A stretch of DNA of 64,000 nucleotides, from IMG/VR virus record IMGVR_UViG_3300029305_006397. One strand, written 5' to 3'. A program made the position numbers and the translations under genes. This DNA comes from a virus. The notes beneath the pieces are model-generated. The model had not been told where the DNA came from. It did not search any database and was given only the letters and a program-made list of their open reading frames with translations. Within the stretch, counting starts at the first letter, position 1, and every line of letters begins with the position of its first letter. Below are positions 1-64,000 of this stretch, in pieces.

Positions 1-40
1 TCATCTGCATCAAGGATATGTTCATTGATAATCTTCGGCA

Positions 41-481
41 TTAGGCAACCTCCTGTTTGATTTTCGATTCAGAGTTTTTATGGTCTGCTTCAATTTGGGC
101 CTCTTCGAATGATGAGAATAATTTGGATTCAGGAACCTCAAGTTTAGCGTCTCCGCAAGAAACTTCATAGCTTATATCAGTATCCGTCTCATCGTCTGAG
201 TCGTTATATGCAATAACGGCCTCAACTGTAAAAGGATATTTATCTGCATAATACATCCATTGAGTTTTTGCTAGTTTCCCTGCTTGGCAAAAATATCTGG
301 CAGGGGCATCCCCAAAGACATGAAAAACGGCAGCGCATTTGGCAATGCGGTCGCCTTCAAGTCTTACTTCTCCAGCGCCTTTACAGGCGGGGCAAAGCAA
401 ACCAGGAATCACGAGAGGACGATTTGAACTTTCAACACGATATACCTTGTCACCCACGTTGTATTTGCACTTAATGTTCAT
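41..481 (-). CDS. hypothetical protein (146 aa), CxxCxGxG zinc-finger-like motif
   Basis: ATG at 479-481 follows AGGAGG with a 7-nt spacer. The longer track ORF (to 658) would read through tRNA-Gln, so the internal start is preferred. Confidence 0.6.
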   Translation of the reverse strand: MNIKCKYNVGDKVYRVESSNRPLVIPGLLCPACKGAGEVRLEGDRIAKCAAVFHVFGDAPARYFCQAGKLAKTQWMYYADKYPFTVEAVIAYNDSDDETDTDISYEVSCGDAKLEVPESKLFSSFEEAQIEADHKNSESKIKQEVA

Positions 482-582
482 AGAAACCTCCTGAGATAAA
501 ATGAACCTGCAAACCAATAAAGGATAATCCGACGAATGGCGAAATATTTTTCCGACGATTGGTTGCAGGTTGAATTGTGAAA

Positions 583-657
583 TGGCTGGGGTAGTTGGAT
601 TCGAACCAACGATGTGGGAGTCAAAGTCCCATGCCTTAGCCGCTTGGCTATACCCCA
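583..657 (-). tRNA. tRNA-Gln (anticodon TTG)
   Basis: Reverse complement folds as a cloverleaf: acceptor TGGGGTA/TACCCCA, loop CTTTGAC, T-arm GTTGG-TTCGAAT-CCAAC, encoded CCA. Confidence 0.85.
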
Positions 658-1042
658 ACAGCAGAGAAGTTTAAACCTTGTGTTTTTTTAATGCGGAGCT
701 AACGGGACATTGTTTCAGCTCAGGCATTTCTTCGTAACACATTACTCCTACTTCCAAAGGATGCACTTTAAGACCGTATGTCTTGCTGCTGCGCAGAGGT
801 AGCATTTCCTCCGCTTGAACACTTTCGCAGTTCCCGGCACTAGACACTTTCGTAGTCTCCAACGCCATCGTTTGTATGCTCAATTTACTTTTACCCAGTA
901 GCGAACTGGAGAAGGCTGAACCACCTGGCTATAAATACAACAATGGTCTAAGCGTTAGGCAGACGGTCAAGAATCTGCCCCACGGAATCGTACCGTGCCA
1001 CCTGCGGTAAATAAGACGCAGGATCGAACCTCGCTTTTAGGA

Positions 1043-1384
1043 TTAATTTTGTATGGGTTTTGCAATTCTAAGTGCAATTGCAATACAGTAAATGCATGCC
1101 CATACATAATCAATTATGCCTTTCAAGCTCTCAAAAAATGTAGGCTTACGTTCCATCATACGACTAAGCTCGATCAAACGAACACGACGTTCACGGTCGC
1201 GAGTTTCCTCTACAATATGATGGATATCTGTAAGGTCTCGAAGCTGACGATTAAATTTCAAATTAAGCTCTTCAATTTCATTTTGGTGCTCAATTCTGGA
1301 TTTCTCCATTTCATGAGCATGGATTTCGTTGAGACGCCTGGTTTCATTAATTACCAAATTGATATCGCTGAGAGTGAGATTCAT
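1043..1384 (-). CDS. hypothetical protein (113 aa), coiled-coil with hydrophobic C-terminus
   Basis: Track ORF. AGGAGG lies 6 nt upstream of the ATG. Confidence 0.6.
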   Translation of the reverse strand: MNLTLSDINLVINETRRLNEIHAHEMEKSRIEHQNEIEELNLKFNRQLRDLTDIHHIVEETRDRERRVRLIELSRMMERKPTFFESLKGIIDYVWACIYCIAIALRIAKPIQN

Positions 1385-1428
1385 AGAAGCCTCCTATTGT
1401 TGTTCGTCGATATCTTTGAAAATAAAGA

Positions 1429-1505
1429 TGGTACTCCGGGAGGGACTTGAACCCCCGACTACAGACTTAGAAGGACTGTGCTCTTTCCAACTGAGCTACC
1501 GGAGC
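1429..1505 (-). tRNA. tRNA-Arg (anticodon TCT)
   Basis: Acceptor GCTCCGG/CCGGAGT, D-arm TAGCTCAGTTGGAAAGAGCA, loop CTTCTAA, T-loop GGTTCAAGTCC, encoded CCA. Confidence 0.85.
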
Positions 1506-1509
1506 ATAT

Positions 1510-1585
1510 TGGCAGGGAAGAAGAGATTCGAACTCTTATCTACATCGGTTTTGGAGACCGGAGTTTTGCATTAAACTACTTCCCT
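1510..1585 (-). tRNA. tRNA-Trp (anticodon CCA)
   Basis: Acceptor AGGGAAG/CTTCCCT, loop CTCCAAA, T-arm AAGAG-TTCGAAT-CTCTT, encoded CCA. Lies 4 nt from tRNA-Arg. Confidence 0.8.
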
Positions 1586-1935
1586 ATTTATTATTATTGA
1601 GCCATAGGACTTTCACCTATGGGAGCAAGGGTTAGGTTTCGTGTTTGCAACCACTTTCTAACGGTCTATTTCTAATTACTAATCTTGCCGACCAAGCATC
1701 TACAATTTTACCTTGCTTTTTCATATTTCGTACTTTTAAGAGATTTTCTTTTTGCTCGGCATCAACAGGACTTGAACCTGAACCCTCCGGCCAGCACTAT
1801 CCAGCCAGCATGCTCTCCACCTACACCAGACACCTAATCCCTGCCACACAAACCATCGGCTGTACCTTCCGTTATAGGCTTGTTTGTACGTTGTGGCATA
1901 CTCCATATGGCTTTGTACTCACCACTCAAAAATAA

Positions 1936-2199
1936 TCACGTTTGCTTTTTGCGAAGCGCCTGAACCTTGCGATTAAAAGCATGAATCTCGCTTTTTGTAA
2001 GGTTGGGCTTGATTTCTACGATTGAAAGATTCCATGAATAAAGGATGTCTTTGCTAGTGCCAGATAACTTGTTTGCATTGACTACAAAACGAGCCAATTG
2101 ATCAAGCGTTTCAAACCTACGAACAAAAGCTCCGCGACAATGACGATTAAAAGATTTAAACTTCAATCCTGACCTTGCAAATGCAACTTCATAACGCAT
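1936..2199 (-). CDS. hypothetical basic protein (87 aa)
   Basis: Track ORF. AAAGAGG SD upstream of the ATG. Embedded in the tRNA array. Confidence 0.5.
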   Translation of the reverse strand: MRYEVAFARSGLKFKSFNRHCRGAFVRRFETLDQLARFVVNANKLSGTSKDILYSWNLSIVEIKPNLTKSEIHAFNRKVQALRKKQT

Positions 2200-2480
2200 A
2201 AAGTACCTCTTTCATAACCGGGTTACGATCTACACGGTAGACGGCCTGTCCCCTACCCCTTTAGCCTTGGACTGTTTGGCTTCCCTCGTTGGTTGATGGT
2301 CGCGTCCAACTCTTTCAACCTCTTTCACTGCCCCTCGAACGTATTACCAGTGCCAACACCCACTTAGCGTTAAGCAGAATTACATCGACGTTGTTGGCTG
2401 CGCGAATGACTGCGCGTACATAAGCTTCATTAAATGGCCGTCTGCTGCGGCATCAACTTAAGAAAAGAAAGAAAGGAGTT

Positions 2481-2551
2481 TGCTTCGAGACGGAATCGAA
2501 CCGCCGACAAGAGCCATTCCAGCTTTTACTCTTCCCCTGAGTTACCGAAGC
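2481..2551 (-). tRNA. tRNA-like, possibly tRNA-Phe (GAA), irregular anticodon arm, no encoded CCA
   Basis: Good acceptor (GCTTCGG/TCGAAGC), D-arm (ACTC/GAGT) and T-arm (GGCGG-TTCGATT-CCGTC). The anticodon stem has one mismatch and the loop TGGAATG has G at position 33. Confidence 0.5.
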
Positions 2552-2554
2552 ATG

Positions 2555-2630
2555 TGGAGCTGGCGAAGGGACTTGAACCCGCAACCTGCTGATTACAAAT
2601 CAGCTGCTCTGCCAATTGAGCTACGCCAGC
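2555..2630 (-). tRNA. tRNA-Thr (anticodon TGT)
   Basis: Acceptor GCTGGCG/CGCCAGC, arm CAGCTGA-TTTGTAA-TCAGCAG, T-loop GGTTCAAGTCC, encoded CCA. Confidence 0.9.
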
Positions 2631-2639
2631 CCGATATAT

Positions 2640-2762
2640 TTACTGGGTTTCCAGTAAACGAATACGACGTTTGAGTTTATTGATAATGTTAACATTGACA
2701 ACGGGATCGCGCATCTGCAGGATGTGCATGCGAATGGAGAGAGATTCGATAGAGTTTTTCAT
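2640..2762 (-). CDS. possible small ORF (40 aa)
   Basis: ATG follows AAGAGG. Reads MKNSIESLSIRMHILQMRDPVVNVNIINKLKRRIRLLETQ. Lies between two tRNAs and is below the track size cutoff. Confidence 0.3.
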   Translation of the reverse strand: MKNSIESLSIRMHILQMRDPVVNVNIINKLKRRIRLLETQ

Positions 2763-2792
2763 GGATTTGTACCTCTTTCATTGAATTTTAGA

Positions 2793-2869
2793 TGGAGCAC
2801 CAGACGGGACTCGAACCCGCAAACCTCCGGCTTGGAAGGCCAGCATTCTAACCATTGAACTACTGGTGC
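2793..2869 (-). tRNA. tRNA-Gly (anticodon TCC)
   Basis: Acceptor GCACCAG/CTGGTGC, loop CTTCCAA, T-loop GGTTCGAGTCC, encoded CCA. Confidence 0.9.
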
Positions 2870-3124
2870 ATATACCCTAATCTGTTATCGTACAGATTGG
2901 TAGAAACGCCGGATTTGCACCGGGACTCGCGAGTGTCTTTGGGCGCAGCCAGGGATCGAACCCGGAAATCAAGACTTGGCTTCCTGCATTTTGCCTCTTA
3001 AATTACTGAGCCATAAAACTCCCGGTGGGTTCTCAGGCCCACATTGCCCGTTTACCGAAGCAGTGACGGCAGTCCTTCAGGTGATAAGCTTAAAGTCACC
3101 CTTGCGAATTTGTACGACAGGAGT

Positions 3125-3210
3125 TGGTGAATACAATTGGATTCGAACCAATGCTCGACGACTGAGCCAAAGGCATGGGCCGTCCGTGCTAACCGCTACA
3201 CCATATATTC
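3125..3210 (-). tRNA. noncanonical tRNA-like gene (86 nt) with 16-18 nt anticodon loop (contains CAT)
   Basis: Acceptor GAATATA/TGTATTC, D-arm GTGT-AGCGGTTA-GCAC, T-arm ATTGG-TTCGAAT-CCAAT, encoded ACCA. The stem GACGG/TCGTC encloses CCCATGCCTTTGGCTCAG instead of a 7-nt loop. Confidence 0.45.
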
Positions 3211-3358
3211 ATGCATCCGACTAAGCAGTAGTCGGCACTGTGAAACACGCCGCGTGACACCTCGTCTGCGTCTGCGTCTGCGATTTCAATCAGTGATATC
3301 GCCACTGATCCTCCCCTTGTCATCGGGAAAACTATCTTGACCAAGCGATATTTGGGAC

Positions 3359-3435
3359 TGGTGGGGGCCACAGGACTCGAACCTGTGACCGATCGGTTAT
3401 GAGCCGACTGCTCTGACCAACTGCGCTAGACCCCC
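3359..3435 (-). tRNA. tRNA-Met (anticodon CAT; could be Ile2 or initiator)
   Basis: Acceptor GGGGGTC/GGCCCCC, loop CTCATAA, T-loop GGTTCGAGTCC, encoded CCA. Confidence 0.85.
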
Positions 3436-3814
3436 ATATGTAATGCCCCTGGTTGTATTAAATACATATGCATATGGATAGCTACGTCCCGCGAAGGAGT
3501 ATTCGCGTGTATGCCTGACTTAAATCACGGACTCCAATTGTATTACTATGTGACGCATACTTTCGTTTTTATCCGCTATCTGGACGGGGCAGGTTAAGCG
3601 ATAACCTATGCCTTTCGACAACCCAGCCTCTAATAAGAGGCTGACGCTCATGGCCTAATGTCCTGTTTCAACTCGCCATGACGAGCAATCACCTGCAAGA
3701 ATCGAACCTGCCTGGAAGTCAAGCTTCCTTTACTGCCGCCCAGAAGTGATTAAGATGGATTGTTTGACTTTAATTTGATAAGCGGAGGCCAAACAACCAA
3801 ATTTCTCTCACGAT

Positions 3815-3900
<86 letters not shown>

Positions 3901-3978
3901 AGATTGGTGGGCCTTAACGTCGGCCCAAACGACAGATGGGTTTATGCGCTGCGTAACCTCTTTTGCTCTTAACCGCGA

Positions 3979-4061
3979 TGGTGGGGATGGTGGGACTTGA
4001 ACCCACACGGTCTAGCCGTCGCATTTTGAGTGCGATGCGTCTGCCATTCCGCCACAACCCC
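3979..4061 (-). tRNA. tRNA-Leu (anticodon CAA)
   Basis: Class II tRNA: GGCGGAATGGCAGACGC D-arm, loop CTCAAAA, long variable arm, T-loop GGTTCAAGTCC, encoded CCA. One acceptor mismatch. Confidence 0.85.
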
Positions 4062-4174
4062 GCCTAGTATGGCATGCCGTTCGGCTTACGACGGCCATAA
4101 CGCCGGATTTAGGAAATCACCCAAGAAAGGAGGTGTACATATGAAACCGTATCTCACCCGGAATCAGATGTAAG

Positions 4175-4250
4175 TGGTGAAAGTGGCGGGATTCGAACCC
4201 GCGACTCACAGATTAAAAGTCTGTTACTCTACCGACTGAGTTACACTTCC
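4175..4250 (-). tRNA. tRNA-Lys (anticodon TTT)
   Basis: Acceptor GGAAGTG/CACTTTC, loop CTTTTAA, T-loop GGTTCGAATCC, encoded CCA. First gene of the leftward array. Confidence 0.9.
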
Positions 4251-4258
4251 AAGTAATT

Positions 4259-4276
4259 TTTGCACATAATGTTTAT
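4259..4276 (-). promoter_or_regulatory. conserved 18-nt motif copy A (sense ATAAACATTATGTGCAAA)
   Basis: Ends 8 nt upstream of the tRNA-Lys 5' end. One of 8 near-identical copies in the window. Confidence 0.5.
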
Positions 4277-4317
4277 TGTTTATCAGATCAATCCGAATTA
4301 TCGTTTTCATCTTTATT

Positions 4318-4335
4318 TTTGCATATAATGTTTAT
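4318..4335 (-). promoter_or_regulatory. conserved 18-nt motif copy B (ATAAACATTATATGCAAA)
   Basis: Second copy in the spacer between rtcB and the tRNA array. Confidence 0.5.
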
Positions 4336-4427
4336 AAGCAATAAAAGAATGATTTACTGCCTTTTCAAATGATCGCCATTTGAATGCCTTCGGATTGATT
4401 GATAATAGACAGTGATTCATTTTATCG

Positions 4428-4445
4428 TTTGCACTTAATGTTTAT
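4428..4445 (-). promoter_or_regulatory. conserved 18-nt motif copy C (ATAAACATTAAGTGCAAA)
   Basis: Third copy in the spacer between rtcB and the tRNA array. Confidence 0.5.
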
Positions 4446-4537
4446 TAAAACATCTTAAATCGCCAACGACTGTAATAATACTACCACAAGATTCATAGCT
4501 TGTCAACCCCTTTTTCAAACTTTTTTGAAAAAAATTT

Positions 4538-5713
4538 TCAAGCTTCTGCTTTAAAATTATAGATGGGTTTAAAACGATCTACGATATCTACGGTTGGGCC
4601 AATGCAATTAATAATTTCCTGATAATCCTTGTAAACAAAAGGAGCTTCATCCAAGGTTGATTCATTAATGCATGTGGAATATATGCCATTCATAGTTTCG
4701 GCATATTCTTCTACGGTAAATATCTTCTTTGCCTGTGCGCGAGAATACAGGCGACCAGCTCCATGAGGAGCAGAACAATTCCATTCGGTATTGCCCTTTC
4801 CTCTGCAGATCAAAAGACCATCACGCATATTAAGAGGAATTACAAGAAACTGACCTTGCTGCGCAGAGATTGCGCCTTTGCGCAAAATCATTTCTTTCAC
4901 ATTGATATAATTATGTACACTATCAATGCAATAATCGATTTCACCACCCATAGCAGATACGATTGTATGCAACATTATCCATCTATTCTGTTCAGCAAAT
5001 TCCTGTAGAATTGCAACGTCATGAAGATAATCATCCATGTCCTGTCCGGTAAGATAACAAAGATCGGGATCAATTGCGATATGATGTTCAGACAGCCATT
5101 GCTGGCGCATAACAGGTTCAATAAACTGCAGTTGCTCCATGCGCAAATTATAGTTGTATTTCTTTATGCGATTTACGGCGAGGTTCTGGTAGTATTGAGC
5201 CACTTTCAGGCCGATATTGCGACTGCCTGAATGAACAGCGATATATCCATTTTCATACGCTTCGATGAAATGGTTCCCACCTCCAAGAGTTCCAAGGGTA
5301 CACTTTGCCCTTTCCTGGGTCGCTTTATCCAATTTGTCCCAGCACCGCAATTCTTCGAAATCTCGTTCCCATACCTTCTCAGTCGAATGTACATCCATAC
5401 CAAACGGAATACTAGATCGGATAGCGGCGTCCAATTCATCAAGGCGAGAATCAAAATCAATATTGGTTTGTACAAGTGATACACCACAACCGATATCTAC
5501 GCCAACCAAATTCGGGCATACCTTATCCGTGATATGCATAGTAGTACCGATTACACAGCCAGCTCCGGCATGGGCATCCGGCATGATTCGAATATGTGCG
5601 TCCTTACCCAAAGGAGAATCCGCCATCTTTTTAATTTGATCGATAGCTTGATCCTCAATTGTCTTAGCATAAATGACGACATCATCACCATGGGTAGACT
5701 TATATATTTTCAC
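4538..5713 (-). CDS. rtcB: RtcB-family RNA 3'-phosphate/2',3'-cyclic phosphate to 5'-OH ligase
   Basis: 391 aa with RtcB hallmarks: MPDAHAGAGCVIG, GGGNHFIE, HSGSRNIG, SAPHGAGR. GTG start follows AAGGTGA. Confidence 0.9.
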   Translation of the reverse strand: MKIYKSTHGDDVVIYAKTIEDQAIDQIKKMADSPLGKDAHIRIMPDAHAGAGCVIGTTMHITDKVCPNLVGVDIGCGVSLVQTNIDFDSRLDELDAAIRSSIPFGMDVHSTEKVWERDFEELRCWDKLDKATQERAKCTLGTLGGGNHFIEAYENGYIAVHSGSRNIGLKVAQYYQNLAVNRIKKYNYNLRMEQLQFIEPVMRQQWLSEHHIAIDPDLCYLTGQDMDDYLHDVAILQEFAEQNRWIMLHTIVSAMGGEIDYCIDSVHNYINVKEMILRKGAISAQQGQFLVIPLNMRDGLLICRGKGNTEWNCSAPHGAGRLYSRAQAKKIFTVEEYAETMNGIYSTCINESTLDEAPFVYKDYQEIINCIGPTVDIVDRFKPIYNFKAEA

Positions 5714-5793
5714 TTTTTCTCACCTTCTCAGTAAATTCTTCAAGACTATAAAAGGTATTATAAAACCCCTATAATCCTATTTTATACTCATGA

Positions 5794-6432
5794 TTAAACC
5801 TCATTCAATTCCTTGTACCTTTCCAACAGCGCAGCCATTTCAGGATTCTTATCTGCAATTGCCTGGTAAAGAATAAGTTCCTGATTATCCTTCACCATCT
5901 TGTCCATTTGCTTTTTCAGTGCTTCCTTGGCCTTACGCTGTTCCCGGCGTCTATGATAGGCTTCGAAATCGACCTTACAGACGACTTCTTTTACAGGCAT
6001 AGTCCAGCCACTTTCACGGGCTTCATCCTGTGTAGCAAGACCTGAGACCCTACAAACCTGGAATCCACTAGCTGAATCAACAAGCACATAATCATTTACT
6101 TTTACCAGATGTTCAGGATCGAAAAGTGCAAAATAATAATCCTTCACCGGGTTTGTACCATCAACAAAACGGCAAGCTGCCACCATATAATTTCCAGAAA
6201 CTGCCATATGATTCTTCTCCTTATTCTCTTTTGCTTCTTTTGCAATTTTATATTTGCGACCAACCCATATCAAACTATAGGGACTGTATTCATATGTTCC
6301 ATAGCCATTGTCAAGTTCTACTCTGATACGACTACCATCAAAACAATTTAAAGCTACGATCACGCCATATCTGCCATTGGTATAAGCTTTAGGCGATTGA
6401 ATTTTCACCCGGTCTCCAATAGAAAATTTCAC
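5794..6432 (-). CDS. hypothetical protein (212 aa), N-terminal SH3/KOW-like segment
   Basis: Track ORF trimmed to the GTG at 6430-6432, immediately after the upstream stop. The longer form would overlap the ParB-like gene by 80 nt. Confidence 0.55.
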   Translation of the reverse strand: MKFSIGDRVKIQSPKAYTNGRYGVIVALNCFDGSRIRVELDNGYGTYEYSPYSLIWVGRKYKIAKEAKENKEKNHMAVSGNYMVAACRFVDGTNPVKDYYFALFDPEHLVKVNDYVLVDSASGFQVCRVSGLATQDEARESGWTMPVKEVVCKVDFEAYHRRREQRKAKEALKKQMDKMVKDNQELILYQAIADKNPEMAALLERYKELNEV

Positions 6433-6433
6433 A

Positions 6434-6925
6434 TTAATCACCAGCCTGATTCTTAGCCGATGCGCCTTTGAGCTTTTTAACAACGGGCTTATGTCGCAAA
6501 AGCTTTTCGTCATCCGAAGTAAACACCTTAGTTACGGTAACGACAGATGTATTGGAACCATCCTTGCATTTGGATTTGACCTGTACAATATCTCCAACTT
6601 CAATAGACATGCGCTTTGCAACGCGCCAGGTATATTCCTTATCATTTCCTTCAAATTTGCCGCAGATATATACCGAGACTACGTTATCAAGCTGTTTCTG
6701 CTGCTCAGATACAGAAATATAGGGAATATGATCCATTCCGGCTTCGATAGCTACAAGATAACGAACATAGCCATCGACAAGGACATTATCGGATAGAACT
6801 ACGGGGCGATCCAATTTACCATTTTCTTTGAGGTATGTACGAACGACATCCATTTTGTGAGTACCAGGTTTAGTGTTGCGAAAAGACGACGGTACATAGA
6901 TATCCTTAATGTTGATCTTTTTCAT
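6434..6925 (-). CDS. ParB/Srx-fold N-terminal domain protein (163 aa)
   Basis: Motif LVDGYVRYLVA matches the ParB-like DGxxRxxA signature. Clean ATG start. Confidence 0.65.
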   Translation of the reverse strand: MKKINIKDIYVPSSFRNTKPGTHKMDVVRTYLKENGKLDRPVVLSDNVLVDGYVRYLVAIEAGMDHIPYISVSEQQKQLDNVVSVYICGKFEGNDKEYTWRVAKRMSIEVGDIVQVKSKCKDGSNTSVVTVTKVFTSDDEKLLRHKPVVKKLKGASAKNQAGD

Positions 6926-6954
6926 TATTGTGCCTCCAATTCATATGTCGTGAG

Positions 6955-7395
6955 TTATTCAACAACCAGTTCAAGTTTTGTAAAAGTGGAAAGTTCATCG
7001 ACAAGATAGATTTCAAAGCAATCGCAGCCATCCTGAGTGCCAACGTATTTAAAAGCAATATGTGCAATATCCAATGCTTCTTCTACCATATAATCGTAAC
7101 CATCCTGATCGAGAATCCAGAGGGCATCGGTACATTCAGAAAGGCGCAGATTGTAACCGTAGTCAAAACCCAGCAAGTCAAAGCTGCCTCTATTCTTTTC
7201 GTAATCAAGGACTCGAAGTGTTTTGATGGTACGAGATTCTTTAATTTCTGAGCGAATGCGGCGCAACACAAAAATGGGATCATCAAAAGATTGGGAAACC
7301 TCGTTAATCCATGAATGATCCTGGGTAAATAAAGAACAAGGATTATCGATGATTTGAAGATGAAAAGGATTGGCGACGATGATTTCAGTATTCAT
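6955..7395 (-). CDS. hypothetical protein (146 aa)
   Basis: Track ORF. AAGGAGAG SD upstream of the ATG. Confidence 0.6.
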   Translation of the reverse strand: MNTEIIVANPFHLQIIDNPCSLFTQDHSWINEVSQSFDDPIFVLRRIRSEIKESRTIKTLRVLDYEKNRGSFDLLGFDYGYNLRLSECTDALWILDQDGYDYMVEEALDIAHIAFKYVGTQDGCDCFEIYLVDELSTFTKLELVVE

Positions 7396-7468
7396 AAAAA
7401 TCTCTCCTTATAAAATAATCTTAAACTGGTATTCTTTACAAGGAGTAGAAAATGTGCTATGATATAGA

Positions 7469-7514
7469 CGCATAAAGACCTCCAAGTACGGCATCTTTTC
7501 GCATAAAGACCTCC
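7469..7514 (-). repeat. two 15-nt direct repeats CGCATAAAGACCTCC (7469-7483, 7500-7514)
   Basis: Exact duplicate. On the minus strand each reads GGAGGTCTTTATGCG, i.e. an SD plus ATG heading 15- and 21-codon mini-ORFs. Confidence 0.6.
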
Positions 7515-7599
7515 TGTACTGAAGCCTTTATGTCCAACAAAGCACACTTAACGAAGCCATCCGGTAAAGACGGCCAATTAAGCTGTTTTGTTGTTGGGG

Positions 7600-7647
7600 C
7601 CACCTTGAGTTGATCCGCCAAGATTCAGAACTCAAGGTGGTTTTTAT
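7600..7647 (+). terminator. 12-bp hairpin plus T-run (intrinsic-terminator-like, plus-strand sense)
   Basis: CCACCTTGAGTT...AACTCAAGGTGG followed by TTTTTAT. Orientation is antisense to the flanking genes. Confidence 0.4.
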
Positions 7648-7756
7648 GTTCCAGAACGCTTATCGAACAAGCGTTTGGTTGATATTTCTAATGATACCAC
7701 ATAATGTCACGTTTTGCAATGGTACTAAATGGGATTTTCAGAACATTCGTTCGATT

Positions 7757-8713
7757 TTACGTTTTGTTCGGGCTAATTGGTACATCAAACATATCTACTC
7801 GTCCACGCATAGTAACAAGAAAATTCGGAAGCTCAGACTTGTATTTACTTCGTTTCAATTCATTTTGAATAATTTCAAATCCTCGCTTATTTCGGGAGCG
7901 CTTTTCAAATACCTCAGACATATCAAGTCCTTCCTTATGAAGATTGATCGCAATACGATGCATAATTCCACTTATATAAACATCATACGGGCGAATATCA
8001 TAATCAATATAGCGTTTTGCAATATTTCTAAACGCAGTTTGATGTTTAACGTGGGCAAACCTCCCGTCAGACGAAGATCGAGCTGCCATCTTGAAACAAC
8101 TATCTACATGTTCGCCTTCCAATGGAGAACGAGAAACCGTTCCGAATCGGTTGGGATGTTCCCAAACACTTATTTTGCTAAGTTCTATGAGATCGTTAGC
8201 AAGTTTTGCAGATATTTCCAAATCGTAGATTTCGCCCTCGTCTGTGTGCAAAGTTACAAAGCCATCATGGATATCTTCACTCTTCAAGTGAACCAACACA
8301 TCCAAATTATCATTATAAATGCCTTCATAAATAGAACGCATCAGACAGGTATAGTACAGCACATTGTATTCTTCTTCAGTTTGAATCCTGGAGCAAAGAG
8401 CTTCAAAATCTGCATTTGAGATGTATTTCTTTGAATTTTCCTTATACATTTCCCAAAACACGCCTTTATCAAATCTGCGAACAGCGCTAACGATATCTTT
8501 TCTGTTTATAAAATAAGCATATTTTATAATAATGGTAAGATATTGAGATACAATGCGATCCGATACAGGTTTAGCCTCAATGAGAATATCAGCAATCGAC
8601 TGCTGTGTAAAACTTTCAAAATCATATTCTTCCAAAGCGGTAAATGTTTTTGCAGTTCGTTTCAATCCAGAAGATTCGATTGAATCTAAAAACCGGGCAT
8701 ACGTTTCCTTCAT
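7757..8713 (-). CDS. hypothetical protein (318 aa), possibly a divergent tyrosine-recombinase-like protein
   Basis: Track ORF with an ATG start. Weak resemblance only (LMRSIYEG, GIMHRIA, C-terminal KYK). Adjacent to a clear integrase. Confidence 0.55.
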   Translation of the reverse strand: MKETYARFLDSIESSGLKRTAKTFTALEEYDFESFTQQSIADILIEAKPVSDRIVSQYLTIIIKYAYFINRKDIVSAVRRFDKGVFWEMYKENSKKYISNADFEALCSRIQTEEEYNVLYYTCLMRSIYEGIYNDNLDVLVHLKSEDIHDGFVTLHTDEGEIYDLEISAKLANDLIELSKISVWEHPNRFGTVSRSPLEGEHVDSCFKMAARSSSDGRFAHVKHQTAFRNIAKRYIDYDIRPYDVYISGIMHRIAINLHKEGLDMSEVFEKRSRNKRGFEIIQNELKRSKYKSELPNFLVTMRGRVDMFDVPISPNKT

Positions 8714-8800
8714 TATTATTTCCTCTCTTTCTTTTCAATGGGGATTTGATAACTTTCTTTGGGATAATCAAAAATAAGCATTGTTGCTTGTTATACTCGC

Positions 8801-9247
8801 TCAATAAGGGCCTCGATAAATCTTGCCAGTGAAGTTGCCGTTTTTATCCTGCTCCCATATACAATCATACATACCGATTAAACGATTTCTGTATACCTGG
8901 CTGGGTTCGTTACCTTCGTAAATCTTGTCGTCCTTATATCTGATTTTATCGTATTCATATCGGTTCCAGTCGATGATTTTTGCCACAGGCAGAGGATGTT
9001 GTTTAATGATTTTGCGATACTTACCATCGCTATACCATTCATTGATCTGGCGTTTCTCGAAATGCTCAATATCCCACTTCCAGCTTTCGATATCGACAAC
9101 GCCCTGGGGGATGGGATCTTCAGGAAGATAATAGAGCGTTTTCCTGATCTCGGCGGCACGGGCATTGGTTTCTCTGGTTTTCTTATTCTGCGCAGCGGCA
9201 GCTGCGCCCCAAAGGAAAAGACCTGCGAGAAGTTTAATCATCAACAT
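8801..9247 (-). CDS. hypothetical secreted/membrane-anchored protein (148 aa)
   Basis: AAAGGAG SD before the ATG at 9245-9247. N-terminal signal-like MLMIKLLAGLFLWGAAAAA. Confidence 0.6.
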   Translation of the reverse strand: MLMIKLLAGLFLWGAAAAAQNKKTRETNARAAEIRKTLYYLPEDPIPQGVVDIESWKWDIEHFEKRQINEWYSDGKYRKIIKQHPLPVAKIIDWNRYEYDKIRYKDDKIYEGNEPSQVYRNRLIGMYDCIWEQDKNGNFTGKIYRGPY

Positions 9248-9257
9248 TCGACTCCTT

Positions 9258-10061
9258 TCAAATATATTCAAGACCAAGTTCCACGCTATTGAAAATGCTT
9301 TCTACTTCGGTATCCATGATGCCAATATACTTTAGTGTAACTTGCGGACTGGAATGACCAAACGCCTGTTGAAGTATAACCAGTGCTTTAGACTTATCTT
9401 CTGCGTTGTGCCATCTCCAATAGCCCCACGTTTTTCTCAGTGAATGCGACCCGATATTTTGTTTGATTCCAGCTTCCGCCGCTGTATCTTTTATAACTCT
9501 CCAGAGATATTTAGATTCAATCGGATCGTTTCCCTTTTGAGAAGGAAAAAGGTAATCGTCTAAATTATCTATTGGGTATTCTGAAATGAAATTCATAATT
9601 GCAGCCTGTACAGTTTGATTGAAAAACAGCTTTACAAATTTCTTTTGCTTCTTTTGCTTTTGCGGTTGCAAGGCATAGAATTGTTTAAAAGCAAGGTTTC
9701 CGGCATTATTTCGTTCGAGAAAGAACGACCAGCGCAAAGTGCGAAGATCGGATGCCCGAACACCAACATTGATTCCGATCAAAAACAGTAGCTTGTTTCG
9801 CGAAGCAGTTTTTTTGCGACATACGCCAGAAGCTGACGTAATATGTTTATCAAATATGGCGATCATCGCCTGAATTTCTTCCTGGGTGCGAAATGCGTAC
9901 ACTTCTGAAGATTCGCCTGCAATTTTATTATTGCGGCTTTTATTGATCGAACCATCCAGATTGTACTTGACTTTCTTTTTCTGTTTACCGCCCTGCAAAA
10001 CGCTAAGAGGAACGATGTTTGAAGTGTCCCGTTCAATCGGGAAAGCGACCACATTATTCAT
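9258..10061 (-). CDS. tyrosine recombinase / phage integrase
   Basis: Catalytic boxes GVRASDL (Arg I), HSLRKTWG (His-x-x-Arg), GHSSPQVTLKYIG (His/Tyr). The start chosen is the ATG at 10059-10061, overlapping the upstream stop; the track ORF extends to 10187. Confidence 0.85.
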   Translation of the reverse strand: MNNVVAFPIERDTSNIVPLSVLQGGKQKKKVKYNLDGSINKSRNNKIAGESSEVYAFRTQEEIQAMIAIFDKHITSASGVCRKKTASRNKLLFLIGINVGVRASDLRTLRWSFFLERNNAGNLAFKQFYALQPQKQKKQKKFVKLFFNQTVQAAIMNFISEYPIDNLDDYLFPSQKGNDPIESKYLWRVIKDTAAEAGIKQNIGSHSLRKTWGYWRWHNAEDKSKALVILQQAFGHSSPQVTLKYIGIMDTEVESIFNSVELGLEYI

Positions 10062-10764
10062 GTACGATTTCAATCCTTTCTTTAATTTTTGATGTGTCAA
10101 TGACCAATTCATCTTCATCTCGGCCATTGAAATAAGCGAGGATTTCAGATTTATCGACGGTTGCCCTTTGAATATAACCTTTTTCATCGGCTATATCAAA
10201 GCGGTGGGCAAACCACTTTGCAGTTTCAAGACTCCAAGTCCACGAAAGACCATTGGGGTTACGACCCACAGAGACGCCACGATATACCGTAAGATGCTGA
10301 GGCAACCTTTCGTAATAAGCAAGTTCATCAGCATCCATGAGATACTTTTTATTTGCCTGACGGAACCACGATGCAGCTGTACGCAAGGAAACATTTGCAT
10401 CTTGATTTGGATTTTCTACGTTTACCCATACAGTTGCCAACATCCGATCCCGTTCTTCCTTTGAAAGATAGGTGCGGATATGTTTTAGAAAAGTAAGCTG
10501 ATAAGCTTTTCGGATCATCATGACGACGCCAAATGCATTAGTTTGCTTATCAATTACCGGAAGCATTGCTTCACGAGCAAGATTAAGCTCATTTGAATCT
10601 AACAGATTCAGCATTTTCCATTCGCCATTAATCATCGCTGGATGCGTTGCAGTTTCAAAAACAGGGTGATAGAGAATAAAAGGCAAATCGCTTTGATGGA
10701 TATTCATATATAAGAATATCCTTGCCATTCTCTTGACTTCATTCAAATCAGTTTGCCTTTTCAT
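10054..10764 (-). CDS. putative R-S-ExE mono-ADP-ribosyltransferase-like protein
   Basis: C-terminal LTVYRG ... LSWTWS ... GRDEDELVI fits the Arg / Ser-x-Ser / Glu-x-Glu ART triad spacing. Start is at M6 after GGGAGA (track start 10779). Confidence 0.5.
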   Translation of the reverse strand: MKRQTDLNEVKRMARIFLYMNIHQSDLPFILYHPVFETATHPAMINGEWKMLNLLDSNELNLAREAMLPVIDKQTNAFGVVMMIRKAYQLTFLKHIRTYLSKEERDRMLATVWVNVENPNQDANVSLRTAASWFRQANKKYLMDADELAYYERLPQHLTVYRGVSVGRNPNGLSWTWSLETAKWFAHRFDIADEKGYIQRATVDKSEILAYFNGRDEDELVIDTSKIKERIEIVHE

Positions 10765-10784
10765 GCTCAATTCTCCCATTTATT

Positions 10785-10802
10785 TTTGCACATTATGTTT
10801 GT
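10785..10802 (-). promoter_or_regulatory. conserved 18-nt motif copy D (ACAAACATAATGTGCAAA)
   Basis: Lies about 20 nt upstream of the ART-like gene start. Confidence 0.5.
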
Positions 10803-10877
10803 ATAAAATGCATAATCAGGTTTGCAAGCCCCTGATCTGATATTATTTTACCATATTTTGTACAGAAAATCAATCCC

Positions 10878-10895
10878 TTAAACATGATATGCAAA
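10878..10895 (+). promoter_or_regulatory. conserved 18-nt motif copy D' (TTAAACATGATATGCAAA), opposite orientation
   Basis: 15/18 match to the consensus (three mismatches: T1, G9, A12). Faces copy D across the 10780-10914 spacer. Confidence 0.4.
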
Positions 10896-10914
10896 AATTA
10901 ATTTTCATATGCCA

Positions 10915-11271
10915 TTACATGATTGTTACTTCAATAGAGGTTCCTTCATAATTCCCCGACATGATTTCATAGCAAGAATCGGAAACAGAGGTAATGTTGA
11001 TAAACTGAATCGCTTTATCAAACATATTGTAGATAATCGGGAGTAAATAGCGGTGATTTGAGCACACATGAATATCACAAAGGATTCTTTCAAGAAATGT
11101 TCTTGCCTCAATTTTACAACTGGAAGCTAAAGCTTTTTCAAATTTTCCATGAATATTATACCATTCGTATCCTTCGGTATAAAAATCGGCCATTTTGCGA
11201 ATAGATGGATCGAGATCGAGCAATTCGAAATCGCCATCTGTTTTAAGTGTTATGTCGATTTCAATAAGCAC
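10915..11271 (-). CDS. hypothetical protein (118 aa)
   Basis: Track ORF. GTG start follows GGTGGGG, 3 nt after the upstream stop. Confidence 0.5.
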   Translation of the reverse strand: MLIEIDITLKTDGDFELLDLDPSIRKMADFYTEGYEWYNIHGKFEKALASSCKIEARTFLERILCDIHVCSNHRYLLPIIYNMFDKAIQFINITSVSDSCYEIMSGNYEGTSIEVTIM

Positions 11272-11274
11272 ACT

Positions 11275-11652
11275 CTACCCCACCTTTTCTTCGGTATTCT
11301 CATATCGGATGCGATCCATTATACGCTGAAAAATCCAATGAACGCGCAGAAAGCGATCCCATGACCAACGATCAGAACAATAGAAGGTTTCCCAACGCAG
11401 CATATCAAACCAATCGTATACTGATTTTGATTTCTCTGCTTCTGTTTCCCATAAATGTTCCCAGTTACCCTGACACAAATTTTCCAGTAGGAAATTGGTT
11501 CTCCCAATCATTCCAAATTTCCAGAATAAAAGATTCCTGGCAAAACGAAAATAATCTCGCTGAAAGTTGATAGAGGAGACATACCACGGACATGCATTTT
11601 GTTTTGCTGTAACTTTATTTATAAATTTCCTCGTAATTAAATAATGAAACAT
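11275..11652 (-). CDS. hypothetical protein (125 aa)
   Basis: Track ORF. GGAGGTGG SD; TAAATG junction with the upstream gene. Confidence 0.6.
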   Translation of the reverse strand: MFHYLITRKFINKVTAKQNACPWYVSSINFQRDYFRFARNLLFWKFGMIGRTNFLLENLCQGNWEHLWETEAEKSKSVYDWFDMLRWETFYCSDRWSWDRFLRVHWIFQRIMDRIRYENTEEKVG

Positions 11653-11931
11653 TTATTCCACCTCCGTATCAAACCCCAAGTCCATAAGCAGCTCACGAAC
11701 TTCAGAAATTCCATCACGAAAAGACTGTTGTACAAGAGATTCGGTACGCAATAGCTTTTCATGGTCGATCAACATTTCGTATCTAGACGCACTGATATTC
11801 CTTTTATTAGTATGCTCTGCGTCAAGGAGTTCCTTGACGACCAGCCTTCTTTCTTCTTCCATTTCAGCAAGCTTTTTACACTCTTGGCGGTATAATTCGG
11901 ATACTTTATCGATGACCTCTGACATTTTCAT
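11653..11931 (-). CDS. hypothetical protein (92 aa)
   Basis: ATGA stop/start overlap with the upstream gene. AAAGGAG SD. Confidence 0.55.
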   Translation of the reverse strand: MKMSEVIDKVSELYRQECKKLAEMEEERRLVVKELLDAEHTNKRNISASRYEMLIDHEKLLRTESLVQQSFRDGISEVRELLMDLGFDTEVE

Positions 11932-12179
11932 TTGTTTTTCTCCTTTACCATATCGGCCTGTTTTCTGCAATTCAAGGCATATTCCAGGCTGAAATTATCC
12001 AGATGCCCATAGATACTTAAATCTCTGGCATTCTGCATACAGGCATAGAGCAGCAAAAATCTTTCATTTCGATCTTCATCGCCAACCTCATCCAAAGCAT
12101 TACAGATACAGTTAAGCTCCTCGGCTGACAAACAGACGACTGCTTTTCTTTCCACCTTGGAAACACTATTAATAATCAT
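11928..12179 (-). CDS. hypothetical protein (83 aa)
   Basis: Track ORF. GGAGGC SD; TAAATG junction. Confidence 0.6.
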   Translation of the reverse strand: MIINSVSKVERKAVVCLSAEELNCICNALDEVGDEDRNERFLLLYACMQNARDLSIYGHLDNFSLEYALNCRKQADMVKEKNK

Positions 12180-12389
12180 TTATTCTGCCTCCGTCCATAT
12201 ATCTTTTTCCTGAATAGATGGAATTTCAATTTTTGTTTCGCGCCCATATTTATCTTTGACGTAGAAAATATATTCTATATCTCTATCACCGGAAACGATA
12301 TAGCCTATAGATGCTACAGATCCTACACCGTGCAACATTTCATACGCTTGCAAAAACGCAATAATTTGACTTGTACTTGCAGTTTTCAT
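12180..12389 (-). CDS. hypothetical protein (69 aa)
   Basis: Track ORF. GGAGGT SD. Confidence 0.6.
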   Translation of the reverse strand: MKTASTSQIIAFLQAYEMLHGVGSVASIGYIVSGDRDIEYIFYVKDKYGRETKIEIPSIQEKDIWTEAE

Positions 12390-12390
12390 T

Positions 12391-12717
12391 TTACTTTACC
12401 TCCGTCCAGCCATTGCGCTGGATAATTCTGCGCATATTTTCAGCGCCTACAGGGTTCATGCTATGGATTCTGATGGGGTAATTGCGGCCAGTTTCTTCAA
12501 GCCAATCAAGTAACTTAATATAGTCGCCGCCATACTGGGCATAGTCGCCTGCGTCATGATCAAGGTCAATGAGTTCAATAGGTTCAATGCTTTCAATATC
12601 ACCAAATTCTTTGATTTCATTTTCTCTAATCTGAATCTCTTTAATTGCTCTCCATACGCTATGGCACCAAACATAACCCTCCGGCGCAGGACGAACGTCA
12701 TCCACCCAAAGCTTCAT
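12391..12717 (-). CDS. REC-like protein resembling the 'cyclic-phosphate processing receiver' (cREC) family
   Basis: MKLWVDDVRPAPEGY ... LDHDAGDY ... RIHSMNPVGAENM matches, from memory, the W-DD-R-P-GW / DHD / HS-NP-G pattern of that phage-borne family. ATG follows GGAGAG. Confidence 0.55.
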   Translation of the reverse strand: MKLWVDDVRPAPEGYVWCHSVWRAIKEIQIRENEIKEFGDIESIEPIELIDLDHDAGDYAQYGGDYIKLLDWLEETGRNYPIRIHSMNPVGAENMRRIIQRNGWTEVK

Positions 12718-13049
12718 TTCATCCACTCTCCAAATCCATTTACATAGTGATTTCCATCGCTGCGAACCCTGACAAGCGTAAATGCCCTGGCAATGCGTTC
12801 ACCCAAAGAGATATGCTCTTTATCAAACACATCATCAAATAGGCGCATGAACGTGCTGGGTTTATCGCAGGTATCGATGTAATCATACATGGCTGTACGC
12901 ATGATTTCCGCCATTTTATATTCGCTGTAATGGTGGATAGGACAGGCACATTCTTCCGACATATAAGCCTTGACGCCATCGATTACATCGGCAGTATTTT
13001 CAGATCGACGTTTGCAAGCCATAATGATATTAAACGTTCTTTCAGTCAT
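12714..13049 (-). CDS. hypothetical protein (111 aa)
   Basis: Track ORF. AAGGAGGA SD. Confidence 0.6.
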   Translation of the reverse strand: MTERTFNIIMACKRRSENTADVIDGVKAYMSEECACPIHHYSEYKMAEIMRTAMYDYIDTCDKPSTFMRLFDDVFDKEHISLGERIARAFTLVRVRSDGNHYVNGFGEWMK

Positions 13050-13064
13050 ATTTCTTCGTCCTCC

Positions 13065-13277
13065 TTACGAATATTGAAAACCGCGAAGATCAGCAAAACC
13101 TTGTCCAAATGCTTCTTCAAACAAACCTTGTGCTTCCGCTGCAGATCTGCAGGCAACGGTAATAAAATGCCCAGGTTCTTCAGTAAGCTTTAAAATCAAA
13201 TATTCTCCGTCAATAAGCATCGAGCAGCATTCATACAAACATTCTGCACACTTAGGTGCGCTCAAACGAACTCTCAT
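13065..13277 (-). CDS. hypothetical protein (70 aa)
   Basis: Track ORF. AAAGGA SD. Confidence 0.5.
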   Translation of the reverse strand: MRVRLSAPKCAECLYECCSMLIDGEYLILKLTEEPGHFITVACRSAAEAQGLFEEAFGQGFADLRGFQYS

Positions 13278-13281
13278 TTCA

Positions 13282-13488
13282 TTATTCCTTTCTATTCCAT
13301 TCTTCTTTGGTCATTCCAAGCTCCTTCATGAGCAAGCGATTGACCAAGCCATTAAGCGAGATATTGAATATTTCACAATACTCTTTTATCGCGCTTTCGC
13401 GACCTTTGGGAAGATAAATTCTTGAAGTATAATAAGTTCTTTTATTATATTCCGCCTGATATTGACCCTTGGCATTACCGTTCGACAT
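13282..13488 (-). CDS. small RHH/Arc-like DNA-binding protein (68 aa), paralog of 33931..34149
   Basis: GGAGGG SD before the internal ATG. Shares the pattern ...YNKR.Y......LPKGR...I..YC......NGL.N.LL..ELG....EW with the plus-strand ORF at 33931. Confidence 0.55.
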   Translation of the reverse strand: MSNGNAKGQYQAEYNKRTYYTSRIYLPKGRESAIKEYCEIFNISLNGLVNRLLMKELGMTKEEWNRKE

Positions 13489-13816
13489 GAAATTCCCTCC
13501 AATTGAGAATAAATCCGTTGTTAATGAAGCGTTCGATGAATGCAGCACGACCAGGATCATCGCCAGAAATCATGATGTTAATAGAGTTACTGGGTATAAG
13601 ACAATTTTCCGTTTCAGGAATATCATTATAAAAAGAAAATTCTACATTCATCAGATCAAGGAGATGTCTTAACCTATCAAAAGTTTCATCTCTTAAAAGA
13701 GATAAGTTTTTGATGTAGGTATTTCCATAGGCAACCTTCACGATAGGCGTGATTGCCTGTAAATACTCTTTCATTTTCTCCTGATATCTGCGTTCAATTT
13801 CTTCATTTGAAAACAT
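13475..13816 (-). CDS. hypothetical protein (113 aa)
   Basis: Track ORF. GGAGGT SD. Confidence 0.6.
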   Translation of the reverse strand: MFSNEEIERRYQEKMKEYLQAITPIVKVAYGNTYIKNLSLLRDETFDRLRHLLDLMNVEFSFYNDIPETENCLIPSNSINIMISGDDPGRAAFIERFINNGFILNWREFHVER

Positions 13817-13822
13817 GGCAAC

Positions 13823-13981
13823 TTACCTCCAGGGATTAGAATAAGAGTTCCACAATTCCCTTCCACAATGAGGGCAAAACTTCCACTCATTTTCGATAGC
13901 TTCTTGGTGATCGATTGGCTTCTGGCAAAAGCTGCAGCAATAAACCGGGATATTATCAATTATACACTGAATTTGAAGCAT
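13823..13981 (-). CDS. small zinc-ribbon protein (52 aa)
   Basis: AAAGGAGGA SD before the ATG. CCSFC...CPHC motif. Confidence 0.55.
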   Translation of the reverse strand: MLQIQCIIDNIPVYCCSFCQKPIDHQEAIENEWKFCPHCGRELWNSYSNPWR

Positions 13982-13994
13982 GGCGATTCCTCCT

Positions 13995-14252
13995 TTATTC
14001 TTTATCACAAAGTTCTATACAAATAACTGCTTGTTCATAATATTCTCCACGAGATTCGTCGTAGAAAAGCTGATCTTCCGGATAGATATAGGCAATTTCG
14101 CGACCAACATAATTGATCATATCTTTTGGATAACAATACTCGGCATCGCCCTCGTAATAAATATCACGTTTGCTTTGCTGAACATTGAAATGGCTGATTT
14201 GTATTTTTCCTTCTACGACATGTTCTGCAAACAAAAGATCATGAAGTGTCAT
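13995..14252 (-). CDS. hypothetical protein (85 aa)
   Basis: Track ORF. GAGGAGGA SD. First gene after the terminator/promoter spacer. Confidence 0.6.
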   Translation of the reverse strand: MTLHDLLFAEHVVEGKIQISHFNVQQSKRDIYYEGDAEYCYPKDMINYVGREIAYIYPEDQLFYDESRGEYYEQAVICIELCDKE

Positions 14253-14384
14253 AAAATTCCTCCTCTACATGCAAATCAATATTCACTCATATACCACGGA
14301 GCAATTCAAATTTTCCATCTGAGTTGCATCGTAGAACATGTAACATCAAAATTTCCATCTAACATTTAACTTGTTACATATGAG

Positions 14385-14418
14385 GGTAAATAAGAGGAGA
14401 GGTTTCGCTCTCTCCTCT
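14385..14418 (-). terminator. intrinsic terminator
   Basis: Minus-sense GAGGAGAGAG-CGAAA-CCTCTCCTC then TTATTT, right after the stop at 14426. Related in sequence to the hairpin at 27872-27908. Confidence 0.65.
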
Positions 14419-14425
14419 ATCTCGG

Positions 14426-14665
14426 TTATTCAACTGCTTTCCAATTCCCATATGTAAAAGGATATCCAGCGGCATTTTTTAGGCTCCGCAGAGCCTTTGT
14501 GAGAGCTTCTTCCTGAGCCTCACAAATAGGCCAAGGGTCATCACAGCAGCCTTCTGAGATCAATGTATGGACGCCACGCACACAGCGAATCATATCTTCC
14601 ATTGACCGCATCATAGATTCCATTTTGTTCAAAGAATTATTCAGTCTGTTCTGACTTACATTCAT
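14426..14665 (-). CDS. hypothetical protein (79 aa)
   Basis: Internal ATG follows GAGAGGAG. The longer track ORF overlaps the upstream gene extensively. Confidence 0.5.
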   Translation of the reverse strand: MNVSQNRLNNSLNKMESMMRSMEDMIRCVRGVHTLISEGCCDDPWPICEAQEEALTKALRSLKNAAGYPFTYGNWKAVE

Positions 14666-15209
14666 TGTTACAACACTCCTCTCTGATACGAGCAGCGAGA
14701 TCGTGAAACACCTTTGCCCAAACATCTGCCTGTTCCGGCTTATCGATTTGAATAAACAGAATGGGAAGTATGATCTGGTTGTCCCAATTTTCTCTGAGAT
14801 TATTACCACCTACTTCAACGGCTTTATTCGACGCAGATACCATGACTCCATAAGCTCCATCATCATTCCTTCTCAGAGAAAATCTTGCTTGCCCAATCGG
14901 AATATGGAGCAAATCATATTTGACCTTTTCAAGCTTCTCTCTCAAATAAGAGTCATAATAATCATATTCAGTTTTGAGTTCGCTTTCCTGGCTAAATTCC
15001 TGAATTGCAGAATAGATATCCTCAATGATATCATTCTGAGGAATATCCTGTCGGAATTTTTCCACTGAATCATATTCCTCGGCAGTGCTGCCGCCGAAAT
15101 AGAACCAATTATCTCCGATCCGACATACAATACCATCATTATTAGGACTCTGTTCCAGTTTGATAATGCCATATCGAAGTCCATCTCGAATCATTTCCTT
15201 AAAAATCAT
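14637..15209 (-). CDS. hypothetical protein (190 aa)
   Basis: Track ORF. GGAGGA SD. Confidence 0.65.
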   Translation of the reverse strand: MIFKEMIRDGLRYGIIKLEQSPNNDGIVCRIGDNWFYFGGSTAEEYDSVEKFRQDIPQNDIIEDIYSAIQEFSQESELKTEYDYYDSYLREKLEKVKYDLLHIPIGQARFSLRRNDDGAYGVMVSASNKAVEVGGNNLRENWDNQIILPILFIQIDKPEQADVWAKVFHDLAARIREECCNNECKSEQTE

Positions 15210-15211
15210 GT

Positions 15212-15403
15212 TTATTCCTCCACTTCTTCCGTGTAAATCGTAAATTCATCAGGGTCGCAATCAAACTTCTCACAGAATTTTTCGTTCTCTTTTTCGTGCC
15301 ACCATTTAGCCCCCAATGCAGCATTATAATTGGAATACACTCCGCAGATTTTAATGAACTCCCCCGTTGCTTCGTCTGTTTTTACAATGATATGAACTTT
15401 CAT
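15212..15403 (-). CDS. hypothetical protein (63 aa), tandem paralog of 15413..15610
   Basis: GGAGGA SD. MKVHIIVKTDEATGEFIKICGVY aligns with MNVYIIVATDSITGQFIRICEVY. Confidence 0.6.
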   Translation of the reverse strand: MKVHIIVKTDEATGEFIKICGVYSNYNAALGAKWWHEKENEKFCEKFDCDPDEFTIYTEEVEE

Positions 15404-15412
15404 TGTTTCCTC

Positions 15413-15610
15413 CTACATCTTAATATAAGCTGTACTTTCATGGATTGTAAAACAATAACGATCCATGTTCAGTTCGTTACTGAGTTCTTCATCCTCTTTT
15501 TCGAATCGTTCAACAGCTTTTAACGCTTCAACATGATCGTTGTACACTTCGCAGATACGAATAAACTGTCCAGTTATCGAATCAGTTGCGACAATGATAT
15601 AAACATTCAT
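15413..15610 (-). CDS. hypothetical protein (65 aa), tandem paralog of 15212..15403
   Basis: ATG sits 10 nt after AAGGA. Paralogous sequence. Confidence 0.55.
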   Translation of the reverse strand: MNVYIIVATDSITGQFIRICEVYNDHVEALKAVERFEKEDEELSNELNMDRYCFTIHESTAYIKM

Positions 15611-15615
15611 AATAG

Positions 15616-16152
15616 TCATTCCTTTCTTTCATCAATATTTTCCAAACCAGCTTTCAGGTTGAACACGACTTTTTCAAGACACTCTCTGCAAAAGTGATGT
15701 TCATGGCTGCAAATCTTCACCGCATAAACGTGGTCTACAATTTTGGTATCGGATTCTTTCATCCAGCTTTCTCTATTTACAGCGAAGCAAATATCACAAT
15801 TTGCGAATGTACGGCAAGGTTTTACTTTGATTTCCGGCAACAATTTTTCTTTCTCAGATTCATAATTCGATTCCACTTTTCGCAGAAGAACCTCCGCAAT
15901 AAACCTGAGATAAAAATTACGCTGACCATCGTCATCAAAACCACCTTTATACGCATCATCGAAATTATGATAATATACGCATACGCCATTTGCATCAGGG
16001 AAGCTGCATGTAAGTTCACCCCAACGCAATCGCACATAGCCAATCAGCTTTCGTTCCGATTGTGTTTCATAATATACATCGTATTGTTCCGGACATCTCC
16101 AAGACGTTTCCACAAATACGATGCTTTTCATATCGTTGAATTGAAAAGTCAT
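15616..16152 (-). CDS. hypothetical Cys-rich protein (178 aa)
   Basis: Track ORF. AGAGGTG SD. CDIC...CSHEHHFCREC cluster. Confidence 0.65.
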   Translation of the reverse strand: MTFQFNDMKSIVFVETSWRCPEQYDVYYETQSERKLIGYVRLRWGELTCSFPDANGVCVYYHNFDDAYKGGFDDDGQRNFYLRFIAEVLLRKVESNYESEKEKLLPEIKVKPCRTFANCDICFAVNRESWMKESDTKIVDHVYAVKICSHEHHFCRECLEKVVFNLKAGLENIDERKE

Positions 16153-16188
16153 CCTTTCGCACCTCTTTTTTATTTGAAAAGTTGTTCG

Positions 16189-16515
16189 TTATTCGAGCCA
16201 TTGTATAGCTTTATATTCTTTATCATTTGGCTTACGCAAAAACAGCAGCCATGTTTTACCATGCTCTGCCATTATCTCTTGGTCATCCAGATATAAACAA
16301 AACTCTTTGAACTCGATCCATCTGCTTGGGATGACGCCAGGTGGAAATAGTTCGCCGGGTTTTACTTCACGACTATAACGTTCTTCTATCCAGACCATCG
16401 GTGCAAATGAGGTTCGGCAATCCAGAACATCATAAGCCATTTCAATACTAAGAGGAAGATTCTTTTCAAATACTTGGCCCCATGTAAGTTCCATTGCTTT
16501 GTCTAATCTTCCCAT
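16189..16515 (-). CDS. hypothetical protein (108 aa)
   Basis: Internal ATG follows GGAGGA. Confidence 0.55.
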   Translation of the reverse strand: MGRLDKAMELTWGQVFEKNLPLSIEMAYDVLDCRTSFAPMVWIEERYSREVKPGELFPPGVIPSRWIEFKEFCLYLDDQEIMAEHGKTWLLFLRKPNDKEYKAIQWLE

Positions 16516-16763
16516 ACAGGTTTCCTCCAATCCAGTTTTTGTCCGCACTGCTTACAATAATGAGCTGATCTATAAACCACATCATTGCAAACAGGACAAC
16601 GATCACCATTGAACTTCGGCGATTTGACAACGTACTTCGGGATTTGCTTTTCAAGGGCAAAGCCTATAACATCAAGTTCTTTTGTGGCGGGAATTTTTCC
16701 GTCATAAACCTGACAACCTATTTTAAAATAGACTTTTCTATATTCATCTGATCCGATTTTCAT
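16503..16763 (-). CDS. zinc-ribbon protein (86 aa)
   Basis: Track ORF trimmed to the ATG. CPVC...CKQC motif. Confidence 0.55.
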   Translation of the reverse strand: MKIGSDEYRKVYFKIGCQVYDGKIPATKELDVIGFALEKQIPKYVVKSPKFNGDRCPVCNDVVYRSAHYCKQCGQKLDWRKPVWED

Positions 16764-16768
16764 TATTC

Positions 16769-16918
16769 TCACGCATCCTTACGCATTTCCTTTGCAAGTA
16801 TATCGCATGTCTTACGAACAGGACAGAGTGAACAAATAATTGGCTTATCAGAAAAATAGCAGTCGATGCAAACTGCATCTACCGCTTCAAGGTATTTCTT
16901 ATACTGTTCTTTCGTCAT
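16769..16918 (-). CDS. small Cys-rich ORF (49 aa)
   Basis: Not in the track (<60 aa). GTGAGGTG SD plus ATG. Fills an otherwise empty gap. Confidence 0.4.
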   Translation of the reverse strand: MTKEQYKKYLEAVDAVCIDCYFSDKPIICSLCPVRKTCDILAKEMRKDA

Positions 16919-16928
16919 AAACTACACC

Positions 16929-17513
16929 TCACTTAGAGTTCCATTTGTTTTCCCACTTGGTTCCTTTGAAATTGAATCCGTCAATCATGTAGTGGGAAAT
17001 TTCATCCAATATTTCATCAGGCGTCTCATGAATAAACCTTTTCATATTCACTGTCGTTCTATCGTGATTATATTCATCAATGAAATCCATGATTTCTTTT
17101 ACCGTGATATCGTTCCTTTGGATTTTATAAAAATCAGGATACCAACGATCAGAGAAAATTCCATTAAAGTAATCAGTGGCATACATGCCAGACATCATCG
17201 GAACCTTATAACCATGGCTATAAACAATTTCGCTGATCCCCTTATTCTGTTCTCCGGTCTCAAAATCTGCTGCCGTAATGCTTGCATCTTCATAGTCTGA
17301 GAAAGTTCCTGAATACATCATGTAGCATTTCTTTCCAGGAATATCTTCATACCAATCCTCAGTAATATCTGCGCCAATCAAAGTTGCATGTCCGCAACCT
17401 GCGCAAATCAAAAGAAGGTTTTTATCATTTTCAATCGCTTTATCAAGTTTGGCGGATTCAGTCATGTGGATTCTTCCACATTTGCAAATCCTCATATCAT
17501 ATTTATTGCCCAT
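16929..17513 (-). CDS. hypothetical protein (194 aa)
   Basis: ATG sits 7 nt after GGAGGA. CKCG...CAGCG motif. Confidence 0.6.
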   Translation of the reverse strand: MGNKYDMRICKCGRIHMTESAKLDKAIENDKNLLLICAGCGHATLIGADITEDWYEDIPGKKCYMMYSGTFSDYEDASITAADFETGEQNKGISEIVYSHGYKVPMMSGMYATDYFNGIFSDRWYPDFYKIQRNDITVKEIMDFIDEYNHDRTTVNMKRFIHETPDEILDEISHYMIDGFNFKGTKWENKWNSK

Positions 17514-17544
17514 ATTAAATCCTCCGCATATTTTACTCATGCTG

Positions 17545-17760
17545 TTAGTAAAGAATCGTCACCTTTTCATCGTCTCCAAGAAGCATCCAATTGTGAATCA
17601 GAACTTTTCCCTCGTCAATGTTTTCGTTCTTACATAACTTAGCTAGAGCTTCGTTTTTAATACTATCGGTAAAAATATAATCGCCATCCACACATACAAT
17701 AGCGATTTTAGCCGAATTGAAATTGGGATGATCGTACATGATATAAATCCAATTCTTCAT
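17545..17760 (-). CDS. hypothetical protein (71 aa)
   Basis: Track ORF in the co-directional array. Confidence 0.5.
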   Translation of the reverse strand: MKNWIYIMYDHPNFNSAKIAIVCVDGDYIFTDSIKNEALAKLCKNENIDEGKVLIHNWMLLGDDEKVTILY

Positions 17761-17772
17761 AACTTGTTTTAC

Positions 17773-17937
17773 TTAACCCCCCACCTCATGCCAATAATCC
17801 AGATTGACAAGCAACCATCTCGGATTCATTCTTTTATCAACAGTTTCGATGATAGCAGTATTATCTTCGTACAAACGAACGATCTTTCCGAAAAGTACGG
17901 GCAATACAGAACTTTGTATGGCAGTTCCTACGTCCAT
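17773..17937 (-). CDS. hypothetical protein (54 aa)
   Basis: AGGAGGA SD. TAATG junction with the upstream gene. Confidence 0.45.
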   Translation of the reverse strand: MDVGTAIQSSVLPVLFGKIVRLYEDNTAIIETVDKRMNPRWLLVNLDYWHEVGG

Positions 17938-18233
17938 TAAGATTCCTCCTGCCAAAATTTGACCAGATGATAATCAAAGACAAGCTCTGCGTCCATACGC
18001 TTAAAGGCCGTCTTGAAATTTTCCATGTGAAGAAGCTCCCACATTTCTGCCGGAAGCTCAAACCAAACCTCGGCCACACGATCATTTGTAGGCAAATCGA
18101 ATTTGCCTCGGCTGCCCCAGGCATCAAAGCAATGGAGAAAATCATTCACGGCTCCATTGACGCCATTGTAATTGACCACGGATACCATACCGTGAACATT
18201 CTGAAAAGCATATACGCACTTGCAATTCTTCAT
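17937..18233 (-). CDS. hypothetical protein (98 aa)
   Basis: Track ORF. GGAGGAGGAG SD. Confidence 0.6.
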   Translation of the reverse strand: MKNCKCVYAFQNVHGMVSVVNYNGVNGAVNDFLHCFDAWGSRGKFDLPTNDRVAEVWFELPAEMWELLHMENFKTAFKRMDAELVFDYHLVKFWQEES

Positions 18234-18371
18234 TTACTCCTCCTCCATTGCTTCAATGTCTGATCCCAAACTTGGATTCCAAATCGATTCAGCCTTCAAA
18301 GTATTCCCGCAGGAGCATTTTTCACTGAACCAAACCCAATAACCACAGCAGTGGCAATGCCATTTATACAT
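18234..18371 (-). CDS. small Cys-rich ORF (45 aa)
   Basis: Not in the track. AAGGAG SD plus ATG. HCHCCGYW...CSCG. Confidence 0.4.
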   Translation of the reverse strand: MYKWHCHCCGYWVWFSEKCSCGNTLKAESIWNPSLGSDIEAMEEE

Positions 18372-18383
18372 TGAACATTCTCC

Positions 18384-18620
18384 TTAATCCAAGATCAATT
18401 CACCAGTGCTTTTGATTTTCGGCACATACTGGATGTAGTCGGGATGCAGAACCCATTCAATAAAGGGCGAAAGCACCTCACCGCATATGCTCATTTCAGC
18501 ATCATCCATTCTATCCACATTCAGCTTAATGCCAAGTTTCTTAAAAATGTTCTCTAACTGCTCGTCAAAAGAATAATCGATTTTTCTATTCAATTCCAAC
18601 CACCCTCTCCATTTCTTCAA
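18384..18620 (-). CDS. hypothetical protein (about 70-78 aa; start uncertain, TTG candidates)
   Basis: Track ORF. No in-frame ATG near the 5' end. Confidence 0.4.
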   Translation of the reverse strand: MKKWRGWLELNRKIDYSFDEQLENIFKKLGIKLNVDRMDDAEMSICGEVLSPFIEWVLHPDYIQYVPKIKSTGELILD

Positions 18621-18681
18621 CCAGTTCCAGAAGTTCCAGCAGCGTCAGTGTGATAGGACTGCCACATCTCTTATCAGTCAT
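18586..18681 (-). CDS. possible micro-ORF (31 aa)
   Basis: GGAGGA SD. ATGA overlap with the upstream stop. Confidence 0.3.
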   Translation of the reverse strand: MTDKRCGSPITLTLLELLELVEEMERVVGIE

Positions 18682-18920
18682 GAATAATTGTCCTCCTCCA
18701 CAATCAGACCAATCTGATTTATAATCAATTCCAGATATTTGTTGACCCATTCCAAAGTTACATAAAACTGTTCGTGTCCAGACTGCCACCATTCTATAAC
18801 AGCTTTTTCGGCATCATCTGCAAACTGAGGGTATTCGCCATGCAGTTTCCTGTATTGAATTGCAGCAGTTCCGGCGATAGCCTGACACAAAGCCAATTCT
18901 CCATAGCTGATATTTTCCAT
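18678..18920 (-). CDS. hypothetical protein (80 aa)
   Basis: Track ORF. AGGAGA SD. Confidence 0.6.
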   Translation of the reverse strand: MENISYGELALCQAIAGTAAIQYRKLHGEYPQFADDAEKAVIEWWQSGHEQFYVTLEWVNKYLELIINQIGLIVEEDNYS

Positions 18921-18932
18921 CTTATTTTTCTC

Positions 18933-19307
18933 CTACATTTCCACGTTGAAAGAACCTTCACACTCCGGGCATACCGCATGTAGTCCAAGATCGTCCATGT
19001 AGATTCTGTTTGCATCATAAAATTCATTACCGCAGTTAGGGCAGGTGTGCAACGAAACCTGAGCCATACAATACTCTCTGTGCGCGTCAGCTTTGATCCT
19101 GTTAATCAGGGTCTGAGGGATCACAATCAATGTGCTGTCGTAGTTGAACATGGGACTATCTGCATCACAATCAAGCTGCTCTGCAAGGTATTTTTCTATC
19201 TCGCTTTCCTTTTCTCCGGCAGGATCAAGGGCTTCAAAACAATGTTCGATTCCATATTTCGTTTCTTCCCAACCATGATAAAGGTTAATGTAATACATCT
19301 TACTCAT
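18933..19307 (-). CDS. hypothetical protein (124 aa) with C-terminal double zinc ribbon
   Basis: ATG follows AAGGAG. CPNCG...CPEC. The N-terminal 30 codons of the track ORF overlap another coding frame. Confidence 0.55.
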   Translation of the reverse strand: MSKMYYINLYHGWEETKYGIEHCFEALDPAGEKESEIEKYLAEQLDCDADSPMFNYDSTLIVIPQTLINRIKADAHREYCMAQVSLHTCPNCGNEFYDANRIYMDDLGLHAVCPECEGSFNVEM

Positions 19308-19471
19308 ATCAAATTCCACTCCTTTTGATAATAATCGATAGCAAGCTGGCAATCTTTCTTCCGGGGATATCTGCCGAAGCATGTGTATGTACTCCACATT
19401 TTACGTCCCAAATCATAAACACACCACCAGATTTTTCCATTCAGGGCGATTCGCTTCCTGGGTTCGAACAT
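19304..19471 (-). CDS. small ORF (55 aa)
   Basis: Not in the track. GGAGGC SD plus ATG. ATGA overlap with the downstream gene. Confidence 0.4.
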   Translation of the reverse strand: MFEPRKRIALNGKIWWCVYDLGRKMWSTYTCFGRYPRKKDCQLAIDYYQKEWNLI

Positions 19472-19491
19472 AGGTTATGCCTCCGATTTCT

Positions 19492-19698
19492 TTATTCTTT
19501 TATTCCCTGCGACATTTGAAAGACAATCCAAGCAGCATCATTCAAACGTCTGATTGTGCTGGTAGCATCGGGATCGCTATATTCCATATCATCAGCAACG
19601 GCAGCAATCATATCATGCACGGCATACAGAACATCTTCTGCTTCCTCATATATCCAATGTTCCTTCAGGATTTTATCAAAGCGTTCTTTCCAGTTCAT
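19492..19698 (-). CDS. hypothetical protein (68 aa)
   Basis: Track ORF. GAGGAA SD. Confidence 0.55.
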   Translation of the reverse strand: MNWKERFDKILKEHWIYEEAEDVLYAVHDMIAAVADDMEYSDPDATSTIRRLNDAAWIVFQMSQGIKE

Positions 19699-19712
19699 GA
19701 CTCATTCCTCAT

Positions 19713-19904
19713 TTAATCTGTATTTGATTTCAGGTGATAGTAATTTATTTTATAACCACAGCTGGGACAAGTGACCGCATGTACGCCAAGTTCATTTACC
19801 TTTGGAAAATACAAGGTGTATCCACAGGGGCAGAAAACGGCATCAAAGCCCTCTTTTACCTTGATTGAATGTTCCATTATAATGGTGTTCACATCCACTT
19901 CCAT
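19713..19904 (-). CDS. zinc-ribbon protein (63 aa)
   Basis: GGGAGTG SD before the internal ATG. CPCG...CPSCG. Confidence 0.5.
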   Translation of the reverse strand: MEVDVNTIIMEHSIKVKEGFDAVFCPCGYTLYFPKVNELGVHAVTCPSCGYKINYYHLKSNTD

Positions 19905-19926
19905 TCTTTTCACTCCCACATTTTAA

Positions 19927-20241
19927 TCAGTTTCTAGGAATATATTTCTCAATCATCTGCATTACAGGATCATAAATTGTTACCACCGCAACTTGATTGC
20001 AATGATGTGTGACCTTGGGCATATCCAACACATGAAAAATTTCCATACCAGCAACTCTATTTGCCCACTTCATCAATCGTTCTACTTCATGTTTGAGGGT
20101 AGAAATATGTGAATAGGCACTGCGCTTGCGAATCTTAATGGTGTAGCCAGCAGCATAATGTTCGTGATTCTTGCAAAAATCAAAATCATATCTGCTGCGT
20201 TCCATAAGGTTTTGAATATATTTGGGGACAGGCTTATCCAT
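19927..20241 (-). CDS. hypothetical protein (104 aa)
   Basis: Track ORF. GGAGGTG SD. Confidence 0.6.
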   Translation of the reverse strand: MDKPVPKYIQNLMERSRYDFDFCKNHEHYAAGYTIKIRKRSAYSHISTLKHEVERLMKWANRVAGMEIFHVLDMPKVTHHCNQVAVVTIYDPVMQMIEKYIPRN

Positions 20242-20254
20242 GTCGCACCTCCAC

Positions 20255-20575
20255 TCATACCTTGCAGAATTGATATTCGTTTTCCGTAATCAAACCTTCC
20301 AACAGCATTTCATACAGCGTTCTATATTCTGCGTTCCTTCTCGAAGAACAGAAACAGAAGCCATCCCAATGTCCAATACAACTATCGTAGTTTTCATTCG
20401 ACTGGGCTTGCAGTTTATTGGCAAGATCGTACTTCCCAAAGAAATTTGCCTTATACATGGCAGCTTTAAGAGTCAGTTCATCAATAATCATCTCCTGCTG
20501 TTCGACAGTTTTATGAAGATTGACAAGCTCTACTCCAAACTCCTTTGTTATGCTTTGTCTGCGATAACTTTCCAT
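20255..20575 (-). CDS. hypothetical protein (106 aa)
   Basis: Track ORF. ATG follows GGGGG. Confidence 0.5.
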   Translation of the reverse strand: MESYRRQSITKEFGVELVNLHKTVEQQEMIIDELTLKAAMYKANFFGKYDLANKLQAQSNENYDSCIGHWDGFCFCSSRRNAEYRTLYEMLLEGLITENEYQFCKV

Positions 20576-20994
20576 TTGAACCCCCATCCAGAAATGTTTT
20601 CATCCCACCATTTGTTGTACGCATCGCGCATTACCATGGGATCAAGGTCGAAAATATAAGCAGCGCCTTCCATTACACCACGGGATTTTCCGAGATACCA
20701 CTCATAATCATGAGAATTTGAAGGAGCTTCTTTGGACTGCATTTCATACTTAGCTGCCTTCTGAAACACAATTTCGGGAATTTTCTTCCCTTCAACAATC
20801 ACGAATACACGATTTTCCATCTCAAAAATCCTCCATGGGAATACCAACGATTCCCCAAGTCCATTCGTATTCGCCGTCACAGCTAGATACATAATTACTC
20901 TTTTATTACCATCCCATCGGATTAAAGAGGCATATAAATATTTGTATTCATTACTTCCACCTTCTTCAATCACGATATTCTTCGTCGGTATCAA
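20548..20994 (-). CDS. hypothetical protein (about 140-148 aa; TTG/GTG start uncertain)
   Basis: Track ORF. Overlaps the 3' end of the small ORF 20966..21127. Confidence 0.5.
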   Translation of the reverse strand: MIPTKNIVIEEGGSNEYKYLYASLIRWDGNKRVIMYLAVTANTNGLGESLVFPWRIFEMENRVFVIVEGKKIPEIVFQKAAKYEMQSKEAPSNSHDYEWYLGKSRGVMEGAAYIFDLDPMVMRDAYNKWWDENISGWGFKWKVIADKA

Positions 20995-21127
20995 TTTCCA
21001 TTCGATTCAACACATCCAAAAGCGCATCGTGAAAACCATCTTTGTATCCACGATCATAAGACATATCTTCATCCCATTCATTGCAACAGTCAAGCAGTTC
21101 GTCAATCACGGTTTTCAGTTTTTCCAT
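20966..21127 (-). CDS. small acidic ORF (53 aa)
   Basis: Not in the track. AGGAGGA SD plus ATG. Confidence 0.4.
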   Translation of the reverse strand: MEKLKTVIDELLDCCNEWDEDMSYDRGYKDGFHDALLDVLNRMEIDTDEEYRD

Positions 21128-21128
21128 C

Positions 21129-21347
21129 TCAAAATCCTCCTGCTAGACATACATAGCCCAAGCTATGATCCATTTGATATTTCAGGTATTCTTCATAGGC
21201 TTTTCTTCCAAGGTTATAAACGATACTCTTACTTACTCTGTCATGCCGCAGTACGGCATTATAGAGAGCAGGATATTTCGCTTTTACTTTGGGATTATGA
21301 GTGATATCGTAGTTGTTGTTTATGATATATACAGTGTTGTCGTACAT
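21129..21347 (-). CDS. hypothetical protein (72 aa)
   Basis: Track ORF. AAAGGAAG SD. Confidence 0.55.
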   Translation of the reverse strand: MYDNTVYIINNNYDITHNPKVKAKYPALYNAVLRHDRVSKSIVYNLGRKAYEEYLKYQMDHSLGYVCLAGGF

Positions 21348-21362
21348 TTAATGCTTCCTTTC

Positions 21363-21650
21363 TTACGCAGGATAGAGCGACGCACAGAACCTTGCCAATC
21401 TATGCCAGAGGGTATAAGTGGCGATATTCATGCGTACATTCTCCGGGATTCCACGGCTTACAAACCAGATATGCGACTGCTTGAACAGCTTTTCTGCAAG
21501 CTCACGTTCATACACATTAAACTCTGCTTCCCAGCGGCGTCTGCGACGGTAGGTGTCCCACATGCAGCCATATCGAGTAGAGCATACAATCTGATAGGGT
21601 ACGTTTTCTATCACTTCATCTCTGCTCATTACGATTTCAAGTGTTGCCAT
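21363..21650 (-). CDS. hypothetical protein (95 aa)
   Basis: Track ORF. GGAGGA SD. Confidence 0.6.
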   Translation of the reverse strand: MATLEIVMSRDEVIENVPYQIVCSTRYGCMWDTYRRRRRWEAEFNVYERELAEKLFKQSHIWFVSRGIPENVRMNIATYTLWHRLARFCASLYPA

Positions 21651-21653
21651 AGC

Positions 21654-21956
21654 TTATTCCTCCAGACTTTCAAACTGTTCATAGATGGGCAGTTCCGGCA
21701 GCGGTTCAAAGTCTCCATCAAAACGAATCCATGCGCAATCATGTTCAAGGGCGAAGTCCAAGCATGCTTTCAGATCATCAGGAATAGGTTCATTACAAAA
21801 TTCATCGTAATCTTCAGCAAGTACAAAGCATCCATACAAACAATCATAGGCTTCTACGTTATAAACGATAACATCGTATTCATGATCTACCATTTCCCTG
21901 AAGGTTTTAGGCTTGAGATGTTCCGTAGAAAGATAAAGGATTTTATAGATTTCCAT
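21654..21956 (-). CDS. hypothetical acidic protein (100 aa)
   Basis: Track ORF. GGAGGA 5 nt before the internal ATG. Confidence 0.55.
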   Translation of the reverse strand: MEIYKILYLSTEHLKPKTFREMVDHEYDVIVYNVEAYDCLYGCFVLAEDYDEFCNEPIPDDLKACLDFALEHDCAWIRFDGDFEPLPELPIYEQFESLEE

Positions 21957-21968
21957 AGTTTCCTCCAT

Positions 21969-22340
21969 TTATCCGATCCAAAATTCCGATCCGTCAAATA
22001 CAGGATAATCTTTGCCATCAATGGTGATGTATTGATTAACAGGTGCGCTGCCATCAGCCTGATATGTATGTTTAACCTCAGAAACTTCACCAGTTTTCAT
22101 GTCAACTTTGCAATCAGTAGTGGCCTTAAATCCGTCATTCCATACAGATGTGAAGGTCGCATTCTTAATATCATCGTCCTCGGTCGTAAATCGTTCAGCA
22201 TCAGCATCCACATGGACGGCAAAATAAGTTCCTCCATTCTCAATACAATCATCAATCTGGAGGGAGAGTTCTTTCAGAAAATCTTCCTTACTGGCATACT
22301 TCATGCCGGAACCATTATCCGACTCAATATAAAATTTCAT
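21969..22340 (-). CDS. hypothetical protein (123 aa)
   Basis: ATG follows GGAG, just downstream of the upstream stop. The longer track ORF overlaps the upstream gene. Confidence 0.55.
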   Translation of the reverse strand: MKFYIESDNGSGMKYASKEDFLKELSLQIDDCIENGGTYFAVHVDADAERFTTEDDDIKNATFTSVWNDGFKATTDCKVDMKTGEVSEVKHTYQADGSAPVNQYITIDGKDYPVFDGSEFWIG

Positions 22341-22344
22341 ATTC

Positions 22345-22602
22345 TTACTCCATTTCACGTTTAATAATGACAACAGGGGCATCATCTGAGGGCTGATAGA
22401 CACAGGTCTGAATGCACTTCCGGCAGCTATCGTATTCGACCACGGCTACCATGTCCTTATCCTCACAGCAATCACGTTTGCCGTTGGGAATGAAATCGAT
22501 GTATACGCCAGGGAAATCATTGGGTTCATCTACTTCATGCTTTGCCCATACCTTGATTTTTCCAAGCGGAGTATCTATATAAAACTCTCGTTTATTTTCC
22601 AT
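22345..22602 (-). CDS. hypothetical protein (85 aa)
   Basis: Track ORF. AAAGGAG SD. Confidence 0.6.
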   Translation of the reverse strand: MENKREFYIDTPLGKIKVWAKHEVDEPNDFPGVYIDFIPNGKRDCCEDKDMVAVVEYDSCRKCIQTCVYQPSDDAPVVIIKREME

Positions 22603-22607
22603 CTGAT

Positions 22608-22823
22608 TTACTCCTTTGCTTCAACTTCGATAATAAGGTTCTGATCCATTGGATAGATGTAAATGACTTCCATATCAAGGGCAACGTTATCAACGCCCAG
22701 CAATTCATCTTCTACCCTGTACAGCTCGGTATAATCGTTTTCATCGTCATGCCATTCTTTGACGATAATCTCTCGACCCTGAAGCTGGATTCCTGCATCC
22801 AACATATCTCTGATAGTAATCAT
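22608..22823 (-). CDS. hypothetical protein (71 aa)
   Basis: GGAGG 5 nt before the ATG. Confidence 0.55.
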   Translation of the reverse strand: MITIRDMLDAGIQLQGREIIVKEWHDDENDYTELYRVEDELLGVDNVALDMEVIYIYPMDQNLIIEVEAKE

Positions 22824-22834
22824 TTGAACCTCCA

Positions 22835-22981
22835 CTACCAATCGTATTTTCCGTTCAACTCTTTGCGCATTTCATCATAGTCGCCATCGAATCCATCCGG
22901 GCCACAGAAGTGGAGAATAGAAAGAGTGGATTCTTTGCCAAATGCGTTGTAATATTCCAGAATGTCCTGACGATTCAACAT
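22835..22981 (-). CDS. small ORF (48 aa)
   Basis: Not in the track. GGAGGAA SD plus ATG. Fills a gap. Confidence 0.4.
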   Translation of the reverse strand: MLNRQDILEYYNAFGKESTLSILHFCGPDGFDGDYDEMRKELNGKYDW

Positions 22982-23469
22982 ACTTTTGCTTTTCCTCCCC
23001 ACAATTCATCGAATTTTGCAGTGCGCTCAGTAGGAGCTTTGCGAATTTCTTCTTTCATTTCATGGACAGCCTTTTGGATACCTGCAAGTGATTCTTTGTA
23101 TGAAAGATATTTGGTACACCAGCCAGGATAAACCTGACACATGCCATATTCCACGCATTCCCGAAGGAAATTTCCAACTTGAGTTGCTTCCTTGAGGACT
23201 TCCTTCTTTTCCTGCCAAGAATCATACCAAAGGTAGTCGAGGAAAATATCAATAGAGAAACCCTCATAGTAACCCGGTTCAATCTTCACATCGAAAAAGC
23301 GGAAGTTGTACTTATTCAGAATAAACTGGATTTCTTCTCGGTCAGCTTCAATGGTATCGGCAATTACATCGTAAACATCCTCTCCATCTTCCACTTCAAA
23401 GTCATCAGGATTATACACGTTCAAGCCGATGGTGATATAGTCCGAGGATTTATAGTTGATGGTTCCCAT
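22975..23469 (-). CDS. hypothetical acidic protein (164 aa)
   Basis: Track ORF. AAAGGAG SD. Confidence 0.65.
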   Translation of the reverse strand: MGTINYKSSDYITIGLNVYNPDDFEVEDGEDVYDVIADTIEADREEIQFILNKYNFRFFDVKIEPGYYEGFSIDIFLDYLWYDSWQEKKEVLKEATQVGNFLRECVEYGMCQVYPGWCTKYLSYKESLAGIQKAVHEMKEEIRKAPTERTAKFDELWGGKAKVC

Positions 23470-23486
23470 ATTGATAATCTCCTTTA

Positions 23487-23654
23487 TTATTTTGTGAATG
23501 TTTTAGAATTGCCATTCTTGTCGGTAATAGTTACGCTTGTACCAGTAGAGTACCAGTATTTAATACTGTTCCAAACCATATCTAATGTTTCACAGTCGTT
23601 ACCACATTCGACATAGCTTCTTCCAGTGTGATTATTTTTGATCGTAAATTCCAT
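23487..23654 (-). CDS. small ORF (55 aa)
   Basis: Not in the track. AAAGGAG SD plus ATG. Confidence 0.4.
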   Translation of the reverse strand: MEFTIKNNHTGRSYVECGNDCETLDMVWNSIKYWYSTGTSVTITDKNGNSKTFTK

Positions 23655-23679
23655 TCAAGATTCTCCTTTACGATAACAC

Positions 23680-23910
23680 CTACGTTTCATTGAAAAAGTC
23701 GTTAGTATCCAGACGGCGCAACATGGATTTGACTACCGCATTGATTTCCTGCAGAGTTCCAAACCAGAGTTCGCCGCCATTTAGGGATAATGAACAAAGG
23801 TTAGTTCCTTCAATGGGGTTCACCTCCAAAACACTCTGCATCAGCATCTTAGAGTTGTTCATTTCCATCCAAAGGGCGCAATCGCCGCGAATCATCTCCA
23901 AATATTCCAA
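23680..23910 (-). CDS. hypothetical protein (76 aa), TTG start
   Basis: Track ORF. GAGGAAGGGGA sits 7 nt before the TTG. Confidence 0.5.
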   Translation of the reverse strand: MEYLEMIRGDCALWMEMNNSKMLMQSVLEVNPIEGTNLCSLSLNGGELWFGTLQEINAVVKSMLRRLDTNDFFNET

Positions 23911-24402
23911 TTACCATTCCCCTTCCTCAAATTCAAAGCCCATAAGGTTTTCAATGCGCAGCACATGATCTTCCATCCAACGGAAATAAAAGTCATAGTG
24001 CTTGAGGGCAACATGGGTATCCATGTAGTTGAGATAGTAGGTCAAATCTTCTTCGGGATTGATTTCACCAGCATCCAGCAGATCACGATATTCGATCAGT
24101 TTGATGTATCCATCTTCTTCATCGAAGTTTTCCACACCATCTTCCTTTGCATCTGCTGCATATCTTTCTATTTCATCTTTGATTGCTTCGCGAATATCGT
24201 CTTTATCATTTTCAAAGGCATCGTTCAGATCGAATCTCGCCTGTTCAAATACACCTCGGAAGATAGAGTTAATATTCATATCTTTATTGGCAATCATATC
24301 CTTGAGAATATCCCAAAGATCATACTTGACATCTTCCAGCATAGTCAGATCGCATACCCCACAATCCAGCAGAGTACAGAGAATGCTATCTTTGTAATCC
24401 AT
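23911..24402 (-). CDS. hypothetical highly acidic protein (163 aa)
   Basis: Track ORF. AGGAGG SD. Confidence 0.65.
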   Translation of the reverse strand: MDYKDSILCTLLDCGVCDLTMLEDVKYDLWDILKDMIANKDMNINSIFRGVFEQARFDLNDAFENDKDDIREAIKDEIERYAADAKEDGVENFDEEDGYIKLIEYRDLLDAGEINPEEDLTYYLNYMDTHVALKHYDFYFRWMEDHVLRIENLMGFEFEEGEW

Positions 24403-24411
24403 TTGAACCTC

Positions 24412-24558
24412 CTATCCAATTCGATCAATGTGTTCTACAGGCACTTTATAATCAGTTTTTCCATCTGAGAAATATGCCTTGCCATCTGCAAAGCTGATAC
24501 CATTTTCATCGACGGCGCGGACGATCAATCCGACTTCATCAAAATAGGCAATAATCAT
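24412..24558 (-). CDS. small ORF (48 aa)
   Basis: Not in the track. AAGGAGGC SD plus ATG. Confidence 0.4.
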   Translation of the reverse strand: MIIAYFDEVGLIVRAVDENGISFADGKAYFSDGKTDYKVPVEHIDRIG

Positions 24559-24571
24559 TATGTTTGCCTCC

Positions 24572-24880
24572 TTATACCTCGATGTACTTCGTCAGTATGG
24601 GATAATAACCCCATGTGCCGCCAAACTTATCGGCGATAGAATCAAAGATTGCTTCCATCTGTTCCTCTCGACTGGAATACTCCTCGCCATCTTCGTCGTA
24701 ATCCATATCTTCCATACACTCGATTGCATCATCAAGGTCATTGCAAAGGACAGCTCCCAAAGAAAAGGCATTACCGAAGGGCGTAGTAGGGATAGAGAAC
24801 CGCACAATATCCGGCACATCATCGTCTCTCTCCATATATCGAACAGCTACATAGTAGTCGTGCATTACGGTATTTCCCAT
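24572..24880 (-). CDS. hypothetical acidic protein (102 aa)
   Basis: AAGGAGGA before the internal ATG. Confidence 0.55.
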   Translation of the reverse strand: MGNTVMHDYYVAVRYMERDDDVPDIVRFSIPTTPFGNAFSLGAVLCNDLDDAIECMEDMDYDEDGEEYSSREEQMEAIFDSIADKFGGTWGYYPILTKYIEV

Positions 24881-24890
24881 ATTGTCCTCC

Positions 24891-25484
24891 TTAGTATTCA
24901 AATCGTACTTCGTCTTTGTGGAAGTCTACATAGAAGTCAGCTTCATTGCCGCAGCCTTTAACACCACAAATCTGCTGGATAGCGCAGCAATCATCGAATT
25001 TTCCGATCATAAGTGCGCCGTACTTCTTCTTACAGTCAACGCACATTGCAGACCAACATCCACTTTCATCATTATTGAAATCATCAAAAACAACTTCTGT
25101 CTTATCTTCGCTAGTGAAGATCATGTGTCTTGCAATCGGATCGGGTTCATCCTCGGTCTGCTCACGGCGTTCATGAGCCTCTACGATATGATACAGGCCA
25201 GCATCCTTAACGGCCTTATGTACAGCTTCATTCCAGCCGAAGCTATCATCTTCCATGAGGTCGCGCTTGATCTTAGCGATGATATTGAGCTGATCGTCAT
25301 TGAACATGCCCTCATAGACAAGCTCCACATCTTCAATATCAACCTGCCGCTGATAACGCAGGTATGCTTCTCTCATTTCATCAAAGGTCAGGGTCAAAGA
25401 TACTTTATTTCCACTGAAGTCACGGTTGATCGTCAAATTTTCCATCCAGATCACCTTGTCCTTTCCCGTCCAGATATACTCCAT
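24891..25484 (-). CDS. hypothetical Cys-rich protein (about 185-197 aa; start uncertain)
   Basis: Track ORF. Candidate ATGs at 25484 and 25445 each have an SD. Confidence 0.55.
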   Translation of the reverse strand: MEYIWTGKDKVIWMENLTINRDFSGNKVSLTLTFDEMREAYLRYQRQVDIEDVELVYEGMFNDDQLNIIAKIKRDLMEDDSFGWNEAVHKAVKDAGLYHIVEAHERREQTEDEPDPIARHMIFTSEDKTEVVFDDFNNDESGCWSAMCVDCKKKYGALMIGKFDDCCAIQQICGVKGCGNEADFYVDFHKDEVRFEY

Positions 25485-25875
25485 TCTTAGCTTCCTGCTC
25501 ACGCTCCCACTTTCGCTGTTCTTCCCGGACTTCCCATACATGGTCAGACAGCTCTTTAATTACGATCTCCACAGCGCCCTCTGCACCATTGCTTCTGAAC
25601 CATGCGCGAACATTATCTTTCGTAGTGCTGATATTCGGAAACTCATACCATTCAAGGTAGAATTTAATGGTATTCAGCAAGGTATCCCATGCAATAACCT
25701 CCGGCTTCATGCGAAGATTCAGCATACGCTTGTAGGTTTTCTGATCGTTATCCATCATCAGGATAATCTCGTCGATAAAATCGGAGGTGTTGATTCCTCC
25801 GCCCTGTAATCCCCAACGCTCATTGAGGACTTCGTTGATCTTTTGTTGCTTGTTCGCAAGATGTTTAGCTATCAT
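25420..25875 (-). CDS. hypothetical protein (151 aa)
   Basis: Track ORF. TGGAGGA SD. Confidence 0.65.
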   Translation of the reverse strand: MIAKHLANKQQKINEVLNERWGLQGGGINTSDFIDEIILMMDNDQKTYKRMLNLRMKPEVIAWDTLLNTIKFYLEWYEFPNISTTKDNVRAWFRSNGAEGAVEIVIKELSDHVWEVREEQRKWEREQEAKNGVYLDGKGQGDLDGKFDDQP

Positions 25876-26240
25876 TCGTAATCCTCCATTTTTCGATCTC
25901 TGTTGGGCTTGCCAACGTATTTTCCTTTCAAACGCAGAATAAAACCATGGAGTCCGGTTACAGCGTTGCTATGAGAAAACATGTTGGTATTGGGATAGTA
26001 GAACAGATTACTTTCTTCTACGTCGAACATATACATGTTTGCAAAAATTGCACGTTCGATTTCCATTTGAGTAAATGGCGTAGCAAAAATGTACCGAGAA
26101 CCAATGCTGCTTGCCAGATCGAATCCGGCTACCAGACGATTGCTTAAACGATCATGGGAAATGTAGATGGGTTTTCCGTCTGCGTGATATTCACAAAAGT
26201 CAGAAAATCCGCTGATATAAGGGATGTATTCATGCTCCAT
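25872..26240 (-). CDS. hypothetical protein (122 aa)
   Basis: Track ORF. TAGGAGA SD. Confidence 0.6.
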   Translation of the reverse strand: MEHEYIPYISGFSDFCEYHADGKPIYISHDRLSNRLVAGFDLASSIGSRYIFATPFTQMEIERAIFANMYMFDVEESNLFYYPNTNMFSHSNAVTGLHGFILRLKGKYVGKPNRDRKMEDYE

Positions 26241-26249
26241 ATTGATCTC

Positions 26250-26639
26250 CTATTCCAGTTCATTCACAAGCTCAACGAGTGCGCCGTAGGTATTTTCACA
26301 CACCATGCCGCACATGTAGTTATGGATTTCAGTAATCCACTGGTATACAAATTCGTCATCATCATCTTCATACTGGCAATCTTCAAACCAATGCTTCTTA
26401 GTAAAGGTTCTGAATTTTTCCATGTTCCGGGTAATGAGGTCAGCCCACTTACATACAGCAGTGACATCAGAAGCATCGAATTTTTCCACTTCGACCTTCT
26501 TGATGATCTCCATGCAGAACCTATCGTAGTTCTCCTTGAAGGGTTCGGGGATGTAGCAGACGGTTACTTCGGCATCGTACACGGTATCGTAGGTATCAAA
26601 ATCGTCCTGGGAAATTGCCACGAGTTCATACAAAGTCAT
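26250..26639 (-). CDS. hypothetical acidic protein (129 aa)
   Basis: ATG follows the conserved leader AAAGATAGGAGGAAG. Confidence 0.6.
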   Translation of the reverse strand: MTLYELVAISQDDFDTYDTVYDAEVTVCYIPEPFKENYDRFCMEIIKKVEVEKFDASDVTAVCKWADLITRNMEKFRTFTKKHWFEDCQYEDDDDEFVYQWITEIHNYMCGMVCENTYGALVELVNELE

Positions 26640-26884
26640 AAGATTCTTCCTCCTATCTTTTGATAACGGATTCATGGGAGCGTTAGCGATACACCTTTAT
26701 AACCGGATGGGCAAGGCCGCTATTCTGTGATTCTTAATCTACTCTTCAGGTTAAACCCTTATGTTACCATCGGTTCCCAATCATTTAAGGCCATCCCAGG
26801 TCTTGATTCGCCTCCGTCTATCTTTCAGCGCACCCACTACTTTAGATATGTGGTGTGTAGCTTTAACCAGCCGAAGCTGGCCTA

Positions 26885-27169
26885 TCAGCGTTTGCGCTCA
26901 TAAGGTTCGTACCCTTCCATGTCCCATTTTCCATCGAACAACTCTCCGTTAAGCCATCCTTCGGAGTCGAAGTAGTTGACGCGCAGCCAACCATTTTCCT
27001 GATAGGTTTTGACAATAATTTCGTCCGGGCGGACACTCATTGTAACCAACTCTCCGTTTTCATTGTGGCCGATAAAATCAGAGTCAGAGTCACCATACTC
27101 TGCCATAATCTGTTTGCGAACCTCGACTTCGCCAAATCGTGCGGACAGTTCATTGGGAATGCTTTTCAT
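26885..27169 (-). CDS. hypothetical protein (94 aa)
   Basis: AAGGAGG before the internal ATG. Confidence 0.55.
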   Translation of the reverse strand: MKSIPNELSARFGEVEVRKQIMAEYGDSDSDFIGHNENGELVTMSVRPDEIIVKTYQENGWLRVNYFDSEGWLNGELFDGKWDMEGYEPYERKR

Positions 27170-27455
27170 AAGAACCTCCTTGTTTTTCCATCTCGGCAAT
27201 CATTGCAGCTTTCATCATGCTTTTAGCCGTTTCGTTAATAACGCTTAAGACACGATCTCCATACAAGTAATAGTAGTCAAACCGATCAAAGCTCTTATGG
27301 TATTCGCCCATCGGTTCGACAAGCTCTCCATCCTTGTTTTTTATTGTGCCGAAGCTGCATAGGAACCGATTGTCATTTATCCAATAGCCGACCAAACTTC
27401 CATCAAACGCCCTCCCATCTGCGCTGGTTACGAGTGCGCCAGCGTACAAATTCAC
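27150..27455 (-). CDS. hypothetical protein (up to 101 aa; GTG start uncertain)
   Basis: Track ORF. The 5' end overlaps a small TM ORF in another frame. Confidence 0.45.
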   Translation of the reverse strand: MNLYAGALVTSADGRAFDGSLVGYWINDNRFLCSFGTIKNKDGELVEPMGEYHKSFDRFDYYYLYGDRVLSVINETAKSMMKAAMIAEMEKQGGSYEKHSQ

Positions 27456-27567
27456 GGTGACGCTTGATTCTGTTATAGTGTTTAACGACCTTTTTCCATC
27501 CGTACATTACCGCCTCGGAAATTCCAACGGCAATGCTCAGGCTTCCCATGAGGACGATAATGCTCAT
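27403..27567 (-). CDS. possible small membrane protein (54 aa)
   Basis: Not in the track. AGGAGG SD plus ATG. MSIIVLMGSLSIAVGISEAVMYGW followed by a basic tail. Confidence 0.35.
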   Translation of the reverse strand: MSIIVLMGSLSIAVGISEAVMYGWKKVVKHYNRIKRHREFVRWRTRNQRRWEGV

Positions 27568-27582
27568 TTGATTTACCTCCTG

Positions 27583-27846
27583 TTATTCTTCTTCGTACCT
27601 CTCTGCCAATTCATCGGCAGCGCAAGCATATACATCATCGGCATCTCTTGCCCAAAGTTCATGATTGATAGCATACAAGAGTTCCTTGCACAGATCGACA
27701 AGCTCAGACTTGCTCAGTTCATGCCCATAATTTGCAAGTGCATCAAACAGGCAATCCGGGCAATCTCTCAGACCTTCAATAATGCTCTGCATCGTCAGGG
27801 TCTTAGAATTTTCCATCTGCATACCTTCCTTCTTTTCTTTTAGCAT
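27583..27846 (-). CDS. hypothetical acidic protein (77-87 aa)
   Basis: Track ORF. GAAGGAAGG SD favors an ATG near 27816. Confidence 0.55.
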   Translation of the reverse strand: MLKEKKEGMQMENSKTLTMQSIIEGLRDCPDCLFDALANYGHELSKSELVDLCKELLYAINHELWARDADDVYACAADELAERYEEE

Positions 27847-27871
27847 ATCGGATACTTTGGATTTTCCGATG

Positions 27872-27908
27872 TAGCATTAAAGAATCAGGAGAGGCTTTCG
27901 CCTCTCCC
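27872..27908 (-). terminator. intrinsic terminator
   Basis: Minus-sense GGAGAGGC-GAAA-GCCTCTCC then TGATTCTTTAAT, about 25 nt after the stop at 27933. Confidence 0.55.
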
Positions 27909-27932
27909 TATCTCCCATCTGCGTTTATGCTG

Positions 27933-28280
27933 TTAGTCACCGCCGACTGCGCCAACCACCAAACAATCGTATTCTTCCGGCAGGTCATAGTCCCAATCAA
28001 GCTGGGCTTCAACGTACAAAACCTTTTCAACGTACAGGATTTCGCCAAACTGACAGAGGAAATCTTTGGCCTGTTCTTCATACCGGGCATCACAGGTTAC
28101 AAATACGCTGTTCGTTCCGGCAAGATTTTCCAGCTTAAAAAGCTCCTCATTGTCGCGCACGTTATTGAAGATCGCAAGGAAATCTCTTGCATACTTGTTC
28201 AGGTCTGCGCTCAGTTCGACCTTAATCTGCACGGCATCCTTCTTCTCCGTATAAAACTTCATCTTCATGTGATTTTCCAT
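27933..28280 (-). CDS. hypothetical protein (115 aa)
   Basis: Track ORF. AAAGAAAGG before the ATG. Lies downstream of hammerhead a. Confidence 0.6.
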   Translation of the reverse strand: MENHMKMKFYTEKKDAVQIKVELSADLNKYARDFLAIFNNVRDNEELFKLENLAGTNSVFVTCDARYEEQAKDFLCQFGEILYVEKVLYVEAQLDWDYDLPEEYDCLVVGAVGGD

Positions 28281-28306
28281 CCTTTCTTTTCTTGCAGGTG
28301 TGGCTT

Positions 28307-28396
28307 CCTACGACACAAGCGGAAGGAAAGATAGGAAGGAAGAAAACCTTCCGCTTGTCATTTCGGCTGGTTGCCGTCCAGCTCTCGTCAGGTAGG
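28307..28396 (-). ncRNA. type-I hammerhead ribozyme (HH-a)
   Basis: Minus-sense CCTAC-CUGACGAG-[GCTGG/CCAGC]-CGAAA-[12-bp stem III]-GUC/GTAGG. All core nucleotides are present and stem I is CCTAC/GTAGG. Predicted cut is between 28312 and 28311. Confidence 0.75.
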
Positions 28397-28594
28397 TGTG
28401 GTTAATTTGAATGATTTGGTAGTCAATGCTGCCAGCTTTTGTTCGCAAGCGGTGTAGCTACCTCTATAAATGGTTTTCCAGTTATAACGGCATCTGCCGC
28501 CAACAGTGTAGAATCGTCTTTCTTTGAGTTCCCATACAGGCTTCAGGTCAAAGCCAATCGTTTCAGAAATTACATATCTTGCTTTGTTAGCCAT
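28388..28594 (-). CDS. hypothetical protein (68 aa)
   Basis: Track ORF. GGAGGC SD. Its UGA stop is the UGA of the hammerhead CUGA core. Confidence 0.6.
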   Translation of the reverse strand: MANKARYVISETIGFDLKPVWELKERRFYTVGGRCRYNWKTIYRGSYTACEQKLAALTTKSFKLTTPT

Positions 28595-28602
28595 GTTGCC
28601 TC

Positions 28603-28794
28603 CTACTTAATCGCAATGCGTTTAGAATTGTTCTCCAAGACAGCTTCAATTTTCCGTTTGACATGCAGCATGTTTTCTTTTACATGATTTGCAAGGGCTT
28701 CCATACCCTCTGTAGGATTTTCCATGCTATCTGCTTCATGCTGCAATGCGTTCATAATCCATCTAAGCTCGTTATGAGTTAAGGTCTGCATCAT
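28603..28794 (-). CDS. hypothetical protein (63 aa)
   Basis: ATGATG follows AAGAGGGTG. The upstream part of the 141-aa track ORF covers ribozyme HH-b and another gene's frame. Confidence 0.55.
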   Translation of the reverse strand: MMQTLTHNELRWIMNALQHEADSMENPTEGMEALANHVKENMLHVKRKIEAVLENNSKRIAIK

Positions 28795-28830
28795 TTGTAG
28801 ACACCCTCTTTCTTTTCTATATGGTGATTT

Positions 28831-28897
28831 TCCACGACACAGCCGGAATTTTCCGACTATGTTTCGACCGGGCATCACCCGGTTCTCGTCAGGTGGA
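28831..28897 (-). ncRNA. type-I hammerhead ribozyme (HH-b)
   Basis: TCCAC-CUGACGAG-[ACCGGG/CCCGGT]-CGAAAC-[10-bp stem III, GGAAAAUUCC apex]-GUC/GTGGA. Cut is between 28836 and 28835. Confidence 0.8.
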
Positions 28898-28900
28898 TTG

Positions 28901-29062
28901 TTACTTGAGTTCCCATTTTTCCATCCACGGCTCTCCTTGCCGATCATACTTATCTGCGTACATTCGATCAAGGGCTTCCTGCGCTTTCTTTTCCGATGAA
29001 TAGATTTCTCTGATTCCTTCGTCACCATAGCAGCCGGACATGATAACGTAAACGTACTTCAT
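28901..29062 (-). CDS. small ORF (53 aa)
   Basis: Not in the track. AGGAGG 5 nt before the ATG. Its TAA stop is 3 nt before HH-b. Confidence 0.45.
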   Translation of the reverse strand: MKYVYVIMSGCYGDEGIREIYSSEKKAQEALDRMYADKYDRQGEPWMEKWELK

Positions 29063-29071
29063 ACATACCTC

Positions 29072-29287
29072 CTAACCATCATTCCATGCGTAATCGTACC
29101 AGAGGGAAATCACATCGTTTTCCGGCTCAAAAGGCGTATCATCAAACGACAGGGCATTCAGACCTTCATCCTTAAGCCGCTGCATTGCCATCGTTTCCAG
29201 CTCCTCGTTGGATTTTCCGACTGCATCTTCGTCGTCAATGTATACCTTATAGAAACGCTTTACCTCAGCCATGATAGCTACTGCCAT
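29072..29287 (-). CDS. hypothetical acidic protein (71 aa)
   Basis: Track ORF. Conserved leader GGAAAGATAGGAGGAAA. Confidence 0.6.
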   Translation of the reverse strand: MAVAIMAEVKRFYKVYIDDEDAVGKSNEELETMAMQRLKDEGLNALSFDDTPFEPENDVISLWYDYAWNDG

Positions 29288-29383
29288 AAGTGTTTCCTCC
29301 TATCTTTCCTTATGCGTTTGGCTTTAGGGGCTTGTGACCTTATGCCTTGCCGCATTAACAGGGCTTATGCCCTGCCACTCTGC

Positions 29384-29569
29384 TTAATCTCGATTGGAAA
29401 GCTCCGTGTGATAGATATGCACACTCTGAAGGCGTCTGCTTCCAAATTTCCGTCGAAATTCCTCTTTCGCATCTTTCATGTTTGCCTTGCTACCGTTTCG
29501 ATGATCGCTTACATACTCAAATTCTCCGTAATCGTGACCATCATCATAAAGCGCAATGTAGTTTTTCAT
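29384..29569 (-). CDS. hypothetical protein (61 aa)
   Basis: Track ORF. AGGAGGC SD. Confidence 0.55.
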   Translation of the reverse strand: MKNYIALYDDGHDYGEFEYVSDHRNGSKANMKDAKEEFRRKFGSRRLQSVHIYHTELSNRD

Positions 29570-29580
29570 GCCGCCTCCTG

Positions 29581-29778
29581 TTAATCCATAGTGTAGTCAT
29601 TGATTCTACAAAATTCCGACCAGTCTCCGCCAAGTCGCCGGATAAGCTCCCTTTCGATCTTGACGCGCTCTTGCGGATAACGCTTGTTCTTCGGGTAGAG
29701 GATTTCCTGCGCAACAATGATTCCATAGGTGCTTACCAAATCTTCATGCGAATAATCCATGTACTTGTTTTTCCGCAT
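29581..29778 (-). CDS. hypothetical protein (65 aa)
   Basis: Track ORF, translationally coupled to its neighbors. Confidence 0.55.
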   Translation of the reverse strand: MRKNKYMDYSHEDLVSTYGIIVAQEILYPKNKRYPQERVKIERELIRRLGGDWSEFCRINDYTMD

Positions 29779-29781
29779 GGT

Positions 29782-30027
29782 TTAACCCTCCATCATGCAG
29801 CCCATTTCAAGCTGTACACGGTGATTGAAATCTTCCATCGCAGCCTTAAGGTCATTCAGGAAGTAATGACCGTGACAATAGGATTTTCCGTTCATACAAA
29901 ACCATGTAATCCACATGATTCCCTGACTTGTTTCAGTTTTTGCCAGAACAACTTCGCCCTCAATGACAGGCTCCGCATGGATAATCTCACAATTTTCCGA
30001 GTAGTTTTTGTTGTAGCGCCTTTCCAT
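29782..30027 (-). CDS. hypothetical protein (81 aa)
   Basis: Track ORF. Conserved leader GGAAAAGATAGGAGGAAA. Confidence 0.6.
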   Translation of the reverse strand: MERRYNKNYSENCEIIHAEPVIEGEVVLAKTETSQGIMWITWFCMNGKSYCHGHYFLNDLKAAMEDFNHRVQLEMGCMMEG

Positions 30028-30082
30028 GTATGTTTCCTCCTATCTTTTCCTTATGGTTTCCATGGATATTTCCATGGGGTTT

Positions 30083-30150
30083 CCCACGACGCTCTCAGGA
30101 TTTTCCATCAAGCGTTTCGGTTGCTAACCGGGCAGCCATCATCAGGTGGG
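30083..30150 (-). ncRNA. type-I hammerhead ribozyme (HH-c)
   Basis: CCCAC-CUGAUGA-U-[GGCUGC..GCAACC]-GAAAC-[stem III with GGAAAAUCC apex]-GUC/GTGGG. The stem II closing pair is noncanonical. Cut is between 30088 and 30087. Confidence 0.65.
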
Positions 30151-30151
30151 G

Positions 30152-30355
30152 TTAAAAAACGAATCCGGCATAAACCATCTTGTTTCCGTCCAGCATCCTC
30201 CATGCGTTAGCATCGTCCCATGCCGTACAACAGTAACGTTTTTCCGACCTGTCATATTCGCCGCGGATATAGACCCGATTTGCAGACTCTTTCAACTTGA
30301 AAAATTCTCCATGCTTCAGGTCTTTCAGCTTGTACATTCCTGCATCTCTTTCCAT
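30152..30355 (-). CDS. hypothetical protein (67 aa)
   Basis: Track ORF. Its stop is 1 nt before HH-c. Confidence 0.55.
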   Translation of the reverse strand: MERDAGMYKLKDLKHGEFFKLKESANRVYIRGEYDRSEKRYCCTAWDDANAWRMLDGNKMVYAGFVF

Positions 30356-30356
30356 G

Positions 30357-30551
30357 TTAGGCTCCCTTCTTAATCCGCTTTACTTCGATATGATCGTAGC
30401 CTTTATCCGGGTGAAGAAAATTCCGAATACCATAGCTTCGTGCTTCCTGCTCATTAGTTGCTTCGATCTTGTGATATTCCAAGGCCATGCCAGATTTTCC
30501 GACACCAATTCGATAGAGATATTTCCTTGCCATTGTGCTTCCTCCGTTCAT
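30357..30551 (-). CDS. hypothetical protein (64 aa)
   Basis: Track ORF. ATGA overlap with the upstream small ORF. Confidence 0.55.
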   Translation of the reverse strand: MNGGSTMARKYLYRIGVGKSGMALEYHKIEATNEQEARSYGIRNFLHPDKGYDHIEVKRIKKGA

Positions 30552-30721
30552 TTACCGATTGCCTCGGCGTAGTATTCGTCGAAATTTCCGAAAACTTCCA
30601 GATACACCATGCCACCATTGCCCCGATAAGGCCGGATATTTTTCATGATGAATCGATATTCCGTGAACATCAATGCAAGCACACAAAGGGCAATACATGC
30701 TCCAATCGCCAGCTTTTTCAT
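30548..30721 (-). CDS. small membrane/secreted protein (57 aa)
   Basis: Not in the track. Conserved leader GATAGGAGGAAAATC plus ATG. MKKLAIGACIALCVLALMF signal-like N-terminus. Confidence 0.45.
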   Translation of the reverse strand: MKKLAIGACIALCVLALMFTEYRFIMKNIRPYRGNGGMVYLEVFGNFDEYYAEAIGK

Positions 30722-30757
30722 GATTTTCCTCCTATCTTTTCCATGTGGTTTTGACTT

Positions 30758-30823
30758 CCCACGACAGGCCAGCTCAAGGCCAGCCTGTTTCGGCTCGTTG
30801 TCAACTCGCCATCGTCAGGTGGG
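30758..30823 (-). ncRNA. type-I hammerhead ribozyme (HH-d)
   Basis: CCCAC-CUGACGA-U-[GGCGAG..CGAGCC]-GAAAC-[9-bp stem III CAGGCUGGC/GCUGGCCUG]-GUC/GTGGG. Cut is between 30763 and 30762. Confidence 0.7.
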
Positions 30824-30828
30824 TATGC

Positions 30829-31290
30829 TTACCATTCCTCCAATTCTTCCTCCAGATCGGCGATTTCTTCCTCCAGATCATCGGCATCCGACTGGTAATT
30901 GCTTCTCCAGATTGCCATTCTCAGGCTTTCGATTTCTTCCTCGTCCAGCTCATTCATTCCGGCAAGCTCACGATTGGAATTGATTTCGTCGATTTGTTCC
31001 TCGACTTCTTCTTCGTAACTTTCCTTGAGTTCTTCCAGCTCGTACTGTTTTTCTTCCAGTTCGGCGCGGATAACTTTCTCGGAACGGATTCCAACCCATT
31101 CATACACGGATTCCGGCTCAAACCAAAGCAGATCATTTAGACCAGTTTCGGTCATTCCATCCGGGTACAAATCCTCCAGAACAGCCTCCAGCTGCGCACA
31201 TTTTCCGGCGTTGCGTACACGATCAAGGGTATCGACAGCTCCAGACCATGCCTCGAAAGTTTCCAAATCAAGCTCGTATGTGATTTTCAT
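30829..31290 (-). CDS. hypothetical very acidic protein (153 aa)
   Basis: Track ORF. SD GGAAGGGG. Confidence 0.65.
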   Translation of the reverse strand: MKITYELDLETFEAWSGAVDTLDRVRNAGKCAQLEAVLEDLYPDGMTETGLNDLLWFEPESVYEWVGIRSEKVIRAELEEKQYELEELKESYEEEVEEQIDEINSNRELAGMNELDEEEIESLRMAIWRSNYQSDADDLEEEIADLEEELEEW

Positions 31291-31397
31291 TGTAAAATTC
31301 CCCTTCCTATCTTTCCAAATGATTGACAGGAAGGGGCAAACTATGATATATTTCTGTATAGGAAGGGCGGAAGGAAATTCCCTCCACCCCCATGCGG

Positions 31398-31481
31398 TTA
31401 GATTTCGTCCGGGTTATCCGTGGCGCGAATAATCCCATCAGACCACATCCAGCCGTATTTAGTCCGATACAGGGCTTTCAT
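31398..31481 (-). CDS. possible micro-ORF (27 aa)
   Basis: AGGAAGGAGGA SD plus ATG directly after the bidirectional terminator. Confidence 0.25.
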   Translation of the reverse strand: MKALYRTKYGWMWSDGIIRATDNPDEI

Positions 31482-31505
31482 GGCGGTTGTCCTCCTTCCT
31501 ATCTT

Positions 31506-31555
31506 TTTATAAAAAGCGGTCTTGTGTTGGTAGCACAAGGCCGTTTTTATCTTTT
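31506..31555. terminator. bidirectional intrinsic terminator
   Basis: 10-bp stem CGGTCTTGTG/CACAAGGCCG (one mismatch), flanked by an A-run on one side and TTTTTATCTTTT on the other. Confidence 0.6.
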
Positions 31556-31766
31556 AAAGCCGTTTTTTCTACGATACGGCAAAACGCTTGACCCATGCTA
31601 TATGGGAATGAATCGGGGTTCAAGGGATTGCCCCGGTCGCCTCCAGCCGTGTTCTTACATGCCGCTGGACACAGGTAGCCTGCATAATCATCTCATTCTC
31701 CGGCTACAGAGTTTTGCGCGGTTTCGATAGACGCACATTTATTGGCGGTTGCTATCGGGAATGGTT

Positions 31767-31828
31767 AACCCAGACCAGCCCATGTGGGCGTGGTTTCGTC
31801 GCAATTTTCAGCGACTCGTCAGTGGGTT
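31767..31828 (-). ncRNA. type-I hammerhead ribozyme (HH-e)
   Basis: AACCCA-CUGACGAG-[UCGC/GCGA]-CGAAAC-[stem III]-GUC/TGGGTT. The UGA of the core is the stop codon of 31819..32016. Cut is between 31773 and 31772. Confidence 0.8.
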
Positions 31829-32016
31829 TCAGGGTATTCCATTGCTATGGCTCTGACGGCTTCAATATCCGTCAACATTCCTCTTTCATATACGCGCAAA
31901 ATATTTTCTATGCGTGTTTTTCTTAATTCTTTGATAGACGTTAACATTAACGTATTTTCTGCATCTGTCTGAAGCATATCTTGCGCAAACTCATGCACAT
32001 AGCGTTTTCTTCTCAT
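31819..32016 (-). CDS. hypothetical protein (65 aa)
   Basis: Track ORF. SD GAAGGGAAGG. Its stop is embedded in HH-e. Confidence 0.6.
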   Translation of the reverse strand: MRRKRYVHEFAQDMLQTDAENTLMLTSIKELRKTRIENILRVYERGMLTDIEAVRAIAMEYPETH

Positions 32017-32038
32017 GTTTATACCTTCCCTTCTCTTT

Positions 32039-32107
32039 CCATACCCACGCCCCGGCAGGGCGTGACGCTCACGGCTTAAATGGCTTTTTATAGTCGCCGT
32101 GACGACT
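32039..32107 (-). ncRNA. pistol ribozyme (Pistol-f)
   Basis: AGUCG-UCACGG-CGACU hairpin. The loop is complementary to the downstream CCGUGA (pseudoknot). Then GCG, P3 UCACGCCC/GGGCGUGG, G/U, AUGG pairing with CCAU. Same spacing as the env25 pistol as I recall it. Cut is between 32044 and 32043. Confidence 0.75.
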
Positions 32108-32418
32108 CAGACAATTATGCAGCGTTTGAACGGATTTTCGCAGGGGTCGCAACCGAAACCGAAATTTTCTCCGTATATATCGATATACTGAAGTCCAGCG
32201 AATTTGCCGTTCTGAATGGTTTTTAACTCCATTGTAGCGCGGCGCATAGCCTGTTTTGCCTGTTTAATGGTTACGTCGTCGATATTGTAGAATCTGTTTA
32301 GCTTGTTTTGAATTTTATTCAAGAAATTCATTGCAAGGTCATTTGTAACATTCTTTTTATCGGACTCCATGAAACAGTCAAACCCGTATGCACGAAGATA
32401 AAAACCCTGTTTTTTCAT
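32107..32418 (-). CDS. hypothetical protein (103 aa)
   Basis: Track ORF. SD GGGAGGG. The last base of its TGA stop (A, 32107) is the first base of pistol P1. Confidence 0.6.
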   Translation of the reverse strand: MKKQGFYLRAYGFDCFMESDKKNVTNDLAMNFLNKIQNKLNRFYNIDDVTIKQAKQAMRRATMELKTIQNGKFAGLQYIDIYGENFGFGCDPCENPFKRCIIV

Positions 32419-32441
32419 TGTATAACCCTCCCTATCTATTT

Positions 32442-32507
32442 TTGAACCCGCCCCAAACGGGGCGACGCTTTGGGCCTAATCAACTATTTAAAGTCGCCCA
32501 AACGACT
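32442..32507 (-). ncRNA. pistol ribozyme (Pistol-g)
   Basis: AGUCG-UUUGGG-CGACU-UUAAAUAGUUGAUUAGG-CCCAAA-GCG-UCGCCCC-GUUU-GGGGCGG-G/U-UCAA. The linker UUAAAUAGUUG is identical to the env25 pistol as I recall it. The pseudoknot and P2 covary with Pistol-f. Cut is between 32447 and 32446. Confidence 0.8.
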
Positions 32508-32763
32508 AAACGCGCATTACATTGTCAAGATAAATGCGCATTGCACCCTTACGAATATATGCCCGACCTGCCGTCGAATAGTGGACTTTATGACGATGAA
32601 AACCCACATATCCTTCAGGGTTAACCCATGCCGCAATATAATCGCATTCGAATTTATCGCCGTCGTCGGGTTCCCAAAGTGCAACGCCGAAACAGTTGGA
32701 AAAATGGCAAACGCCAACCGGGGCAATATTAGAATAACGCTTGTAAAGTGCTACATTTTTCAT
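32506..32763 (-). CDS. hypothetical protein (85 aa)
   Basis: Track ORF. SD GAGGGAAGG. Its TAG stop overlaps pistol P1. Confidence 0.6.
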   Translation of the reverse strand: MKNVALYKRYSNIAPVGVCHFSNCFGVALWEPDDGDKFECDYIAAWVNPEGYVGFHRHKVHYSTAGRAYIRKGAMRIYLDNVMRV

Positions 32764-32797
32764 TGTGTTTTACCTTCCCTCTTTTTTTTAGGTTATT

Positions 32798-32852
32798 CAC
32801 CCGACGCCCGGCAGGGCGTTTCGTCTTAATTTTCAAAGACTCTTCAGGGGCG
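32798..32852 (-). ncRNA. type-I hammerhead ribozyme (HH-h)
   Basis: CGCCC-CUGAAGAG-[UC..GA]-CGAAAC-[GCCC-UGCC-GGGC]-GUC/GGGTG. Cut is between 32803 and 32802. Confidence 0.8.
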
Positions 32853-32855
32853 TTA

Positions 32856-33176
32856 TTATCTCAAGTTGTCGTTATATGCAATATCCCTGTTTTTGATTGC
32901 AATTTCGATTCGCTTTTTGCTAACGTCGCCGCCGAAAATGTGACGGGCGTATTCGCGCAAAAACTCATAGAGATATTTTGCGGTTGTATTGGAGTAACAC
33001 CAATTCCGACCCAAAGTCAACGCCGCCGCGCCCTGCGCGTCATAATCAACGATTGCAATAACGCTGTCATAAGACTGGAAAATAACAGCATTATTGGAGT
33101 GAATGATAAACTGGTTTGCAACGGGGCGACCACTTCGGGGGGATACCATGTTCCTAACACTTGCATATTTCATCAT
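32856..33176 (-). CDS. hypothetical protein (106 aa), first gene of the ribozyme-punctuated operon
   Basis: Track ORF. SD GGAAGGTG. The 18-nt motif lies about 25 nt upstream. Confidence 0.6.
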   Translation of the reverse strand: MMKYASVRNMVSPRSGRPVANQFIIHSNNAVIFQSYDSVIAIVDYDAQGAAALTLGRNWCYSNTTAKYLYEFLREYARHIFGGDVSKKRIEIAIKNRDIAYNDNLR

Positions 33177-33203
33177 GTTTTACACCTTCCTATTCTTTTC
33201 TTG

Positions 33204-33221
33204 TTTGCAAGTAATGTTTAT
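33204..33221 (-). promoter_or_regulatory. conserved 18-nt motif copy E (ATAAACATTACTTGCAAA)
   Basis: Lies upstream of the first gene of the leftward operon. Confidence 0.5.
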
Positions 33222-33664
33222 TACTATGCATAAACCCGACTTTCGACGGGCTTTAGTCGCCTGTTATAATCTCGTTTGAATGTCAAGCCCTAAGCAGCTT
33301 GCAGGGACTTTCGGCGTATGCGGTACTTGTTTGCATTCTGCCGGATTTGTGATTCTTTCTCGATTCTAACAAGCGTCTAAAGCCTATTGAGTAGACTTTA
33401 GTTAGAAAAGATAGAAAAGATAAAGGTTTGAGGGCTTTTAATGAGGCTGTAAAAACAGCGTCAAGACTTAGGATTATACGCGCCCTTATTAGGGGATTTT
33501 TCGACGGCCTGCACCTTTGCGGTATAGGTTTTTAATTAACCATTGCAGCCCCGGACTTGCGACCATTCGCCCTGCGACCTTTGCCGCTTTTTTCGCCTTT
33601 TTGAGACGGGGTTCAATCGTGCGCGTAGTATCCTTTGCGCCCTTGAATTTATTCAATTTTCAAG

Positions 33665-33693
33665 TTGCCTTTTGCGTACAAACGTGGTATAAT
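33665..33693 (+). promoter_or_regulatory. sigma70-like promoter with extended -10 (TTGCCT-17-TGgTATAAT)
   Basis: Read directly. The -10 is embedded in the palindrome CGTGGTATAATAACCACG. A GC-rich untranslated tract follows. Confidence 0.45.
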
Positions 33694-33786
33694 AACCACG
33701 TTCGGCACGGCCTCGGCTTCCCTCTCAACCTTGCAGGGCTTGCGTCCTCTCGGGGTTCGTGGTTCGGCCTCGGGCTTGTGTCGTTC

Positions 33787-33814
33787 GGGTTCCGGTTCCG
33801 GGGTTCCGGTTCCG
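33787..33814. repeat. perfect tandem duplication of 14-mer GGGTTCCGGTTCCG
   Basis: Two exact copies: 33787-33800 and 33801-33814. Confidence 0.8.
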
Positions 33815-33844
33815 TTGCCGTCCTGACGTGTATTATGTTACACC

Positions 33845-33858
33845 ATATTGCGCAATAC
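33845..33858. promoter_or_regulatory. palindromic operator-like site ATATTGCGCAATAC
   Basis: Repeated at 33903-33916, upstream of the RHH-like gene. Confidence 0.45.
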
Positions 33859-33902
33859 GTCAACCCGTATTTTTAACCAAAAATATCAATTCGTATTTGT
33901 GT

Positions 33903-33916
33903 ATATTGCACAATAC
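33903..33916. promoter_or_regulatory. palindromic operator-like site ATATTGCACAATAC
   Basis: Second copy, 15 nt before the ATG at 33931. Confidence 0.45.
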
Positions 33917-33930
33917 ATTATAGGATTATT

Positions 33931-34149
33931 ATGTACGATAAAGATAAAGCGATAAAAAGACAAAACGATTTTAATAAATCGAATTATGATAGATTAAACA
34001 CGACTATACCGAAGGGACGCAAGGCCGATATAGTTGCATATTGCGATAGTATTGGAACCACGCCAAACGGCTTAATTAATGAATTGTTGCGGTTTGAATT
34101 GGGGTTTACACCTGAACAATGGAAGGAACGGGCGACGGCTGAAGAATAG
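33931..34149 (+). CDS. small RHH/Arc-like DNA-binding protein (72 aa)
   Basis: Track ORF. Paralog of 13282..13488 (NYDRLNTTIPKGRKADIVAYC...NGLINELL..ELG..PEQW). Confidence 0.55.
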   Translation: MYDKDKAIKRQNDFNKSNYDRLNTTIPKGRKADIVAYCDSIGTTPNGLINELLRFELGFTPEQWKERATAEE

Positions 34150-34254
34150 TAATACTGTATTTTTTGTTTAATGTTGCTATACTTTATAGCTAACCGTTTA
34201 CGGTTAATTATATGCGGTTAATTAACCGTGTTTGAAAATTGGGGCGAATTTTAG

Positions 34255-34278
34255 CGACGGCGCAAACCGTCGTTTTTT
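34255..34278 (+). terminator. intrinsic terminator
   Basis: CGACGG-CGCAAA-CCGTCG followed by TTTTTT. Confidence 0.55.
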
Positions 34279-34933
34279 GTTGTGCGCTGTTGGGCGTTTG
34301 GGGCTGTTTGCAAGGCCAGGGCGACTGTTACCGGGGGCGGCGGTTGCCGTGGGTTTGCTTGATTTTTGCGGCGGCGATAGCCCCCGGATTTATTCGACCA
34401 AAAAAGCGAAAAAATTAGCTAATATCGCATTTTAGGCGACAGCCCCGGCCCCTAGGGGTATTTTACACTTTTTTAACATTTTCGCGCGATCCGCCGTCTG
34501 GTGTCTGGTATATCTATGACATATTGATTTTTGAACCGCATTCCGATCCTAAAAATGCTGCAAGATCGCAATTCAAAATCCACTTTGATTTAATCGACGG
34601 TATACTTCAACGGTAGCAGCTTTTACTATTTTCAAAAAGCTATTGAAACTCAGTGTCTTTTTAGGTCAATTTAAATCACCCTCAAGCCTGGACTTTCATG
34701 ATTTCTACCTATAATACCTCTCCTCTTTTACCTGTCGCAAAATAAATAAGACGAATCAAAGTCAATCTGATTCATTGTAAAAACTATTGAGTTTCAGCAC
34801 TTATTTCAATAAATACAACCAGTCTTTTCGAATACAAATACTAAAATTTTCGACGGTAAACCGTTGTTCACTTTTCGTGTTATTTTGAAAAGCTCTGAAA
34901 TCTAATAGTTTTAAAGAATATTGTCATTTGATC

Positions 34934-34962
34934 TTGACAACTAACCTTATCTGTGTTAAAAT
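34934..34962 (+). promoter_or_regulatory. sigma70-type promoter TTGACA-17 nt-TAAAAT
   Basis: Consensus -35, 17-nt spacer, near-consensus -10. Points toward the rightward block. Confidence 0.55.
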
Positions 34963-34988
34963 CATTATAGTTATGTTGTCCATTGTTT

Positions 34989-35026
34989 TTTGCACTTAAT
35001 TTTTATCAATAAACATTATGTGCAAA
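34989..35026. promoter_or_regulatory. inverted pair of the 18-nt motif (TTTGCACTTAATTTTTAT / ATAAACATTATGTGCAAA)
   Basis: Two copies in opposite orientation separated by 2 nt form a 38-bp near-palindrome about 30 nt downstream of the -10. Confidence 0.55.
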
Positions 35027-35246
35027 TTATATTGCGTTGCTTATGTTTATGCGCAGCAACTAACATCTCCATGGAGCGCGGAAGCGCGACCGTAACCCCG
35101 GAGGGCGTAAGCCCGTAGGTCGTAGCCCCCCTTCCCCAGAGGGAAGGTATGAAGCGCAGCGTAAGCAAGCGACCCCTGCTGCGCCCCACGCGCGGCAGTA
35201 TACTATAATCTTTCTAAGTTAATCTATATAAGTATTGAAGTGAAAA

Positions 35247-35268
35247 TTTCCACGCAAATCTGTGGAAA
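35247..35268. promoter_or_regulatory. inverted repeat TTTCCAC-N8-GTGGAAA (operator/iteron-like, DnaA-box-like half sites)
   Basis: Read directly. Repeated at 35290-35310. Confidence 0.45.
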
Positions 35269-35289
35269 AAAACGCACCCTCTATAAATA

Positions 35290-35310
35290 TTTCCACAAAA
35301 TCGCGTGGAT
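35290..35310. promoter_or_regulatory. inverted repeat TTTCCAC-N8-GTGGA(T)
   Basis: Second copy, 36 nt before the TTG start of 35346. Confidence 0.45.
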
Positions 35311-35345
35311 TTTTTATCAGAGGCTGAAAGGAGGGAAACATGTGA

Positions 35346-36197
35346 TTGGATTTTCAAGATAAAGACAAAACTGAATATCCTGAAACACGAAATAAAGAGC
35401 TAAGTTATTATCAACAACGTTTTTTGAAACTGCCAAGAATGATAATCGAAAATTTCAACATCGGAGATCAGCGTCTAGCTGTATATACTTATTTGGCAAT
35501 ACGATGTGGACTTGATTATAAAGTTGACACAGATTTAAAAACGATCATTCTTTCTTTCGGTAAAAAACCCGATAGACATCCAGGTCAAATAAATGATAAA
35601 ACTGAAAACTCCTTATCAAAACTGATCGAGCTTGGGTATATAAAAAAGTTAAGCCAGGATTGCGATTTAAATGTCAATCAAACCTTCTTTTTCGATCAGG
35701 AATGGATAGATAACAATTGCCCTCAATTCACGATTGCTTATATAGACGAAATCGAACGAATACTGAGCAGTGACATTTCAAATAAAGACATCACCCTTTT
35801 AGTGTTCGCTTATTTAAGATTAAAGATACACAGGCGTCCAAATTCTATGCCAAAGAAATATTGGGGAAATCAGGAAGGCTATAAGGCCGATAATCCAGAG
35901 GTTTATAACTGTTATTATCGAGACATTGCTAAAGAGCTTGGACTAACAGTTCATGTAGTTCAAAAGGCGGTTGATGCTTTAATTGAGATTGGCTTAATAT
36001 ATGCAGAAGAACTCCCCAGACATTTGGTGAAAAGCAGCAATGGACAAGAAAGATGGATGACTGGACAAACACTTTTTTGCAATACATACAAACGCGATGC
36101 AAAATATGAGTTTGTCAAAGGTAAACAGTATTATGAGAAAGAGATCAAAAATAAAAAGAAAATAATAGAACAAGCGAAAGGAGGTAACTCCATATGA
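35346..36197 (+). CDS. putative winged-helix DNA-binding protein (replication initiator or transcription regulator), 283 aa
   Basis: Track ORF with a TTG start 10 nt after AAAGGAGGG. Two HTH-like segments. Function is inferred from position and composition only. Confidence 0.55.
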   Translation: MDFQDKDKTEYPETRNKELSYYQQRFLKLPRMIIENFNIGDQRLAVYTYLAIRCGLDYKVDTDLKTIILSFGKKPDRHPGQINDKTENSLSKLIELGYIKKLSQDCDLNVNQTFFFDQEWIDNNCPQFTIAYIDEIERILSSDISNKDITLLVFAYLRLKIHRRPNSMPKKYWGNQEGYKADNPEVYNCYYRDIAKELGLTVHVVQKAVDALIEIGLIYAEELPRHLVKSSNGQERWMTGQTLFCNTYKRDAKYEFVKGKQYYEKEIKNKKKIIEQAKGGNSI

Positions 36198-36397
36198 ATA
36201 CGCAAAATCATACAGGTATTTATCCTGTAAGTGCTTTTACGACCAAAGATGATCCAGATTTAAAAGCGGAAGATTTTAACAGCGGTGCAGATTGGCGAGA
36301 AATACATTCTTTAATCAGGGACATATCAGACGATGATTGCTTTGCAGAATACGCTCATGATTTTTTTGAAGAATATGAATCGGTTATTGCTGATTAA
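36194..36397 (+). CDS. hypothetical acidic protein (67 aa)
   Basis: Track ORF. AAAGGAGGT SD. Confidence 0.55.
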   Translation: MNTQNHTGIYPVSAFTTKDDPDLKAEDFNSGADWREIHSLIRDISDDDCFAEYAHDFFEEYESVIAD

Positions 36398-36456
36398 TCT
36401 AAAATTCTCAGACTAAGTAAGGATGAATGAAATGGGTAAATAAAGAAGGTGTTTGT

Positions 36457-39342
36457 ATGCCTCTGGATAAGCAAATTCAAATTATCTCGACTGATACTGC
36501 GGGATTCTACAGCAACCATGAGGCAAGGTTGCATTTGAAAAATCATAAACTTCGAAGCGAAAGAAAAATACTTAAAAAAGGCGGAGTCGTTAAAAGAGCA
36601 AATGGAGACAAACGGATCGTTATTGGTTTAGATGAAATTGAAAATAAGCTTGCCGTATTTGGTATTTACTCTACTGACATAGAAGACATCATAAACGAAC
36701 GCTTTAATTTTGACGACTATACCTTAGAGGATATAGGCGAAATTAAGCATTTGATTTCCGATTACAACTTGAAAAAGAAGCTAATTGAAATCAAGAACGC
36801 TGCAATCAGCGAAAGCAAAGAGCAGCTTTTGAAGCTCTTGGCGAATAAAGTCCAGGAGAACGTAAGCTCAAATGGAAGGCATCATACGAGGTACTTGAGA
36901 GAGAATAGCGTTGTAAACAGTAATATCATTTCGGTATTTGATTCGTCCTTTACGAGAATGATCGGAGCAAAGGAAAATGAATTATGCGAAGATTTTATGG
37001 TGATTCAGGTATTTTACTTTGATGTATTGAAAGATATTCTGTATCATGGGTATACATACAAGGGCGAGAAATATATTTATTTTACTTCATCTGCCGGACA
37101 GATCAGGACAAAAAAAGCGGTTTTTGTAAAAGAAAAAATCTGGAACGAGCATGAGCGTACAATTATGTGTGGATTAACGCTTGACGAGATAAATCGCAAG
37201 GGAGGTAACAATCCCAATAAGCATCTGGCTTATATGGCTTTGAGCAATTCAGCCACTGATTTGTGGCCTGAGTTCGATATTGATAAAGCCATTGTAATCG
37301 ATGATTTTGAAACCAATGTATTTGGAACCTACGATCTCGTGGATGATGCGGACTATACTATTACCAGGGTTTCAGATTTTGTTCCTATATCTCATACAGA
37401 TGGCGCTGGTATGATACTCCCCTGTGCCTTTGGAAAGACCCAGAAAAATAAAATGGTTCGATTACCGTGGATTAAAGGATTGCTTGGCGTTTTTGATTTT
37501 AGGAAGTTTATAATTGATCAAGGAGCTTCGCCAGTAATTCGAGATATTTACGGAAAAGAACACAATTTGATTTCCGAAGATATCCAGGTAGTTTTCACCA
37601 AATCTCAGCATAAAATGTGGAAATACTATAACTCCTGGAACGAATATAAAGCGGCTTATAAGAAATATGGTTGTACTGCCGGATATACCAATGAAGAAGA
37701 GTTGAATATTCCTAATGCGTCCATCAACTATCAAATGCTTCAAACACTGACGGATATTACTCCGGAAGAGATTTTAAAAATTGCAAATAAATCTATTGGC
37801 TGTTTGGAAAATATGACGAGCAGTATAGATAACATTCGAGCAGCATTTGGTGGAGCAAATTATAATCAGGATAAGAGTAGTTTGAACAAAGCATTAGATT
37901 TATACCCTGATCTATTAAACGATGATTGGATTAAGAGAACCCTCCGGGCAATTCGCGATAGCTTGATCAAGGATTATAAAGCTGGAAAATTGAGAGTGCG
38001 AGGCAAATACACATTCTTACTCCCTGATTTTTATGCTGCATGCCAATATTGGTTCCTTGGGATCGAGGAACCGGAAGGGCTTTTGCAAGATGGAGAGGTA
38101 TTTTGTTGGTTATTTCCTGAAAGCGAAAAATTAGATTGCTTGCGAAGTCCTCATTTATATCGCGAACATCCTATTCGCAGGAATGTCGCATGGATAGGTT
38201 ATAAAGAAAGACAAGCCAAGATCAGAGAATGGTTTGGTACAAACGCAGTTTATACGAGCTGCCATGATTTGATCAGCAAGATTTTGCAGTTTGATGTTGA
38301 CGGAGATAAGAGTCTGGTGGTGGCAGATAAAACTATTATTGACGTTGCAGAGCGTAATATGCAAGGAATTGTTCCTTTGTATTATAACATGCGTAAAGCT
38401 TCTCCAGTGCAATTGAATAACGAAACGATCTATAACGGGTTGAACGCAGCATTTGTTGGCGGTAATATTGGAATATACAGCAATAATATTTCAAAGATTT
38501 GGAATAGTGAAGTTTTCATAAGCGGCAGCAATGAAGAACGTCGGGAAGCATTGGATATTATTAAGTTGCTTTGTATGGAAAATAATTTCGTTATCGATTA
38601 TGCCAAAACTCTGTATAAACCAGAACGCCCTAAGCACATTCACGAAAGAATCCTGGCCTTTACAAGAAATAAGCTTCCTCATTTTTTCGTTTATGCTAAA
38701 GACAAGCTGGACGATCAAGTGGAAAAACGCAATGGCAGTTTCGTAAATCAGTTGGATGATATAATACCTGTCCCCAGGTTCCATTTCAAAAAACTTGGTT
38801 TAGAAAAAGTTGAACATAGGTTTTTAATGCATGATTCAAATTGCACTGCAAGAGTAGCTTTTACAGATTCGGGTAAAATCATTTCAGAAGAGACAGACCC
38901 TTTAATTTTGGCGTACCATGCATTAAATAAAAAATATTTTTTGGACTTGGGAGAAGTATTACAGGTGAACTATTGCAATACTGAGTTGATATCAATATAC
39001 GCTAAAAATGGTGCTCTTGCCAAGAAGCAGCAAATGATCGAAGAAACGAAAAGCATTCTATCTGAATTTGGATATAATCAAAATCAAATTGTAGATATTT
39101 TAGTCGATTATGTGTATGGGAAAAATAGGTCGAATGCAAAAGCACTGCTATGGCTTTGCTATGGCGATTCGATTTATAAGAATATGCTACAATATTTAAT
39201 TCCGGATTTTAAGACGATACAGTGCGTAGATTGCGATGCATTATTTTCTGTTTCTGCTAAAAATCAATATGCATGCCGTTGTCCAGAATGTGCTAAAAAG
39301 CAGAAAAAGGCCGAAAGGCAATTAAAAAAGATGCTGTCTTAA
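36457..39342 (+). CDS. putative single-chain two-barrel RNA polymerase (YonO / RdRP-like), 961 aa
   Basis: CLRSPHLYREHPI ... 40 aa ... FDVDGDKSLVV (DVDGD at 38293-38307) parallels NRAPTLH ... NADFDGD of beta-prime and DxDGD of RdRP/YonO. C-terminal CxxC...CxxC zinc ribbon. ATG follows GAAGGTG (track start 36427). Confidence 0.5.
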   Translation: MPLDKQIQIISTDTAGFYSNHEARLHLKNHKLRSERKILKKGGVVKRANGDKRIVIGLDEIENKLAVFGIYSTDIEDIINERFNFDDYTLEDIGEIKHLISDYNLKKKLIEIKNAAISESKEQLLKLLANKVQENVSSNGRHHTRYLRENSVVNSNIISVFDSSFTRMIGAKENELCEDFMVIQVFYFDVLKDILYHGYTYKGEKYIYFTSSAGQIRTKKAVFVKEKIWNEHERTIMCGLTLDEINRKGGNNPNKHLAYMALSNSATDLWPEFDIDKAIVIDDFETNVFGTYDLVDDADYTITRVSDFVPISHTDGAGMILPCAFGKTQKNKMVRLPWIKGLLGVFDFRKFIIDQGASPVIRDIYGKEHNLISEDIQVVFTKSQHKMWKYYNSWNEYKAAYKKYGCTAGYTNEEELNIPNASINYQMLQTLTDITPEEILKIANKSIGCLENMTSSIDNIRAAFGGANYNQDKSSLNKALDLYPDLLNDDWIKRTLRAIRDSLIKDYKAGKLRVRGKYTFLLPDFYAACQYWFLGIEEPEGLLQDGEVFCWLFPESEKLDCLRSPHLYREHPIRRNVAWIGYKERQAKIREWFGTNAVYTSCHDLISKILQFDVDGDKSLVVADKTIIDVAERNMQGIVPLYYNMRKASPVQLNNETIYNGLNAAFVGGNIGIYSNNISKIWNSEVFISGSNEERREALDIIKLLCMENNFVIDYAKTLYKPERPKHIHERILAFTRNKLPHFFVYAKDKLDDQVEKRNGSFVNQLDDIIPVPRFHFKKLGLEKVEHRFLMHDSNCTARVAFTDSGKIISEETDPLILAYHALNKKYFLDLGEVLQVNYCNTELISIYAKNGALAKKQQMIEETKSILSEFGYNQNQIVDILVDYVYGKNRSNAKALLWLCYGDSIYKNMLQYLIPDFKTIQCVDCDALFSVSAKNQYACRCPECAKKQKKAERQLKKMLS

Positions 39343-39358
39343 ATAGCACAAAATGAGC

Positions 39359-39389
39359 GCTAAAACCATTGAAATTCAATGGTTTTAGC
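39359..39389 (+). terminator. 14-bp perfect hairpin after the RNAP-like gene
   Basis: GCTAAAACCATTGA-AAT-TCAATGGTTTTAGC followed by ATTTACTATAATTT (weak U-tract). Confidence 0.5.
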
Positions 39390-39504
39390 ATTTACTATAA
39401 TTTGAAATATGCCGAATTTCAGTGTTTTTTGTTTTATCAAAATTGACAGAATCGGATAGGAGATGTTCATTTGGGAGAAATTTCCTGTACGCGGAGGAAT
39501 AAAT

Positions 39505-39864
39505 ATGAATAAACAAAATATATCTAAAAGCTATACTAAAGCGATGTTGATTCGTGATACGGCAGATAAGTGTTTTTTGTCTGAAACTCCCGTTGAAAGA
39601 ATGGGAGTTAAACGAGCGTTAGCAATTACAACCGCCGTATACAACACTTTAGAGGCAAAAGTAAAAGAGCTACTTTCCTGTGCTGCTCCTGGAGTAGATA
39701 TAGCTATAAAGCTATTCGAAGGGATCACATTAAAGGGAAGGCATGTTCCTGAAATTATCAAGCAGAACAATCTAACGGGTGAAATGATGGTGTATAAGGC
39801 ACACATTAAACCGGAAGCGCAATTTTCAAAAAGACTTAGAGATTCGCTGATTGTTCAAAATTAA
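39505..39864 (+). CDS. HU/IHF-family (type II) DNA-binding protein
   Basis: MNKQN..., then GITLKGRHVPEIIKQNNLTGEMMVYKAHIKPEAQFSKRLRD fits the HU arm pattern (R-x-x-R-N-x-x-TGE ... P-x-F-x-x-x-K-x-L-x-D). GGAGGA SD. Confidence 0.6.
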   Translation: MNKQNISKSYTKAMLIRDTADKCFLSETPVERMGVKRALAITTAVYNTLEAKVKELLSCAAPGVDIAIKLFEGITLKGRHVPEIIKQNNLTGEMMVYKAHIKPEAQFSKRLRDSLIVQN

Positions 39865-39971
39865 TCCTATATATCCAGCGGAAACGCTGTTTATATATAA
39901 ACGGGTCGGGACTTTGAGATAGGTTCCGGCCTGACTTCTTTCATTCATATTTACACCTTTCTCTAGCTGCG

Positions 39972-40005
39972 CCACGGTTGTTAAAAGCAGCCGTGGTGTT
40001 ATTTT
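39972..40005 (+). terminator. intrinsic terminator
   Basis: CCACGGTTG-TTAAAAG-CAGCCGTGG followed by TGTTATTTT. Confidence 0.6.
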
Positions 40006-40030
40006 GAAGGTAACTGTGATGAAAAGTTTG

Positions 40031-40108
40031 ATGGAAGTAGTTTAAGGCAAAACAGCTGAAGGTACAAAACAAAAACGGAAGTTGAGGGTGCAAATCCCTC
40101 CTTCCATC
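40031..40108 (+). pseudogene. tRNA-like element lacking a recognizable anticodon arm
   Basis: Acceptor ATGGAAG/CTTCCAT. The D-arm GTTT-AAGGCA-AAAC is nearly identical to that of tRNA-Trp at 1510-1585. T-like arm GAGGG-TGCAAAT-CCCTC. The middle 29 nt do not pair. Confidence 0.35.
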
Positions 40109-40113
40109 CGTAT

Positions 40114-40191
40114 TGCGGAGTGGAGAAGCGGACTATCTCGCCAGCCTCATAAGCTGGAGATCGCTGGTTCGAATCCAGCCTCTCGCAACCA
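40114..40191 (+). tRNA. tRNA-Met-like (anticodon CAT) with one bulged nucleotide in the acceptor 3' strand
   Basis: D-arm GAGA/TCTC, arm CCAGC-CTCATAA-GCTGG, T-arm GCTGG-TTCGAAT-CCAGC. Acceptor TGCGGAG pairs with CTC(T)CGCA. Encoded ACCA. Confidence 0.6.
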
Positions 40192-40194
40192 CAT

Positions 40195-40269
40195 GTGGAG
40201 TTCGTATAATGGTTAGTACCTGAGATTTTCAATCTCAAAACAGGGGTTCAACTCCCCTACTCCTCACCA
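40195..40269 (+). tRNA. tRNA-Glu (anticodon TTC)
   Basis: Arm TGAGA-TTTTCAA-TCTCA, T-arm AGGGG-TTCAACT-CCCCT, encoded CCA. One acceptor mismatch. Confidence 0.8.
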
Positions 40270-40438
40270 GTTAGTTTTTTGCTGTAATGATCTTCGGACT
40301 TATGGCTTAAATCGCATGCTTCGGATTCCTTCGGGGCCGAGGCTTTATTTTGAAAAATTGTTCGCTAGTCAGTATGCGACTAATAAAATACTGATCAGAA
40401 ACTACCATCTGATTTCTTTTAAATCAGGTGGTTTATAT

Positions 40439-40515
40439 CAGGGTGTATATCAGTTTGGTAGATGGCCGCATTTGGGATGCGGAGGCCGCTGGTTCGAATC
40501 CAGTCACCTTGACCA
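40439..40515 (+). tRNA. tRNA-Pro (anticodon TGG)
   Basis: C1-G72 acceptor CAGGGTG/CACCTTG, arm CCGCA-TTTGGGA-TGCGG, T-loop GGTTCGAATCC, encoded CCA. Confidence 0.85.
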
Positions 40516-40557
40516 TGATCGTACTCAAGAATGCTACGGCGCTTGGGTCTATTTATA

Positions 40558-40584
40558 GGGTGGCGATGCCACCCTTTTATTTTT
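40558..40584 (+). terminator. intrinsic terminator inside the tRNA array
   Basis: GGGTGGC-GAT-GCCACCC followed by TTTTATTTTT. Confidence 0.6.
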
Positions 40585-40588
40585 ACAT

Positions 40589-40678
40589 GCTGATATGGCC
40601 GAGTCTGGCTTAAGGCGGTGGTCTTGAAAACCATTGGAGGTAACACTCACGGAGGTTCGAATCCTTCTATCAGCGCCA
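40589..40678 (+). tRNA. tRNA-Ser (anticodon TGA)
   Basis: Class II: acceptor GCTGATA/TATCAGC, loop CTTGAAA, long variable arm, encoded CCA. Confidence 0.85.
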
Positions 40679-40831
40679 GTATTAGCTCTCCTGCATAAAA
40701 ATGTGCTATTGATGACAGAAACAGGAGATAAGAGTCCCGCAAGTAGACACGCGGTTCAGTGCTCGTACAGGTGTTTTGTTGAGCAAGCAGTCTATTAAGA
40801 ATAAACACTGACAGCAGGAAAGACTGCATAT

Positions 40832-40923
40832 GGAGAGGTGGCTGAGTGGCTGAAAGCGGCACCCTGCTAAGATGTTTGCCCTGGTGACAGGGCACGAGAG
40901 TTCGAATCTCTCCCTCTTCGCCA
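40832..40923 (+). tRNA. tRNA-Ser (anticodon GCT)
   Basis: Class II: GGAGAGG acceptor, loop CTGCTAA, variable arm GCCCTGGTGACAGGGC, encoded CCA. Confidence 0.8.
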
Positions 40924-41094
40924 AACAAATGTGGTTCCGGTAGAGCCTGACGCATCAGTACCGACCTTGATGGAAAGGGTATCCCGTAGCTAAGACGAGT
41001 CCATAGGCGGGGATTTCTGCCACGTTGATTTAGCTCATCTGCCAAGTGCAGAAGGAGTTCCTGGATGTGTTACACAACTAGCGCATCCTGATTT

Positions 41095-41169
41095 GGTTCT
41101 ATAGTTTAGGGGCTAGAATGCCAGCCTGTCACGCTGGAGACACGGGTTCGATTCCCGTTAGAGCCGCCA
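41095..41169 (+). tRNA. tRNA-Asp (anticodon GTC)
   Basis: Arm CCAGC-CTGTCAC-GCTGG, T-loop GGTTCGATTCC, encoded CCA. Confidence 0.85.
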
Positions 41170-41228
41170 ATTTGCCTCACACGCCTCTTTGTCGTATGAC
41201 AAATGCGGACTAAGTGAGGTTTTTTCAT

Positions 41229-41304
41229 GGGGTTATAGCTCAGTTGGAAGAGCGCGTGCTTTGCAAGCATGAGGTCAAGGGTTCGAGACCCTTTAGCTCC
41301 ACCA
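41229..41304 (+). tRNA. tRNA-Ala (anticodon TGC)
   Basis: G3:U70 pair present, loop TTTGCAA, encoded CCA. Confidence 0.85.
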
Positions 41305-41306
41305 AT

Positions 41307-41378
41307 CGCCGGGTGGTGTAAATGTTAGCACCGCAGACTATGATTCTGCGAATAAAGGTTTAAATCCTTTTCCGGCGA
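41307..41378 (+). tRNA. tRNA with anticodon ATG (nominally His), no encoded CCA
   Basis: Acceptor CGCCGGG/TCCGGCG, D GTGT/GCAC, arm GCAGA-CTATGAT-TCTGC, T-arm AAAGG-TTTAAAT-CCTTT. A34 and the lack of a G-1 feature are atypical for His. Confidence 0.6.
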
Positions 41379-41711
41379 TTATGTTATCTATTTCCCAACA
41401 TACTGTCATGCGTGGGTGGAATAAGAAGAGACGGGCGTTTTCGGTCGGCATAAACCGAAGTTTGGCATTTGAGGTCAAATGAGTTTGATGAATGCAATCC
41501 CGTGCTGCTATGCGGTATTTGCAGGAGAACAACAGGGGTTTGCGTATAACCACAAGGCAGCTAGGTACAATCCGAAAGAAAAACGGTTATAAAGGGCGTC
41601 CCGCCACCTATATCCCAAGTGTGGAACGATAAAGCAGGTGTTTCGCTGCCTATAAATGCGAAATTTAATCAGCTCCGTGTTGGATATTTTGACATGCGGA
41701 GCATTTTATAT

Positions 41712-41787
41712 GGCATCATAGCTCAGTCGGTAGAGCAGCTGGCTGTTAACCAGCAGGTCAAGAGTTCGAGCCTCTTCGGTGCCTCCA
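41712..41787 (+). tRNA. tRNA-Asn (anticodon GTT)
   Basis: Arm GCTGG-CTGTTAA-CCAGC, T-loop AGTTCGAGCCT, encoded CCA. Confidence 0.85.
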
Positions 41788-41908
41788 CGGGTAGATAAGA
41801 TAACAAAACGCGCCACTACCCCAAGGCAGATACATACGCATTCGAGAAGCGCAATGGCTGCGATCAAATTGGCAGATGTGTAGGCGGCAGACTTAACTGT
41901 CTTTATTT

Positions 41909-41985
41909 GCTGTCATAGCTACAATTGGCAGAGCGACGGATTTGTAATCCGTAGGTTCAGAGTTCGAGTCTCTGTGGCAGCTCCA
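41909..41985 (+). tRNA. tRNA-Thr (anticodon TGT), second copy
   Basis: Acceptor GCTGTCA/TGGCAGC, arm ACGGA-TTTGTAA-TCCGT, encoded CCA. Confidence 0.85.
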
Positions 41986-42019
41986 AACTGTAGCAGCTAC
42001 GAAAGGTTAGGAATTTAGA

Positions 42020-43357
42020 ATGGATTTTATGAATGAAATATCGAAAATTGGACTTACGAAAGATCAATATGATGAATGCCTTCAATTGATTATTGACAAG
42101 AAGAATAATGTAATCGATATTGATTGGCAGGAAATCTGTGATCGATTCAGCTTGCCGATCACAACTGATTATTTGAGGAAAGCAAATGCAGGCGTATTCG
42201 GCGGAGCTTTTATAGCTGAGTATTTAAAGACAAAAGAAACATGCCAGGTAGAAACAAAGTATAGTGGCAGCAGTGAAATTTCAATTAATAAAGACGGTAA
42301 TTATACGAGCACGAAACTTATTGAAATGAATGAAGAGCAATCTAAAGATCCCTCTTATATATTGAAAGCACATGGATTTGATCCCATATGTTGGCAGCTG
42401 ATTAGTGCAAGAAATAATATTCGACAGGTTATTTCAAAAGCAGATGGCGTAGTTACTTTATATGCCAGCTTCATTACAGTGAGGCCTATATCAGAAGTTG
42501 AATTGCCCCTTGAAAAAATTGAAGAGTTTTTTGATAAACTTGATCGGAATTATTCTCTTCCAAGATTACAGGAGAATCGAATTTATCTGAGTGGAGACAA
42601 AATGCTTCTGATCGATATCGCTGACTTGCACATGAACTTACAGGCTTCGATGTTTACTACCGGAAACGAATATAATTGCGAGATTGCAGAAAAATTATTT
42701 TTTCATGTTATCGAAGATGTTTTAAACCGCACAAAGAATTATAAATTTGAAGAAATCAATTTTATTATTGGCGGAGATATGCTTAATGGAGACAATCTGG
42801 CTGGGACAACTACAAAAGGTACAGCTCAGGTGAGTGATTTGCATTATTATGACGCATATGAAAAATTATGTGCAATGACAATTAAAGCAATTGATTTGTT
42901 GAAGAGAAAGTGCAGAGTAAACGTGATTTATGTAATGGGGAATCATGATGAGTTAACCGGGTTTAAACTGGCAAAATATATTGATGCTTGGTTTAGAGAT
43001 GATGACGGAGTGACTGTTGATTATCAGCCGTTTGCACGAAAGTATCGTTTGTATGGTAAAACGCTTTTATGTTTTGCTCATGATGGTAAGATTCAAAAAT
43101 TACCAGCTATTATAGCGGATGAAGCAAGAGATTTGTGGGGAAAAGCTACAATGACAGAAGTGTTTTTGCAGCACTTGCATACTGAACAGGTATTAATCGA
43201 AGATAATAACATTAGGATTCAGCGCTTGCCTACTATTAGCGGTAGAAGCAAATGGAGTGCTGATCAGGGATATAATTCCCGGCGTCAATGTAAATCCTTT
43301 ATTTTTGATGCCGAGGAAGGATTGAAAGATATTTTATATACGACGATCCCGGCATAA
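42020..43357 (+). CDS. calcineurin-like metallophosphoesterase domain protein (445 aa)
   Basis: Motifs DIADLH, GGDMLNGDN, VMGNHDE, FAHDG, LQHLH in canonical order. Confidence 0.65.
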   Translation: MDFMNEISKIGLTKDQYDECLQLIIDKKNNVIDIDWQEICDRFSLPITTDYLRKANAGVFGGAFIAEYLKTKETCQVETKYSGSSEISINKDGNYTSTKLIEMNEEQSKDPSYILKAHGFDPICWQLISARNNIRQVISKADGVVTLYASFITVRPISEVELPLEKIEEFFDKLDRNYSLPRLQENRIYLSGDKMLLIDIADLHMNLQASMFTTGNEYNCEIAEKLFFHVIEDVLNRTKNYKFEEINFIIGGDMLNGDNLAGTTTKGTAQVSDLHYYDAYEKLCAMTIKAIDLLKRKCRVNVIYVMGNHDELTGFKLAKYIDAWFRDDDGVTVDYQPFARKYRLYGKTLLCFAHDGKIQKLPAIIADEARDLWGKATMTEVFLQHLHTEQVLIEDNNIRIQRLPTISGRSKWSADQGYNSRRQCKSFIFDAEEGLKDILYTTIPA

Positions 43358-43374
43358 GAGGAAGGTGAAGAGCA

Positions 43375-44403
43375 ATGGCAAGTTCCGGCAATAAGCCATT
43401 GAGAAAAAAAGAGGCCATTGCTACGCCAGAAACAATGAATTGTTTGCGATGCAATAAGCCTTTTGATAGAGATATTTTTTATGATTCAGATAGTGAACAA
43501 TTTCAGTCCGTTGGCAAAATCCCTTATTGTAAGGAATGTCTGGATGAAATGCGCCGACAGAATGTAAAGAAGTATAAGAACTTAGGTTATCGTAATTATG
43601 AGCGTAAAGCAGTTGAGCGAGTTTGCATGATGCTTGATTTGTATTATGCCGATAAGATTTTTGATGCCGCAATTGGAGAAAAAGAGAAGTGTCCAGACAC
43701 ACCGTTTATGTCTTGCTACATGAAACATGTAAAGCTATACCAATATCGAAAAAAGGATTACAACTCTACAATTGCAGACAGATACAAAGAGGCAAAAGAT
43801 AGCATACCAATTATGTCGATGAACATGCTTGAAGATGAAAAGGTAGAAGAAGAACTTCGAAAAGCGGAACAGTTTTTTGGAAGTGGGTTTGAACCTGAAG
43901 ATTATAAGTTTCTTTATGATCAATATACGGACTGGACAACCAGGCATGAATGCGAAACAAAGTCTCAGGAAGAGATGTTTAAATCGATCTGCTTTACCCA
44001 GTTGGATTTGCTGAAAGCAAATCGAATGGGATTAGACACAAAGGATTTGAATTTTACTTTTTTGAAGCAGCTTGAAGCTGCAAAGCTGCAGCCCAAGCAA
44101 AATGCAAGCGAAACTGTGGCGGACACTCAAACATTTGGTACTTTAATTGATAAATGGGAAAACACCCGGCCCATACCAGAAATCGATGAAGAATTGCGGG
44201 ATGTTGACAAAATCGGCCTTTATATAGATGTATTTTTCAGGGGACATTTGGCAAAAATGATGGGCTTGAAAAATGGCCTATCTAATTTGTATACGAAGTT
44301 TATTGAAAAGTATACTGTAAAGAAGCCTGAATATAAAGATAATGAGGACGGAGAAGCCTTGTTTGATATGATTTTTGGAAGATCGGATTTGGGCGATAAT
44401 TAA
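43375..44403 (+). CDS. putative terminase small subunit (342 aa)
   Basis: Called by position, immediately upstream of and coupled (TAATG) to the large terminase. N-terminal CxxC...CxxC. Confidence 0.45.
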   Translation: MASSGNKPLRKKEAIATPETMNCLRCNKPFDRDIFYDSDSEQFQSVGKIPYCKECLDEMRRQNVKKYKNLGYRNYERKAVERVCMMLDLYYADKIFDAAIGEKEKCPDTPFMSCYMKHVKLYQYRKKDYNSTIADRYKEAKDSIPIMSMNMLEDEKVEEELRKAEQFFGSGFEPEDYKFLYDQYTDWTTRHECETKSQEEMFKSICFTQLDLLKANRMGLDTKDLNFTFLKQLEAAKLQPKQNASETVADTQTFGTLIDKWENTRPIPEIDEELRDVDKIGLYIDVFFRGHLAKMMGLKNGLSNLYTKFIEKYTVKKPEYKDNEDGEALFDMIFGRSDLGDN

Positions 44404-46196
44404 TGGCTGATGATTTAAGAAAAACAAAATCAGAAAGACAGATCGCAAATGAAAAATCGAGAAGGATATTAGAGGGTGTAGCATATTGGTGTTCATTTTA
44501 CAGGCATAATCCGCATCGTTTCGCAAAGGATTATTTGAACATCACTTTGAAATTATTTCAGAAAATATTACTATATGCGATGATGTGCAATACGCACTTT
44601 ATGTTTTGGGCAAGCCGTGGCTTGGGTAAAACCTGGCTAACGGCTTTGTTTTGTGTGGTTCGTTGCATTTTATTTCCCAAGACAAAAATATGCGTAGCAT
44701 CTTCTACTCGAACGCAAGCAAACGAAGTTCTATCAAAGATCGTTGACGATTTCATGAAGAACTATGATTGGGGATCGGAGAATTTACGGCGAGAAGCATC
44801 ATATTTCAATGTTGGTGCAAATAAGGCCGAGATACATTTTTATAATGGTTCATGGATCAAGGTTGTAACTGCTGGCGATACAGGACGCGGTAATCGCGCC
44901 AATATCTTGATCGTAGACGAATTTAGAATGGTTGATAAAGACACTATTGATACTGTTCTTAAAAAATTTCTTACATCATCAAGGCAACCTGCTTATTTGA
45001 ACTTACCATCTTATAAAGATAAAGATGAATACATGGAGAGTAATATTGAGATTTACATGAGTTCATGCTGGTATAAGAGCCATTGGAGTTATAGCAAATC
45101 TCAGGCGTATACAGTGAATTTACTTGGAGCCAGAGATAGATACTTTGTTTGCGCCCTCCCCTATCAGATTGCAATTAAAGAAATGCTTCTGAAACGATCC
45201 GATGTAGAAGATGAAATGAGCGAAACCGATTTTGATGAAACGAAGTTTAATATGGAAATGGGATGTTTGCCATTTGGAGATACAGATGGCGCATTTTTTA
45301 CCTATGACGATGTTTCGCAAAGACGTAGATTAAAAACGGCTGTATATCCCACGACTTTGGTTGGCAATAGCAGAAATTTGAAGATTCCTGAAGTTGCGAC
45401 CAATGAACGCAGAATACTGTCTGTTGACGTTGCACTGATGGCGTCAAAGAAAACGAAAAATGACGCCAGCAGCATTATTATAAATAGCGCAATTCCGACA
45501 AATAATAATAGTTACACATCAAATATTGTTTATTTGGAAAATCACGAAGGATTAAATACGGATGAACTTGCTTTGATCGTGAGACGATTATTTGAAATGT
45601 ACAAATGTACAGATTTGGTTATAGATACTAATGGTTCCGGCCTTGGAGTTTACGACAAATTGATTCAAGACATGGTTGATCCGGCAACTGGAGAACTTTA
45701 TCGAGCTCTGAGTTGTTGTAATGATAAAGTAATGGCCGAAAGATGCAAAGTGCCAAATGCAAAGAAAGTAATTTGGAGCATAAAGGCTACAGCTTCATTT
45801 AATAATGAGATTTGTATTCTGTTGAGAAGCGGATTCAAAATGGGAAAGATCAATCTTCTTATTCGAGAGGACGAGGCCGACGAAGCTTTACGCGAAAGGA
45901 TCAAGGGGTTTGAACGTATGCCTGATTATGAAAAAATGCAATACAGGTTGCCATATATTCAAACAACTTTATTAATCTACGAACTAATCAACTTGGATCA
46001 TGAGGTAAAGGGAACGAACATACGAATAACCGAGAAATCAGGAATGCGTAAGGATAGGTATAGCTCTTTGGCATATAATTATTGGGTTCAGTGTCAGCTG
46101 GAAAGAGAACTTCTGCAGACAAGTAAAAATGGGTTTGATATTAAGGAATATGCCAATAAAATGCGTAGACTGAACAGAAGACCCACTACATATTGA
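44403..46196 (+). CDS. terL: terminase large subunit
   Basis: 597 aa. Walker A ASRGLGKTW, Walker B ILIVDEF, C-terminal nuclease-sized domain. Followed by a portal-sized gene. Confidence 0.8.
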   Translation: MADDLRKTKSERQIANEKSRRILEGVAYWCSFYRHNPHRFAKDYLNITLKLFQKILLYAMMCNTHFMFWASRGLGKTWLTALFCVVRCILFPKTKICVASSTRTQANEVLSKIVDDFMKNYDWGSENLRREASYFNVGANKAEIHFYNGSWIKVVTAGDTGRGNRANILIVDEFRMVDKDTIDTVLKKFLTSSRQPAYLNLPSYKDKDEYMESNIEIYMSSCWYKSHWSYSKSQAYTVNLLGARDRYFVCALPYQIAIKEMLLKRSDVEDEMSETDFDETKFNMEMGCLPFGDTDGAFFTYDDVSQRRRLKTAVYPTTLVGNSRNLKIPEVATNERRILSVDVALMASKKTKNDASSIIINSAIPTNNNSYTSNIVYLENHEGLNTDELALIVRRLFEMYKCTDLVIDTNGSGLGVYDKLIQDMVDPATGELYRALSCCNDKVMAERCKVPNAKKVIWSIKATASFNNEICILLRSGFKMGKINLLIREDEADEALRERIKGFERMPDYEKMQYRLPYIQTTLLIYELINLDHEVKGTNIRITEKSGMRKDRYSSLAYNYWVQCQLERELLQTSKNGFDIKEYANKMRRLNRRPTTY

Positions 46197-46215
46197 TGAT
46201 AAGGAGGTGAAATGC

Positions 46216-47796
46216 ATGAGTAAAAAACGAAATAGAAATCGACATTCATATACTAGACAGCCTAAAGAAACATATGTGGAAGCTTATAAAAAGCGCGATT
46301 ACCAAAAAGACGAAGCTTCATTTGAAAGAGCTCTTTCAGATGGCGGGAGATTAGATTTAGGAGCTTTTAAAAGGTTGATGCTCAGAGATATTTGCACGAA
46401 CACAAGTATTATTGAAAGTGGTTATTTGGGCAGAATACCTTTAAAGGAAGCCTGCAAAGCATTGAATAATCCAAGGAGAGAATGGCGCATTCTGCTTGAA
46501 GTTTCAGAGGAGCTTATGCATATTTCGCCTCATTATTATCGATTAAATACTATGTACAGCAATATGGCGTTATTCTGTTGGTGGATTGATTTATATGATG
46601 TGAAAGAAAATGCTCAGGTTGATACGATCAAGAAAACGTATGCGGCGCTATCTGCTAGAATTGAAAACATGCATTTAAAGCACGAGTTTTCAAAAATTAT
46701 GAGGGTATTACCCTATCAAGATATATATTGTGGTCTAGCTATTGAGAGTTCAACGGACTTTTTCTTTCAGAGAATAGACTATCGGATTTGTAAATTATAT
46801 CAGATTCAAGACGGACTATATAATTTCAAAATAGATTTGACAAAAATTAAGCCAAAGGAACTTGGAGCTTATCCTGATTATGTACAGCAAGCATACATTG
46901 AATATCATGATAAGATGGAAAAGGGGCTGCTTACTTCGTGTTGGTATAGCCCTCCTGCTGAAAGCCAGATTTGCGTAAAGCTTAACGATCAGTGGCCTTT
47001 CCCGTTTCCTCTTATGATTTCGTTGGTGCAGGACATTCTTGATTTAGAAATATATAAAAAGTTAAAGCTTCAATCTGCGAGAACTGATAATTATAAAGCA
47101 ATTATGGTTAAGGTTCCGATTGATGAAACTACGATTGATAAGCCGCTGTTAACGCCAGAAACTTTAAGTATTTTTGCAGAGATCAATAGAGAAAGTATGA
47201 CAGACGACATCGGTTTGTTGTACAATCTCGGCTCCGAAGGAGAGGCAATCAGCTTTAAGGATTCCAATAATACCAGGAATAATGTTTCTGATGCCGTAAA
47301 TGAGCTTTATAATTCTTCTGGCGAAAGCAGAGAATTATTTAACGGAAGCTCTTCTGGTACGGCAGTAACATATTCAGTAGAAAATGATTCTGGTTTTGTA
47401 TATGGGTTGTATCGTCAATTTGAAAGGTGGATCAATCGATATATCAAGTTAAAGAAGTATAATAAGACTGCTTTCAAATTCTATTTTTACTTATTGGATA
47501 TTACAATATTCAACAGAGACAACGTTTCAAAAAGATATAAAGAAGCATGCTCTCTGGGCGTAACTGTAATTGATAAATGGTTAGCTACGCTTGATATGAC
47601 TCCATCAAGAATGATGGGGTCTTATATTTTGCATGAAGATATTTTCGATTTTTCAAGTCATTTTAAGCCGTTAAGTTCTTCTTTTAATAGTTCTGCAGAA
47701 GATACTTCTTCGGGCAGGCCAACAAATGAAGAAAAGGGCAAACAATTGACAGAAGAAGGCGAAAAAACCAAAGACAATGAGAAAAACGATAGATAG
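46216..47796 (+). CDS. putative portal protein (526 aa)
   Basis: Called by position after terL and by size. ATG sits 8 nt after AAGGAGG. Confidence 0.6.
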   Translation: MSKKRNRNRHSYTRQPKETYVEAYKKRDYQKDEASFERALSDGGRLDLGAFKRLMLRDICTNTSIIESGYLGRIPLKEACKALNNPRREWRILLEVSEELMHISPHYYRLNTMYSNMALFCWWIDLYDVKENAQVDTIKKTYAALSARIENMHLKHEFSKIMRVLPYQDIYCGLAIESSTDFFFQRIDYRICKLYQIQDGLYNFKIDLTKIKPKELGAYPDYVQQAYIEYHDKMEKGLLTSCWYSPPAESQICVKLNDQWPFPFPLMISLVQDILDLEIYKKLKLQSARTDNYKAIMVKVPIDETTIDKPLLTPETLSIFAEINRESMTDDIGLLYNLGSEGEAISFKDSNNTRNNVSDAVNELYNSSGESRELFNGSSSGTAVTYSVENDSGFVYGLYRQFERWINRYIKLKKYNKTAFKFYFYLLDITIFNRDNVSKRYKEACSLGVTVIDKWLATLDMTPSRMMGSYILHEDIFDFSSHFKPLSSSFNSSAEDTSSGRPTNEEKGKQLTEEGEKTKDNEKNDR

Positions 47797-47807
47797 GAAG
47801 TGGAATT

Positions 47808-49295
47808 ATGCCAGAAATAAACATTCAACAGTCTGCATTATCCTTTCCCGTGTTTTTCGAAAAAAAAGAGGAATATACACTGGAAGATAGCAGATTCACA
47901 AAAGTGAAAATATGGCTTATGCACTTGGGAAAAAACAAAAATAATAGTGTTTTTGAAAAAGATGTAGTAGATGCAGCTATTGACACTTTGGAATATATAC
48001 CTATCGTTGGCTTTATTGAAAAGAACAACGAAGGAGAAAACGATTTTTCAGATCACAGATATATTATCACGAAAGATAAAAAGGGCGTTAGAAGAAAATA
48101 TTTGGGCAGCGCCTATGGTGTGATTTTATCTTCGGAAGATAATAACGCTCATTATGAGGATCGCATATGCGATGACGGAGAAACAAGGACATTCCTTGTT
48201 GTTGACGGCGTGATTTGGAATATGTTTGAAGATAGTGCTGAAATCATGGATAGAGACTTAATCAAGCCTCATTCTATGGAATTAAAGCAGGATACTCTGG
48301 ATTCATACGACGGCTACGAAGATGAAGAAGGAGCATTTCATTTTACGAAGTTCTCTTTTAGGGCCGCTTGTATTTTAGGAGAAAATAAAGAGCCTGCAAT
48401 GATCAACAGCACAGTTGAAGTTCAATTCACAATGACAGATTTTGTAAAGGATCTTCAGGCTGAATTAAACGATAAATATACTGCTTTCACCAAACTGGTG
48501 AATGAGAAATCTAATCAAGGAGGTATAGAAATTATGCCAAATACCAATTTTTCCCAGACGGTACTTGAGCAGTTTTCCGACATCTCCGCAATTGTAAGTC
48601 AATATGAAAGCGTTTCTGACAGATGGGGCAATGCAGTTCCCCGTTTTTATTTGTCAGATATTCAGGAGAATGAAGCAATTGTTGTCGATAGAAAAAATAA
48701 CTATCGATACTATGGTTTGTCATTCACCCTTAATGGCGACAAGCCTGAAATTGACTTTGCAAGTGCTGTGAGAAAGAAGCTGCAGTACGCAAATTACGAG
48801 GAAGGTTCCGATGCACCTGAAGGTTTTGATTTTGGTAAGCATATTGAAGAAATCGAAACTGTTGCTTACGAAAAAGTTGAAGAAGCAGCTGCCAACATCG
48901 CAACCGCAGAAGAAGCAAAAAATAGGGCAGAAGCCGAGTATACCGCAATGAAGGCAGATTATGATGATATGAAACCTAAGTATGACAAGTATGTCAAAGC
49001 AGATGAGGAGCGTCAGGAAGAAGAGCTGAAGGCTCAAAAGGACGCCGTTTTTGCAAAATTCGAAACCAAGCTTGGAGAACTTGCTGAGTTTACCGAACTT
49101 AAGTCTCATAAGGAAGAACTTTCTGTTGAAGACATTGAGAATAAGTGCTCTGTGCTGTACGTTAAGGCCGATCTGGCAGCAAATGCTAATTTTACCAAGC
49201 AGAAGCCTGCGGCAATTGTAGACGTAATGAATTTGGATGCGGATTCTGATCTTTATGTAGATACTATTTATGGTCGCATCCCAGTGAAGCGTTAA
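47808..49295 (+). CDS. putative prohead protease/scaffolding protein (495 aa)
   Basis: Lies between portal and capsid genes. C-terminal charged coiled-coil (AEEAKNRAEAEY...EERQEEELKAQKD). Confidence 0.5.
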   Translation: MPEINIQQSALSFPVFFEKKEEYTLEDSRFTKVKIWLMHLGKNKNNSVFEKDVVDAAIDTLEYIPIVGFIEKNNEGENDFSDHRYIITKDKKGVRRKYLGSAYGVILSSEDNNAHYEDRICDDGETRTFLVVDGVIWNMFEDSAEIMDRDLIKPHSMELKQDTLDSYDGYEDEEGAFHFTKFSFRAACILGENKEPAMINSTVEVQFTMTDFVKDLQAELNDKYTAFTKLVNEKSNQGGIEIMPNTNFSQTVLEQFSDISAIVSQYESVSDRWGNAVPRFYLSDIQENEAIVVDRKNNYRYYGLSFTLNGDKPEIDFASAVRKKLQYANYEEGSDAPEGFDFGKHIEEIETVAYEKVEEAAANIATAEEAKNRAEAEYTAMKADYDDMKPKYDKYVKADEERQEEELKAQKDAVFAKFETKLGELAEFTELKSHKEELSVEDIENKCSVLYVKADLAANANFTKQKPAAIVDVMNLDADSDLYVDTIYGRIPVKR

Positions 49296-49315
49296 TTAAT
49301 TAAACGATCCTAGCA

Positions 49316-49341
49316 ACCGCCAGCTCGGCGGTTTTTATTTT
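49316..49341 (+). terminator. hairpin plus T-run immediately before a highly expressed head gene
   Basis: ACCGCC-AGCTC-GGCGGT followed by TTTTTATTTT. Confidence 0.5.
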
Positions 49342-49356
49342 AAGGAGGAAAATACT

Positions 49357-49899
49357 ATGGCAATTTATACTGTATTCGAGTCTGTCAATATGGGCTCTAC
49401 CCATTTTGCAGAAAGAATTTTTGATGCCGTTTGCGAAAACAATGTAGAAAACGGTACTTTTGGTTATCTTGATGGTCTGGCTGATGGTTATAGCCATATT
49501 TATAAGTTTGTTCCTGGCTTTAAGGCTGGTAAGAAGGTTGTAGTTGTGGATCACCCTGCATGGAATCCCGATACCTGCCGCATTACCAATCAGCGCAGAG
49601 ACCAGTTCATTAACGAAGCAGGCGTTCCTTTCCGTGTTCGTGTTGTAAAGGTTAATGATGAATTTGGCATTACCGCCGAAGGTTTTACTGCCGAGACTCG
49701 CGAAGCTGCAGATGCAGATAAATATCTGTCTATTGATGCTTCCGGTAAGCTGGCAGTTGCAGATGCTGCAAGCGAAGATGCAGTTATGAACGCAAAGATT
49801 GAGCGTAAGCGCATGACTGGCGCTGCCATTCATACTGCAATTCGTGATTATGGCCGCACCTGCGTGATTTACGAAGCTAAAGTTGAATCTTTGGCTTAA
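49357..49899 (+). CDS. putative head decoration/auxiliary capsid protein (180 aa)
   Basis: Directly upstream of the major capsid gene. Codon usage shifts to CTG/CGT/GGT as in the capsid gene. Strong SD. Confidence 0.5.
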   Translation: MAIYTVFESVNMGSTHFAERIFDAVCENNVENGTFGYLDGLADGYSHIYKFVPGFKAGKKVVVVDHPAWNPDTCRITNQRRDQFINEAGVPFRVRVVKVNDEFGITAEGFTAETREAADADKYLSIDASGKLAVADAASEDAVMNAKIERKRMTGAAIHTAIRDYGRTCVIYEAKVESLA

Positions 49900-49921
49900 T
49901 TTGGGATAGGAGGACGAGATT

Positions 49922-50956
49922 ATGCCTAGAGTAAATTTTAGCACTGAAGATATGAGCACTTTTGAACTCGCCCGCGATTTGATGCGTGGCGATTTTTCTA
50001 TGCATGTAGATAAGGAAAAGATTACTCGTAAAGACCTGGAAAATTATCTGCGTGACAAGATTAATAACGATGTCCTGAAGGGAGCAACCCTGTTCCAGGC
50101 TTATCGTCGCAATAATGTGGTTCTTTTTGAAATTATCGAAGAAATTGTGAATGTTACCATCGGCGAAGATGTTCTGACTTCTCCTTTTATCGATTCTTTC
50201 GTAGAAGTAAAGAATCGTCAGCTTGGAGATCAGACCGCATTCTATCATGAAGGCGGCCTTCTGTCCGTTGCTTCTTTTGCAGGCAACCATTGGGATACCA
50301 ATCGTCAGAGCATTGATCTGGGTGAAGAGTTTACCCTGCCGAAGGAATGGATTTTCATTCATGTATATGACGAACTGGAACGCTTCCTGCTCGGTATCGT
50401 TTCTCTTGAGAGACTGCTCGACAAGGTATATAAGAGCATTAATAAGTACATCCAGGATCGCCTGTATGTTCAGTTCCAGAATGTTGCACAGAGCGTACCT
50501 GCCGATTTTACCATGTCTGGCAACAGCGAAGAAGCCGTTGGTCTGCTGTGTGATAAAGTGCAGGCAGCTGGTGGATATGCTGGCCTGACAATTGCTGGCA
50601 CTAAGGCTGCTCTGCGTAAGCTGGCTGGCATTGTTCCCGATAAGATGTTTGCTGAATCTCAGAAGGAAGCAAAAGCAAATACTGGTTCTATCGGCGAATG
50701 GGAAGGCAACAAGCTGATGGTTATTCCTCAGACTATGAAGGCTAATACCTTTGAGCTGGCTCTGGACGACAATATGCTGTTTATTATGGGCGGCGACGTT
50801 AAGCCTATCAAGCTTGAGTTCATTGGTGATACCCGCAGCGATATGGATACCACTGGTAAGAAGTATAACGATATGACCATGGACTTCCAGATTCAGACTT
50901 GCATGGGCCTGGGTATGGTTATGCCCCAGTATTTCGGCGTATTTAATTTTGCATAA
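49922..50956 (+). CDS. putative major capsid protein (344 aa)
   Basis: Position in the head module, size like lambda-E-type capsid proteins, strongly optimized codon usage, AGGAGGA SD. Confidence 0.65.
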   Translation: MPRVNFSTEDMSTFELARDLMRGDFSMHVDKEKITRKDLENYLRDKINNDVLKGATLFQAYRRNNVVLFEIIEEIVNVTIGEDVLTSPFIDSFVEVKNRQLGDQTAFYHEGGLLSVASFAGNHWDTNRQSIDLGEEFTLPKEWIFIHVYDELERFLLGIVSLERLLDKVYKSINKYIQDRLYVQFQNVAQSVPADFTMSGNSEEAVGLLCDKVQAAGGYAGLTIAGTKAALRKLAGIVPDKMFAESQKEAKANTGSIGEWEGNKLMVIPQTMKANTFELALDDNMLFIMGGDVKPIKLEFIGDTRSDMDTTGKKYNDMTMDFQIQTCMGLGMVMPQYFGVFNFA

Positions 50957-51002
50957 GAGTTAGCCTCGACTAACACAGATATATGAAAGGTGGATTTTAG
51001 TT

Positions 51003-51596
51003 ATGGGAAGACCTGCTAAAAATACCGCTGAAGAAGTTGCTGCGGTTTCAACCGCAGCAACTATCGATAATGCGGAAAATATGGAAATGAAAGAAAATAA
51101 TGTGGCTCCGGCCAAAGAAGCGAAAGCGGCTGCTACTTCTAAAGTAGTAGAGCCTTTAAATGATGCAGATGAAATTGAAGTAGTTTCTTTGATTCCTAAT
51201 GTAAGTTACAAAGATAATCGAAGTGGAGATTTCTATCAGTGGGACGAGGTTGGCCATACTGAATATATGACTTTTGAAACCCTGAAGAACATGTGGCGTA
51301 ATTGTAAGGGTTATTTCCGTAATATGTGGTTAAAGCCTATGGATAACCGTGTTATTAGTAAATTTGGCCTGACAAGCGTATTTGAAAAATACGAGTTCCT
51401 GATGGAAGCAAAGAATTATACCAGAGCCAATATCAGCAAAATTTGCGAGAATATTTCTGCTACACCCAATGGCATGAAGCAGTCTATTTGCAAGAAGATC
51501 AAAGATTTGATTGTTAATGGAGAACTTGCTGATGTTATGGTAATTCGCGCACTTGAGAATCATTTGAAGCTGGACTTGATTTCGCTTTTAAAGTAA
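51003..51596 (+). CDS. hypothetical head-module protein (197 aa)
   Basis: Track ORF. AAAGGTGGA SD. Confidence 0.55.
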   Translation: MGRPAKNTAEEVAAVSTAATIDNAENMEMKENNVAPAKEAKAAATSKVVEPLNDADEIEVVSLIPNVSYKDNRSGDFYQWDEVGHTEYMTFETLKNMWRNCKGYFRNMWLKPMDNRVISKFGLTSVFEKYEFLMEAKNYTRANISKICENISATPNGMKQSICKKIKDLIVNGELADVMVIRALENHLKLDLISLLK

Positions 51597-51617
51597 GTGA
51601 ACGTGGAAGGAGTAGGT

Positions 51618-52100
51618 ATGATGCATACTCCATATGAAAAACTATATGAAAATCTTTTGCCCAAGTTTATTAGCTTCAAAATACCTATGATGGACGTAGA
51701 TGAGGTAAAAGATTATCTACATGATTATTTGATTCCTGCGATTTCCAGATTTCATGTTTGTAGAAAAGACTTGAGTGATCGAAATGACATTTTGCAGAGG
51801 TTTAATGTAGAACTTAATTCGGCTGAAATAGAAATACTGAGTAATTATATGTTATTGGAGTATATCGACTCTACATATGTTAGAACTCCTACTTTATTAC
51901 AGGTTAATTTACCTTCAACCGACTTTCATGCTTTTAGTCCCGGAAATTTTTTAGGTGAGCTAATGGCAATGCATAAAACCTATAAAGCTGAAAATGAAAC
52001 TTTGATTTCGAGGTATGCCTGGATGGGCGAAAAAACAAACAAAACGCTTTCCGGAGGAACGGGATATAAAAAATCAAAAATGTTTTACGGTGATTATTAA
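51618..52100 (+). CDS. hypothetical head-tail connector candidate (160 aa)
   Basis: ATG follows GGAAGGAG (track start GTG 51597). Confidence 0.5.
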   Translation: MMHTPYEKLYENLLPKFISFKIPMMDVDEVKDYLHDYLIPAISRFHVCRKDLSDRNDILQRFNVELNSAEIEILSNYMLLEYIDSTYVRTPTLLQVNLPSTDFHAFSPGNFLGELMAMHKTYKAENETLISRYAWMGEKTNKTLSGGTGYKKSKMFYGDY

Positions 52101-52122
52101 TGAATAGAAAGGAGGCATTGCG

Positions 52123-53172
52123 GTGAATTGCTTGGATAGATTCAATAAAAAAATGAAGCTACATGGAAGCTCAATTAGAGAGGCGAACATTCGATATAGC
52201 CAAGAGCTGATCCAGGAAACATTTACCGATGATGCTTCATTTTCTTTAGGGATTTATTTTTGGGAGCTGGGTGTAAAAAGCTATGATGGAAGAGATACAA
52301 TCCCGATTCGAATTTATAAAAGGACGTTTTCTAATGCGAACGGCGTAACCATGAAGTTTCAAACATTACATGATATGCCAGTGGTTGTTGGAGATATTTT
52401 ATACGATTCAAAAGATAACTCATATTTGATTTGTACGGAGTCTTTTGATATAGATGGTATCCATTATCAAGGTAAGTTGACGCTTTGTAACTGGATTTTA
52501 AAGTGGCAGGATAAACATGGACGCATATTGGAATATCCATGTCATGATATAAATGCAACACAATATAATAGCGGAGAAAGAGGCAATCAGCAGTTTACTA
52601 TTGGTTCAAGCCAGCATTTGCTTGTGTTGCCATGTGATCAAAACACAATAGTTTTAAATACTCCTCAAAGATTCTTCCTTGATAAAAACATGGATAATCC
52701 AACGTCTTTTATTGTCACTCAGAATGATACGACAAGCTATAATTATGGATCAAAGGGATTGGTACGAGTTACTGTGATGCAGTGCCCTACAAATAATGCG
52801 ACGGATCGATTTGATTTGGGAGTATGTGATTATAGGGATTTTGAATCTGTTAGAACAGATAATATGACCTGTAAAACGGTTTCAAAATCTGTAATTACAT
52901 ATGAAACCAAAATCATTAAATCAGGTGGCGATCCGCAAAGATTTGTAGGCAGATTCTTTGATGAAAATGGTATAGAAATTACAGGTATTGAACCTGCGTG
53001 GATAATCACCAGTGATTTCAATGATAAATTAGAAGTGGAGACATCCGATAATTGGATTGAAATAGCGATTGATAATGATGAATTTATTGACGAAGAGTTG
53101 AAACTTACTCTTTCTGATAATGACGGTAATTATATATCAAATCTAATTATTCGGGTTGAATCGTTATTATAA
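52123..53172 (+). CDS. hypothetical structural protein (349 aa)
   Basis: GTG start 7 nt after AAAGGAGG. Confidence 0.55.
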   Translation: MNCLDRFNKKMKLHGSSIREANIRYSQELIQETFTDDASFSLGIYFWELGVKSYDGRDTIPIRIYKRTFSNANGVTMKFQTLHDMPVVVGDILYDSKDNSYLICTESFDIDGIHYQGKLTLCNWILKWQDKHGRILEYPCHDINATQYNSGERGNQQFTIGSSQHLLVLPCDQNTIVLNTPQRFFLDKNMDNPTSFIVTQNDTTSYNYGSKGLVRVTVMQCPTNNATDRFDLGVCDYRDFESVRTDNMTCKTVSKSVITYETKIIKSGGDPQRFVGRFFDENGIEITGIEPAWIITSDFNDKLEVETSDNWIEIAIDNDEFIDEELKLTLSDNDGNYISNLIIRVESLL

Positions 53173-53663
53173 TGGCGAATAGCTCTATTATTGGTACTGC
53201 AAAGAATAAAATCATCAAAGAGTTTATTAAAGACAACGACATTGTTCAAGCCATTGATAGCTCTACTATTACATCTCCCGAAAAACTATATAATACCCAT
53301 ATTTTTGATTATCATCAAAATCCCTATACATTAAACACCGTACAGACTTTTATTACAATTCAAGTGCATATTCCAGAATCTTTTTATGATGCAGATGGAA
53401 CATTTATTAACCCTACAGTAGAAATATGGATTATATCGCATGAAAGCCATATGAGAGTTGATAATGTTCCAAAGGTTACACAAAATCGAAATGATTACTT
53501 GTCTTCTTTGATAGATCACAAATTGAATGGAAGATCGGGATTCGGTATTGGCAAAATGAAACTTTCAAGCAATGTAGAAGGTTCATATCAGCAAGATTAT
53601 TTATATCGTAAATTGACGTTCAAATGTACTGATTTAAACAATACCTTATGCGAAATAGAATAG
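53172..53663 (+). CDS. hypothetical structural protein (163 aa)
   Basis: TAATG coupling to the upstream gene. Confidence 0.55.
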   Translation: MANSSIIGTAKNKIIKEFIKDNDIVQAIDSSTITSPEKLYNTHIFDYHQNPYTLNTVQTFITIQVHIPESFYDADGTFINPTVEIWIISHESHMRVDNVPKVTQNRNDYLSSLIDHKLNGRSGFGIGKMKLSSNVEGSYQQDYLYRKLTFKCTDLNNTLCEIE

Positions 53664-53673
53664 GTGATGGAAT

Positions 53674-54480
53674 ATGTTTGAAGTAGATGAAATGATGCTA
53701 TATAGAGGCAAAGATATAGAATTGACGCCTCAGATTATAGTAACACAGCCCACGATTGATCAAATTATAGAGTTTGGCGAAAGGCGATATTTTAGCGCCG
53801 TACAGACTTTAACTGCTGTTGGAGCAGATTTGAAATGGCAGTTGTGGGATGCAGGTGAAGATTATACGAAAATCGATGATTACGATTTATTTGTAAGATT
53901 GATTTTTAGGATGGTGTCCAGCCAAAAAGAATTGCTTGAAAAAATGCCGAACGAAGAACGCGCAAAACTCACCGAGGAAGAAAAAAAAGAGTATCTTATT
54001 AATCCTCTTCAATTGATATTGAAAGACATTGATTTTGTGAATTTCGTTCCAATGGCACATGTGCAAAACAAAGAAATTGTTTTATACGATAAAGCGCAAG
54101 ATATAATGATCGGCAGAATGACATATATGCGTCTAGTAGATACTATTCGAAAAATGCATGGATACAAAAGAAATAATGAAACACCTGCCAATGAAAAAAC
54201 TAAAATGGATTTGATTGAAGATGCCAGAGATGAATATGCGGCAAATTTAAACAAACCATATAAAAGTGTTCTATTGCCTCTGGTTTCGACGTTGTCTGTA
54301 AAAAGCGGACAATACGGCGGAGATGGCATTTGGAACATGAAGATAAACCGCTTTTTCTATGACATTAAACGAATAGGGAAAGTGCAAGATGCTACCATGC
54401 TGCTGCAAGGAGCATATTCTGGGTTCGCCAATTTAAAGGGCGTTGACAAAACTCGCCTGGATATTTGGGGAGACTTATAA
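53674..54480 (+). CDS. hypothetical structural protein (268 aa)
   Basis: Track ORF in the head-tail joining region. Confidence 0.55.
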   Translation: MFEVDEMMLYRGKDIELTPQIIVTQPTIDQIIEFGERRYFSAVQTLTAVGADLKWQLWDAGEDYTKIDDYDLFVRLIFRMVSSQKELLEKMPNEERAKLTEEEKKEYLINPLQLILKDIDFVNFVPMAHVQNKEIVLYDKAQDIMIGRMTYMRLVDTIRKMHGYKRNNETPANEKTKMDLIEDARDEYAANLNKPYKSVLLPLVSTLSVKSGQYGGDGIWNMKINRFFYDIKRIGKVQDATMLLQGAYSGFANLKGVDKTRLDIWGDL

Positions 54481-54500
54481 ACTTAATACATCATTCGACT

Positions 54501-54529
54501 GGCTTTCGTTTAAACGGGAGCCTATTTTG
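54501..54529 (+). terminator. hairpin plus T-run before the major tail gene
   Basis: GGCTTTCG-TTTAAA-CGGGAGCC (two G:U pairs) followed by TATTTTGATT. Confidence 0.4.
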
Positions 54530-54545
54530 ATTGGAGGAAAATACT

Positions 54546-55334
54546 ATGGCATTTAATAAGAATGAACTGATTCTGGATCGCGTTCGCTCTCTGGTTGCTT
54601 TTGATCTGGAAACTGAAAAGATGCTGCTGCGTCTGACCTCTCTGGAAGACCCTTCTTTGAATTGTACCGCAGAAGGCGAAGAAGTTGTTGACGCTATCGG
54701 CGCTCTGATTACCACTCTGTATCGTGCTAAGAAGGCCACTTTCTCTGCGACTAATTCTCTGGTTTCTCTCGATCTGGCTGCTGCACAGTATGGTACTAAG
54801 AAGGTTATTGGCGCTCAGGATGCAAAGATTACCGATTATACCTATGAAATCATTAAGATTCCTGCTGACGCTACTACTGTTACCCTGAAGCATAAGCCTG
54901 CAAACGATATTAAGTGGATTTATTCTATTGCAAATAATGACGTAGGTACTGCTTACGGTGCTGGTGCAGACGCTTCTGAAACTGAGTTTGTTATTGATAA
55001 GACCACTGGCACTATCACTCTGCCTACTGGCCTGAAGGGTAGCATTTATGTTGAATATCAGTTTGAAAATGAAAACGCTTTGATGATCAGCAATAAGGCA
55101 TCTAACTTCCCGGAGGCTTGCAGCGTAGTTATCTATGCTTACTTCCGTGATAAGTGCAATGAAAACCTGCTGTATTCCGGCAAGATTATTTGCCGTAAGG
55201 CAAAGCTGAATCCTGAACAGGTAGAGTTGGCTCTGACTTCCACTGGCAAGCACGCCTTCGAGTTCCAGATGTTCAAGGATTATTGCGCAGAGGAAGGCGA
55301 CGATGAATTGTTCGCCATCATCGTATCCGAATAA
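54546..55334 (+). CDS. putative major tail protein (262 aa)
   Basis: Optimized codon usage like the capsid gene. Its 19-nt initiation region is identical to that of 49357. A strong terminator follows it. Lies upstream of the chaperone/tape-measure genes. Confidence 0.55.
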   Translation: MAFNKNELILDRVRSLVAFDLETEKMLLRLTSLEDPSLNCTAEGEEVVDAIGALITTLYRAKKATFSATNSLVSLDLAAAQYGTKKVIGAQDAKITDYTYEIIKIPADATTVTLKHKPANDIKWIYSIANNDVGTAYGAGADASETEFVIDKTTGTITLPTGLKGSIYVEYQFENENALMISNKASNFPEACSVVIYAYFRDKCNENLLYSGKIICRKAKLNPEQVELALTSTGKHAFEFQMFKDYCAEEGDDELFAIIVSE

Positions 55335-55350
55335 TATTGGATATTGTATT

Positions 55351-55389
55351 GGGATGGGGGAGTTATACTCCCCTCCCTTATTATTTTTT
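55351..55389 (+). terminator. intrinsic terminator
   Basis: GGGGGAG-TTATA-CTCCCCT followed by TTATTATTTTTT. Confidence 0.7.
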
Positions 55390-55406
55390 GATTGGAGGTG
55401 TTTGTT

Positions 55407-55790
55407 ATGGCTGAAAAAAATAAAATGAATGCTGTTTGTGCTATTTGCGGACGAGAATACTATATGTGTTTGAGTTGCGAAGAGCATAGAAAGCTGAATC
55501 CTTGGAAGCGATACACAGATACATCTGAGCACTATAAGATTTTTCAGATTTTGCATGGCGTAACTATTGGAGTCTACGATAAAGAAGAGGCAAAATCAAA
55601 ACTGCTGACGGTTGATTTATCTGACAAAGAAACTTTTAAGGATAATATTCTCAAGAAAATTAATGACATTCTGAAAGAAGATACGAAGCACGTTGAAGTT
55701 CCCGCAGAAGAGCTCAACGAAGAAAACGTGGCTGAAAAGCCTAAGTATATCCGAAAAAGGAAACAACCTGATGTAGTGGAAGTGGAATAA
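55407..55790 (+). CDS. hypothetical zinc-ribbon protein (127 aa)
   Basis: ATG follows GGAGGTG. CAICG...CLSC. Confidence 0.55.
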   Translation: MAEKNKMNAVCAICGREYYMCLSCEEHRKLNPWKRYTDTSEHYKIFQILHGVTIGVYDKEEAKSKLLTVDLSDKETFKDNILKKINDILKEDTKHVEVPAEELNEENVAEKPKYIRKRKQPDVVEVE

Positions 55791-55914
55791 ACACATTTTT
55801 TGCGCATCGGGACAGATGTGTGAATAAGGTTTATTATAGGAAGACATTATTTACACTACACCAGTGGATTGATGACTTCCTTTTTTTTACGGTAGAGAAA
55901 GAAGTGTGAAGTGA

Positions 55915-56121
55915 ATGACAAAAAGTGATATAACAGGCATTCTTTACGCAGATGAAAGCTGTGTATTCTTTAGAAACCCAAAGCAATCCGCATTTTATAA
56001 ATTTCGAGGTGCGGAACTGGTAGATTTGTTTGTTGACGATAAACTTCAATTTGTATATGTGTTTTGGAAAGCAGATCACGATAAATTGAAAATGGAATGG
56101 CAAGAGCGCAGCCACGATTGA
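55915..56121 (+). CDS. hypothetical protein (68 aa)
   Basis: Track ORF. Weak SD. Confidence 0.4.
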   Translation: MTKSDITGILYADESCVFFRNPKQSAFYKFRGAELVDLFVDDKLQFVYVFWKADHDKLKMEWQERSHD

Positions 56122-56134
56122 GAGGTGTTGTGCT

Positions 56135-56662
56135 TTGGAGAACCCAGGAAAAAAATTTGAAGACGATTTTAAAAACAGTATGCCAGAATACTGTATGGTA
56201 CATAGATTAAAAGATACGGCACAGGCATATAATCAAAGCACCAATACAAAATTCACACGGCATAACAAGTGTGATTTTTTTATATTTGATTCTATTCGGA
56301 AAACTTTGTATTGTTTTGAATGTAAATCAACGAAATACAAATCAATGGCTTGGCAGCAAGATGAGGATGCTCCGGATAGATTGATTAAATGGCATCAAAT
56401 TGAGTCATTAACGAAGCTTGGGAAATACAATGGTATTGAAGCTGGATTTATATGCAATTTTAGAGACGAAAAGAATAACATGGAGCGATGTTATTTTATA
56501 GAAATATCCCTTTTTAATGCGATGCGCGGACGAAGTAGTAAAAAATCATTTGATGAGATCGACTTAATTCAGAATGGAGCTATTCGAATTAAAGGGGATA
56601 GAAAAATAAAAAGATACCATTGGAATATGAATGAATTTTTTGAAAGAGGTATGAAGATATGA
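56135..56662 (+). CDS. recU: RecU-like Holliday junction resolvase (PD-(D/E)xK nuclease)
   Basis: GKKFEDDF..., CDFFIFD...YCFECKST (D...ExK), KWHQIESL matches the RecU HQIEH motif. TTG start 7 nt after GAGAGGTG. Confidence 0.65.
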   Translation: MENPGKKFEDDFKNSMPEYCMVHRLKDTAQAYNQSTNTKFTRHNKCDFFIFDSIRKTLYCFECKSTKYKSMAWQQDEDAPDRLIKWHQIESLTKLGKYNGIEAGFICNFRDEKNNMERCYFIEISLFNAMRGRSSKKSFDEIDLIQNGAIRIKGDRKIKRYHWNMNEFFERGMKI

Positions 56663-57279
56663 AGAATGGTGTATATGTGTTTGACGGAGTAGAAAAAGAA
56701 TATAACTATATTACTGATATGACTGCATTGACAAAAGCAAGGTTCGTTACGATGGTTTCTCAATTGCTGATTGGAGAGGATTATTTATCCATTCTTAGGA
56801 ATCTGGTGTTTGATTTTATTCTGATTAAATTGATGACGGATGTAGATGTTTCCTATATTACTGATCCTGAGAATGCAGATTGTATCTCTATGATGGAGGA
56901 ATTTGTATTGGGGTCTGGAATTGCCGAAACGCTAAAGACCGATATGCGCGAAGGTTTATTAGATGAATTGAATAAAGCCGTGGATGACAATATTGAATAT
57001 CGCACTGGTATTCATAAGAGTCCTATTGCAGATGCAGTCGCCAATCTTGTAAAAACACTTGAGAAACAAGTGCAGAATATTGATGCGGGAAAAATTATGG
57101 GGATCGCAGAAGCATTAAGCAAAATCAGCGGAGAATTTACTCCTGAAAAAGTTAATGAGGCGTATTTCAATAGTCCGATGTTTAAGCAGAGACAAGCGGA
57201 GTTGCTTGCTGAACGCGGAAAGCGCGACGATGCACTTAATGCTGTTATGGTCGAATTTGCAAATAAGAAAAAGAAGTGA
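56659..57279 (+). CDS. hypothetical protein, tail assembly chaperone candidate (206 aa)
   Basis: Called only by position upstream of the tape-measure gene. Acidic. Confidence 0.45.
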   Translation: MKNGVYVFDGVEKEYNYITDMTALTKARFVTMVSQLLIGEDYLSILRNLVFDFILIKLMTDVDVSYITDPENADCISMMEEFVLGSGIAETLKTDMREGLLDELNKAVDDNIEYRTGIHKSPIADAVANLVKTLEKQVQNIDAGKIMGIAEALSKISGEFTPEKVNEAYFNSPMFKQRQAELLAERGKRDDALNAVMVEFANKKKK

Positions 57280-57284
57280 CGCAA

Positions 57285-57734
57285 ATGGATTTTAGAAGCA
57301 TAAGCGACTTGGAAGATTATTTGCTTTCTAAATGCAAGGAAGCTGTAAATTTAATGCAAGCAAGTGCATTTCAGGTTATAGAAGGATTTATAAAACAATA
57401 TTACGCAGAATATGACCCTGTAATGTACGAGCGCACATATCAATTATTCAAATCTTTGGTAAAGTCTGAAATACGGCCCACGGCAAATGGTTGGGAAGCT
57501 GATGTATATTTTGACTTGGAAAGACTAGATTATCATGTAAAAAAAATAAATGGTGTTTTATATGACAACAAAGGGTGGTCTGAACAAAAAACTCTGTCTT
57601 CAGCTGCACATGGTCATCATGGAGGAAAGTATGCTGGGACGGCTATTTGGGATGAGCCGATGATTGTTTTGACAAAACATCAAAGAAGCATATTAAAGAA
57701 TGCTTTATTAAATGCTGGCATTCCGGTGAGATAA
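57285..57734 (+). CDS. hypothetical protein (149 aa)
   Basis: Track ORF trimmed to the first ATG. Confidence 0.5.
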   Translation: MDFRSISDLEDYLLSKCKEAVNLMQASAFQVIEGFIKQYYAEYDPVMYERTYQLFKSLVKSEIRPTANGWEADVYFDLERLDYHVKKINGVLYDNKGWSEQKTLSSAAHGHHGGKYAGTAIWDEPMIVLTKHQRSILKNALLNAGIPVR

Positions 57735-57758
57735 CCGGAATGCCGTTTTATTTTGTTT
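57717..57758 (+). terminator. intrinsic terminator overlapping the stop codon
   Basis: GGCATTCCGG-TGAGATAA-CCGGAATGCC followed by GTTTTATTTTGTTT. A second weaker hairpin lies at about 57777-57800. Confidence 0.65.
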
Positions 57759-57840
57759 GAAATTACCGCACCTTTTTGCGGGTGCGTTTACTGGCCGTTT
57801 TACGGCTTTGATGCACTTTACGAAAAGGATGTGATTACAT

Positions 57841-60800
57841 ATGGCGGATGAAAGATTTAGAGCGTTACTTAGTGCAGAGTTAGAATCTGGTGCGCTTGAT
57901 AATATAAAGAAACAACTTAATGGATTGAGCGAAGAGCCAATTCGAATTGGGATTGAGCTTGATCTTAGAGAGACACAAAGGCAATTAAATGCTATTACTG
58001 ACACTTTTCGGGATTTAAACCGGACAATGAGAGGTTTACGTTTCGAAAATCTATTTCATAATTTCAATTCTTCTTCTGCGAGTTTAAGAAGAATCGCGGA
58101 AACATTTGGAAATTTAGAAGATAACATTGTAGGTATTCGCAATGCGTTAGGTACTATTGATAACGATGCCGGAATTGCATCAATTACACAAACGATAAAC
58201 GAGATGAACCGCGCAACTGCAAACGCTGTTGATCAAATGCGAGAGCTAATTGAAGTCACTCGTAATCAAAATTTTAGTTTTAATCTCAATATGGGTGCTG
58301 GCAATACGACGGCGGCTTATGGTAGAGCTGCAAGACAAAGCATTGCAGAGTTGCGTCAGCAGGCATCAGCTATTGAAGAAGCGTTCCGTGTTGCTACAAA
58401 TGCAACACAAGGATATGAGGCCGTTTTCAGGGCTGCTGCCGGAACCAATCAAATGGGCAGACTTTTTGAGATTGCGCCTAATATTGGCGATACAACTCAA
58501 AGTTTGCGACAACAGATGGACGTATACAGAGAGTATATACAGATTCAGCAAGAAATTGCTAGGATTAGAGGTATTGATCTTTCAGGAGTTACCGCTGGAT
58601 TTGTACGATCTGCAAATGAAATTATTGATGCTGCTGAACGAGTTCAAGATGGTACTGCCCAAACAGAACAAAACATTGAGCGGTTAAGAGGCATTTTAGG
58701 TGGCGGTATTGGAGCCGAAGAATTGGCTGCGCAGATCGACCGTGTATGCAGCAGTCTCGAAGAGATCAGAACTTCGTTAAGTGGACTCGGAGAAAATATT
58801 CGACTTGACGGGCTGACCGCCTCTTTTGACAGATTATCTGCTACGATTGAAAATCTATTGCATAATGCAACGATTATTAGAACCGTGTTGGGAAATGGCC
58901 TTGGAGCCGCTGGATCGCAGATTAATGACGTTGTTCAAAGCACGGGACGGCTTTACGATATCAATTTAGATACGATGTCTTCTGAAATTGGCAATGTAAC
59001 GGAAGCCATGAGGCGATTGGGGTTCTGTGACGAATCAATTCGATCTGTAACGGATAGTCTTTCAAATATGGAAATTGCCATTCGAAAGATTACCATTGCC
59101 ACAAGAAATACTGGAGGTATTAACCTTTCCATTGAAGGAAAGAACCAATATGGAGATACAGTTACCAATCGAAGATCGGTATATGAAGTGCAGGAAGAAG
59201 GAACCATGTTCCCGACGCTTATCAACGAGGATCGTGGCACAAGGTTGGTTCGCACATTCAAAGAAATTGATGCGGCTTATTCCGAATTGAAAAAATCAAT
59301 TCAGGAAATGAGCAGCCTGGAAGGCAAGCTTGTTGGCCTTGACGCTAGAGAAAATATGGCCGAAATTGTTGCTGTTAATAATCGACTTCGTGAGTTACAG
59401 CAACGGATCGTTGACCTATACGACACGCACGGCAACGATTTTTCTGCTGAACAAATTCGGAATTTAGATATGGTGGCGGCTTCTGCCGCAGAAAGCCTTA
59501 CACAACTGAGGGCAAGAACCCAAGATGCGGCAAATCATGACGCCGTAAATCAATCGTTTAGGGAACTTGGAGATACAATCCGGCGAATTGGTAGCCTGGA
59601 AGGCAAGCTGCTTTCTCTTGATCCAAATAAGGATCAGGCGCAAATTGAAGAATTGCGCAGAGAATTGGATGCTTTATACCTTTCATACAATCGGATATTT
59701 GCAGAAAACCGACATCGTTTTTCTACGAATCAGATAGACCAGCTCGAAAACGAATTTCAATCTGCAGCTGAAAAAGTAGCTATTCTTGACGCGAAGCTGC
59801 AAGATGTTTCTGCAGCGAAGTTGAAAGCGCAGATTGACGAGATTAACAGAGGATTGGATACTTCCAAATACGAGAAGGAAGTTAAATCGGTAGAAGCTGC
59901 TTTTAAAAAGCTTGGAGTTCAGAGCGACGCGGCGAAAGAGGCAATTAGGCAGCTTAAAGAATCATTTGAAACATTAAAAGAATCCAAAGGCAATGAAGAA
60001 GCCATGCTTGCTGCGGCAACAGCTTATGCGACGGCTTTGGAGAAGGCCAAGAATATTGTAGATATTGACAAACTTAATCCTAGACAACAATTGACCAGTG
60101 AAATTAAAACATGGCTTACTCAGAATGGCAATGCAGCAGCTGACGCCAGAGCAGAAGTTGAAAAATTGCTCCAGACTATTGAAGCTTGCAGTGAGACGGA
60201 TATCGATAAACACGCAGCTGAATGGGGGCGATTAAAAAAAGCAATTGATAGTTCGCAGGATTCAGCTCTGAATTTACAAAATGTAATTACAAAACTTGCA
60301 TCGCAGTATTTATCCTTTACTGATATTTGTAATTACATAAAGATGGCCTTCAAGGCAATGTATGAAAACGTCCTTGAAATTGATACGGCAATGACCAATC
60401 TGTACAAGGTTACAGATGAAACGGCAGATAGGTACGACAAGTTCCTAACAACCGCTGCCAAGAAATCCAAAGACCTTGGAAGAAATATGGCAAGCTATAT
60501 CGAGCAGACAGCTGACTGGACAAAGCTCGGTTATTCATTGGACGAAGCAGAGCAGTTATCCGAACTTTCCAGCGTTTATTCAAACGTAGGTGAAGTAGAC
60601 GATTCTACAGCTGTAAGTGATATAGTTACGGCTATGAAGGCTTTTAATATTGAAGCCAAAGATGCTGTGAAAATTATCGATAGTTTGAATGAGCTTGGAA
60701 ACAGGTTCGCTACAAACGCTGCCGATCTGGGAACAGGTTTGACAAAATCTGCTTCTGCTATGAACGCAGCTGGAGTAGATATGCAGCATACGTTAGCAAT

Positions 60801-63800
60801 GCTGACTGGTATTACCGAGATTACTCAGAACTCTTCTGAGGCGGGTAACGCGCTTAAAGTGTTTAGCATGCGCATCCGTGGCATGAAGGGAGAGTTGGAA
60901 GAACTTGGTGAAGAAGTAGGCGAAAACGTAGATTCCATCAGCAAGGTGCAGACTCAGATTCTGAATCTGACCAAAGGCAAAGTTAACATATTTGACGATG
61001 CCGGACAATTCAGAGATTATTATGAGATTATGCAAGATATTGCTAATGAATGGGACAAACTGAATAGTATTGATAGGTCTAATCTCTCTGAAATTCTGTT
61101 TGGTAAAATGCGTGGAAACCAAGGTCAGGCGTTGATCCAGGCATTCCAATCCGGTCAAATTACAAAAGCCCTTGAAACCGCACAGAAATCCGCTGGTTCT
61201 GCGATGGCAGAGCAGGAAAAATGGATGGAGAGCCTGGAAGCAAAGCTTGGCTCTCTGGATGCAGTTATTCAGAAGATTTCTGAAAATGTCTTAGATTCAG
61301 ATTTGCTTAAAGGTGGCATCGATCTGCTTACCGGGATTTTGTCTGTAGTTGAGCAGATTACGGATAGTCTTGGTTCGTTTGGTACTTTGTTAGTTGGATT
61401 ACCGATTGGTATTTTTGCAGGTGGCGCTGTTAATGAATTGGTTAGACTCGCAACTGCCGCAGCAAATACGGCCGAAGGCTTTAATTTACTGGGTAGTATT
61501 GGGCCTGCATTGAATGTAGGATTCAAGTCTGTAACCAAAGCTGTTGGTGGATTAAAAGGAGCGTTTGCCGCATTAGGAAAAGTAATTGCAGCAAATCCGA
61601 TTTTAGCAATTGCAACTGGCGTGTTAACTGTAATTTCTATTATAGAAGCTGTTCATACTTCAGCAAGCGAAGCCGCCGAAAAGTTTAACGATGCTGTTGC
61701 GGAATATGATACCGCAAAGCAAAAGGTTGCCGATGTAAATACAGAACTGAATACATGCATTTCCAGGATGGAAGAGCTTGAACGGAAAAAGGGATTAACT
61801 TTTGTTGAGCAGCAAGAGTTAGAAGATTTAAGAGAAGCAACGGCACTTTTGGAAACTCAGGCCCTTTTGGCAGAAAAAGAAGTGCAAAGAAAGGCTAAGG
61901 AAGTTGCCACATCTGCTTATGAATCTTATGATAAGAATTTTGGAAGCTTCAATGATGAAGCACTTGAGTATTATACAAAAATGTATGATACAAGTATGAG
62001 TGGTAGGCACAAGGAATGGCAAAAGTATGACGCTAAAAATTTAGCCAGCATGTTCGGAGCTTATACTGAGGCGGTAAAAGCTAAAAATGAGCTTGAAGCA
62101 ACAATGGCTCGGTATGCGAACGGAGAATCTATTTCTGCTGCAGAATTTGCATCGATTCAAGGATATGAAACTTTTATTTCTGAATATGATCAATTGGTCG
62201 CAGATATTGAAGCTTCTATTACCACTTTAAATGGATATCAACTTAATTTAGCATCGTTGCCAGAAGAAACTTTTTCTGAATTTCCTTGGCTTAAAGCGTT
62301 TAAAAACGAGGTAGATTCAGCAGTAGACTACTACTTGCAAGTTTTTGAACCAGGTGTTTGGAAGCAACAACAGTATGATGCATTATTTGATACTGAACCA
62401 TACGCAGCAGCCAAAAAAGCATTGCTCGAAATAGCTTCTGCGAATAAAACTGTTGGTGTGACACTTGATGATGTGAAAACTCAATTTGGTGATTCATACG
62501 GCACATTCCTTGAAGATTTATGGGCAGCTGGCTTTGAGCTTGAAGATTTTATTAATAATATCAATTCTGAGGCAGGAATTATTGATTTAAATACTGCAAG
62601 CAAACAAACTCTTAAAGATTTTTACGAAGCAAATGATATTGATCCTGAAGGTGAAAACGAGGTCGGAATAAATGTAGAAGTAGGCGTCAATGAAAGGCCG
62701 AATCAATCCGGCTTAACTGTACTTCAATTGATGGATTATATTGATAGTCTGAACGAAGAAGATAAGGTTTTATTCTATTCTCTTGAAATTGATTGGAGTA
62801 CCGCGACTATCGAAGACATTGAATCAATGATGGCATCTGCCAAACTTGGAACAGAAGGTGGCAAGATATCATTTGCAGATTTAATGGGAGACAAAGAATA
62901 TTTGGCCTTTATTGAAGAACAGACCAAAAAAGCTACGGCTTTAAAAGAAGCTTTGGCATTGATCGATGAAGGTAAAATAGAAAAAATTGATTATCAAGGT
63001 TTGCAAGAATTATTCAAGACTCCAGTAACTACCGAAACGTCAAGAGACTGGTATTCAAATCAATTAATAGCATTAGAAACAGAAACAAATGAAGCTATTG
63101 ATCAATATGTAGCATTGGGAGAAGATGCTGTTGCTCAAACTCAAATTGCTTCGCAGAAGAATGTATTAAAACCTGCATTTACATATGACCCAGAAGCAGT
63201 TGATCCAAGCAAGATTACTGACTATATTGATGCCGCAGAAAATCTTTATTCATATTTAGAAGATGGAATTGAAAGAAAAGATTTAATGGGATTGGCTTAT
63301 GATATGCCGGAACTTGGTATCAACTGGACTGTGGCTCAAGATGAACTTGACGCCGAAGCCACAAAAGCAATAAAAAATATTCGAAGATCAATTGTTGATT
63401 TTTATAGTGAGCAATATGATGCAGCTACAAGTGCAGCTGAAAGAGCAAGAATTATTAATGAACAAAGAGCTGTTCTCTCAATATTTGATCTGCTTGGAAT
63501 TAAAGATGCCGAAAGCTTCGATTTTGAAGATACTTCTCAAATTAGATCGATTATAAGTGGATTGCAGGATGATCTTAGAGACGTAATTTCCGGAGAAATG
63601 AGTGAAGCAGAGAAAGCCAGTATGGTAACTGATCTGCTAGAAAACCATTCTGAGGTGCTGCTTGAAGCCGGAATTACAAATCTCAACACCAGTAATCTGG
63701 AAGAAAGTTTAAATACTCTGATTACCACTTACAAGGATCGGATTGTATCTATTCTAACGACTGCGCGAGATGCACTTAACCCGACTGATAATGCAAATGA

Positions 63801-64000
63801 AATTGCTTTGCTTAATCAAGCTATTGATGCATACACAAAAGATATTTGGGCGAATACGCCTGTTGCAGAACATAAGCTCGATACAAGCGCGATAACTGGA
63901 TATATTTCTGATATTGAAAGTATGTATGGTGCTCTTGAGGATGGGATTGATAGATTAGAGCTTTATCAGTTGTCTTTGAAATACCCTGAATTGTACATTG
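57841..64000 (+). CDS. tail tape-measure protein (partial, over 2050 aa, runs off the window)
   Basis: The frame stays open from the ATG at 57841 to the window end; checked in frame at 60361 and 63961. Core segment NLYKVTDETADRYDKF...LGRNMASYIEQTADWTKLGYSLDEAEQLSELSSVYSNVGEV...AMNAAGVDMQHTLAMLTGITEITQNSSEAGNALKV is typical of tape-measure proteins. Hydrophobic helices near 61380-61660. Coiled-coil rich. Confidence 0.85.
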   Translation, partial: MADERFRALLSAELESGALDNIKKQLNGLSEEPIRIGIELDLRETQRQLNAITDTFRDLNRTMRGLRFENLFHNFNSSSASLRRIAETFGNLEDNIVGIRNALGTIDNDAGIASITQTINEMNRATANAVDQMRELIEVTRNQNFSFNLNMGAGNTTAAYGRAARQSIAELRQQASAIEEAFRVATNATQGYEAVFRAAAGTNQMGRLFEIAPNIGDTTQSLRQQMDVYREYIQIQQEIARIRGIDLSGVTAGFVRSANEIIDAAERVQDGTAQTEQNIERLRGILGGGIGAEELAAQIDRVCSSLEEIRTSLSGLGENIRLDGLTASFDRLSATIENLLHNATIIRTVLGNGLGAAGSQINDVVQSTGRLYDINLDTMSSEIGNVTEAMRRLGFCDESIRSVTDSLSNMEIAIRKITIATRNTGGINLSIEGKNQYGDTVTNRRSVYEVQEEGTMFPTLINEDRGTRLVRTFKEIDAAYSELKKSIQEMSSLEGKLVGLDARENMAEIVAVNNRLRELQQRIVDLYDTHGNDFSAEQIRNLDMVAASAAESLTQLRARTQDAANHDAVNQSFRELGDTIRRIGSLEGKLLSLDPNKDQAQIEELRRELDALYLSYNRIFAENRHRFSTNQIDQLENEFQSAAEKVAILDAKLQDVSAAKLKAQIDEINRGLDTSKYEKEVKSVEAAFKKLGVQSDAAKEAIRQLKESFETLKESKGNEEAMLAAATAYATALEKAKNIVDIDKLNPRQQLTSEIKTWLTQNGNAAADARAEVEKLLQTIEACSETDIDKHAAEWGRLKKAIDSSQDSALNLQNVITKLASQYLSFTDICNYIKMAFKAMYENVLEIDTAMTNLYKVTDETADRYDKFLTTAAKKSKDLGRNMASYIEQTADWTKLGYSLDEAEQLSELSSVYSNVGEVDDSTAVSDIVTAMKAFNIEAKDAVKIIDSLNELGNRFATNAADLGTGLTKSASAMNAAGVDMQHTLAMLTGITEITQNSSEAGNALKVFSMRIRGMKGELEELGEEVGENVDSISKVQTQILNLTKGKVNIFDDAGQFRDYYEIMQDIANEWDKLNSIDRSNLSEILFGKMRGNQGQALIQAFQSGQITKALETAQKSAGSAMAEQEKWMESLEAKLGSLDAVIQKISENVLDSDLLKGGIDLLTGILSVVEQITDSLGSFGTLLVGLPIGIFAGGAVNELVRLATAAANTAEGFNLLGSIGPALNVGFKSVTKAVGGLKGAFAALGKVIAANPILAIATGVLTVISIIEAVHTSASEAAEKFNDAVAEYDTAKQKVADVNTELNTCISRMEELERKKGLTFVEQQELEDLREATALLETQALLAEKEVQRKAKEVATSAYESYDKNFGSFNDEALEYYTKMYDTSMSGRHKEWQKYDAKNLASMFGAYTEAVKAKNELEATMARYANGESISAAEFASIQGYETFISEYDQLVADIEASITTLNGYQLNLASLPEETFSEFPWLKAFKNEVDSAVDYYLQVFEPGVWKQQQYDALFDTEPYAAAKKALLEIASANKTVGVTLDDVKTQFGDSYGTFLEDLWAAGFELEDFINNINSEAGIIDLNTASKQTLKDFYEANDIDPEGENEVGINVEVGVNERPNQSGLTVLQLMDYIDSLNEEDKVLFYSLEIDWSTATIEDIESMMASAKLGTEGGKISFADLMGDKEYLAFIEEQTKKATALKEALALIDEGKIEKIDYQGLQELFKTPVTTETSRDWYSNQLIALETETNEAIDQYVALGEDAVAQTQIASQKNVLKPAFTYDPEAVDPSKITDYIDAAENLYSYLEDGIERKDLMGLAYDMPELGINWTVAQDELDAEATKAIKNIRRSIVDFYSEQYDAATSAAERARIINEQRAVLSIFDLLGIKDAESFDFEDTSQIRSIISGLQDDLRDVISGEMSEAEKASMVTDLLENHSEVLLEAGITNLNTSNLEESLNTLITTYKDRIVSILTTARDALNPTDNANEIALLNQAIDAYTKDIWANTPVAEHKLDTSAITGYISDIESMYGALEDGIDRLELYQLSLKYPELYI

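Follow-up and report, generated by a model that had tools for sequence, protein, structure and literature searches.

A candidate operator box for an MrpR-like master repressor in an uncultured SPβ-like phage

An 18-nt motif recurs at the heads of several transcription units in a 64-kb stretch of viral DNA (64,000 nucleotides, here called the window). Its position raises the question of whether it is a promoter read by a phage RNA polymerase, the operator of a phage regulator, or a signal of some other kind, and, if it is an operator, which of the phage proteins binds it.

A search of the 64-kb window with the query ATAAACATTATGTGCAAA, at most three mismatches being allowed, yielded nine matches compared with 0.26 expected, and none of 100 shuffled control sequences reached nine. 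Eight of these matches are the copies of the original prediction, which reappeared in this search at the same coordinates, on the same strands and with no more than three mismatches each (Table 1). The scan for further copies added one previously unlisted match, at 464-481. A weight matrix was built from the eight copies and the whole 64 kb was scored with it: the eight copies received 30.7-36.5 bits, the 464 site 22.5 bits, and the next best position 13.5 bits. Because the matrix splits the eight copies from the remainder, which scores at most 22.5 bits, the motif is a discrete class. The 464 site is doubtful as a working copy; the same 18-mer, ATGAACATTAAGTGCAAA, occurs as an additional intergenic copy at 3014-3031 in the related contig L099.

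The eight copies are confined to four intergenic places, 4251-4537, 10780-10914, 33177-33488 and 33864-35345, the last being a 1.4-kb non-coding stretch. They spread from 4.2 to 35.0 kb, that is, over about 31 kb of a window with an intergenic share of ~20% on a crude gene map, and none falls in coding sequence except for the doubtful 464 site. On the same crude map the 34989/35009 pair overlaps a 42-codon ORF, which was judged spurious. From 35.1 kb rightward to 64 kb the weight matrix detected no copy and no score of 13.5 bits or more. Box 7 recurs unchanged in five further metagenome contigs of this phage. The wording 'heads of transcription units' is correct as a description of these places, and the reported gap of 8 nt between the nearest box and tRNA-Lys (4175-4250) was confirmed.

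Conservation continues beyond the 18 nt into A-rich positions and then an almost invariant A at position 23. With five relatives' copies added, the consensus reads A-T-A-A-A-C-A-T-T-A-W-R-T-G-C-A-A-A, where W stands for A or T and R for A or G. The box is asymmetric, its sole internal symmetry (ACAT-T-ATGT) being lost in most copies; six of the eight copies point in the direction of the downstream genes and two are inverted.

Table 1. Boxes, predicted promoters and relevant genes of the window. Coordinates are window positions; mismatches are counted against ATAAACATTATGTGCAAA.
Feature	Coordinates	Strand	Sequence	Mismatches	Remarks
Box 1	4259-4276	−	ATAAACATTATGTGCAAA	0	End 8 nt before tRNA-Lys; island of identity in L099 alignment
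Box 2	4318-4335	−	ATAAACATTATATGCAAA	1	Island of identity in L099 alignment
Box 3	4428-4445	−	ATAAACATTAAGTGCAAA	1	~+27 from predicted start of the 4506-4478 promoter; 18/18 in L099
Box 4	10785-10802	−	ACAAACATAATGTGCAAA	2	20 nt 5' of the ATG of the 241-aa gene that opens the integrase/MrpR-like operon
Box 5	10878-10895	+	TTAAACATGATATGCAAA	3	Inverted; abuts −35 of the 10873-10845 promoter; 18/18 in L098
Box 6	33204-33221	−	ATAAACATTACTTGCAAA	2	27 nt 5' of the DUF8033 ATG, head of the pistol-ribozyme gene string
Box 7	34989-35006	−	ATAAAAATTAAGTGCAAA	2	Left half of back-to-back pair
Box 8	35009-35026	+	ATAAACATTATGTGCAAA	0	Right half of pair; leader of the wHTH/small ORF/YonO operon
Possible ninth copy	464-481	−	ATGAACATTAAGTGCAAA	2	22.5 bits; overlaps the ATG start of a 147-codon ORF behind AGGAGG
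SigmaA-type promoter	4506-4478	−	TTGACA-17-TAGTAT		TGTGG upstream; between rtcB and three boxes
SigmaA-type promoter	10873-10845	−	TTGATT-17-TAAAAT		TATGG upstream; flanked by boxes 5 and 4; conserved in L098
SigmaA-type promoter	34934-34962	+	TTGACA-17-TAAAAT		TGTGT upstream; 26 nt upstream of box pair; 11/12 matches plus TG
MrpR/YopR/SroF-like integrase-fold protein, 318 aa	7757-8713	−			Proposed box-binding repressor
Tyrosine integrase (YopP-like), 309 aa	9258-10187	−			PF00589; phrog_216 and phrog_1, the same as SPβ YopP
RHH-like protein, 72 aa	33931-34149				Encoded beside box-bearing region
Winged-helix (wHTH) protein, 283 aa	35346-36197				Encoded beside box-bearing region
YonO-type single-chain RNA polymerase, 971 aa	36427-39342	+			PF05183 (Pfam RdRP); phrog_8308, E 4e-231

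Downstream of boxes 7 and 8 lies the gene of a 971-aa protein that has 43.6% identity to YonO of Bacillus phage SPβ. The window also encodes RtcB, two tRNA arrays, and terminase and portal genes, and a megablast search of GenBank phages with 12 kb of it returned no match. Because of the YonO homologue, the other gene content and this lack of a close GenBank relative, the window can be classified from its sequence as an uncultured SPβ-like phage. Proteins distantly related to those of the phage come from Clostridia phages and MAGs, and it probably infects gut Clostridia, not Bacillus. Gene orientation is leftward as far as ~34 kb and rightward beyond ~35.3 kb. Stop-codon recoding at 58-64 kb, which had been suspected from absent ORFs, was rejected, as a single ORF, longer than 2,055 codons and open at the window edge, fills this region.

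In three of the four box places a near-consensus sigmaA-type promoter with a Firmicute TRTG element adjoins the boxes. At the tRNA-Lys place, the boxes lie at roughly +27, +137 and +196 from the predicted start. The second promoter (10873-10845) has one box at ~+36 and the other immediately upstream of the −35, and the boxes of the third (34934-34962) occupy ~+20 to +57, within the leader of the YonO operon. For box 6 a search for a promoter was negative; on one side of this box is a conserved terminator-like hairpin, and on the other the ribosome-binding site of the DUF8033 gene. Since conserved sigmaA-type promoters with TRTG elements stand beside them, the boxes are not needed as promoters.

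The original prediction held that the motif does not resemble a sigma70 promoter. This is essentially right, as the motif has no −35/−10 pair, except that its 3' end, TRTGCAAAAAT in half of the copies, has a weak extended −10 look. The motif could thus be imagined as a host sigmaA promoter element, namely the weak extended −10 (TRTG-C-AAAAAT) of phage early promoters: four of the eight copies read T(G/A)TGCAAAAAT, like the Firmicute TRTGnTATAAT, and transcription from copy 1 would then start at about the first base of tRNA-Lys. However, the invariant bases of the motif, AAACAT...TGCAAA, are not those that a −10 needs, and the T at −7 is missing in half of the copies (AAACGA, AAACAA, AAAAAA, AAATTA). 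No −35 is found at the proper distance, far better promoters adjoin the copies, and a −10 would not account for the 5' half of the motif. We consider such a promoter element highly improbable.

Boxes 4 and 5 flank the promoter of an operon that consists of a 241-aa gene, the 309-aa tyrosine integrase, a 158-aa ORF and a 318-aa MrpR-like protein. The best PHROG of the 318-aa protein is phrog_5830 (E 2.5e-4), which also holds SPβ YopR (E 4e-117). Its homologues with 34-39% identity carry PF22823, 'MrpR, C-terminal catalytic domain' (MrpR_C_cat), while the protein itself is below the cut-offs in a local copy of Pfam. An hhalign comparison of the family profile with YopR gave 83% probability and an E-value of 8.7e-6 over 221 collinear columns. 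The AlphaFold model of the protein has a pLDDT of 87, and in a Foldseek search of the PDB its seven best matches are SroF-DNA, YopR, MrpR and SroF-Sar structures, Cre and other recombinases ranking after them; the top match is SroF-DNA (PDB 9rd5, E 9.5e-10). Identity to MrpR is 14-16%, with a TM-score of ~0.5-0.57. Direct BLASTP of the 318-aa and 309-aa proteins against SPβ YopR and YopP found nothing, nor did a PDB sequence search with the 318-aa protein. On the evidence of the profiles and the predicted structure, the 318-aa protein is a member of the MrpR/YopR/SroF family, whose marks are an integrase fold and the Pfam domains MrpR_N_CB and MrpR_C_cat, its kinship being remote but consistent.

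The pairing of a tyrosine integrase with an MrpR-like gene is as in SPβ (yopP...yopR) and recurs in a distant relative, L116. Searching GTDB genomes with the MrpR-like alignment detected only relatives with 29-35% identity, in Clostridia MAGs. No clear repeated box was observed in the 15 kb surrounding the MrpR-like gene of L116, which is 35% identical, and a k-mer search for repeated boxes in L116 and the loci of the GTDB relatives gave nothing convincing, only ordinary −10 regions.

MrpR (YopR) is the master repressor of SPβ and has a tyrosine-recombinase fold; its site, shown by ChAP-seq and gel shifts, is SPBRE, which recurs in about ten promoter regions of SPβ, those of yonP and yopM included (PMC10516654). 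In the structure of the phi3T homologue SroF on DNA, a single monomer surrounds an asymmetric box of 26 bp, 24 bp of which it reads; SroF boxes are distributed over many distant genome sites, and monomeric reading of long asymmetric boxes is documented for the MrpR/SroF family only (bioRxiv 10.1101/2025.11.27.690993). On the SPβ record, the SPBRE copies that we located share the orientation of the gene downstream. Those of yonT and aimR and copy 1 of yonX directly precede the −35, the yonP copy occupies the spacer, and copy 2 of yonX and the yopV and yopM copies extend from ~+1 to the ribosome-binding site.

The window boxes share many features with SPBRE. Both are long, asymmetric and AT-rich, with about ten copies in SPβ and eight in the window, and both are scattered across distant intergenic promoter regions of the early/lysogeny arm, mostly in the orientation of the downstream gene. 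Both sometimes occur twice at one promoter (yonX in SPβ, 10785/10878 in the window), and both head a yonP-yonO-type operon and an integrase and repressor operon, which is a match by position only. Both phages encode a protein of the MrpR/YopR/SroF family. The boxes differ in geometry: in the window they are 20-57 nt downstream of predicted starts or form a triple array before a tRNA gene, whereas the SPβ boxes abut the −35, fill the spacer or cover +1. Further differences are the single tight inverted-repeat pair of the window and the host, probably gut Clostridia for the window phage and Bacillus for SPβ.

As to the phi3T element, Phi3TRE, an asymmetric box of ~24 bp read by one monomer would explain how single non-palindromic copies could work. 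The phi3T box has two A-tracts, in contrast to the CATTA(T/A)(G/A)TGC core of the window box. SPBRE and Phi3TRE differ from each other in sequence, so that resemblance to them does not strictly define boxes of this type. In ungapped comparisons with SPBRE and Phi3TRE the window box reached at best 13 of 21 and 12 of 16 bases, which is matched by 28% and 56% of shuffles, respectively. Sequence homology of the box to either element was rejected by these shuffle tests, and the link to SPBRE and Phi3TRE would be one of position and function, not of sequence.

Conservation of the box was followed in two relatives with orthologues of the proposed repressor. In L099 the repressor is 67% identical and gene order is the same through rtcB to tRNA-Lys. 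In the alignment of this region the −35, the TGTGG element, the three boxes and the tRNA stand out as islands of identity amid diverged spacers; the spacing of the boxes is 109/57 in L099 and 110/59 in the window, and between the two phages the spacing of motif and tRNA-Lys changes by 4 nt. In L098, whose repressor is 83% identical, the promoter of the integrase/MrpR-like operon is kept and the inverted box 5 is retained in all 18 bases. The downstream box of this operon has decayed, and the 241-aa and integrase genes are missing. That this antisense copy upstream of the −35 stays perfect in L098 speaks for a DNA-level site and against an RNA signal or a promoter.

The same observation weighs against an action of the motif in RNA, as a processing, antitermination or stability signal within 5' leaders. 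Such a role would agree with the three places where copies lie inside the predicted leader (+20 to ~+210), with the sense orientation of most copies, and with the hairpin that the inverted pair would form in leader RNA. However, not only box 5 but also box 7 is antisense, the latter relative to rightward transcription, no secondary structure is conserved in single copies, and no Rfam family match was obtained in the region. An RNA element is the explanation to which we give the least credence.

A second group of relatives, L107-L110, shares the divergent region of the window (51% identity for the wHTH protein, 74% for YonO and ~92% for the non-coding blocks), yet no copy of at least 12 bits was found in up to 13 kb of these contigs, the region upstream of the YonO operon included. 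At the DUF8033 position of L107 the hairpin and the ribosome-binding site are conserved, and a different sequence, a palindrome, replaces box 6 between these flanks; it has no repeat elsewhere in that contig. From the YonO-operon leader of L107 the box pair is simply missing. The box is kept alongside an orthologous repressor (83% and 67% identity) and is absent, or at one position replaced, in L107, whose repressor gene is not on the contig; on these sequences the co-variation of box and repressor is only half demonstrated. SPβ and phi3T provide a control: YonO is common to both, yet SPBRE and Phi3TRE, respectively, occupy the same spot upstream of yonP, and the window and L107 likewise share YonO and differ in the box. 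Because L107 has no boxes despite its similar YonO, and the control behaves likewise, the identity of the box thus appears to track the immunity module, not the polymerase. Beyond these contigs, 80 IMG/VR loci were recovered with the YonO protein (at most 65% identity), none of them with the motif, and an exact-pattern scan of IMG/VR gave only 15 single matches, chance-like in appearance.

These comparisons bear directly on the possibility that the motif is a promoter for the YonO-type RNA polymerase of the phage, with a start at or just after its TGCAAA end. In SPβ, the late operon is transcribed by the single-chain RNA polymerase YonO, for which one start has been mapped, downstream of yonN and upstream of yonK; the literature gives no promoter consensus for comparison (PMC5467207). 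In its compactness (~18-23 nt), high conservation, asymmetry and orientation ahead of genes, shared by six of the eight copies, the motif is like the promoters of phage polymerases, both of the T7 class and at the YonO start in SPβ (PMC5467207), and one copy ends just 8 nt before tRNA-Lys. The distribution of the copies is not that of late promoters, however. None is present from 35.1 to 64 kb, an interval that includes the YonO/yonN-like region and the terminase and portal genes, whereas SPβ YonO serves the late operon (PMC5467207); one copy precedes the yonO gene itself. Nor do all copies face genes: two are inverted, and the one upstream of a −35, which is perfect in L098, faces the 3' end of a converging gene. 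Host-type promoters accompany the boxes and, being conserved, already serve three of the four places; the motif is not retained in L107 along with the 74%-identical polymerase; and the shift of 4 nt relative to tRNA-Lys in L099 also speaks against a promoter. We regard a YonO promoter as very unlikely. The original prediction had left promoter and operator side by side; the operator part is supported by the 318-aa MrpR-like protein, the placement of the boxes and the relatives, and the RNA polymerase promoter part is disfavoured.

If the motif is an operator, it could also belong to another protein, the 283-aa winged-helix protein, the 72-aa RHH-like protein or the 309-aa YopP-like integrase. 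The genes of all three adjoin box-bearing regions, the inverted pair, with its halves 2 bp apart, could suit a dimer, and no computation ties a given protein to a given DNA site. Winged-helix and RHH regulators are normally dimers on symmetric sites, whereas the box is asymmetric and six of its eight copies lie outside the inverted pair. The RHH gene, moreover, has palindromes of its own upstream, TATTGCGCAATA and TATTGCACAATA, which argues against the RHH protein as the binder of the box. In the integrase the catalytic-looking motifs typical of such enzymes are kept (VRASDL, GHS...LKY), so that it would be expected to act on an attachment site and not on dispersed boxes, and L098 keeps the inverted box perfectly with the integrase gene missing from that operon. 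Binding of a monomer to a long asymmetric box, in turn, is documented only for MrpR/SroF (bioRxiv 10.1101/2025.11.27.690993). Recognition by one of these three proteins seems unlikely. Of the proteins originally named, the RHH-like, wHTH and RNAP-like ones, none is favoured here; the likely binder is instead the 318-aa MrpR/SroF-like protein.

Taken together, the motif is probably, at odds that we put at roughly 70%, the core of a ~23-bp asymmetric operator box for the 318-aa master repressor. That this protein binds the box, that it does so as a monomer, and that repression results, we infer from the two published systems. On the model of SPβ and phi3T, one repressor monomer would clamp round each box in the lysogen. 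With the boxes placed between a host sigmaA-type promoter and the first gene served, or flanking the promoter, bound repressor would block transcription. Four units could be silenced in this way: the tRNA array (three boxes), the repressor/integrase operon itself (two boxes), which would amount to autoregulation, the DUF8033/ribozyme gene string (one box), and the wHTH-YonO operon (the inverted pair). With YonO kept off, the late genes would be kept off in turn.

Because the boxes stand at ~+20 to +57 in three places, repression here would need a roadblock or a block of promoter clearance. Such a mode would be new for the MrpR/SroF family, and a roadblock inside a transcribed leader has no description for SPβ or phi3T. 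It is also conceivable, at quite low probability, that the box is, or doubles as, a promoter of the YonO-type polymerase, with host and phage promoters in tandem ahead of the tRNA array and the early operons, or, in a milder version, that the repressor forms a roadblock 20-57 nt inside the leader. Were the box a YonO promoter, the window would give the first consensus for the YonO-type polymerase class.

Boxes of the SPBRE/Phi3TRE type are already known; the phage lineage and the probable host group would be new for such a switch. The repressor assignment yields a concrete protein-DNA pair, the 318-aa protein and ATAAACATTAWRTGCAAA, and predicts silence of four units in the lysogen, namely the tRNA array, the operons of YonO and of the repressor itself, and the gene string that bears the ribozyme. 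It suggests a geometry apart from that of SPβ, in which boxes lie within leaders and three of them form an array ahead of a tRNA gene, and it cautions that in annotation such repeats should not be taken for phage-polymerase promoters. If the assignment is true, the combination of an integrase turned repressor with scattered asymmetric boxes would reach beyond the Bacillus arbitrium phages in which it was discovered, and uncultured SPβ-like phages whose hosts are anaerobic gut Firmicutes would use the switch as well, with a box of new sequence.

The leader of the operon encoding the winged-helix protein (wHTH) and the single-chain RNA polymerase YonO is predicted to fold far more strongly than its shuffled versions (z = −5.55). 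Its tandem hairpin units, CGTAACCCC...GTAGG, are located directly after the pair of 18-nt boxes, and they are kept at positions 8826-8960 of L107, a related contig that shares the divergent region without the box copies. No Rfam family was found for the leader (35040-35200). The terminator-like hairpin next to box 6, the copy of the 18-nt motif before the DUF8033 gene, is also kept in L107 (7131-7160), where other sequence takes the place of the box.

Features of the window described in this part
Feature	Position	Strand	Remarks
tRNA with irregular anticodon loop	3125-3210		ARAGORN, 'tRNA-???', anticodon 'ca'
Rfam RNAs, six sites	839-1000, 3617-3686, 29325-29384, 32039-32107, 32442-32507, 41483-41590		scores above the gathering score
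Terminator-like hairpin GCCCGTCGAAAGTCGGGTTT	33236-33262		immediately upstream of box 6
GC-rich non-coding block, ~480 nt	33370-33850		~92% identity to L107 7190-7650
SigmaA-like TTGCCT-17-TATAAT	33665-33693	+	inside the GC-rich block
RHH-like gene, 72 aa	33931-34149	+	phrog_13890
Tandem GC-rich hairpin units, ~29 nt each (CGTAACCCC...GTAGG)	35040-35200		wHTH-YonO operon leader
Single open reading frame, >2,055 codons	57834-64000		extends past the right end of the window

The window also contains RNAs of known families, placed inside the tRNA arrays and between phage genes. They are three pistol ribozymes, a twister-P5 ribozyme, a RAGATH-36 RNA and a drum RNA. The tRNA with the irregular anticodon loop is recognized by Rfam as well (46.9 bits). 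The list of open reading frames is empty at 57834-64000 because the only frame in this segment runs off the right end; the segment has no sign of stop-codon reassignment.

In SPβ, the yonN-yonK spacer (L081, a stretch of the SPβ record, 3153-4835) is a 1.7 kb non-coding region that contains the YonO-dependent start, whereas the window has its second tRNA array (40031-41985) at this place. No counterpart of the 18-nt motif was seen in the SPβ spacer. In L098 (1-3100), a relative whose putative repressor is 83% identical to that of the window, the cluster of the MrpR-like gene, which encodes an integrase-fold protein, adjoins a gene for a nitroreductase and a group of five tRNA genes (Leu, Gly, Gly, Gly, Lys). 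This arrangement may be a prophage/host junction or a different genome order.

The GC-rich block is conserved between the window and L107 far above the level of the nearby proteins (51% amino acid identity for wHTH and 74% for YonO). Rfam gave no match to this block at E≤1; it could be an RNA of a new type or a replication element. Upstream of the RHH-like gene are two near-palindromes, TATTGCGCAATA and TATTGCACAATA (within 33840-34149), which are probably operators of the gene's own product. Together with these sites, the RHH-like gene probably constitutes a small separate regulatory unit within the divergent region.

Follow-up and report, generated by a model that had tools for sequence, protein, structure and literature searches.

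The window analysed here is a 64,000-nucleotide (nt) stretch of IMG/VR virus record IMGVR_UViG_3300029305_006397, from an uncultured, SPbeta-like phage with a large genome that encodes a YonO-type RNA polymerase. Two protein genes and two tRNA arrays, as previously described, and a putative promoter frame the region of interest:

583..4250, minus strand: tRNA array 1, 12–13 genes, also holding a pistol ribozyme and a RAGATH-36 RNA
4478..4506, minus strand: putative sigma-70-like promoter, TTGACA-17-TG-TAGTAT, by consensus match only (10 of 12 matches)
4538..5713, minus strand: RtcB 3′-phosphate/5′-OH RNA ligase, 391 amino acids (PF01139, phrog_1075, conserved catalytic residues)
12391..12717, minus strand: cREC-domain protein, 108 amino acids from ATG, 111 from a GTG at 12726 (PF20274, phrog_1479)
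40031..41985, plus strand: tRNA array 2, 10–11 genes, with a drum RNA inside (41483–41590)

The RtcB open reading frame (ORF) matches Pfam PF01139 over profile positions 1–425 of 426 (E = 3.8e-63, 214.6 bits against a cutoff of 27), with phrog_1075 as a second profile match (3e-127). Residues aligned with D95/C98, N202–H203, H234 and H404 (in HGAGR) of P. horikoshii RtcB are present, so that the metal-binding and guanylylated-histidine motifs are conserved, in line with the hallmark motifs noted in a preliminary description, and D73, C76, N147, H148, H161, H267 and H317 are invariant in an alignment of nine phage RtcBs. The ORF is intact and its product, judged by these residues, is an active-looking RNA ligase, 44–48% identical to Bacillus phage and gut phage contig RtcBs. 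Such genes are often carried by phages (689 GenBank phage-collection records and at least 592 IMG/VR stretches). The window carries no RtcA cyclase, RtcR regulator or archease. The cyclic phosphodiesterase step is an activity of RtcB itself (PMC3458531); RtcB thus opens the cyclic phosphate unaided and does not need cREC. Between its stop codon (4538) and the first gene of array 1, tRNA-Lys(UUU) at 4250, lies a same-strand gap of 288 nt that holds the putative promoter.

The second protein was proposed to belong to the cREC/REC-like family, an assignment upheld by a profile search against PF20274 (cREC_REC; E = 6.7e-18, 65.6 bits against a cutoff of 27, profile positions 1–87 of 88) and by a match to phrog_1479. 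Its longest ORF (12391..12726) opens at GTG; homologues, however, begin with MKLWVDD from an ATG at 12717, which bears out the coordinates first given, 12391..12717. Invariant in 21 homologues are D9, D10, R12, D56, H57, D58, H88 and N91 (DD / DHD / H..N). Across 50 cREC loci the recurrent neighbours are metallophosphatases, an AAA_33 kinase, Thg1, an ATP-dependent RNA ligase and a cytidylyltransferase, in agreement with the published family prediction (PMC7824862, PMC9503650). The window protein is a stand-alone predicted phosphoesterase, whose relatives are located amid putative end-healing enzymes.

The ribozymes of the preliminary description, counted there as eight, are genuine self-cleaving candidates, and their number is ten: three pistols, one twister and six type-I hammerheads. 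Pistols and twister were called at the Rfam gathering score. The hammerheads, which Rfam places below threshold (18–26 bits) or does not list, were called by a purpose-written descriptor comprising the full core (CUGANGA...GAAA...UC) and three stems, with a chance expectation of about 0.09 motifs per simulated window. With their predicted cuts, they are:

32798..32852, minus strand: hammerhead HH1, type I, by descriptor; cut after 32803, next ATG 39 nt on
32442..32507, minus strand: pistol 1 (RF02679, 68.4 bits); cut after 32447, next ATG 28 nt on
32039..32107, minus strand: pistol 2 (RF02679, 67.9 bits); cut after 32044, next ATG 27 nt on
31767..31828, minus strand: hammerhead HH2, by descriptor (Hammerhead_3 19 bits, below gathering score); cut after 31773
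30758..30823, minus strand: hammerhead HH3, CUGACGA-U variant, by descriptor, unlisted by Rfam; cut after 30763
30083..30150, minus strand: hammerhead HH4, CUGAUGA-U variant, by descriptor, unlisted by Rfam; cut after 30088
29325..29384, minus strand: twister, type P5 (RF02684, 50.9 bits, gathering score 37.6); cut near 29357/29356
28831..28897, minus strand: hammerhead HH5, by descriptor; cut after 28836
28307..28396, minus strand: hammerhead HH6, spotted by eye, then by descriptor; cut after 28312
3617..3686, minus strand: pistol in tRNA array 1 (RF02679, 61.6 bits, gathering score 34.5); cut between 3622/3621

Cut sites previously placed at 32802, 32447, 30762 and 30088 match those found here (32803, 32447, 30763 and 30088). 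HH1 scores 18 bits with Hammerhead_1 and 25.8 bits with RAGATH-1-HH, both under the gathering score; the HH3 variant was found again in loci L099 and L118, and a stem II resembling that of HH6 in L121 and L135. All ten ribozymes share the strand and leftward gene block of RtcB. Nine fall within 4.6 kb, 22–28 kb away from RtcB, each in an intergenic gap with small ORFs on either side; the motif starts at −10 to +5 nt relative to the upstream stop codon, and the cut falls 27–69 nt ahead of the next ribosome-binding site (RBS) and ATG. The segments they bound are mono- to tricistronic mRNAs (RBS, 1–3 small ORFs), with about 235 nt of non-coding RNA downstream of HH2. HH3–HH6 have stem I in common, mutually compatible at 4–5 of 5 pairs, which allows the 5′ end of a cleavage product to pair again with the ribozyme that follows. 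The tenth, with P1 and pseudoknot intact, is flanked in array 1 by tRNA-Leu(UAA) and tRNA-Met(CAU), 130 nt past the preceding tRNA and 186 nt ahead of the following one. No suppressor tRNA was called in the window.

Linkage was compared across 84 IMG/VR RtcB loci (1.44 Mb), 87 pistol stretches (0.81 Mb) and 50 cREC loci. What RtcB is repeatedly found next to is tRNA genes, not self-cutting RNAs: a tRNA occurs within 10 kb of RtcB in 33 of the 84 loci and within 3 kb in 18. Within 10 kb of RtcB these loci contain no pistol or twister and the single hammerhead-like match is doubtful, in counts that span only 10 kb from the queried gene and would thus stop short of a ribozyme block as distant as that of the window. 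An Rfam scan of 16 of the 84 loci and of three RtcB-bearing GenBank contigs (137 kb in total) found no self-cleaving ribozyme at the gathering score. The pistol stretches yielded 98 pistol-pattern matches, 11 strong hammerheads, 4 twisters and one RtcB, in a single stretch; ribozymes group with one another rather than with RtcB. RtcB and cREC, separated in the window by 6.7 kb and about 15 ORFs, occur together in only 2 of the 84 RtcB loci, and RtcB is found in none of the 50 cREC loci. In L179 a tRNA array encloses RtcB, and in L244, an unrelated contig, RtcB comes immediately after a 15-tRNA array that also contains a pistol. The window and L132/L244, whose RtcBs are merely 42% identical, both place RtcB against a pistol-containing tRNA array, with the pistol between tRNA-Leu(UAA) or tRNA-Lys and tRNA-Met(CAU), which makes some tRNA-precursor-processing link possible.

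The job usually given to phage RNA ligases is the repair of nuclease-cut tRNAs, and this explanation, named as the usual one in the preliminary description, is favoured by the position of RtcB beside tRNA genes. We think it reasonably probable that the phage genome holds three separate features: RtcB repair, a stand-alone cREC and cis-acting processing ribozymes. We infer that RtcB, perhaps with cREC, most likely acts in RNA-repair counter-defence, resealing tRNAs and perhaps further RNAs after cleavage by metal-independent nucleases of the host, anticodon nucleases among them; for phage RtcBs in general, such a repair role is mostly inferred. The tRNAs encoded by the phage would add another layer to this counter-defence. 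The cREC protein would probably open cyclic phosphates, on RNA ends or ADP-ribose derivatives, working independently of an RtcB that hydrolyses its own. The nine ribozymes, at the promoter-proximal end of a long leftward operon, would cut the operon transcript into the mono- to tricistronic mRNAs, each with a 5′-OH 27–69 nt ahead of its start codon and a folded ribozyme with a cyclic phosphate as its 3′ end; the tenth would cut the precursor of the tRNA array. If RtcB does encounter ribozyme products, this would be a side effect and not what the genes are for. A counterpoint is the reported 140-fold enrichment, in phages with tRNA-associated theta ribozymes, of an RNA ligase from a different family (PMC10879173).

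The preliminary description had proposed a cut-and-rejoin module, in which the phage RtcB joins ends left by the phage's own ribozymes, circularizing ribozyme-bounded segments or rejoining transcripts after the cut, while cREC helps to process the cyclic phosphate; we hold this to be very improbable. Both proteins and the ribozymes are present, and the chemistry invoked is established, as ribozyme products, with 5′-OH and 2′,3′-cyclic phosphate, are RtcB substrates; circularization of ribozyme-bounded RNAs is chemically possible. Such use of ribozyme products has parallels in cyPhyRNA-seq (PMC8782182) and retrozyme/viroid-like systems (PMC7229834). The shared strand and gene block of the ten ribozymes and RtcB also fits, as does the compatible stem I of HH3–HH6; it is identical (CCCAC/GUGGG) in the hammerheads bounding fragment 30762..30088, so that the ends could rebuild a nicked hammerhead, and L097 likewise has three hammerheads with a common stem I, though differing stems II and III. 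However, cassette duplication can account for the shared stem I, because the post-cut 5′ UTR is also shared. Most adjacent ribozymes differ in class, so their helices cannot re-form across the junction, and rejoining would restore an active ribozyme, which cuts again. The fragments are ordinary mRNAs, neither non-coding nor rod-like, and 5′/3′ complementarity is not in excess in any of 8 fragments (z −0.7 to +0.9). Since RtcB is tied to tRNA genes across phage sequences and, over the 10 kb compared, not to ribozymes, be it in RtcB loci or in pistol stretches, the module stays an idea, unsupported by gene order or comparison.

Two further readings, each unlikely in our view, concern tRNA biogenesis and the role of cREC alone. 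Ribozymes in tRNA arrays would leave 2′,3′-cyclic phosphate and 5′-OH on precursors, and cREC, RtcB or both might handle those ends, removing a blocking phosphate or rescuing mis-cut precursors; RtcB and cREC would then be present on account of ribozymes within tRNA arrays, not of host nucleases. The pistol in the RtcB-adjacent arrays of the window and L132/L244 points this way, as do tRNAs in 14 of the 87 pistol stretches, pistol cuts predicted 7–9 nt ahead of a tRNA in L108 and L128, the enrichment of RNA ligase and CCA-adding enzyme in theta-ribozyme phages (PMC10879173), and the Thg1, kinase, phosphatases and RNA ligase beside cREC in relatives. Yet nine other RtcB loci with at least three tRNAs lack a self-cleaving ribozyme at the Rfam gathering score, cREC lies 8 kb from array 1, and cREC loci have any tRNA in 14 of 50 and a pistol in none. 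Moreover, RNase P with RNase Z or exonucleases would strip the ribozyme-made ends anyway, given the distances of the pistol from both neighbouring tRNAs. Alternatively, cREC may be unrelated to RNA ends, an anti-defence degrader of ADP-ribose-derived or cyclic-nucleotide immune signals present with RtcB by coincidence. The family's definers propose, as a second option, that it processes ADPr>p or cADPR, and they report Nudix fusions (PMC7824862, PMC9503650), a cytidylyltransferase-like gene neighbours cREC in 5 loci, and RtcB is missing from the cREC loci; but the AAA_33 kinase, Thg1 and RNA ligase neighbours indicate RNA ends, RtcB loci L004 and L189 have a same-strand cREC about 3 kb downstream, and Nudix, sirtuin, KptA and macro domains are all absent from the window.

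Several known systems come close to the locus. T4 deploys Pnkp and Rnl1 against PrrC, and RtcB-type ligases are annotated in Bacillus, Mycobacterium, Listeria and gut phages. As in phage repair systems directed at anticodon nucleases, a ligase for broken RNA is encoded among early or tRNA genes; in T4, however, a kinase-phosphatase heals and an ATP ligase seals, whereas RtcB would seal 3′-phosphate to 5′-OH directly with GTP, and, unlike in those systems, the adjacent tRNA array includes a self-cleaving ribozyme. The E. coli RtcBA operon has the same ligase family and conserved active-site residues, but the window's RtcB is a stand-alone phage gene that lacks the cyclase, regulator and archease. 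In the cREC family (Iyer, Burroughs, Aravind; PF20274), our protein is typical in being small, stand-alone and phage-borne, in a large phage, with the family's acidic residues conserved; its nearest ligase is RtcB, as in L004 and L189, whereas most relatives neighbour an ATP-ligase healing pathway. Retrozymes, viroid-like RNAs and Tornado constructs likewise have a co-oriented ribozyme pair bounding a unit with 5′-OH and 2′,3′-cyclic phosphate, and a ligase present; they are, however, non-coding or replicative, with ends held by a strong helix, whereas the window's predicted units are protein-coding mRNAs without end pairing. Gut phages have theta (HDV-like) ribozymes adjoining tRNAs (Kienbeck et al. 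2024, PMC10879173), and both settings combine a self-cleaving ribozyme within phage tRNA clusters with an RNA ligase in the genome; the theta system pairs its HDV-like ribozyme with a DRB0094 ligase and the window a pistol with RtcB, the position differs too, the pistol having tRNAs on either side or, in L108, lying 5′ of them, and the window is without a called suppressor tRNA. Hammerheads, twisters and pistols also cluster in phage and prophage DNA (Weinberg et al. 2015, as cited in PMC5737381; see also Perreault et al. 2011, PMC3088659), where several classes likewise sit side by side on the coding strand, in the gaps that separate small phage genes, and multi-class clusters are also present in L097, L099, L108 and L130. 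From these the window shows no essential difference, and its nine ribozymes in 4.6 kb make it a dense example.

The 391-aa product of the leftward ORF 4538–5713 is an RtcB-type RNA ligase, matching PF01139 over profile positions 1–425 of 426 (E 3.8e-63, 214.6 bits against a cutoff of 27) and phrog_1075 at E 3e-127. It retains four motifs of the solved P. horikoshii enzyme, namely the D..C metal-binding GVDIGCG, GGGNHF, the VHSGSR His and the HGAGR His, the last of which is the guanylylated residue. In the alignment, D73, C76, H148, H161 and H317 correspond to P. horikoshii D95, C98, H203, H234 and H404, and H267 is matched to H329 by position alone. The metal-binding residues and the guanylylated His are invariant across nine phage RtcBs that are 43–68% identical to the window protein, and the family activity, GTP- and Mn-dependent sealing of 3'-P or 2',3'-cP ends to 5'-OH ends, is predicted here. 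The closest relative has 67% identity in IMG/VR and 69% in metagenomes; when GenBank phage DNA was searched with the window, tRNAs were the sole matches.

The second protein, cREC, has 108 aa counted from the ATG used by its homologues and matches PF20274 (cREC_REC) over positions 1–87 of 88 (E 6.7e-18, 65.6 bits against a cutoff of 27). Eight residues are invariant among 21 homologues (D9, D10, R12, D56, H57, D58, H88 and N91), and D9, D10, D56 and D58 make up the conserved acidic pocket found in receiver domains. As expected of the cREC family, a Pfam scan of the 105 window ORFs found no histidine kinase. The single-sequence structure model is poor (pLDDT 64.7, order b-a-b-a-b-a-b); it matched no PDB fold at E ≤ 0.001, and a profile search against PDB sequences gave no relative below E 0.07. 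The preliminary description had named these two ORFs RtcB and cREC-like, and both identifications are correct, given full-profile Pfam matches above cutoff and invariant active-site or family residues in each.

Ligase, cREC protein, tRNA arrays and ribozymes (window coordinates)
583–4250, minus strand: tRNA array 1, 12–13 genes
3617–3686, minus strand: pistol ribozyme (RF02679), 61.6 bits against a gathering score of 34.5
4538–5713, minus strand: RtcB ligase
12391–12717, minus strand: cREC protein
28312, minus strand: cut of type-I hammerhead HH6 (after this position)
28836, minus strand: cut of type-I hammerhead HH5 (after this position)
29325–29384, minus strand: twister ribozyme, type P5 (RF02684), 50.9 bits against a gathering score of 37.6
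30088, minus strand: cut of type-I hammerhead HH4 (after this position)
30763, minus strand: cut of type-I hammerhead HH3 (after this position)
31773, minus strand: cut of type-I hammerhead HH2 (after this position)
32039–32107, minus strand: pistol ribozyme (RF02679), 67.9 bits against a gathering score of 34.5
32442–32507, minus strand: pistol ribozyme (RF02679), 68.4 bits against a gathering score of 34.5
32803, minus strand: cut of type-I hammerhead HH1 (after this position)
40031–41985, plus strand: tRNA array 2, 10–11 genes

Ribozymes are present as had been described, at cut coordinates that agree with ours, and their number rises from eight to ten candidates: three pistols, one twister and six hammerheads. 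Each pistol forms 4/4 pairs of P1 and 6/6 pairs of the pseudoknot. The hammerheads were found by reading the sequence and then with a structural descriptor that requires CUGANGA, stem II, GAAA, stem III, UH and stem I in type-I order, for which chance predicts 0.09 motifs per simulated window against the six observed. Their Rfam scores are at best 18.1 bits (threshold 34) and 25.8 bits (threshold 56.3), and HH3–HH6 are absent from the Rfam listing at E ≤ 10, so that their status rests on the descriptor: the full core, covariation in stem I (CCCAC/GUGGG, UCCAC/GUGGA and CCUAC/GUAGG) and recurrence elsewhere. Two phage contigs (L099 and L118) have the CUGAYGA-U-GG form beside pistols, and a stem II like that of HH6 occurs beside pistols in two more (L121 and L135). 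A loose version of the descriptor also picked out motifs at 15107 and 17412 and several in the RtcB loci; their stems are minimal, and they were set aside as probable chance matches.

Nine of the ten ribozymes lie within 4.6 kb (28.3–32.9 kb), at the end nearest the promoter of a leftward block that comprises about 90 small ORFs and extends from approximately 33.2 kb to position 1. Each clustered ribozyme starts between −10 and +5 nt of the preceding ORF's stop codon and, HH2 excepted, cuts 27–69 nt ahead of the next ribosome-binding site and ATG; the eight fragments between adjacent cuts are 271–1010 nt long and carry one to three small ORFs each. The layout is as in transcript-processing elements, which divide a polycistronic RNA into defined mRNAs. 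Downstream of HH2, no ORF occurs for about 235 nt (31510–31772, minus strand); this stretch, which ends in a hairpin and U-run that we read by eye near 31545–31510, has no matching Rfam family and could be a ribozyme-released small RNA. Ribozyme-punctuated blocks of small genes also occur in other phage contigs (L097 2399–5011 and L099 2748–5263), and L097 holds five Rfam pistols and three hammerheads within 2.7 kb, together with a homologue of window ORF 32856–33176.

The preliminary description placed RtcB and cREC alongside the ribozymes, which is true at the scale of the genome and not locally, given the distances: cREC lies 6.7 kb upstream of RtcB with about 15 ORFs in between, and the nine clustered ribozymes are 22–28 kb from RtcB. 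The RtcB–cREC interval holds a tyrosine integrase, an integrase-like ORF and a ParB-like protein. The first (9258–10187, minus strand; Pfam Phage_integrase) has a homologue that adjoins a pistol in the phage locus L068; the second (7757–8713, minus strand) has a weak PHROG match (E 2.5e-4), and the third (6434–6925) is ParB-like/DUF5839.

A profile of nine RtcBs retrieved at least 592 RtcB stretches from IMG/VR, from which 84 loci with up to 10 kb per side (1.44 Mb in total) were sampled. These contain no pistol by a structure-aware descriptor, which recovers about five in six Rfam pistols on test loci and makes no false call across 4.3 Mb of simulated sequence; no match to the twister pattern; and one doubtful match to the hammerhead descriptor. 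No self-cleaving ribozyme reaches the Rfam gathering score in the seven closest RtcB loci or in seven more with at least three tRNAs, and none was found by Rfam in three whole RtcB-bearing gut-phage contigs from GenBank (137 kb), one of which encodes a YonO-like polymerase. Of the 84 loci, 2 (L004 and L189) have cREC less than 10 kb from RtcB. Around cREC (50 loci, 0.91 Mb), neither RtcB nor a pistol was found; there are one distinct twister and three loose type-III hammerhead matches. Conversely, 87 IMG/VR pistol stretches (0.81 Mb) hold 98 pistol-pattern matches, 11 strong hammerheads and four twisters, so that ribozymes cluster with each other, with RtcB in one stretch and cREC in none. These data exclude tight linkage within the 10-kb flanks covered, and co-occurrence at the scale of a whole genome is compatible with them. 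As separate observations, the GenBank contig MT835481 (L241 10235–12367; L240 40058–40416) has its RtcB match in two pieces about 900 nt apart, which suggests an insertion within the gene. The contig also carries, away from RtcB, a group I intron, and another is located near RtcB in L189 (6757–7106).

The window also encodes a YonO-type single-subunit RNA polymerase (36427–39342, plus strand, 971 aa; Pfam RdRP PF05183, 4e-10), which shares 43–46% identity with SPbeta YonO and with a protein of Clostridium phage D-1873. Three of the 87 pistol stretches (L060, L100 and L115) contain a homologue, as against none of 134 RtcB or cREC loci, and such polymerases may be linked to ribozyme-rich phages. 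At the right end, a reading frame that stays open for at least 1799 aa (approximately 58.6–64.0 kb, plus strand) runs off the window and probably encodes a tail or tape-measure-type protein; the apparent lack of long ORFs at 58.7–64 kb was an artefact of the ORF listing.

What RtcB does tend to lie near is tRNA genes. In the window it is located near the far end of the leftward block, 288 nt before tRNA-Lys(UUU), the first of the 12–13 tRNA genes of array 1. Between its stop (4538) and this tRNA stand a candidate promoter directly after the stop (TTGACA-17-TAGTAT with TG, a sigma-70 consensus match) and then three 30-nt direct repeats (ATAAACATTAWRTGCAAA...), all within 4247–4506 on the minus strand. 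Among the 84 loci, a tRNA lies within 10 kb of RtcB in 33 and within 3 kb in 18; RtcB is flanked by tRNAs in L179, with a drum RNA directly upstream (9800–9904), and directly follows a 15-tRNA array in L244. The association is not universal, as no tRNA is annotated less than 6 kb from RtcB in Bacillus phage Hoody T or in Bacteroides phage BS-TP1.

Pistols have a relationship to tRNA arrays of their own. The tenth ribozyme of the window, a pistol, lies inside array 1, with tRNA-Leu(UAA) 130 nt ahead of it and tRNA-Met(CAU) 186 nt behind. The sole pistol stretch with RtcB (L132, extended as L244) mirrors this arrangement: RtcB abuts a tRNA array that holds one pistol, located in both phages between tRNA-Leu(UAA)/tRNA-Lys(UUU) and tRNA-Met(CAU), and the two RtcBs are just 42% identical. 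An extra element shared between pistol and tRNA-Met was ruled out, the spacer not being conserved between the window and L132, and a search for relatives of the L132 RtcB returned its own contig alone. Even apart from RtcB, it is common for a pistol to lie in a tRNA array: tRNAs occur in 14 of the 87 pistol stretches. The cut predicted for the pistols of L108 and L128 falls 7–9 nt ahead of a tRNA, and for this reason these pistols may cleave tRNA 5' leaders; the cuts precede tRNA-Tyr, tRNA-Asp and tRNA-Pro (L108 6126–6289 and 7804–7963, L128 57–216; IMG/VR contig 3300042691_048901). The simplest reading is of two separate affinities for tRNA arrays, that of RtcB and that of pistols, which overlap in two phages. 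Pistols within tRNA arrays, twice beside RtcB, are a recurring detail that is possibly worth a survey.

The arrays hold other elements: a RAGATH-36 RNA in array 1 (839–1000, minus strand; 73.2 bits, gathering score 70), a drum RNA in array 2 (41483–41590, plus strand; 62.1 bits), a tRNA-His called with anticodon ATG, and atypical tRNA-like genes at 3125–3210, 2941–3012, 2480–2552 and 1757–1834 (minus strand) and 41306–41379 (plus strand). In the gene at 3125–3210, the acceptor stem and the D and T arms are normal and CCA is encoded, but the anticodon arm consists of 6 bp, a 4x3 internal loop, 3 bp and a UUU loop; others score low or were called under relaxed settings only. A 167-nt intron joining 2941–3202 into a 'tRNA-Stop' (ARAGORN intron mode) was rejected for poor structure.

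We consider it probable that RtcB, cREC and the ribozymes serve different ends: RtcB would be a ligase for RNA repair, connected with tRNA function and counter-defence, cREC a separate predicted end- or nucleotide-processing enzyme, and the ribozymes cutters of the operon and of tRNA precursors. The genomic distribution suggests that ligase and ribozymes are independent, RtcB going with tRNA genes and ribozymes with each other. For cREC, its authors proposed either the opening of cyclic phosphates for ATP-dependent ligases, which require a 3'-OH, or the processing of ADP-ribose cyclic phosphate (PMC7824862, PMC9503650). Hydrolysis of cyclic phosphates by cREC is a prediction (PMC9503650), and we found no experimental work on it in the literature since 2021. 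The neighbours of its relatives (metallophosphatases in ten loci, cytidylyltransferase in five, AAA_33 kinase in four, Thg1 in four and ATP-dependent RNA ligase in three) fit a healing pathway for ATP-dependent ligases. RtcB itself hydrolyses 2',3'-cyclic phosphate ahead of guanylylation (PMC3458531), making a separate opener unnecessary for it. The scan of the 105 window ORFs found no archease, RtcA, polynucleotide kinase, Nudix, KptA, 2H, sirtuin or other RNA-repair family. A minority reading, which we judge unlikely though still live, links ligase and ribozymes through the maturation of tRNA arrays that contain a ribozyme. It is not far-fetched, because tRNA-associated theta-ribozyme gut phages are reportedly enriched 140-fold for a DRB0094-family RNA ligase and 250-fold for CCA-adding enzyme (PMC10879173).

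The preliminary description also raised circularisation of ribozyme-bounded RNAs by RtcB, a possible and highly improbable role. The eight consecutive fragments are indeed units between two co-oriented ribozymes, as in circular-RNA systems, and the segment 30762–30088 that it gave as an example is present between two hammerheads sharing stem I. In retrozymes, viroid-like RNAs and engineered constructs (Tornado), a helix joins the ends, whereas the window fragments lack excess end pairing: duplex energies between the first 40 and last 90 nt are no better than those of shuffles in all eight (z −0.7 to +0.9). Neighbouring ribozymes mostly differ in class, so that the ribozyme helix cannot re-form across the junction. 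The exception is the 5-bp stem I of HH3–HH6, which is near-identical (CCCAC, CCCAC, UCCAC and CCUAC), whereas stems II and III are just 24–47% identical; the 5' end from one hammerhead can thus pair in register with the next at 4–5 of 5 positions, perfectly in fragment 30762–30088. Three hammerheads of L097 also share stem I within their contig; between contigs, 10% of ordered hammerhead pairs reach 5/5. This sharing fits circularisation; duplication of entire cassettes, each a ribozyme with its 5' UTR, would fit it too, since the post-cut sequence GYGGRAARCC ... GAAAAGAUAGGAGG is shared as well. Plain re-joining of a cut would be futile, because it rebuilds an active ribozyme. More broadly, that RtcB acts on ends from the phage's own ribozymes, giving circular mRNAs (for example 30762–30088) or sealed tRNA-array transcripts, appears very unlikely. 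In the former case, excised mRNA segments would become exonuclease-resistant circular mRNAs, and in either case phage self-cleaving ribozymes would gain a ligation partner and a purpose.

To our knowledge, phage RtcB and cREC have received scant experimental study. For the role of small self-cleaving ribozymes in phage genomes, this phage offers a compact test case: it combines ten ribozymes and a ligase able to join what they cut with a predicted cyclic-phosphate enzyme, 23 tRNA genes and an RNA polymerase of its own. Should ligase and ribozymes cooperate, it would be the first bacterial virus with a natural pathway that cuts and ligates RNA; as they are apparently independent, it is an ordinary though rich example of known phage features. 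All three features are of known kinds, and their dense combination in an SPbeta-like genome with a YonO-type polymerase is a new instance.

Follow-up and report, generated by a model that had tools for sequence, protein, structure and literature searches.

A dense one-strand array of hammerhead, pistol and twister motifs in a run of small phage genes

Results

Organization of the locus

The window analyzed here, a 64,000-nucleotide stretch of DNA of an uncultured gut or rumen phage, contains a leftward run of small genes on the minus strand (about 33.2 to 26.6 kb), which are separated by at least nine, and probably eleven, self-cutting RNA motifs belonging to three classes. These are six type-I hammerheads, two pistols, one type-P5 twister and two copies of a diverged twister-like RNA (Table 1). 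All eleven elements are located on the gene strand; the opposite strand has no such element. An earlier note on this DNA had listed eight ribozymes. All eight are real and lie on the minus strand where the note had placed them, and recomputing their cleavage positions from the parsed elements gave agreement in eight of eight cases. The count was nevertheless too low, as the twister and the two twister-like copies had been missed.

Table 1. Features of the ribozyme array and other elements of the window
Feature	Position	Strand	Basis and details	Predicted or candidate cut
Type-I hammerhead A	32798-32852	-	Descriptor; stem I CGCCC/GGGUG	32803/32802
Pistol ribozyme	32442-32507	-	Rfam RF02679, 68.4 bits	32447/32446 (G/U)
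Pistol ribozyme	32039-32107	-	Rfam RF02679, 67.9 bits	32044/32043
Type-I hammerhead B	31767-31828	-	Descriptor; stem I AACCCA/UGGGUU	31773/31772
Bidirectional terminator-like hairpin	31512-31548		In the 285-nt spacer after hammerhead B	
Leader motif with one mismatch	31303-31314, 31495-31506	-	Motif search	
Anti-leader hairpin	31291-31340	-	MFE fold of spacer	
Type-I hammerhead C	30758-30823	-	Descriptor; extra U after A9	30763/30762
Purine-rich leader and Shine-Dalgarno AAAGAUAGGAGG	30728-30739; also 26649-26660, 29296-29307, 30036-30047	-	Motif search	
Type-I hammerhead D	30083-30150	-	Descriptor; extra U after A9	30088/30087
Type-P5 twister	29325-29384	-	Rfam RF02684, 50.9 bits (gathering 37.6)	29357/29356
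Type-I hammerhead E	28831-28897	-	Descriptor	28836/28835
Type-I hammerhead F	28307-28396	-	Tolerant descriptor	28312/28311
Twister-like variant, copy 1	27842-27931	-	Model R1, 85.2 bits; no Rfam family on this strand	27879/27878 (candidate)
Twister-like variant, copy 2 (divergent)	26827-26898	-	Model R1, 46.1 bits, E 1.6e-7	26865/26864 (candidate)
RtcB RNA ligase	4538-5713	-	phrog_1075, E 3e-127	

The distribution of spacer lengths is bimodal. Of the junctions, seven span at most 15 nt and all lack a ribozyme; the eleven long spacers (87-337 nt) begin, in ten cases, with a ribozyme placed at the upstream stop codon or overlapping it. The units had been described as lying between a stop codon and the next leader; they are indeed stop-adjacent, but some overlap the stop itself. 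Thus, the UGA of the CUGA core serves as the stop codon of g4 (according to its translation) in hammerhead B and of g16 in hammerhead F. The first two nucleotides of the upstream pistol are shared with the TAG stop of g2, the first nucleotide of the other pistol is the last base of the g3 TGA stop, and that of the twister overlaps the TAA stop of g12. The first twister-like copy begins 1 nt after the g17 TAA stop; the second overlaps the last codons of g21, the TGA stop of which lies within its internal loop GCUGAUAGG. Hammerhead A comes after the tandem TAA TAA stop of g1. The structural reading that motifs on the gene strand are predicted to cut a polycistronic RNA holds, at the boundaries of gene blocks. 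The predicted pieces, previously taken to be gene-sized, would however be blocks of one to three genes, because the seven short junctions contain no ribozyme.

Hammerheads and pistols

To search for hammerheads, a descriptor was written from the textbook type-I consensus, in a strict version and in a tolerant version that allows bulges. The strict descriptor found five of the six hammerheads, against a mean of 0.08 matches per dinucleotide-shuffled window. The tolerant version matched six times, always on the minus strand and never on the plus strand (shuffles: mean 0.04, maximum 1). All six have a full type-I core, consisting of CUGANGA, stem II, GAAA, stem III and a stem I of 5-6 bp, with stem III closed by A15.1-U16.1 and a non-G at position 17. 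The stem I strands, reported before as exactly complementary, contain one G.U wobble in the CGCCC/GGGUG pair, and in two hammerheads (C and D; 30823 and 30150) an extra U is present between A9 and stem II. Screening with Rfam models, the check proposed in the earlier note, had a divided outcome. Both pistols scored well above the RF02679 gathering cut-off of 34.5 bits (E about 1e-10), but none of the hammerheads reached gathering with the Rfam hammerhead models (range 18-26 bits); the best score, 25.8 bits against a cut-off of 56.3, was that of hammerhead A with RAGATH-1-hammerhead (Hammerhead_1, 18.1 bits). A tertiary contact between stems I and II was looked for in the hammerheads and not found; because of this, and because stem I is only 5-6 bp long, their cleavage rates at physiological Mg2+ are uncertain. 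Stem III of hammerhead F carries a 20-nt CU-rich loop containing the antisense of the leader motif (28327-28338, plus strand). For 13 of 16 distinct hammerheads, the 3' product can re-pair its first bases with a tract 3-14 nt downstream (4.6 expected; reached in none of 2000 shuffles), and covariation is seen in the sequences involved.

Rfam also detected RAGATH-36 in the window, and another pistol within its tRNA array.

Twister and twister-like elements

The cut of the type-P5 twister is predicted, from the family's cleavage site, at the U/A step after P1; twisters cleave at a U-A step (PMC6154101). The two twister-like elements score below every Rfam twister threshold, and only one member of their family gave a weak match to Twister-P5 (23.5 bits). 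The first copy can form P5, P2, P1, P4 and two pseudoknots, and its candidate cut would also be at a U/A step. Related phage contigs yielded 24 distinct copies of this RNA. In the alignment 98% of the cells pair, and both sides change in 21 of 26 pairs; covariation was seen in alignments A4 and A5. The second copy has compensatory changes in common with those of L098, L136 and L137. Like type-P5 twisters (RF02684), these elements have P1, P2, P4 and a closing P5, a UAA and GA... internal loop, pseudoknots of 2 bp and 3-4 bp to the P4 loop, and AA-G within this loop. They differ from twisters in that PK1 is AC/GU instead of GC/GC, and P4 consists of 6 bp with a 12-nt loop instead of about 2 bp with an 8-nt loop; the first PK2 pair is U-A, unlike the G-C of the canonical twisters parsed in these loci. 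Judged by their sequences, they are probably a diverged twister subtype.

Leaders and transcription signals

A conserved leader had been proposed at every unit. However, the exact motif AAAGATAGGAGG is present at only four junctions, with two more having one mismatch; the remaining junctions have looser, purine-rich variants. Allowing up to two mismatches, 16 copies were found versus 5.5 expected, a number reached in none of 100 shuffles. The region's highest terminator-like score was obtained for the hairpin at 31512-31548, which has 17 pairs and T-runs on both strands. Because this hairpin lies inside the "operon", the run may not form a single uninterrupted transcript. A promoter scan of the region performed no better than shuffles, and the earlier designation of the mRNA as "early" is unsupported. 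The only long spacer without a recognizable ribozyme contains the anti-leader hairpin, in which CCCCUUCCUGUC pairs with the g6 leader GAUAGGAAGGGG.

Arrays in related phages

Related phage contigs contain one-strand arrays as dense as that of the window: at least eight elements in 7.4 kb in L062, seven in 4.2 kb in L137, seven in 4.3 kb in L130 and five in 3 kb in L133. The hammerhead families recur in these relatives with different stem sequences but conserved pairing. Orthologues of hammerhead A in Agathobaculum phage AB434P2 and in L062/L130 have compensatory stems I and III; the hammerhead C family also follows the g6 homologue in L062, L057 and L130, and hammerhead F has orthologues in L057, L062, L094, L098 and L130. 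Moreover, the class of ribozyme at a given junction can change. The window's hammerhead at g1|g2 corresponds to a pistol in L062 (62.6 bits); at the junction after g2 the situation is reversed, with the hammerhead in L062 and the pistol in the window. The g6 homologue is preceded by a pistol in L098 and by a hammerhead in L062 and L094. This swapping at orthologous junctions indicates that selection keeps cleavage rather than one particular fold.

Discussion

We consider it probable that the ribozymes divide the transcript into pieces of one to three genes, each of which has a leader of its own. Each element, placed at the 3' end of a small-gene block at or overlapping the stop codon, would fold in the nascent RNA and then cut itself. 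This would leave a compact ribozyme fold and a 2',3'-cyclic phosphate at the end of the upstream mRNA. The mRNA downstream of the cut would start with a 5'-OH, usually followed by a short 5'-terminal hairpin, and its start codon would be preceded, at a distance of 27-70 nt, by a strong purine-rich leader with a Shine-Dalgarno sequence. If the run is indeed co-transcribed and the elements cleave in vivo, adjacent blocks would be uncoupled, having their own ends, stability and translation start regardless of the upstream sequence. Two considerations weigh against such insulation. In Firmicutes, as with the glmS ribozyme of Bacillus, 5'-OH ends are RNase J1 substrates, so cleavage could destabilize the downstream mRNAs instead; and ribosomes ending at stop codons embedded in ribozymes could unfold them.

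A related but unlikely reading is that cleavage mainly sets decay or timing, either because the 5'-OH exposes the mRNAs to 5'-exonuclease or because some of the ribozymes are switchable, so that the array gives gene blocks different lifetimes or a temporal order. Differing stabilities or translation efficiencies are the outcome suggested in a 2019 review (PMC6765202), and regulated cleavage of phage hammerheads was raised by Perreault et al. 2011 (PMC3088659). In five of five members of the hammerhead F family the CU-rich loop is complementary to the initial 8-10 nt of the 3' product of the same hammerhead (P = 0.001-0.056 versus loop shuffles), a pairing that would compete with stem I; in the window this loop also matches the leader motif exactly in antisense (pairing with the g5 and g6 leaders at -32.6 and -27.8 kcal/mol), and the anti-leader hairpin masks the g6 ribosome-binding site in the MFE fold. 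However, the F family does not conserve complementarity between its loop and the adjacent ribosome-binding site (P = 0.06-0.95), most elements lack an obvious alternative fold, and the 5'-terminal hairpins and strong leaders suggest protection rather than exposure.

It is improbable that the ends feed RNA joining, with the phage RtcB circularizing, re-joining or splicing the segments between ribozymes. RtcB joins 2',3'-cyclic-phosphate and 5'-OH ends (PMC8782182), exactly the product ends of ribozymes; each internal segment would have both, which makes the enzyme encoded in the window a possible partner of the array. Yet its gene lies at a distance of 22 kb, next to a large tRNA array, a setting ordinarily explained by the repair of tRNAs attacked by host anticodon nucleases, and no conserved pairing that would bring segment ends together was seen. 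Perreault et al. 2011 considered circular or spliced products, sought them and found none (PMC3088659). The elements might instead act mainly as cassette boundaries in DNA, with accessory genes being shuffled between phages by recombination at ribozyme and leader homologies, and RNA cleavage having only a secondary part. The genes found between conserved ribozymes do vary among relatives (L062 lacks g3, g4, the 285-nt spacer and g5 between its g2 and g6 homologues), and families such as F have near-identical stem sequences across loci. This is likewise improbable, though, since stems that covary around invariant catalytic cores point to selection on RNA structure and not on DNA homology, and one junction can hold different ribozyme classes. 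That the hammerhead matches are chance hits or decayed, inactive relics, as their sub-threshold Rfam scores might suggest, is already largely refuted: six matches were found against 0.04 expected, all of them on a single strand and in the slot that Rfam-confirmed ribozymes also occupy, and the orthologues have invariant cores and compensatory stems.

If the ribozymes do separate the gene blocks, the array would be a natural counterpart of synthetic ribozyme insulators, and would permit exchange of gene cassettes between phages. In the RiboJ insulators, reportedly described by Lou et al. in 2012 in Nat Biotechnol, a ribozyme ahead of the ribosome-binding site is likewise said to remove the upstream RNA context, and a hairpin after the cut to leave that site exposed. 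RiboJ is engineered and placed at the 5' end of a single gene, whereas the array is natural, serial and located at the 3' ends of coding regions.

The array is an unusually dense case of a known, still unexplained arrangement. Its novelty as operon punctuation had been overstated, as Perreault et al. 2011 described prophage clusters in which several hammerheads flank individual genes or short gene blocks (PMC3088659); the biological role, also called uncharacterized, is indeed still undefined (PMC6765202). In that 2011 study, triple-hammerhead phage transcripts cleaved both in vitro and in E. coli, and the role proposed was to process long transcripts into mRNAs the length of a gene or an operon (PMC3088659). 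As in those clusters, ribozymes on the same strand lie on either side of single genes or short gene blocks whose function is unknown or accessory. Unlike the tested triple arrangements, the array described here comprises eleven elements from three classes within about 6 kb, and it differs from the clusters by stop-codon overlap, a shared leader after most cuts and class swapping. HDV-like theta ribozymes adjoin tRNAs in gut phages (PMC10879173) and are likewise small self-cleaving ribozymes in phage RNA-processing contexts, as is the pistol in the window's tRNA array; they belong to another class, though, and their role is tRNA 3' processing, not the division of an mRNA operon. Pistol itself was discovered on the basis that the hammerhead, twister and pistol classes are associated with one another as well as with phage genes (PMC4604425). 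According to the summary in that paper, Weinberg et al. 2015 used ribozyme-associated gene neighbourhoods to find pistol, hatchet and twister-sister. In those neighbourhoods, mostly of Firmicutes, and with RAGATH motifs, so far as summarized there, the three classes co-occur near one another and near phage genes, as they do here; whereas that work, as summarized, was a statistical association, here one array and its relatives were dissected junction by junction.

Identification of hammerhead, pistol and twister ribozymes

An earlier note, made from the sequence alone, had proposed that six type-I hammerheads and two pistols punctuate a leftward operon. We inspected 26000-33400 on the minus strand and screened the window with a hammerhead descriptor built from the textbook type-I consensus, independently of the window sequences. 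The strict descriptor matched five of the six hammerheads (dinucleotide-shuffled windows: mean 0.08 matches), and a bulge-tolerant version recovered the full set of six, each of them on the minus strand, with no plus-strand match (shuffles: mean 0.04, maximum 1). Chance as the origin of these matches is therefore effectively excluded, and the six cut positions predicted in the earlier note agree with those that we recomputed. A further descriptor match at 13659-13533 has very long loops and was taken as chance.

All six hammerheads (A to F) contain the conserved type-I core, C3 U4 G5 A6 N7 G8 A9, G12 A13 A14, A15.1-U16.1 and H17 (not G); two of them have an additional U inserted between A9 and stem II. 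This extra U is kept in all seven members of that hammerhead family across loci; a U insertion after A9 is tolerated in natural viroid hammerheads. Stem I (5-6 bp) is open, with the 5' and 3' ends lying within it, while stems II and III each form a closed hairpin, their folding energies ranging from -2.6 to -17.6 kcal/mol. The exact complementarity claimed for stem I stands except in one case, which has a G.U wobble. By eye, no tertiary contact between the short open stem I and stem II was seen. CUGA.GA and CGAAA are invariant in 15 hammerhead relatives from outside the window. Stem I varies among the hammerheads (CGCCC, AAUCCC, CCCAC, CCUAC, UACCA, UUCCAC), with a matching 3' strand each time; thus, in homologues the stems covary and the core is unchanged. 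Loop II of the family-A hammerheads is UGAAAAUU.

A permissive scan of 25000-34500 with the Rfam hammerhead models gave no match at the gathering threshold and sub-threshold matches at two of the six sites, the best scores being 25.8 bits for RAGATH-1-hammerhead (cut-off 56.3), 19.1 for Hammerhead_3 (48.5) and 18.1 for Hammerhead_1 (34). We infer that these low scores result from the length and variability of stems II and III and from the training sets of the models. An independent hammerhead covariance model was given up because the MAFFT alignment shifted the variable stems out of register.

In an Rfam scan covering the whole window, both pistols, in contrast to the hammerheads, passed the Rfam gathering threshold by far, with full-length matches to RF02679. 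They have GU ahead of the P2 3' strand, and the predicted G-U cuts, at the positions proposed in the earlier note, are as described for pistol cleavage (PMC6154101). The total of eight elements was too low, as it missed a type-P5 twister (RF02684, model positions 1-58), whose pseudoknots can be read from the sequence (PK2 GUG/CAC, PK1 GC/GC), and two twister-like copies (Table).

Table. Coordinates of the features in the window and in related phage loci (L numbers).
Feature	Locus	Coordinates (strand)	Bits (cut-off)	Remarks
Hammerhead A	window	32852-32798 (-)		
Hammerhead B	window	31828-31767 (-)		
Hammerhead C	window	30823-30758 (-)		extra U
Hammerhead D	window	30150-30083 (-)		extra U
Hammerhead E	window	28897-28831 (-)		
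Hammerhead F	window	28396-28307 (-)		
Hammerhead F loop	window	28325-28352 (-)		
Hammerhead F loop	L062	2940-2975		
Hammerhead F loop	L098	1735-1780		
Hammerhead F loop	L094	4335-4375		
Pistol	window	32507-32442 (-)	68.4 (34.5)	cut 32447/32446
Pistol	window	32107-32039 (-)	67.9 (34.5)	cut 32044/32043
Pistol	window	3617-3686 (-)	61.6	between two tRNA genes
Twister, type P5	window	29384-29325 (-)	50.9 (37.6)	g12/g13 spacer
Twisters, type P1	L098	1337-1391, 1844-1915	(67.2)	E 1.6e-11 and 1.8e-7
Twisters, type P1	L062	~3745-3835, 4545-4610, 5320-5395, 7250-7320		
Twister-like	window	27931-27842 (-)		
Twister-like	window	26898-26827 (-)	46.1	match 26909-26821, E 1.6e-7
Twister-like	L062	6432-6527		
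Twister-like	L098	2719-2812, 3480-3593		
Twister-like	L136			4 copies
Twister-like	L137			3 copies
g6 ribosome-binding site hairpin	window	31291-31340 (-)		g5/g6 spacer
Promoter-like site	window	31323-31352 (+)		TTGACA-18-TATATT with TG, 11/12
Terminator-like hairpin	window	31512-31548		bidirectional
Non-coding stretch	window	31482-31766 (-)		285 nt
Rest of g21/g22 spacer	window	26640-26820 (-)		
RtcB RNA ligase gene	window	4538-5713 (-)		phrog_1075, E 3e-127
RAGATH-36 RNA	window	839-1000 (-)	73.2	in or beside tRNA array 586-4250 (-)
drum RNA	window	41483-41590 (+)	62.1	in or beside tRNA array 40031-41982 (+)

Organization of the array

The 19 small leftward genes g1-g19 are separated by spacers of bimodal length: seven are ≤15 nt and ribozyme-free, and 11 are 87-337 nt. 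Ten of the latter open with a ribozyme or twister variant, the exception being g5/g6. According to the earlier note, every unit lies between the stop codon of one gene and the leader of the next. This is the case after g1, g6, g9, g14 and g17, where the element begins 1-5 nt past the stop, but other elements overlap the stop codon itself. Thus, the stops of g4 and g16 are the UGA of a hammerhead CUGA core, those of g2, g3 and g12 overlap the first 1-2 nt of a pistol, a pistol and the twister, respectively, and that of g21 falls within the internal loop of the second twister-like copy. The next start codon follows the cut at 27-70 nt, except after hammerhead B, and the leader AAAGAUAGGAGG occurs more often than expected (16 versus 5.5 matches at ≤2 mismatches).

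Several spacers have other features. In the ribozyme-less g5/g6 spacer, a predicted 12-bp hairpin would sequester the g6 ribosome-binding site by pairing it with the upstream CCCCUUCCUGUC. The non-coding stretch bounded by the hammerhead B cut site and a strong terminator-like hairpin could be a ribozyme-released small RNA. A promoter scan found 27 sites versus 24.5 in shuffles, and because this is no excess we make no promoter claim; the best promoter-like site of the region faces the plus-strand side of the same hairpin, and transcription from it would yield an antisense RNA of ~190 nt over the 27-codon g5 and its leader. In the rest of the g21/g22 spacer, possibly a decayed cassette, a leader-like GAAAGAUAGACGGAGG precedes nothing more than an ORF of 11 codons, and the stretch CUGAAGAG...AGAAU resembles a hammerhead but has no GAAA core. 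Among the related loci compared, no conserved counterpart was found for the spacers 33400-33177, 31766-31482, 31397-31291 and 26820-26640.

A family of twister-like elements

The spacer 27932-27817 resembles the window twister in having GCA-GA.GG, a hairpin and then UUAA-UGC. In a 136-nt search of that strand, Rfam gave no family match, and the twister models did not match this copy even at E = 10. Close counterparts are present in L062, L128 and L130, and a covariance model built from four copies found the second, divergent window copy. This model and two pattern scans together gave 25 copies in 16 sources, of which 24 are distinct, with up to four per locus. A match of the family model (R1) at 61200-61313(+), with 23.7 bits, is without P2 and UAA and was taken as chance.

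The fold resembles that of twisters: its helices are a closing P5, P2, P1 (a hairpin) and P4, and the loop of P4 takes part in two pseudoknots. In the 24-member alignment, 98.0% of 602 cells pair, versus 25-39% when the partners are slid; both sides have changed in 21 of the 26 pairs, and the covariation score (0.656 versus 0.190) was reached by none of 500 shuffles. UAA is invariant, and the internal loop carries the predicted U-A cleavage step, with the candidate cut of the copy at 27931-27842 lying at 27879/27878. PK2, whose columns lay outside the model used to align the copies, can be formed by all members, in one of the versions UGGG/UCCA, UAGG/UCUA and UGAG/UUCA; two of its pairs switch from G-C to A-U (7 and 3 sequences). 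PK1 is AC/GU without exception, a pairing also found in otherwise canonical twisters of L062, L136 and L056. These elements fit the published twister layout, with a 2-bp PK1 and with a 3-bp PK2 that stacks between P1 and P2 (PMC11662667; also PMC6154101). Compared with the family consensus, their P4 and L4 are longer, and the mapped sequence differences lie in the pseudoknots, where the changes are compensatory. Judged by consensus nucleotides and curated model score, the two window elements fall outside the twister family, and Twister-P5 matches one relative weakly (23.5 bits versus 37.6). Since covariance models cannot represent pseudoknots, compensatory changes there are read as mutations of conserved sites; together with the longer P4 and loop, this probably explains why Rfam misses the family. 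Judging from the alignment, the elements look like a diverged type-P5 twister subtype with re-coded pseudoknots and are predicted ribozymes.

Interchange of ribozyme classes in related phages

Most contigs with a 50%-identical g6 homologue carry no ribozymes, and the descriptor gave no matches in distant relatives without an array (L001-L037 and most of L048-L127), which we used as an empirical negative control. In a subset (L062, L130, L094, L098, L057, L133, L136 and L137), similarly dense arrays lie on one strand, and MAG labels on some of the array contigs point to Clostridia (Lachnospiraceae, Ruminococcus, Anaerofustis). L038-L045 are uninformative about constraint because they are 99.9% identical metagenomic copies. 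In the cultured Agathobaculum phage AB434P2 (OP172633.1), a family-A hammerhead at 42214-42270 separates two small genes; its stems I and III show compensatory changes relative to hammerhead A of the window.

Junctions were compared on the basis of the orthology of g1, g2 and g6. At g1/g2, the window has a hammerhead and L062 a pistol (62.6 bits); after g2, the window has a pistol and L062 a hammerhead. Upstream of g6, where the window has no recognisable ribozyme, L098 has a pistol (59.6 bits) and both L062 and L094 have a hammerhead. Because classes swap at the same junction, these comparisons of sequence indicate that selection may keep cleavage at the junction and not a particular RNA fold.

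Relatives also contain canonical type-P1 twisters. Those of L098 and L062 have significant E-values, yet they score below the Rfam gathering cut-off, so that curated thresholds undercount ribozymes in these phages. In this analysis, none of the six hammerheads reached a curated threshold, nor did several significant twisters or an entire twister subtype.

Predicted pairing of the 3' cleavage product

The 3' product could refold on itself in most hammerheads: its first 4-5 nt have a pairing partner 3-14 nt downstream in 13 of 16 distinct cases, versus 4.6 in shuffles (13 was reached in none of 2000), although this statistic is inflated by the relatedness of orthologues. The re-pairing tracts covary (GUGG/CCAC, GUAG/CUAC, GGGU/ACCU, GGGA/UUCC). 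Such a hairpin, at the 5' end created by the predicted cut, would help the product to dissociate and, by analogy with the 5'-terminal stem-loops of Gram-positive mRNAs, would shield it from 5'-exonuclease as well.

Members of the hammerhead F family have a stem III loop of 20-34 nt that is always CU-rich. The tract (U)UCCUAC, which it includes, could base-pair with the 5' end of the ribozyme's 3' product. For each of the five members tested, the loop is complementary to the beginning of that product (P = 0.001-0.056), and the window loop is the exact antisense of the operon leader. One possibility is that the loop forms a competing fold that modulates cleavage. A family-wide anti-Shine-Dalgarno function was rejected, as the family does not conserve complementarity of the loop to the ribosome-binding site next to it.

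Genome content and host

The window genome is that of a tailed phage encoding a terminase, a portal protein, an integrase, about 25 tRNAs and an RtcB ligase, whose gene adjoins a tRNA array. Samples 3300018475 and 3300018494 carry this phage. The array gene products are small. Ten operon proteins were searched; PHROG matches were solely to families of unknown function, and Pfam gave no match. The terminase has no relative in species-representative genomes, and no prophage or host was found through it. Also present are RAGATH-36 and drum RNAs, two families of unknown function. The third pistol lies within the leftward tRNA array, which suggests ribozyme processing of a tRNA precursor; this context is comparable to that of the theta ribozymes of gut phages (PMC10879173).

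Discussion

The best-supported reading of the array, judged from its sequence organization, is that serial co-transcriptional self-cleavage would divide the RNA into blocks. Each block would have a structured 3' end with a 2',3'-cyclic phosphate and a leader with a 5'-OH, and its expression would then be independent of the neighbouring blocks. The gene-sized pieces of the earlier note are retained as a predicted cutting into blocks, but these hold one to three genes. As caveats, this reading presumes co-transcription of the run, a terminator-like hairpin lies within it, and stem I is short. Four regularities together favour such an insulator or processing role: stop-codon placement, class interchange, a 5'-terminal hairpin before a shared leader, and ribozyme-less junctions of ≤15 nt. 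They suggest design rules for natural multi-gene RNA processing.

Cleavage might instead serve mainly decay or timing control, including by switchable ribozymes. RNAs with a 5'-OH are RNase J1 substrates in Firmicutes, as known from glmS, a further caveat to the main reading; we consider decay or timing control unlikely. The array and the phage RtcB could also form an RNA-joining system, since the inter-ribozyme segments would bear a 5'-OH and a 2',3'-cyclic phosphate, exactly the ends that RtcB joins. Such a system, which would circularise mRNA segments or join them anew and so produce circular mRNAs resistant to exonuclease or shuffle cassettes at the RNA level, is chemically apt, but the rtcB gene adjoins the tRNA array, and Perreault et al. 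2011 found no circular or spliced products (PMC3088659), so that we regard it as very improbable. An uncurated twister subtype at two window junctions, recurring in related Clostridia-associated phage contigs, is better supported than this role of RtcB, and may be a new variant. That the elements are DNA-level cassette boundaries seems to us likewise very improbable. Division of the RNA into blocks by self-cleavage is the reading that we retain, and the interpretation in the earlier note is, as a whole, partly supported.

Why phages and prophages cluster self-cleaving ribozymes is a question standing since 2011. In our literature search, we found no later paper resolving it, nor a description of junction-level class interchange, ribozyme/stop-codon overlap, the 5'-hairpin regularity or the twister subtype. 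The arrangement itself is not as uncharacterized as the earlier note had held: ribozyme clusters in phages are known and cleavage of triple hammerhead arrangements has been shown (Perreault et al. 2011), although a 2019 review (PMC6765202) still lists their purpose as undefined. Co-occurrence of ribozyme classes near phage genes is given in PMC4604425 as the search principle behind the discovery of pistol. Together with its relatives, the window locus ranks with the densest arrays found in this analysis, and the array is an unusually dense example of an already known arrangement.
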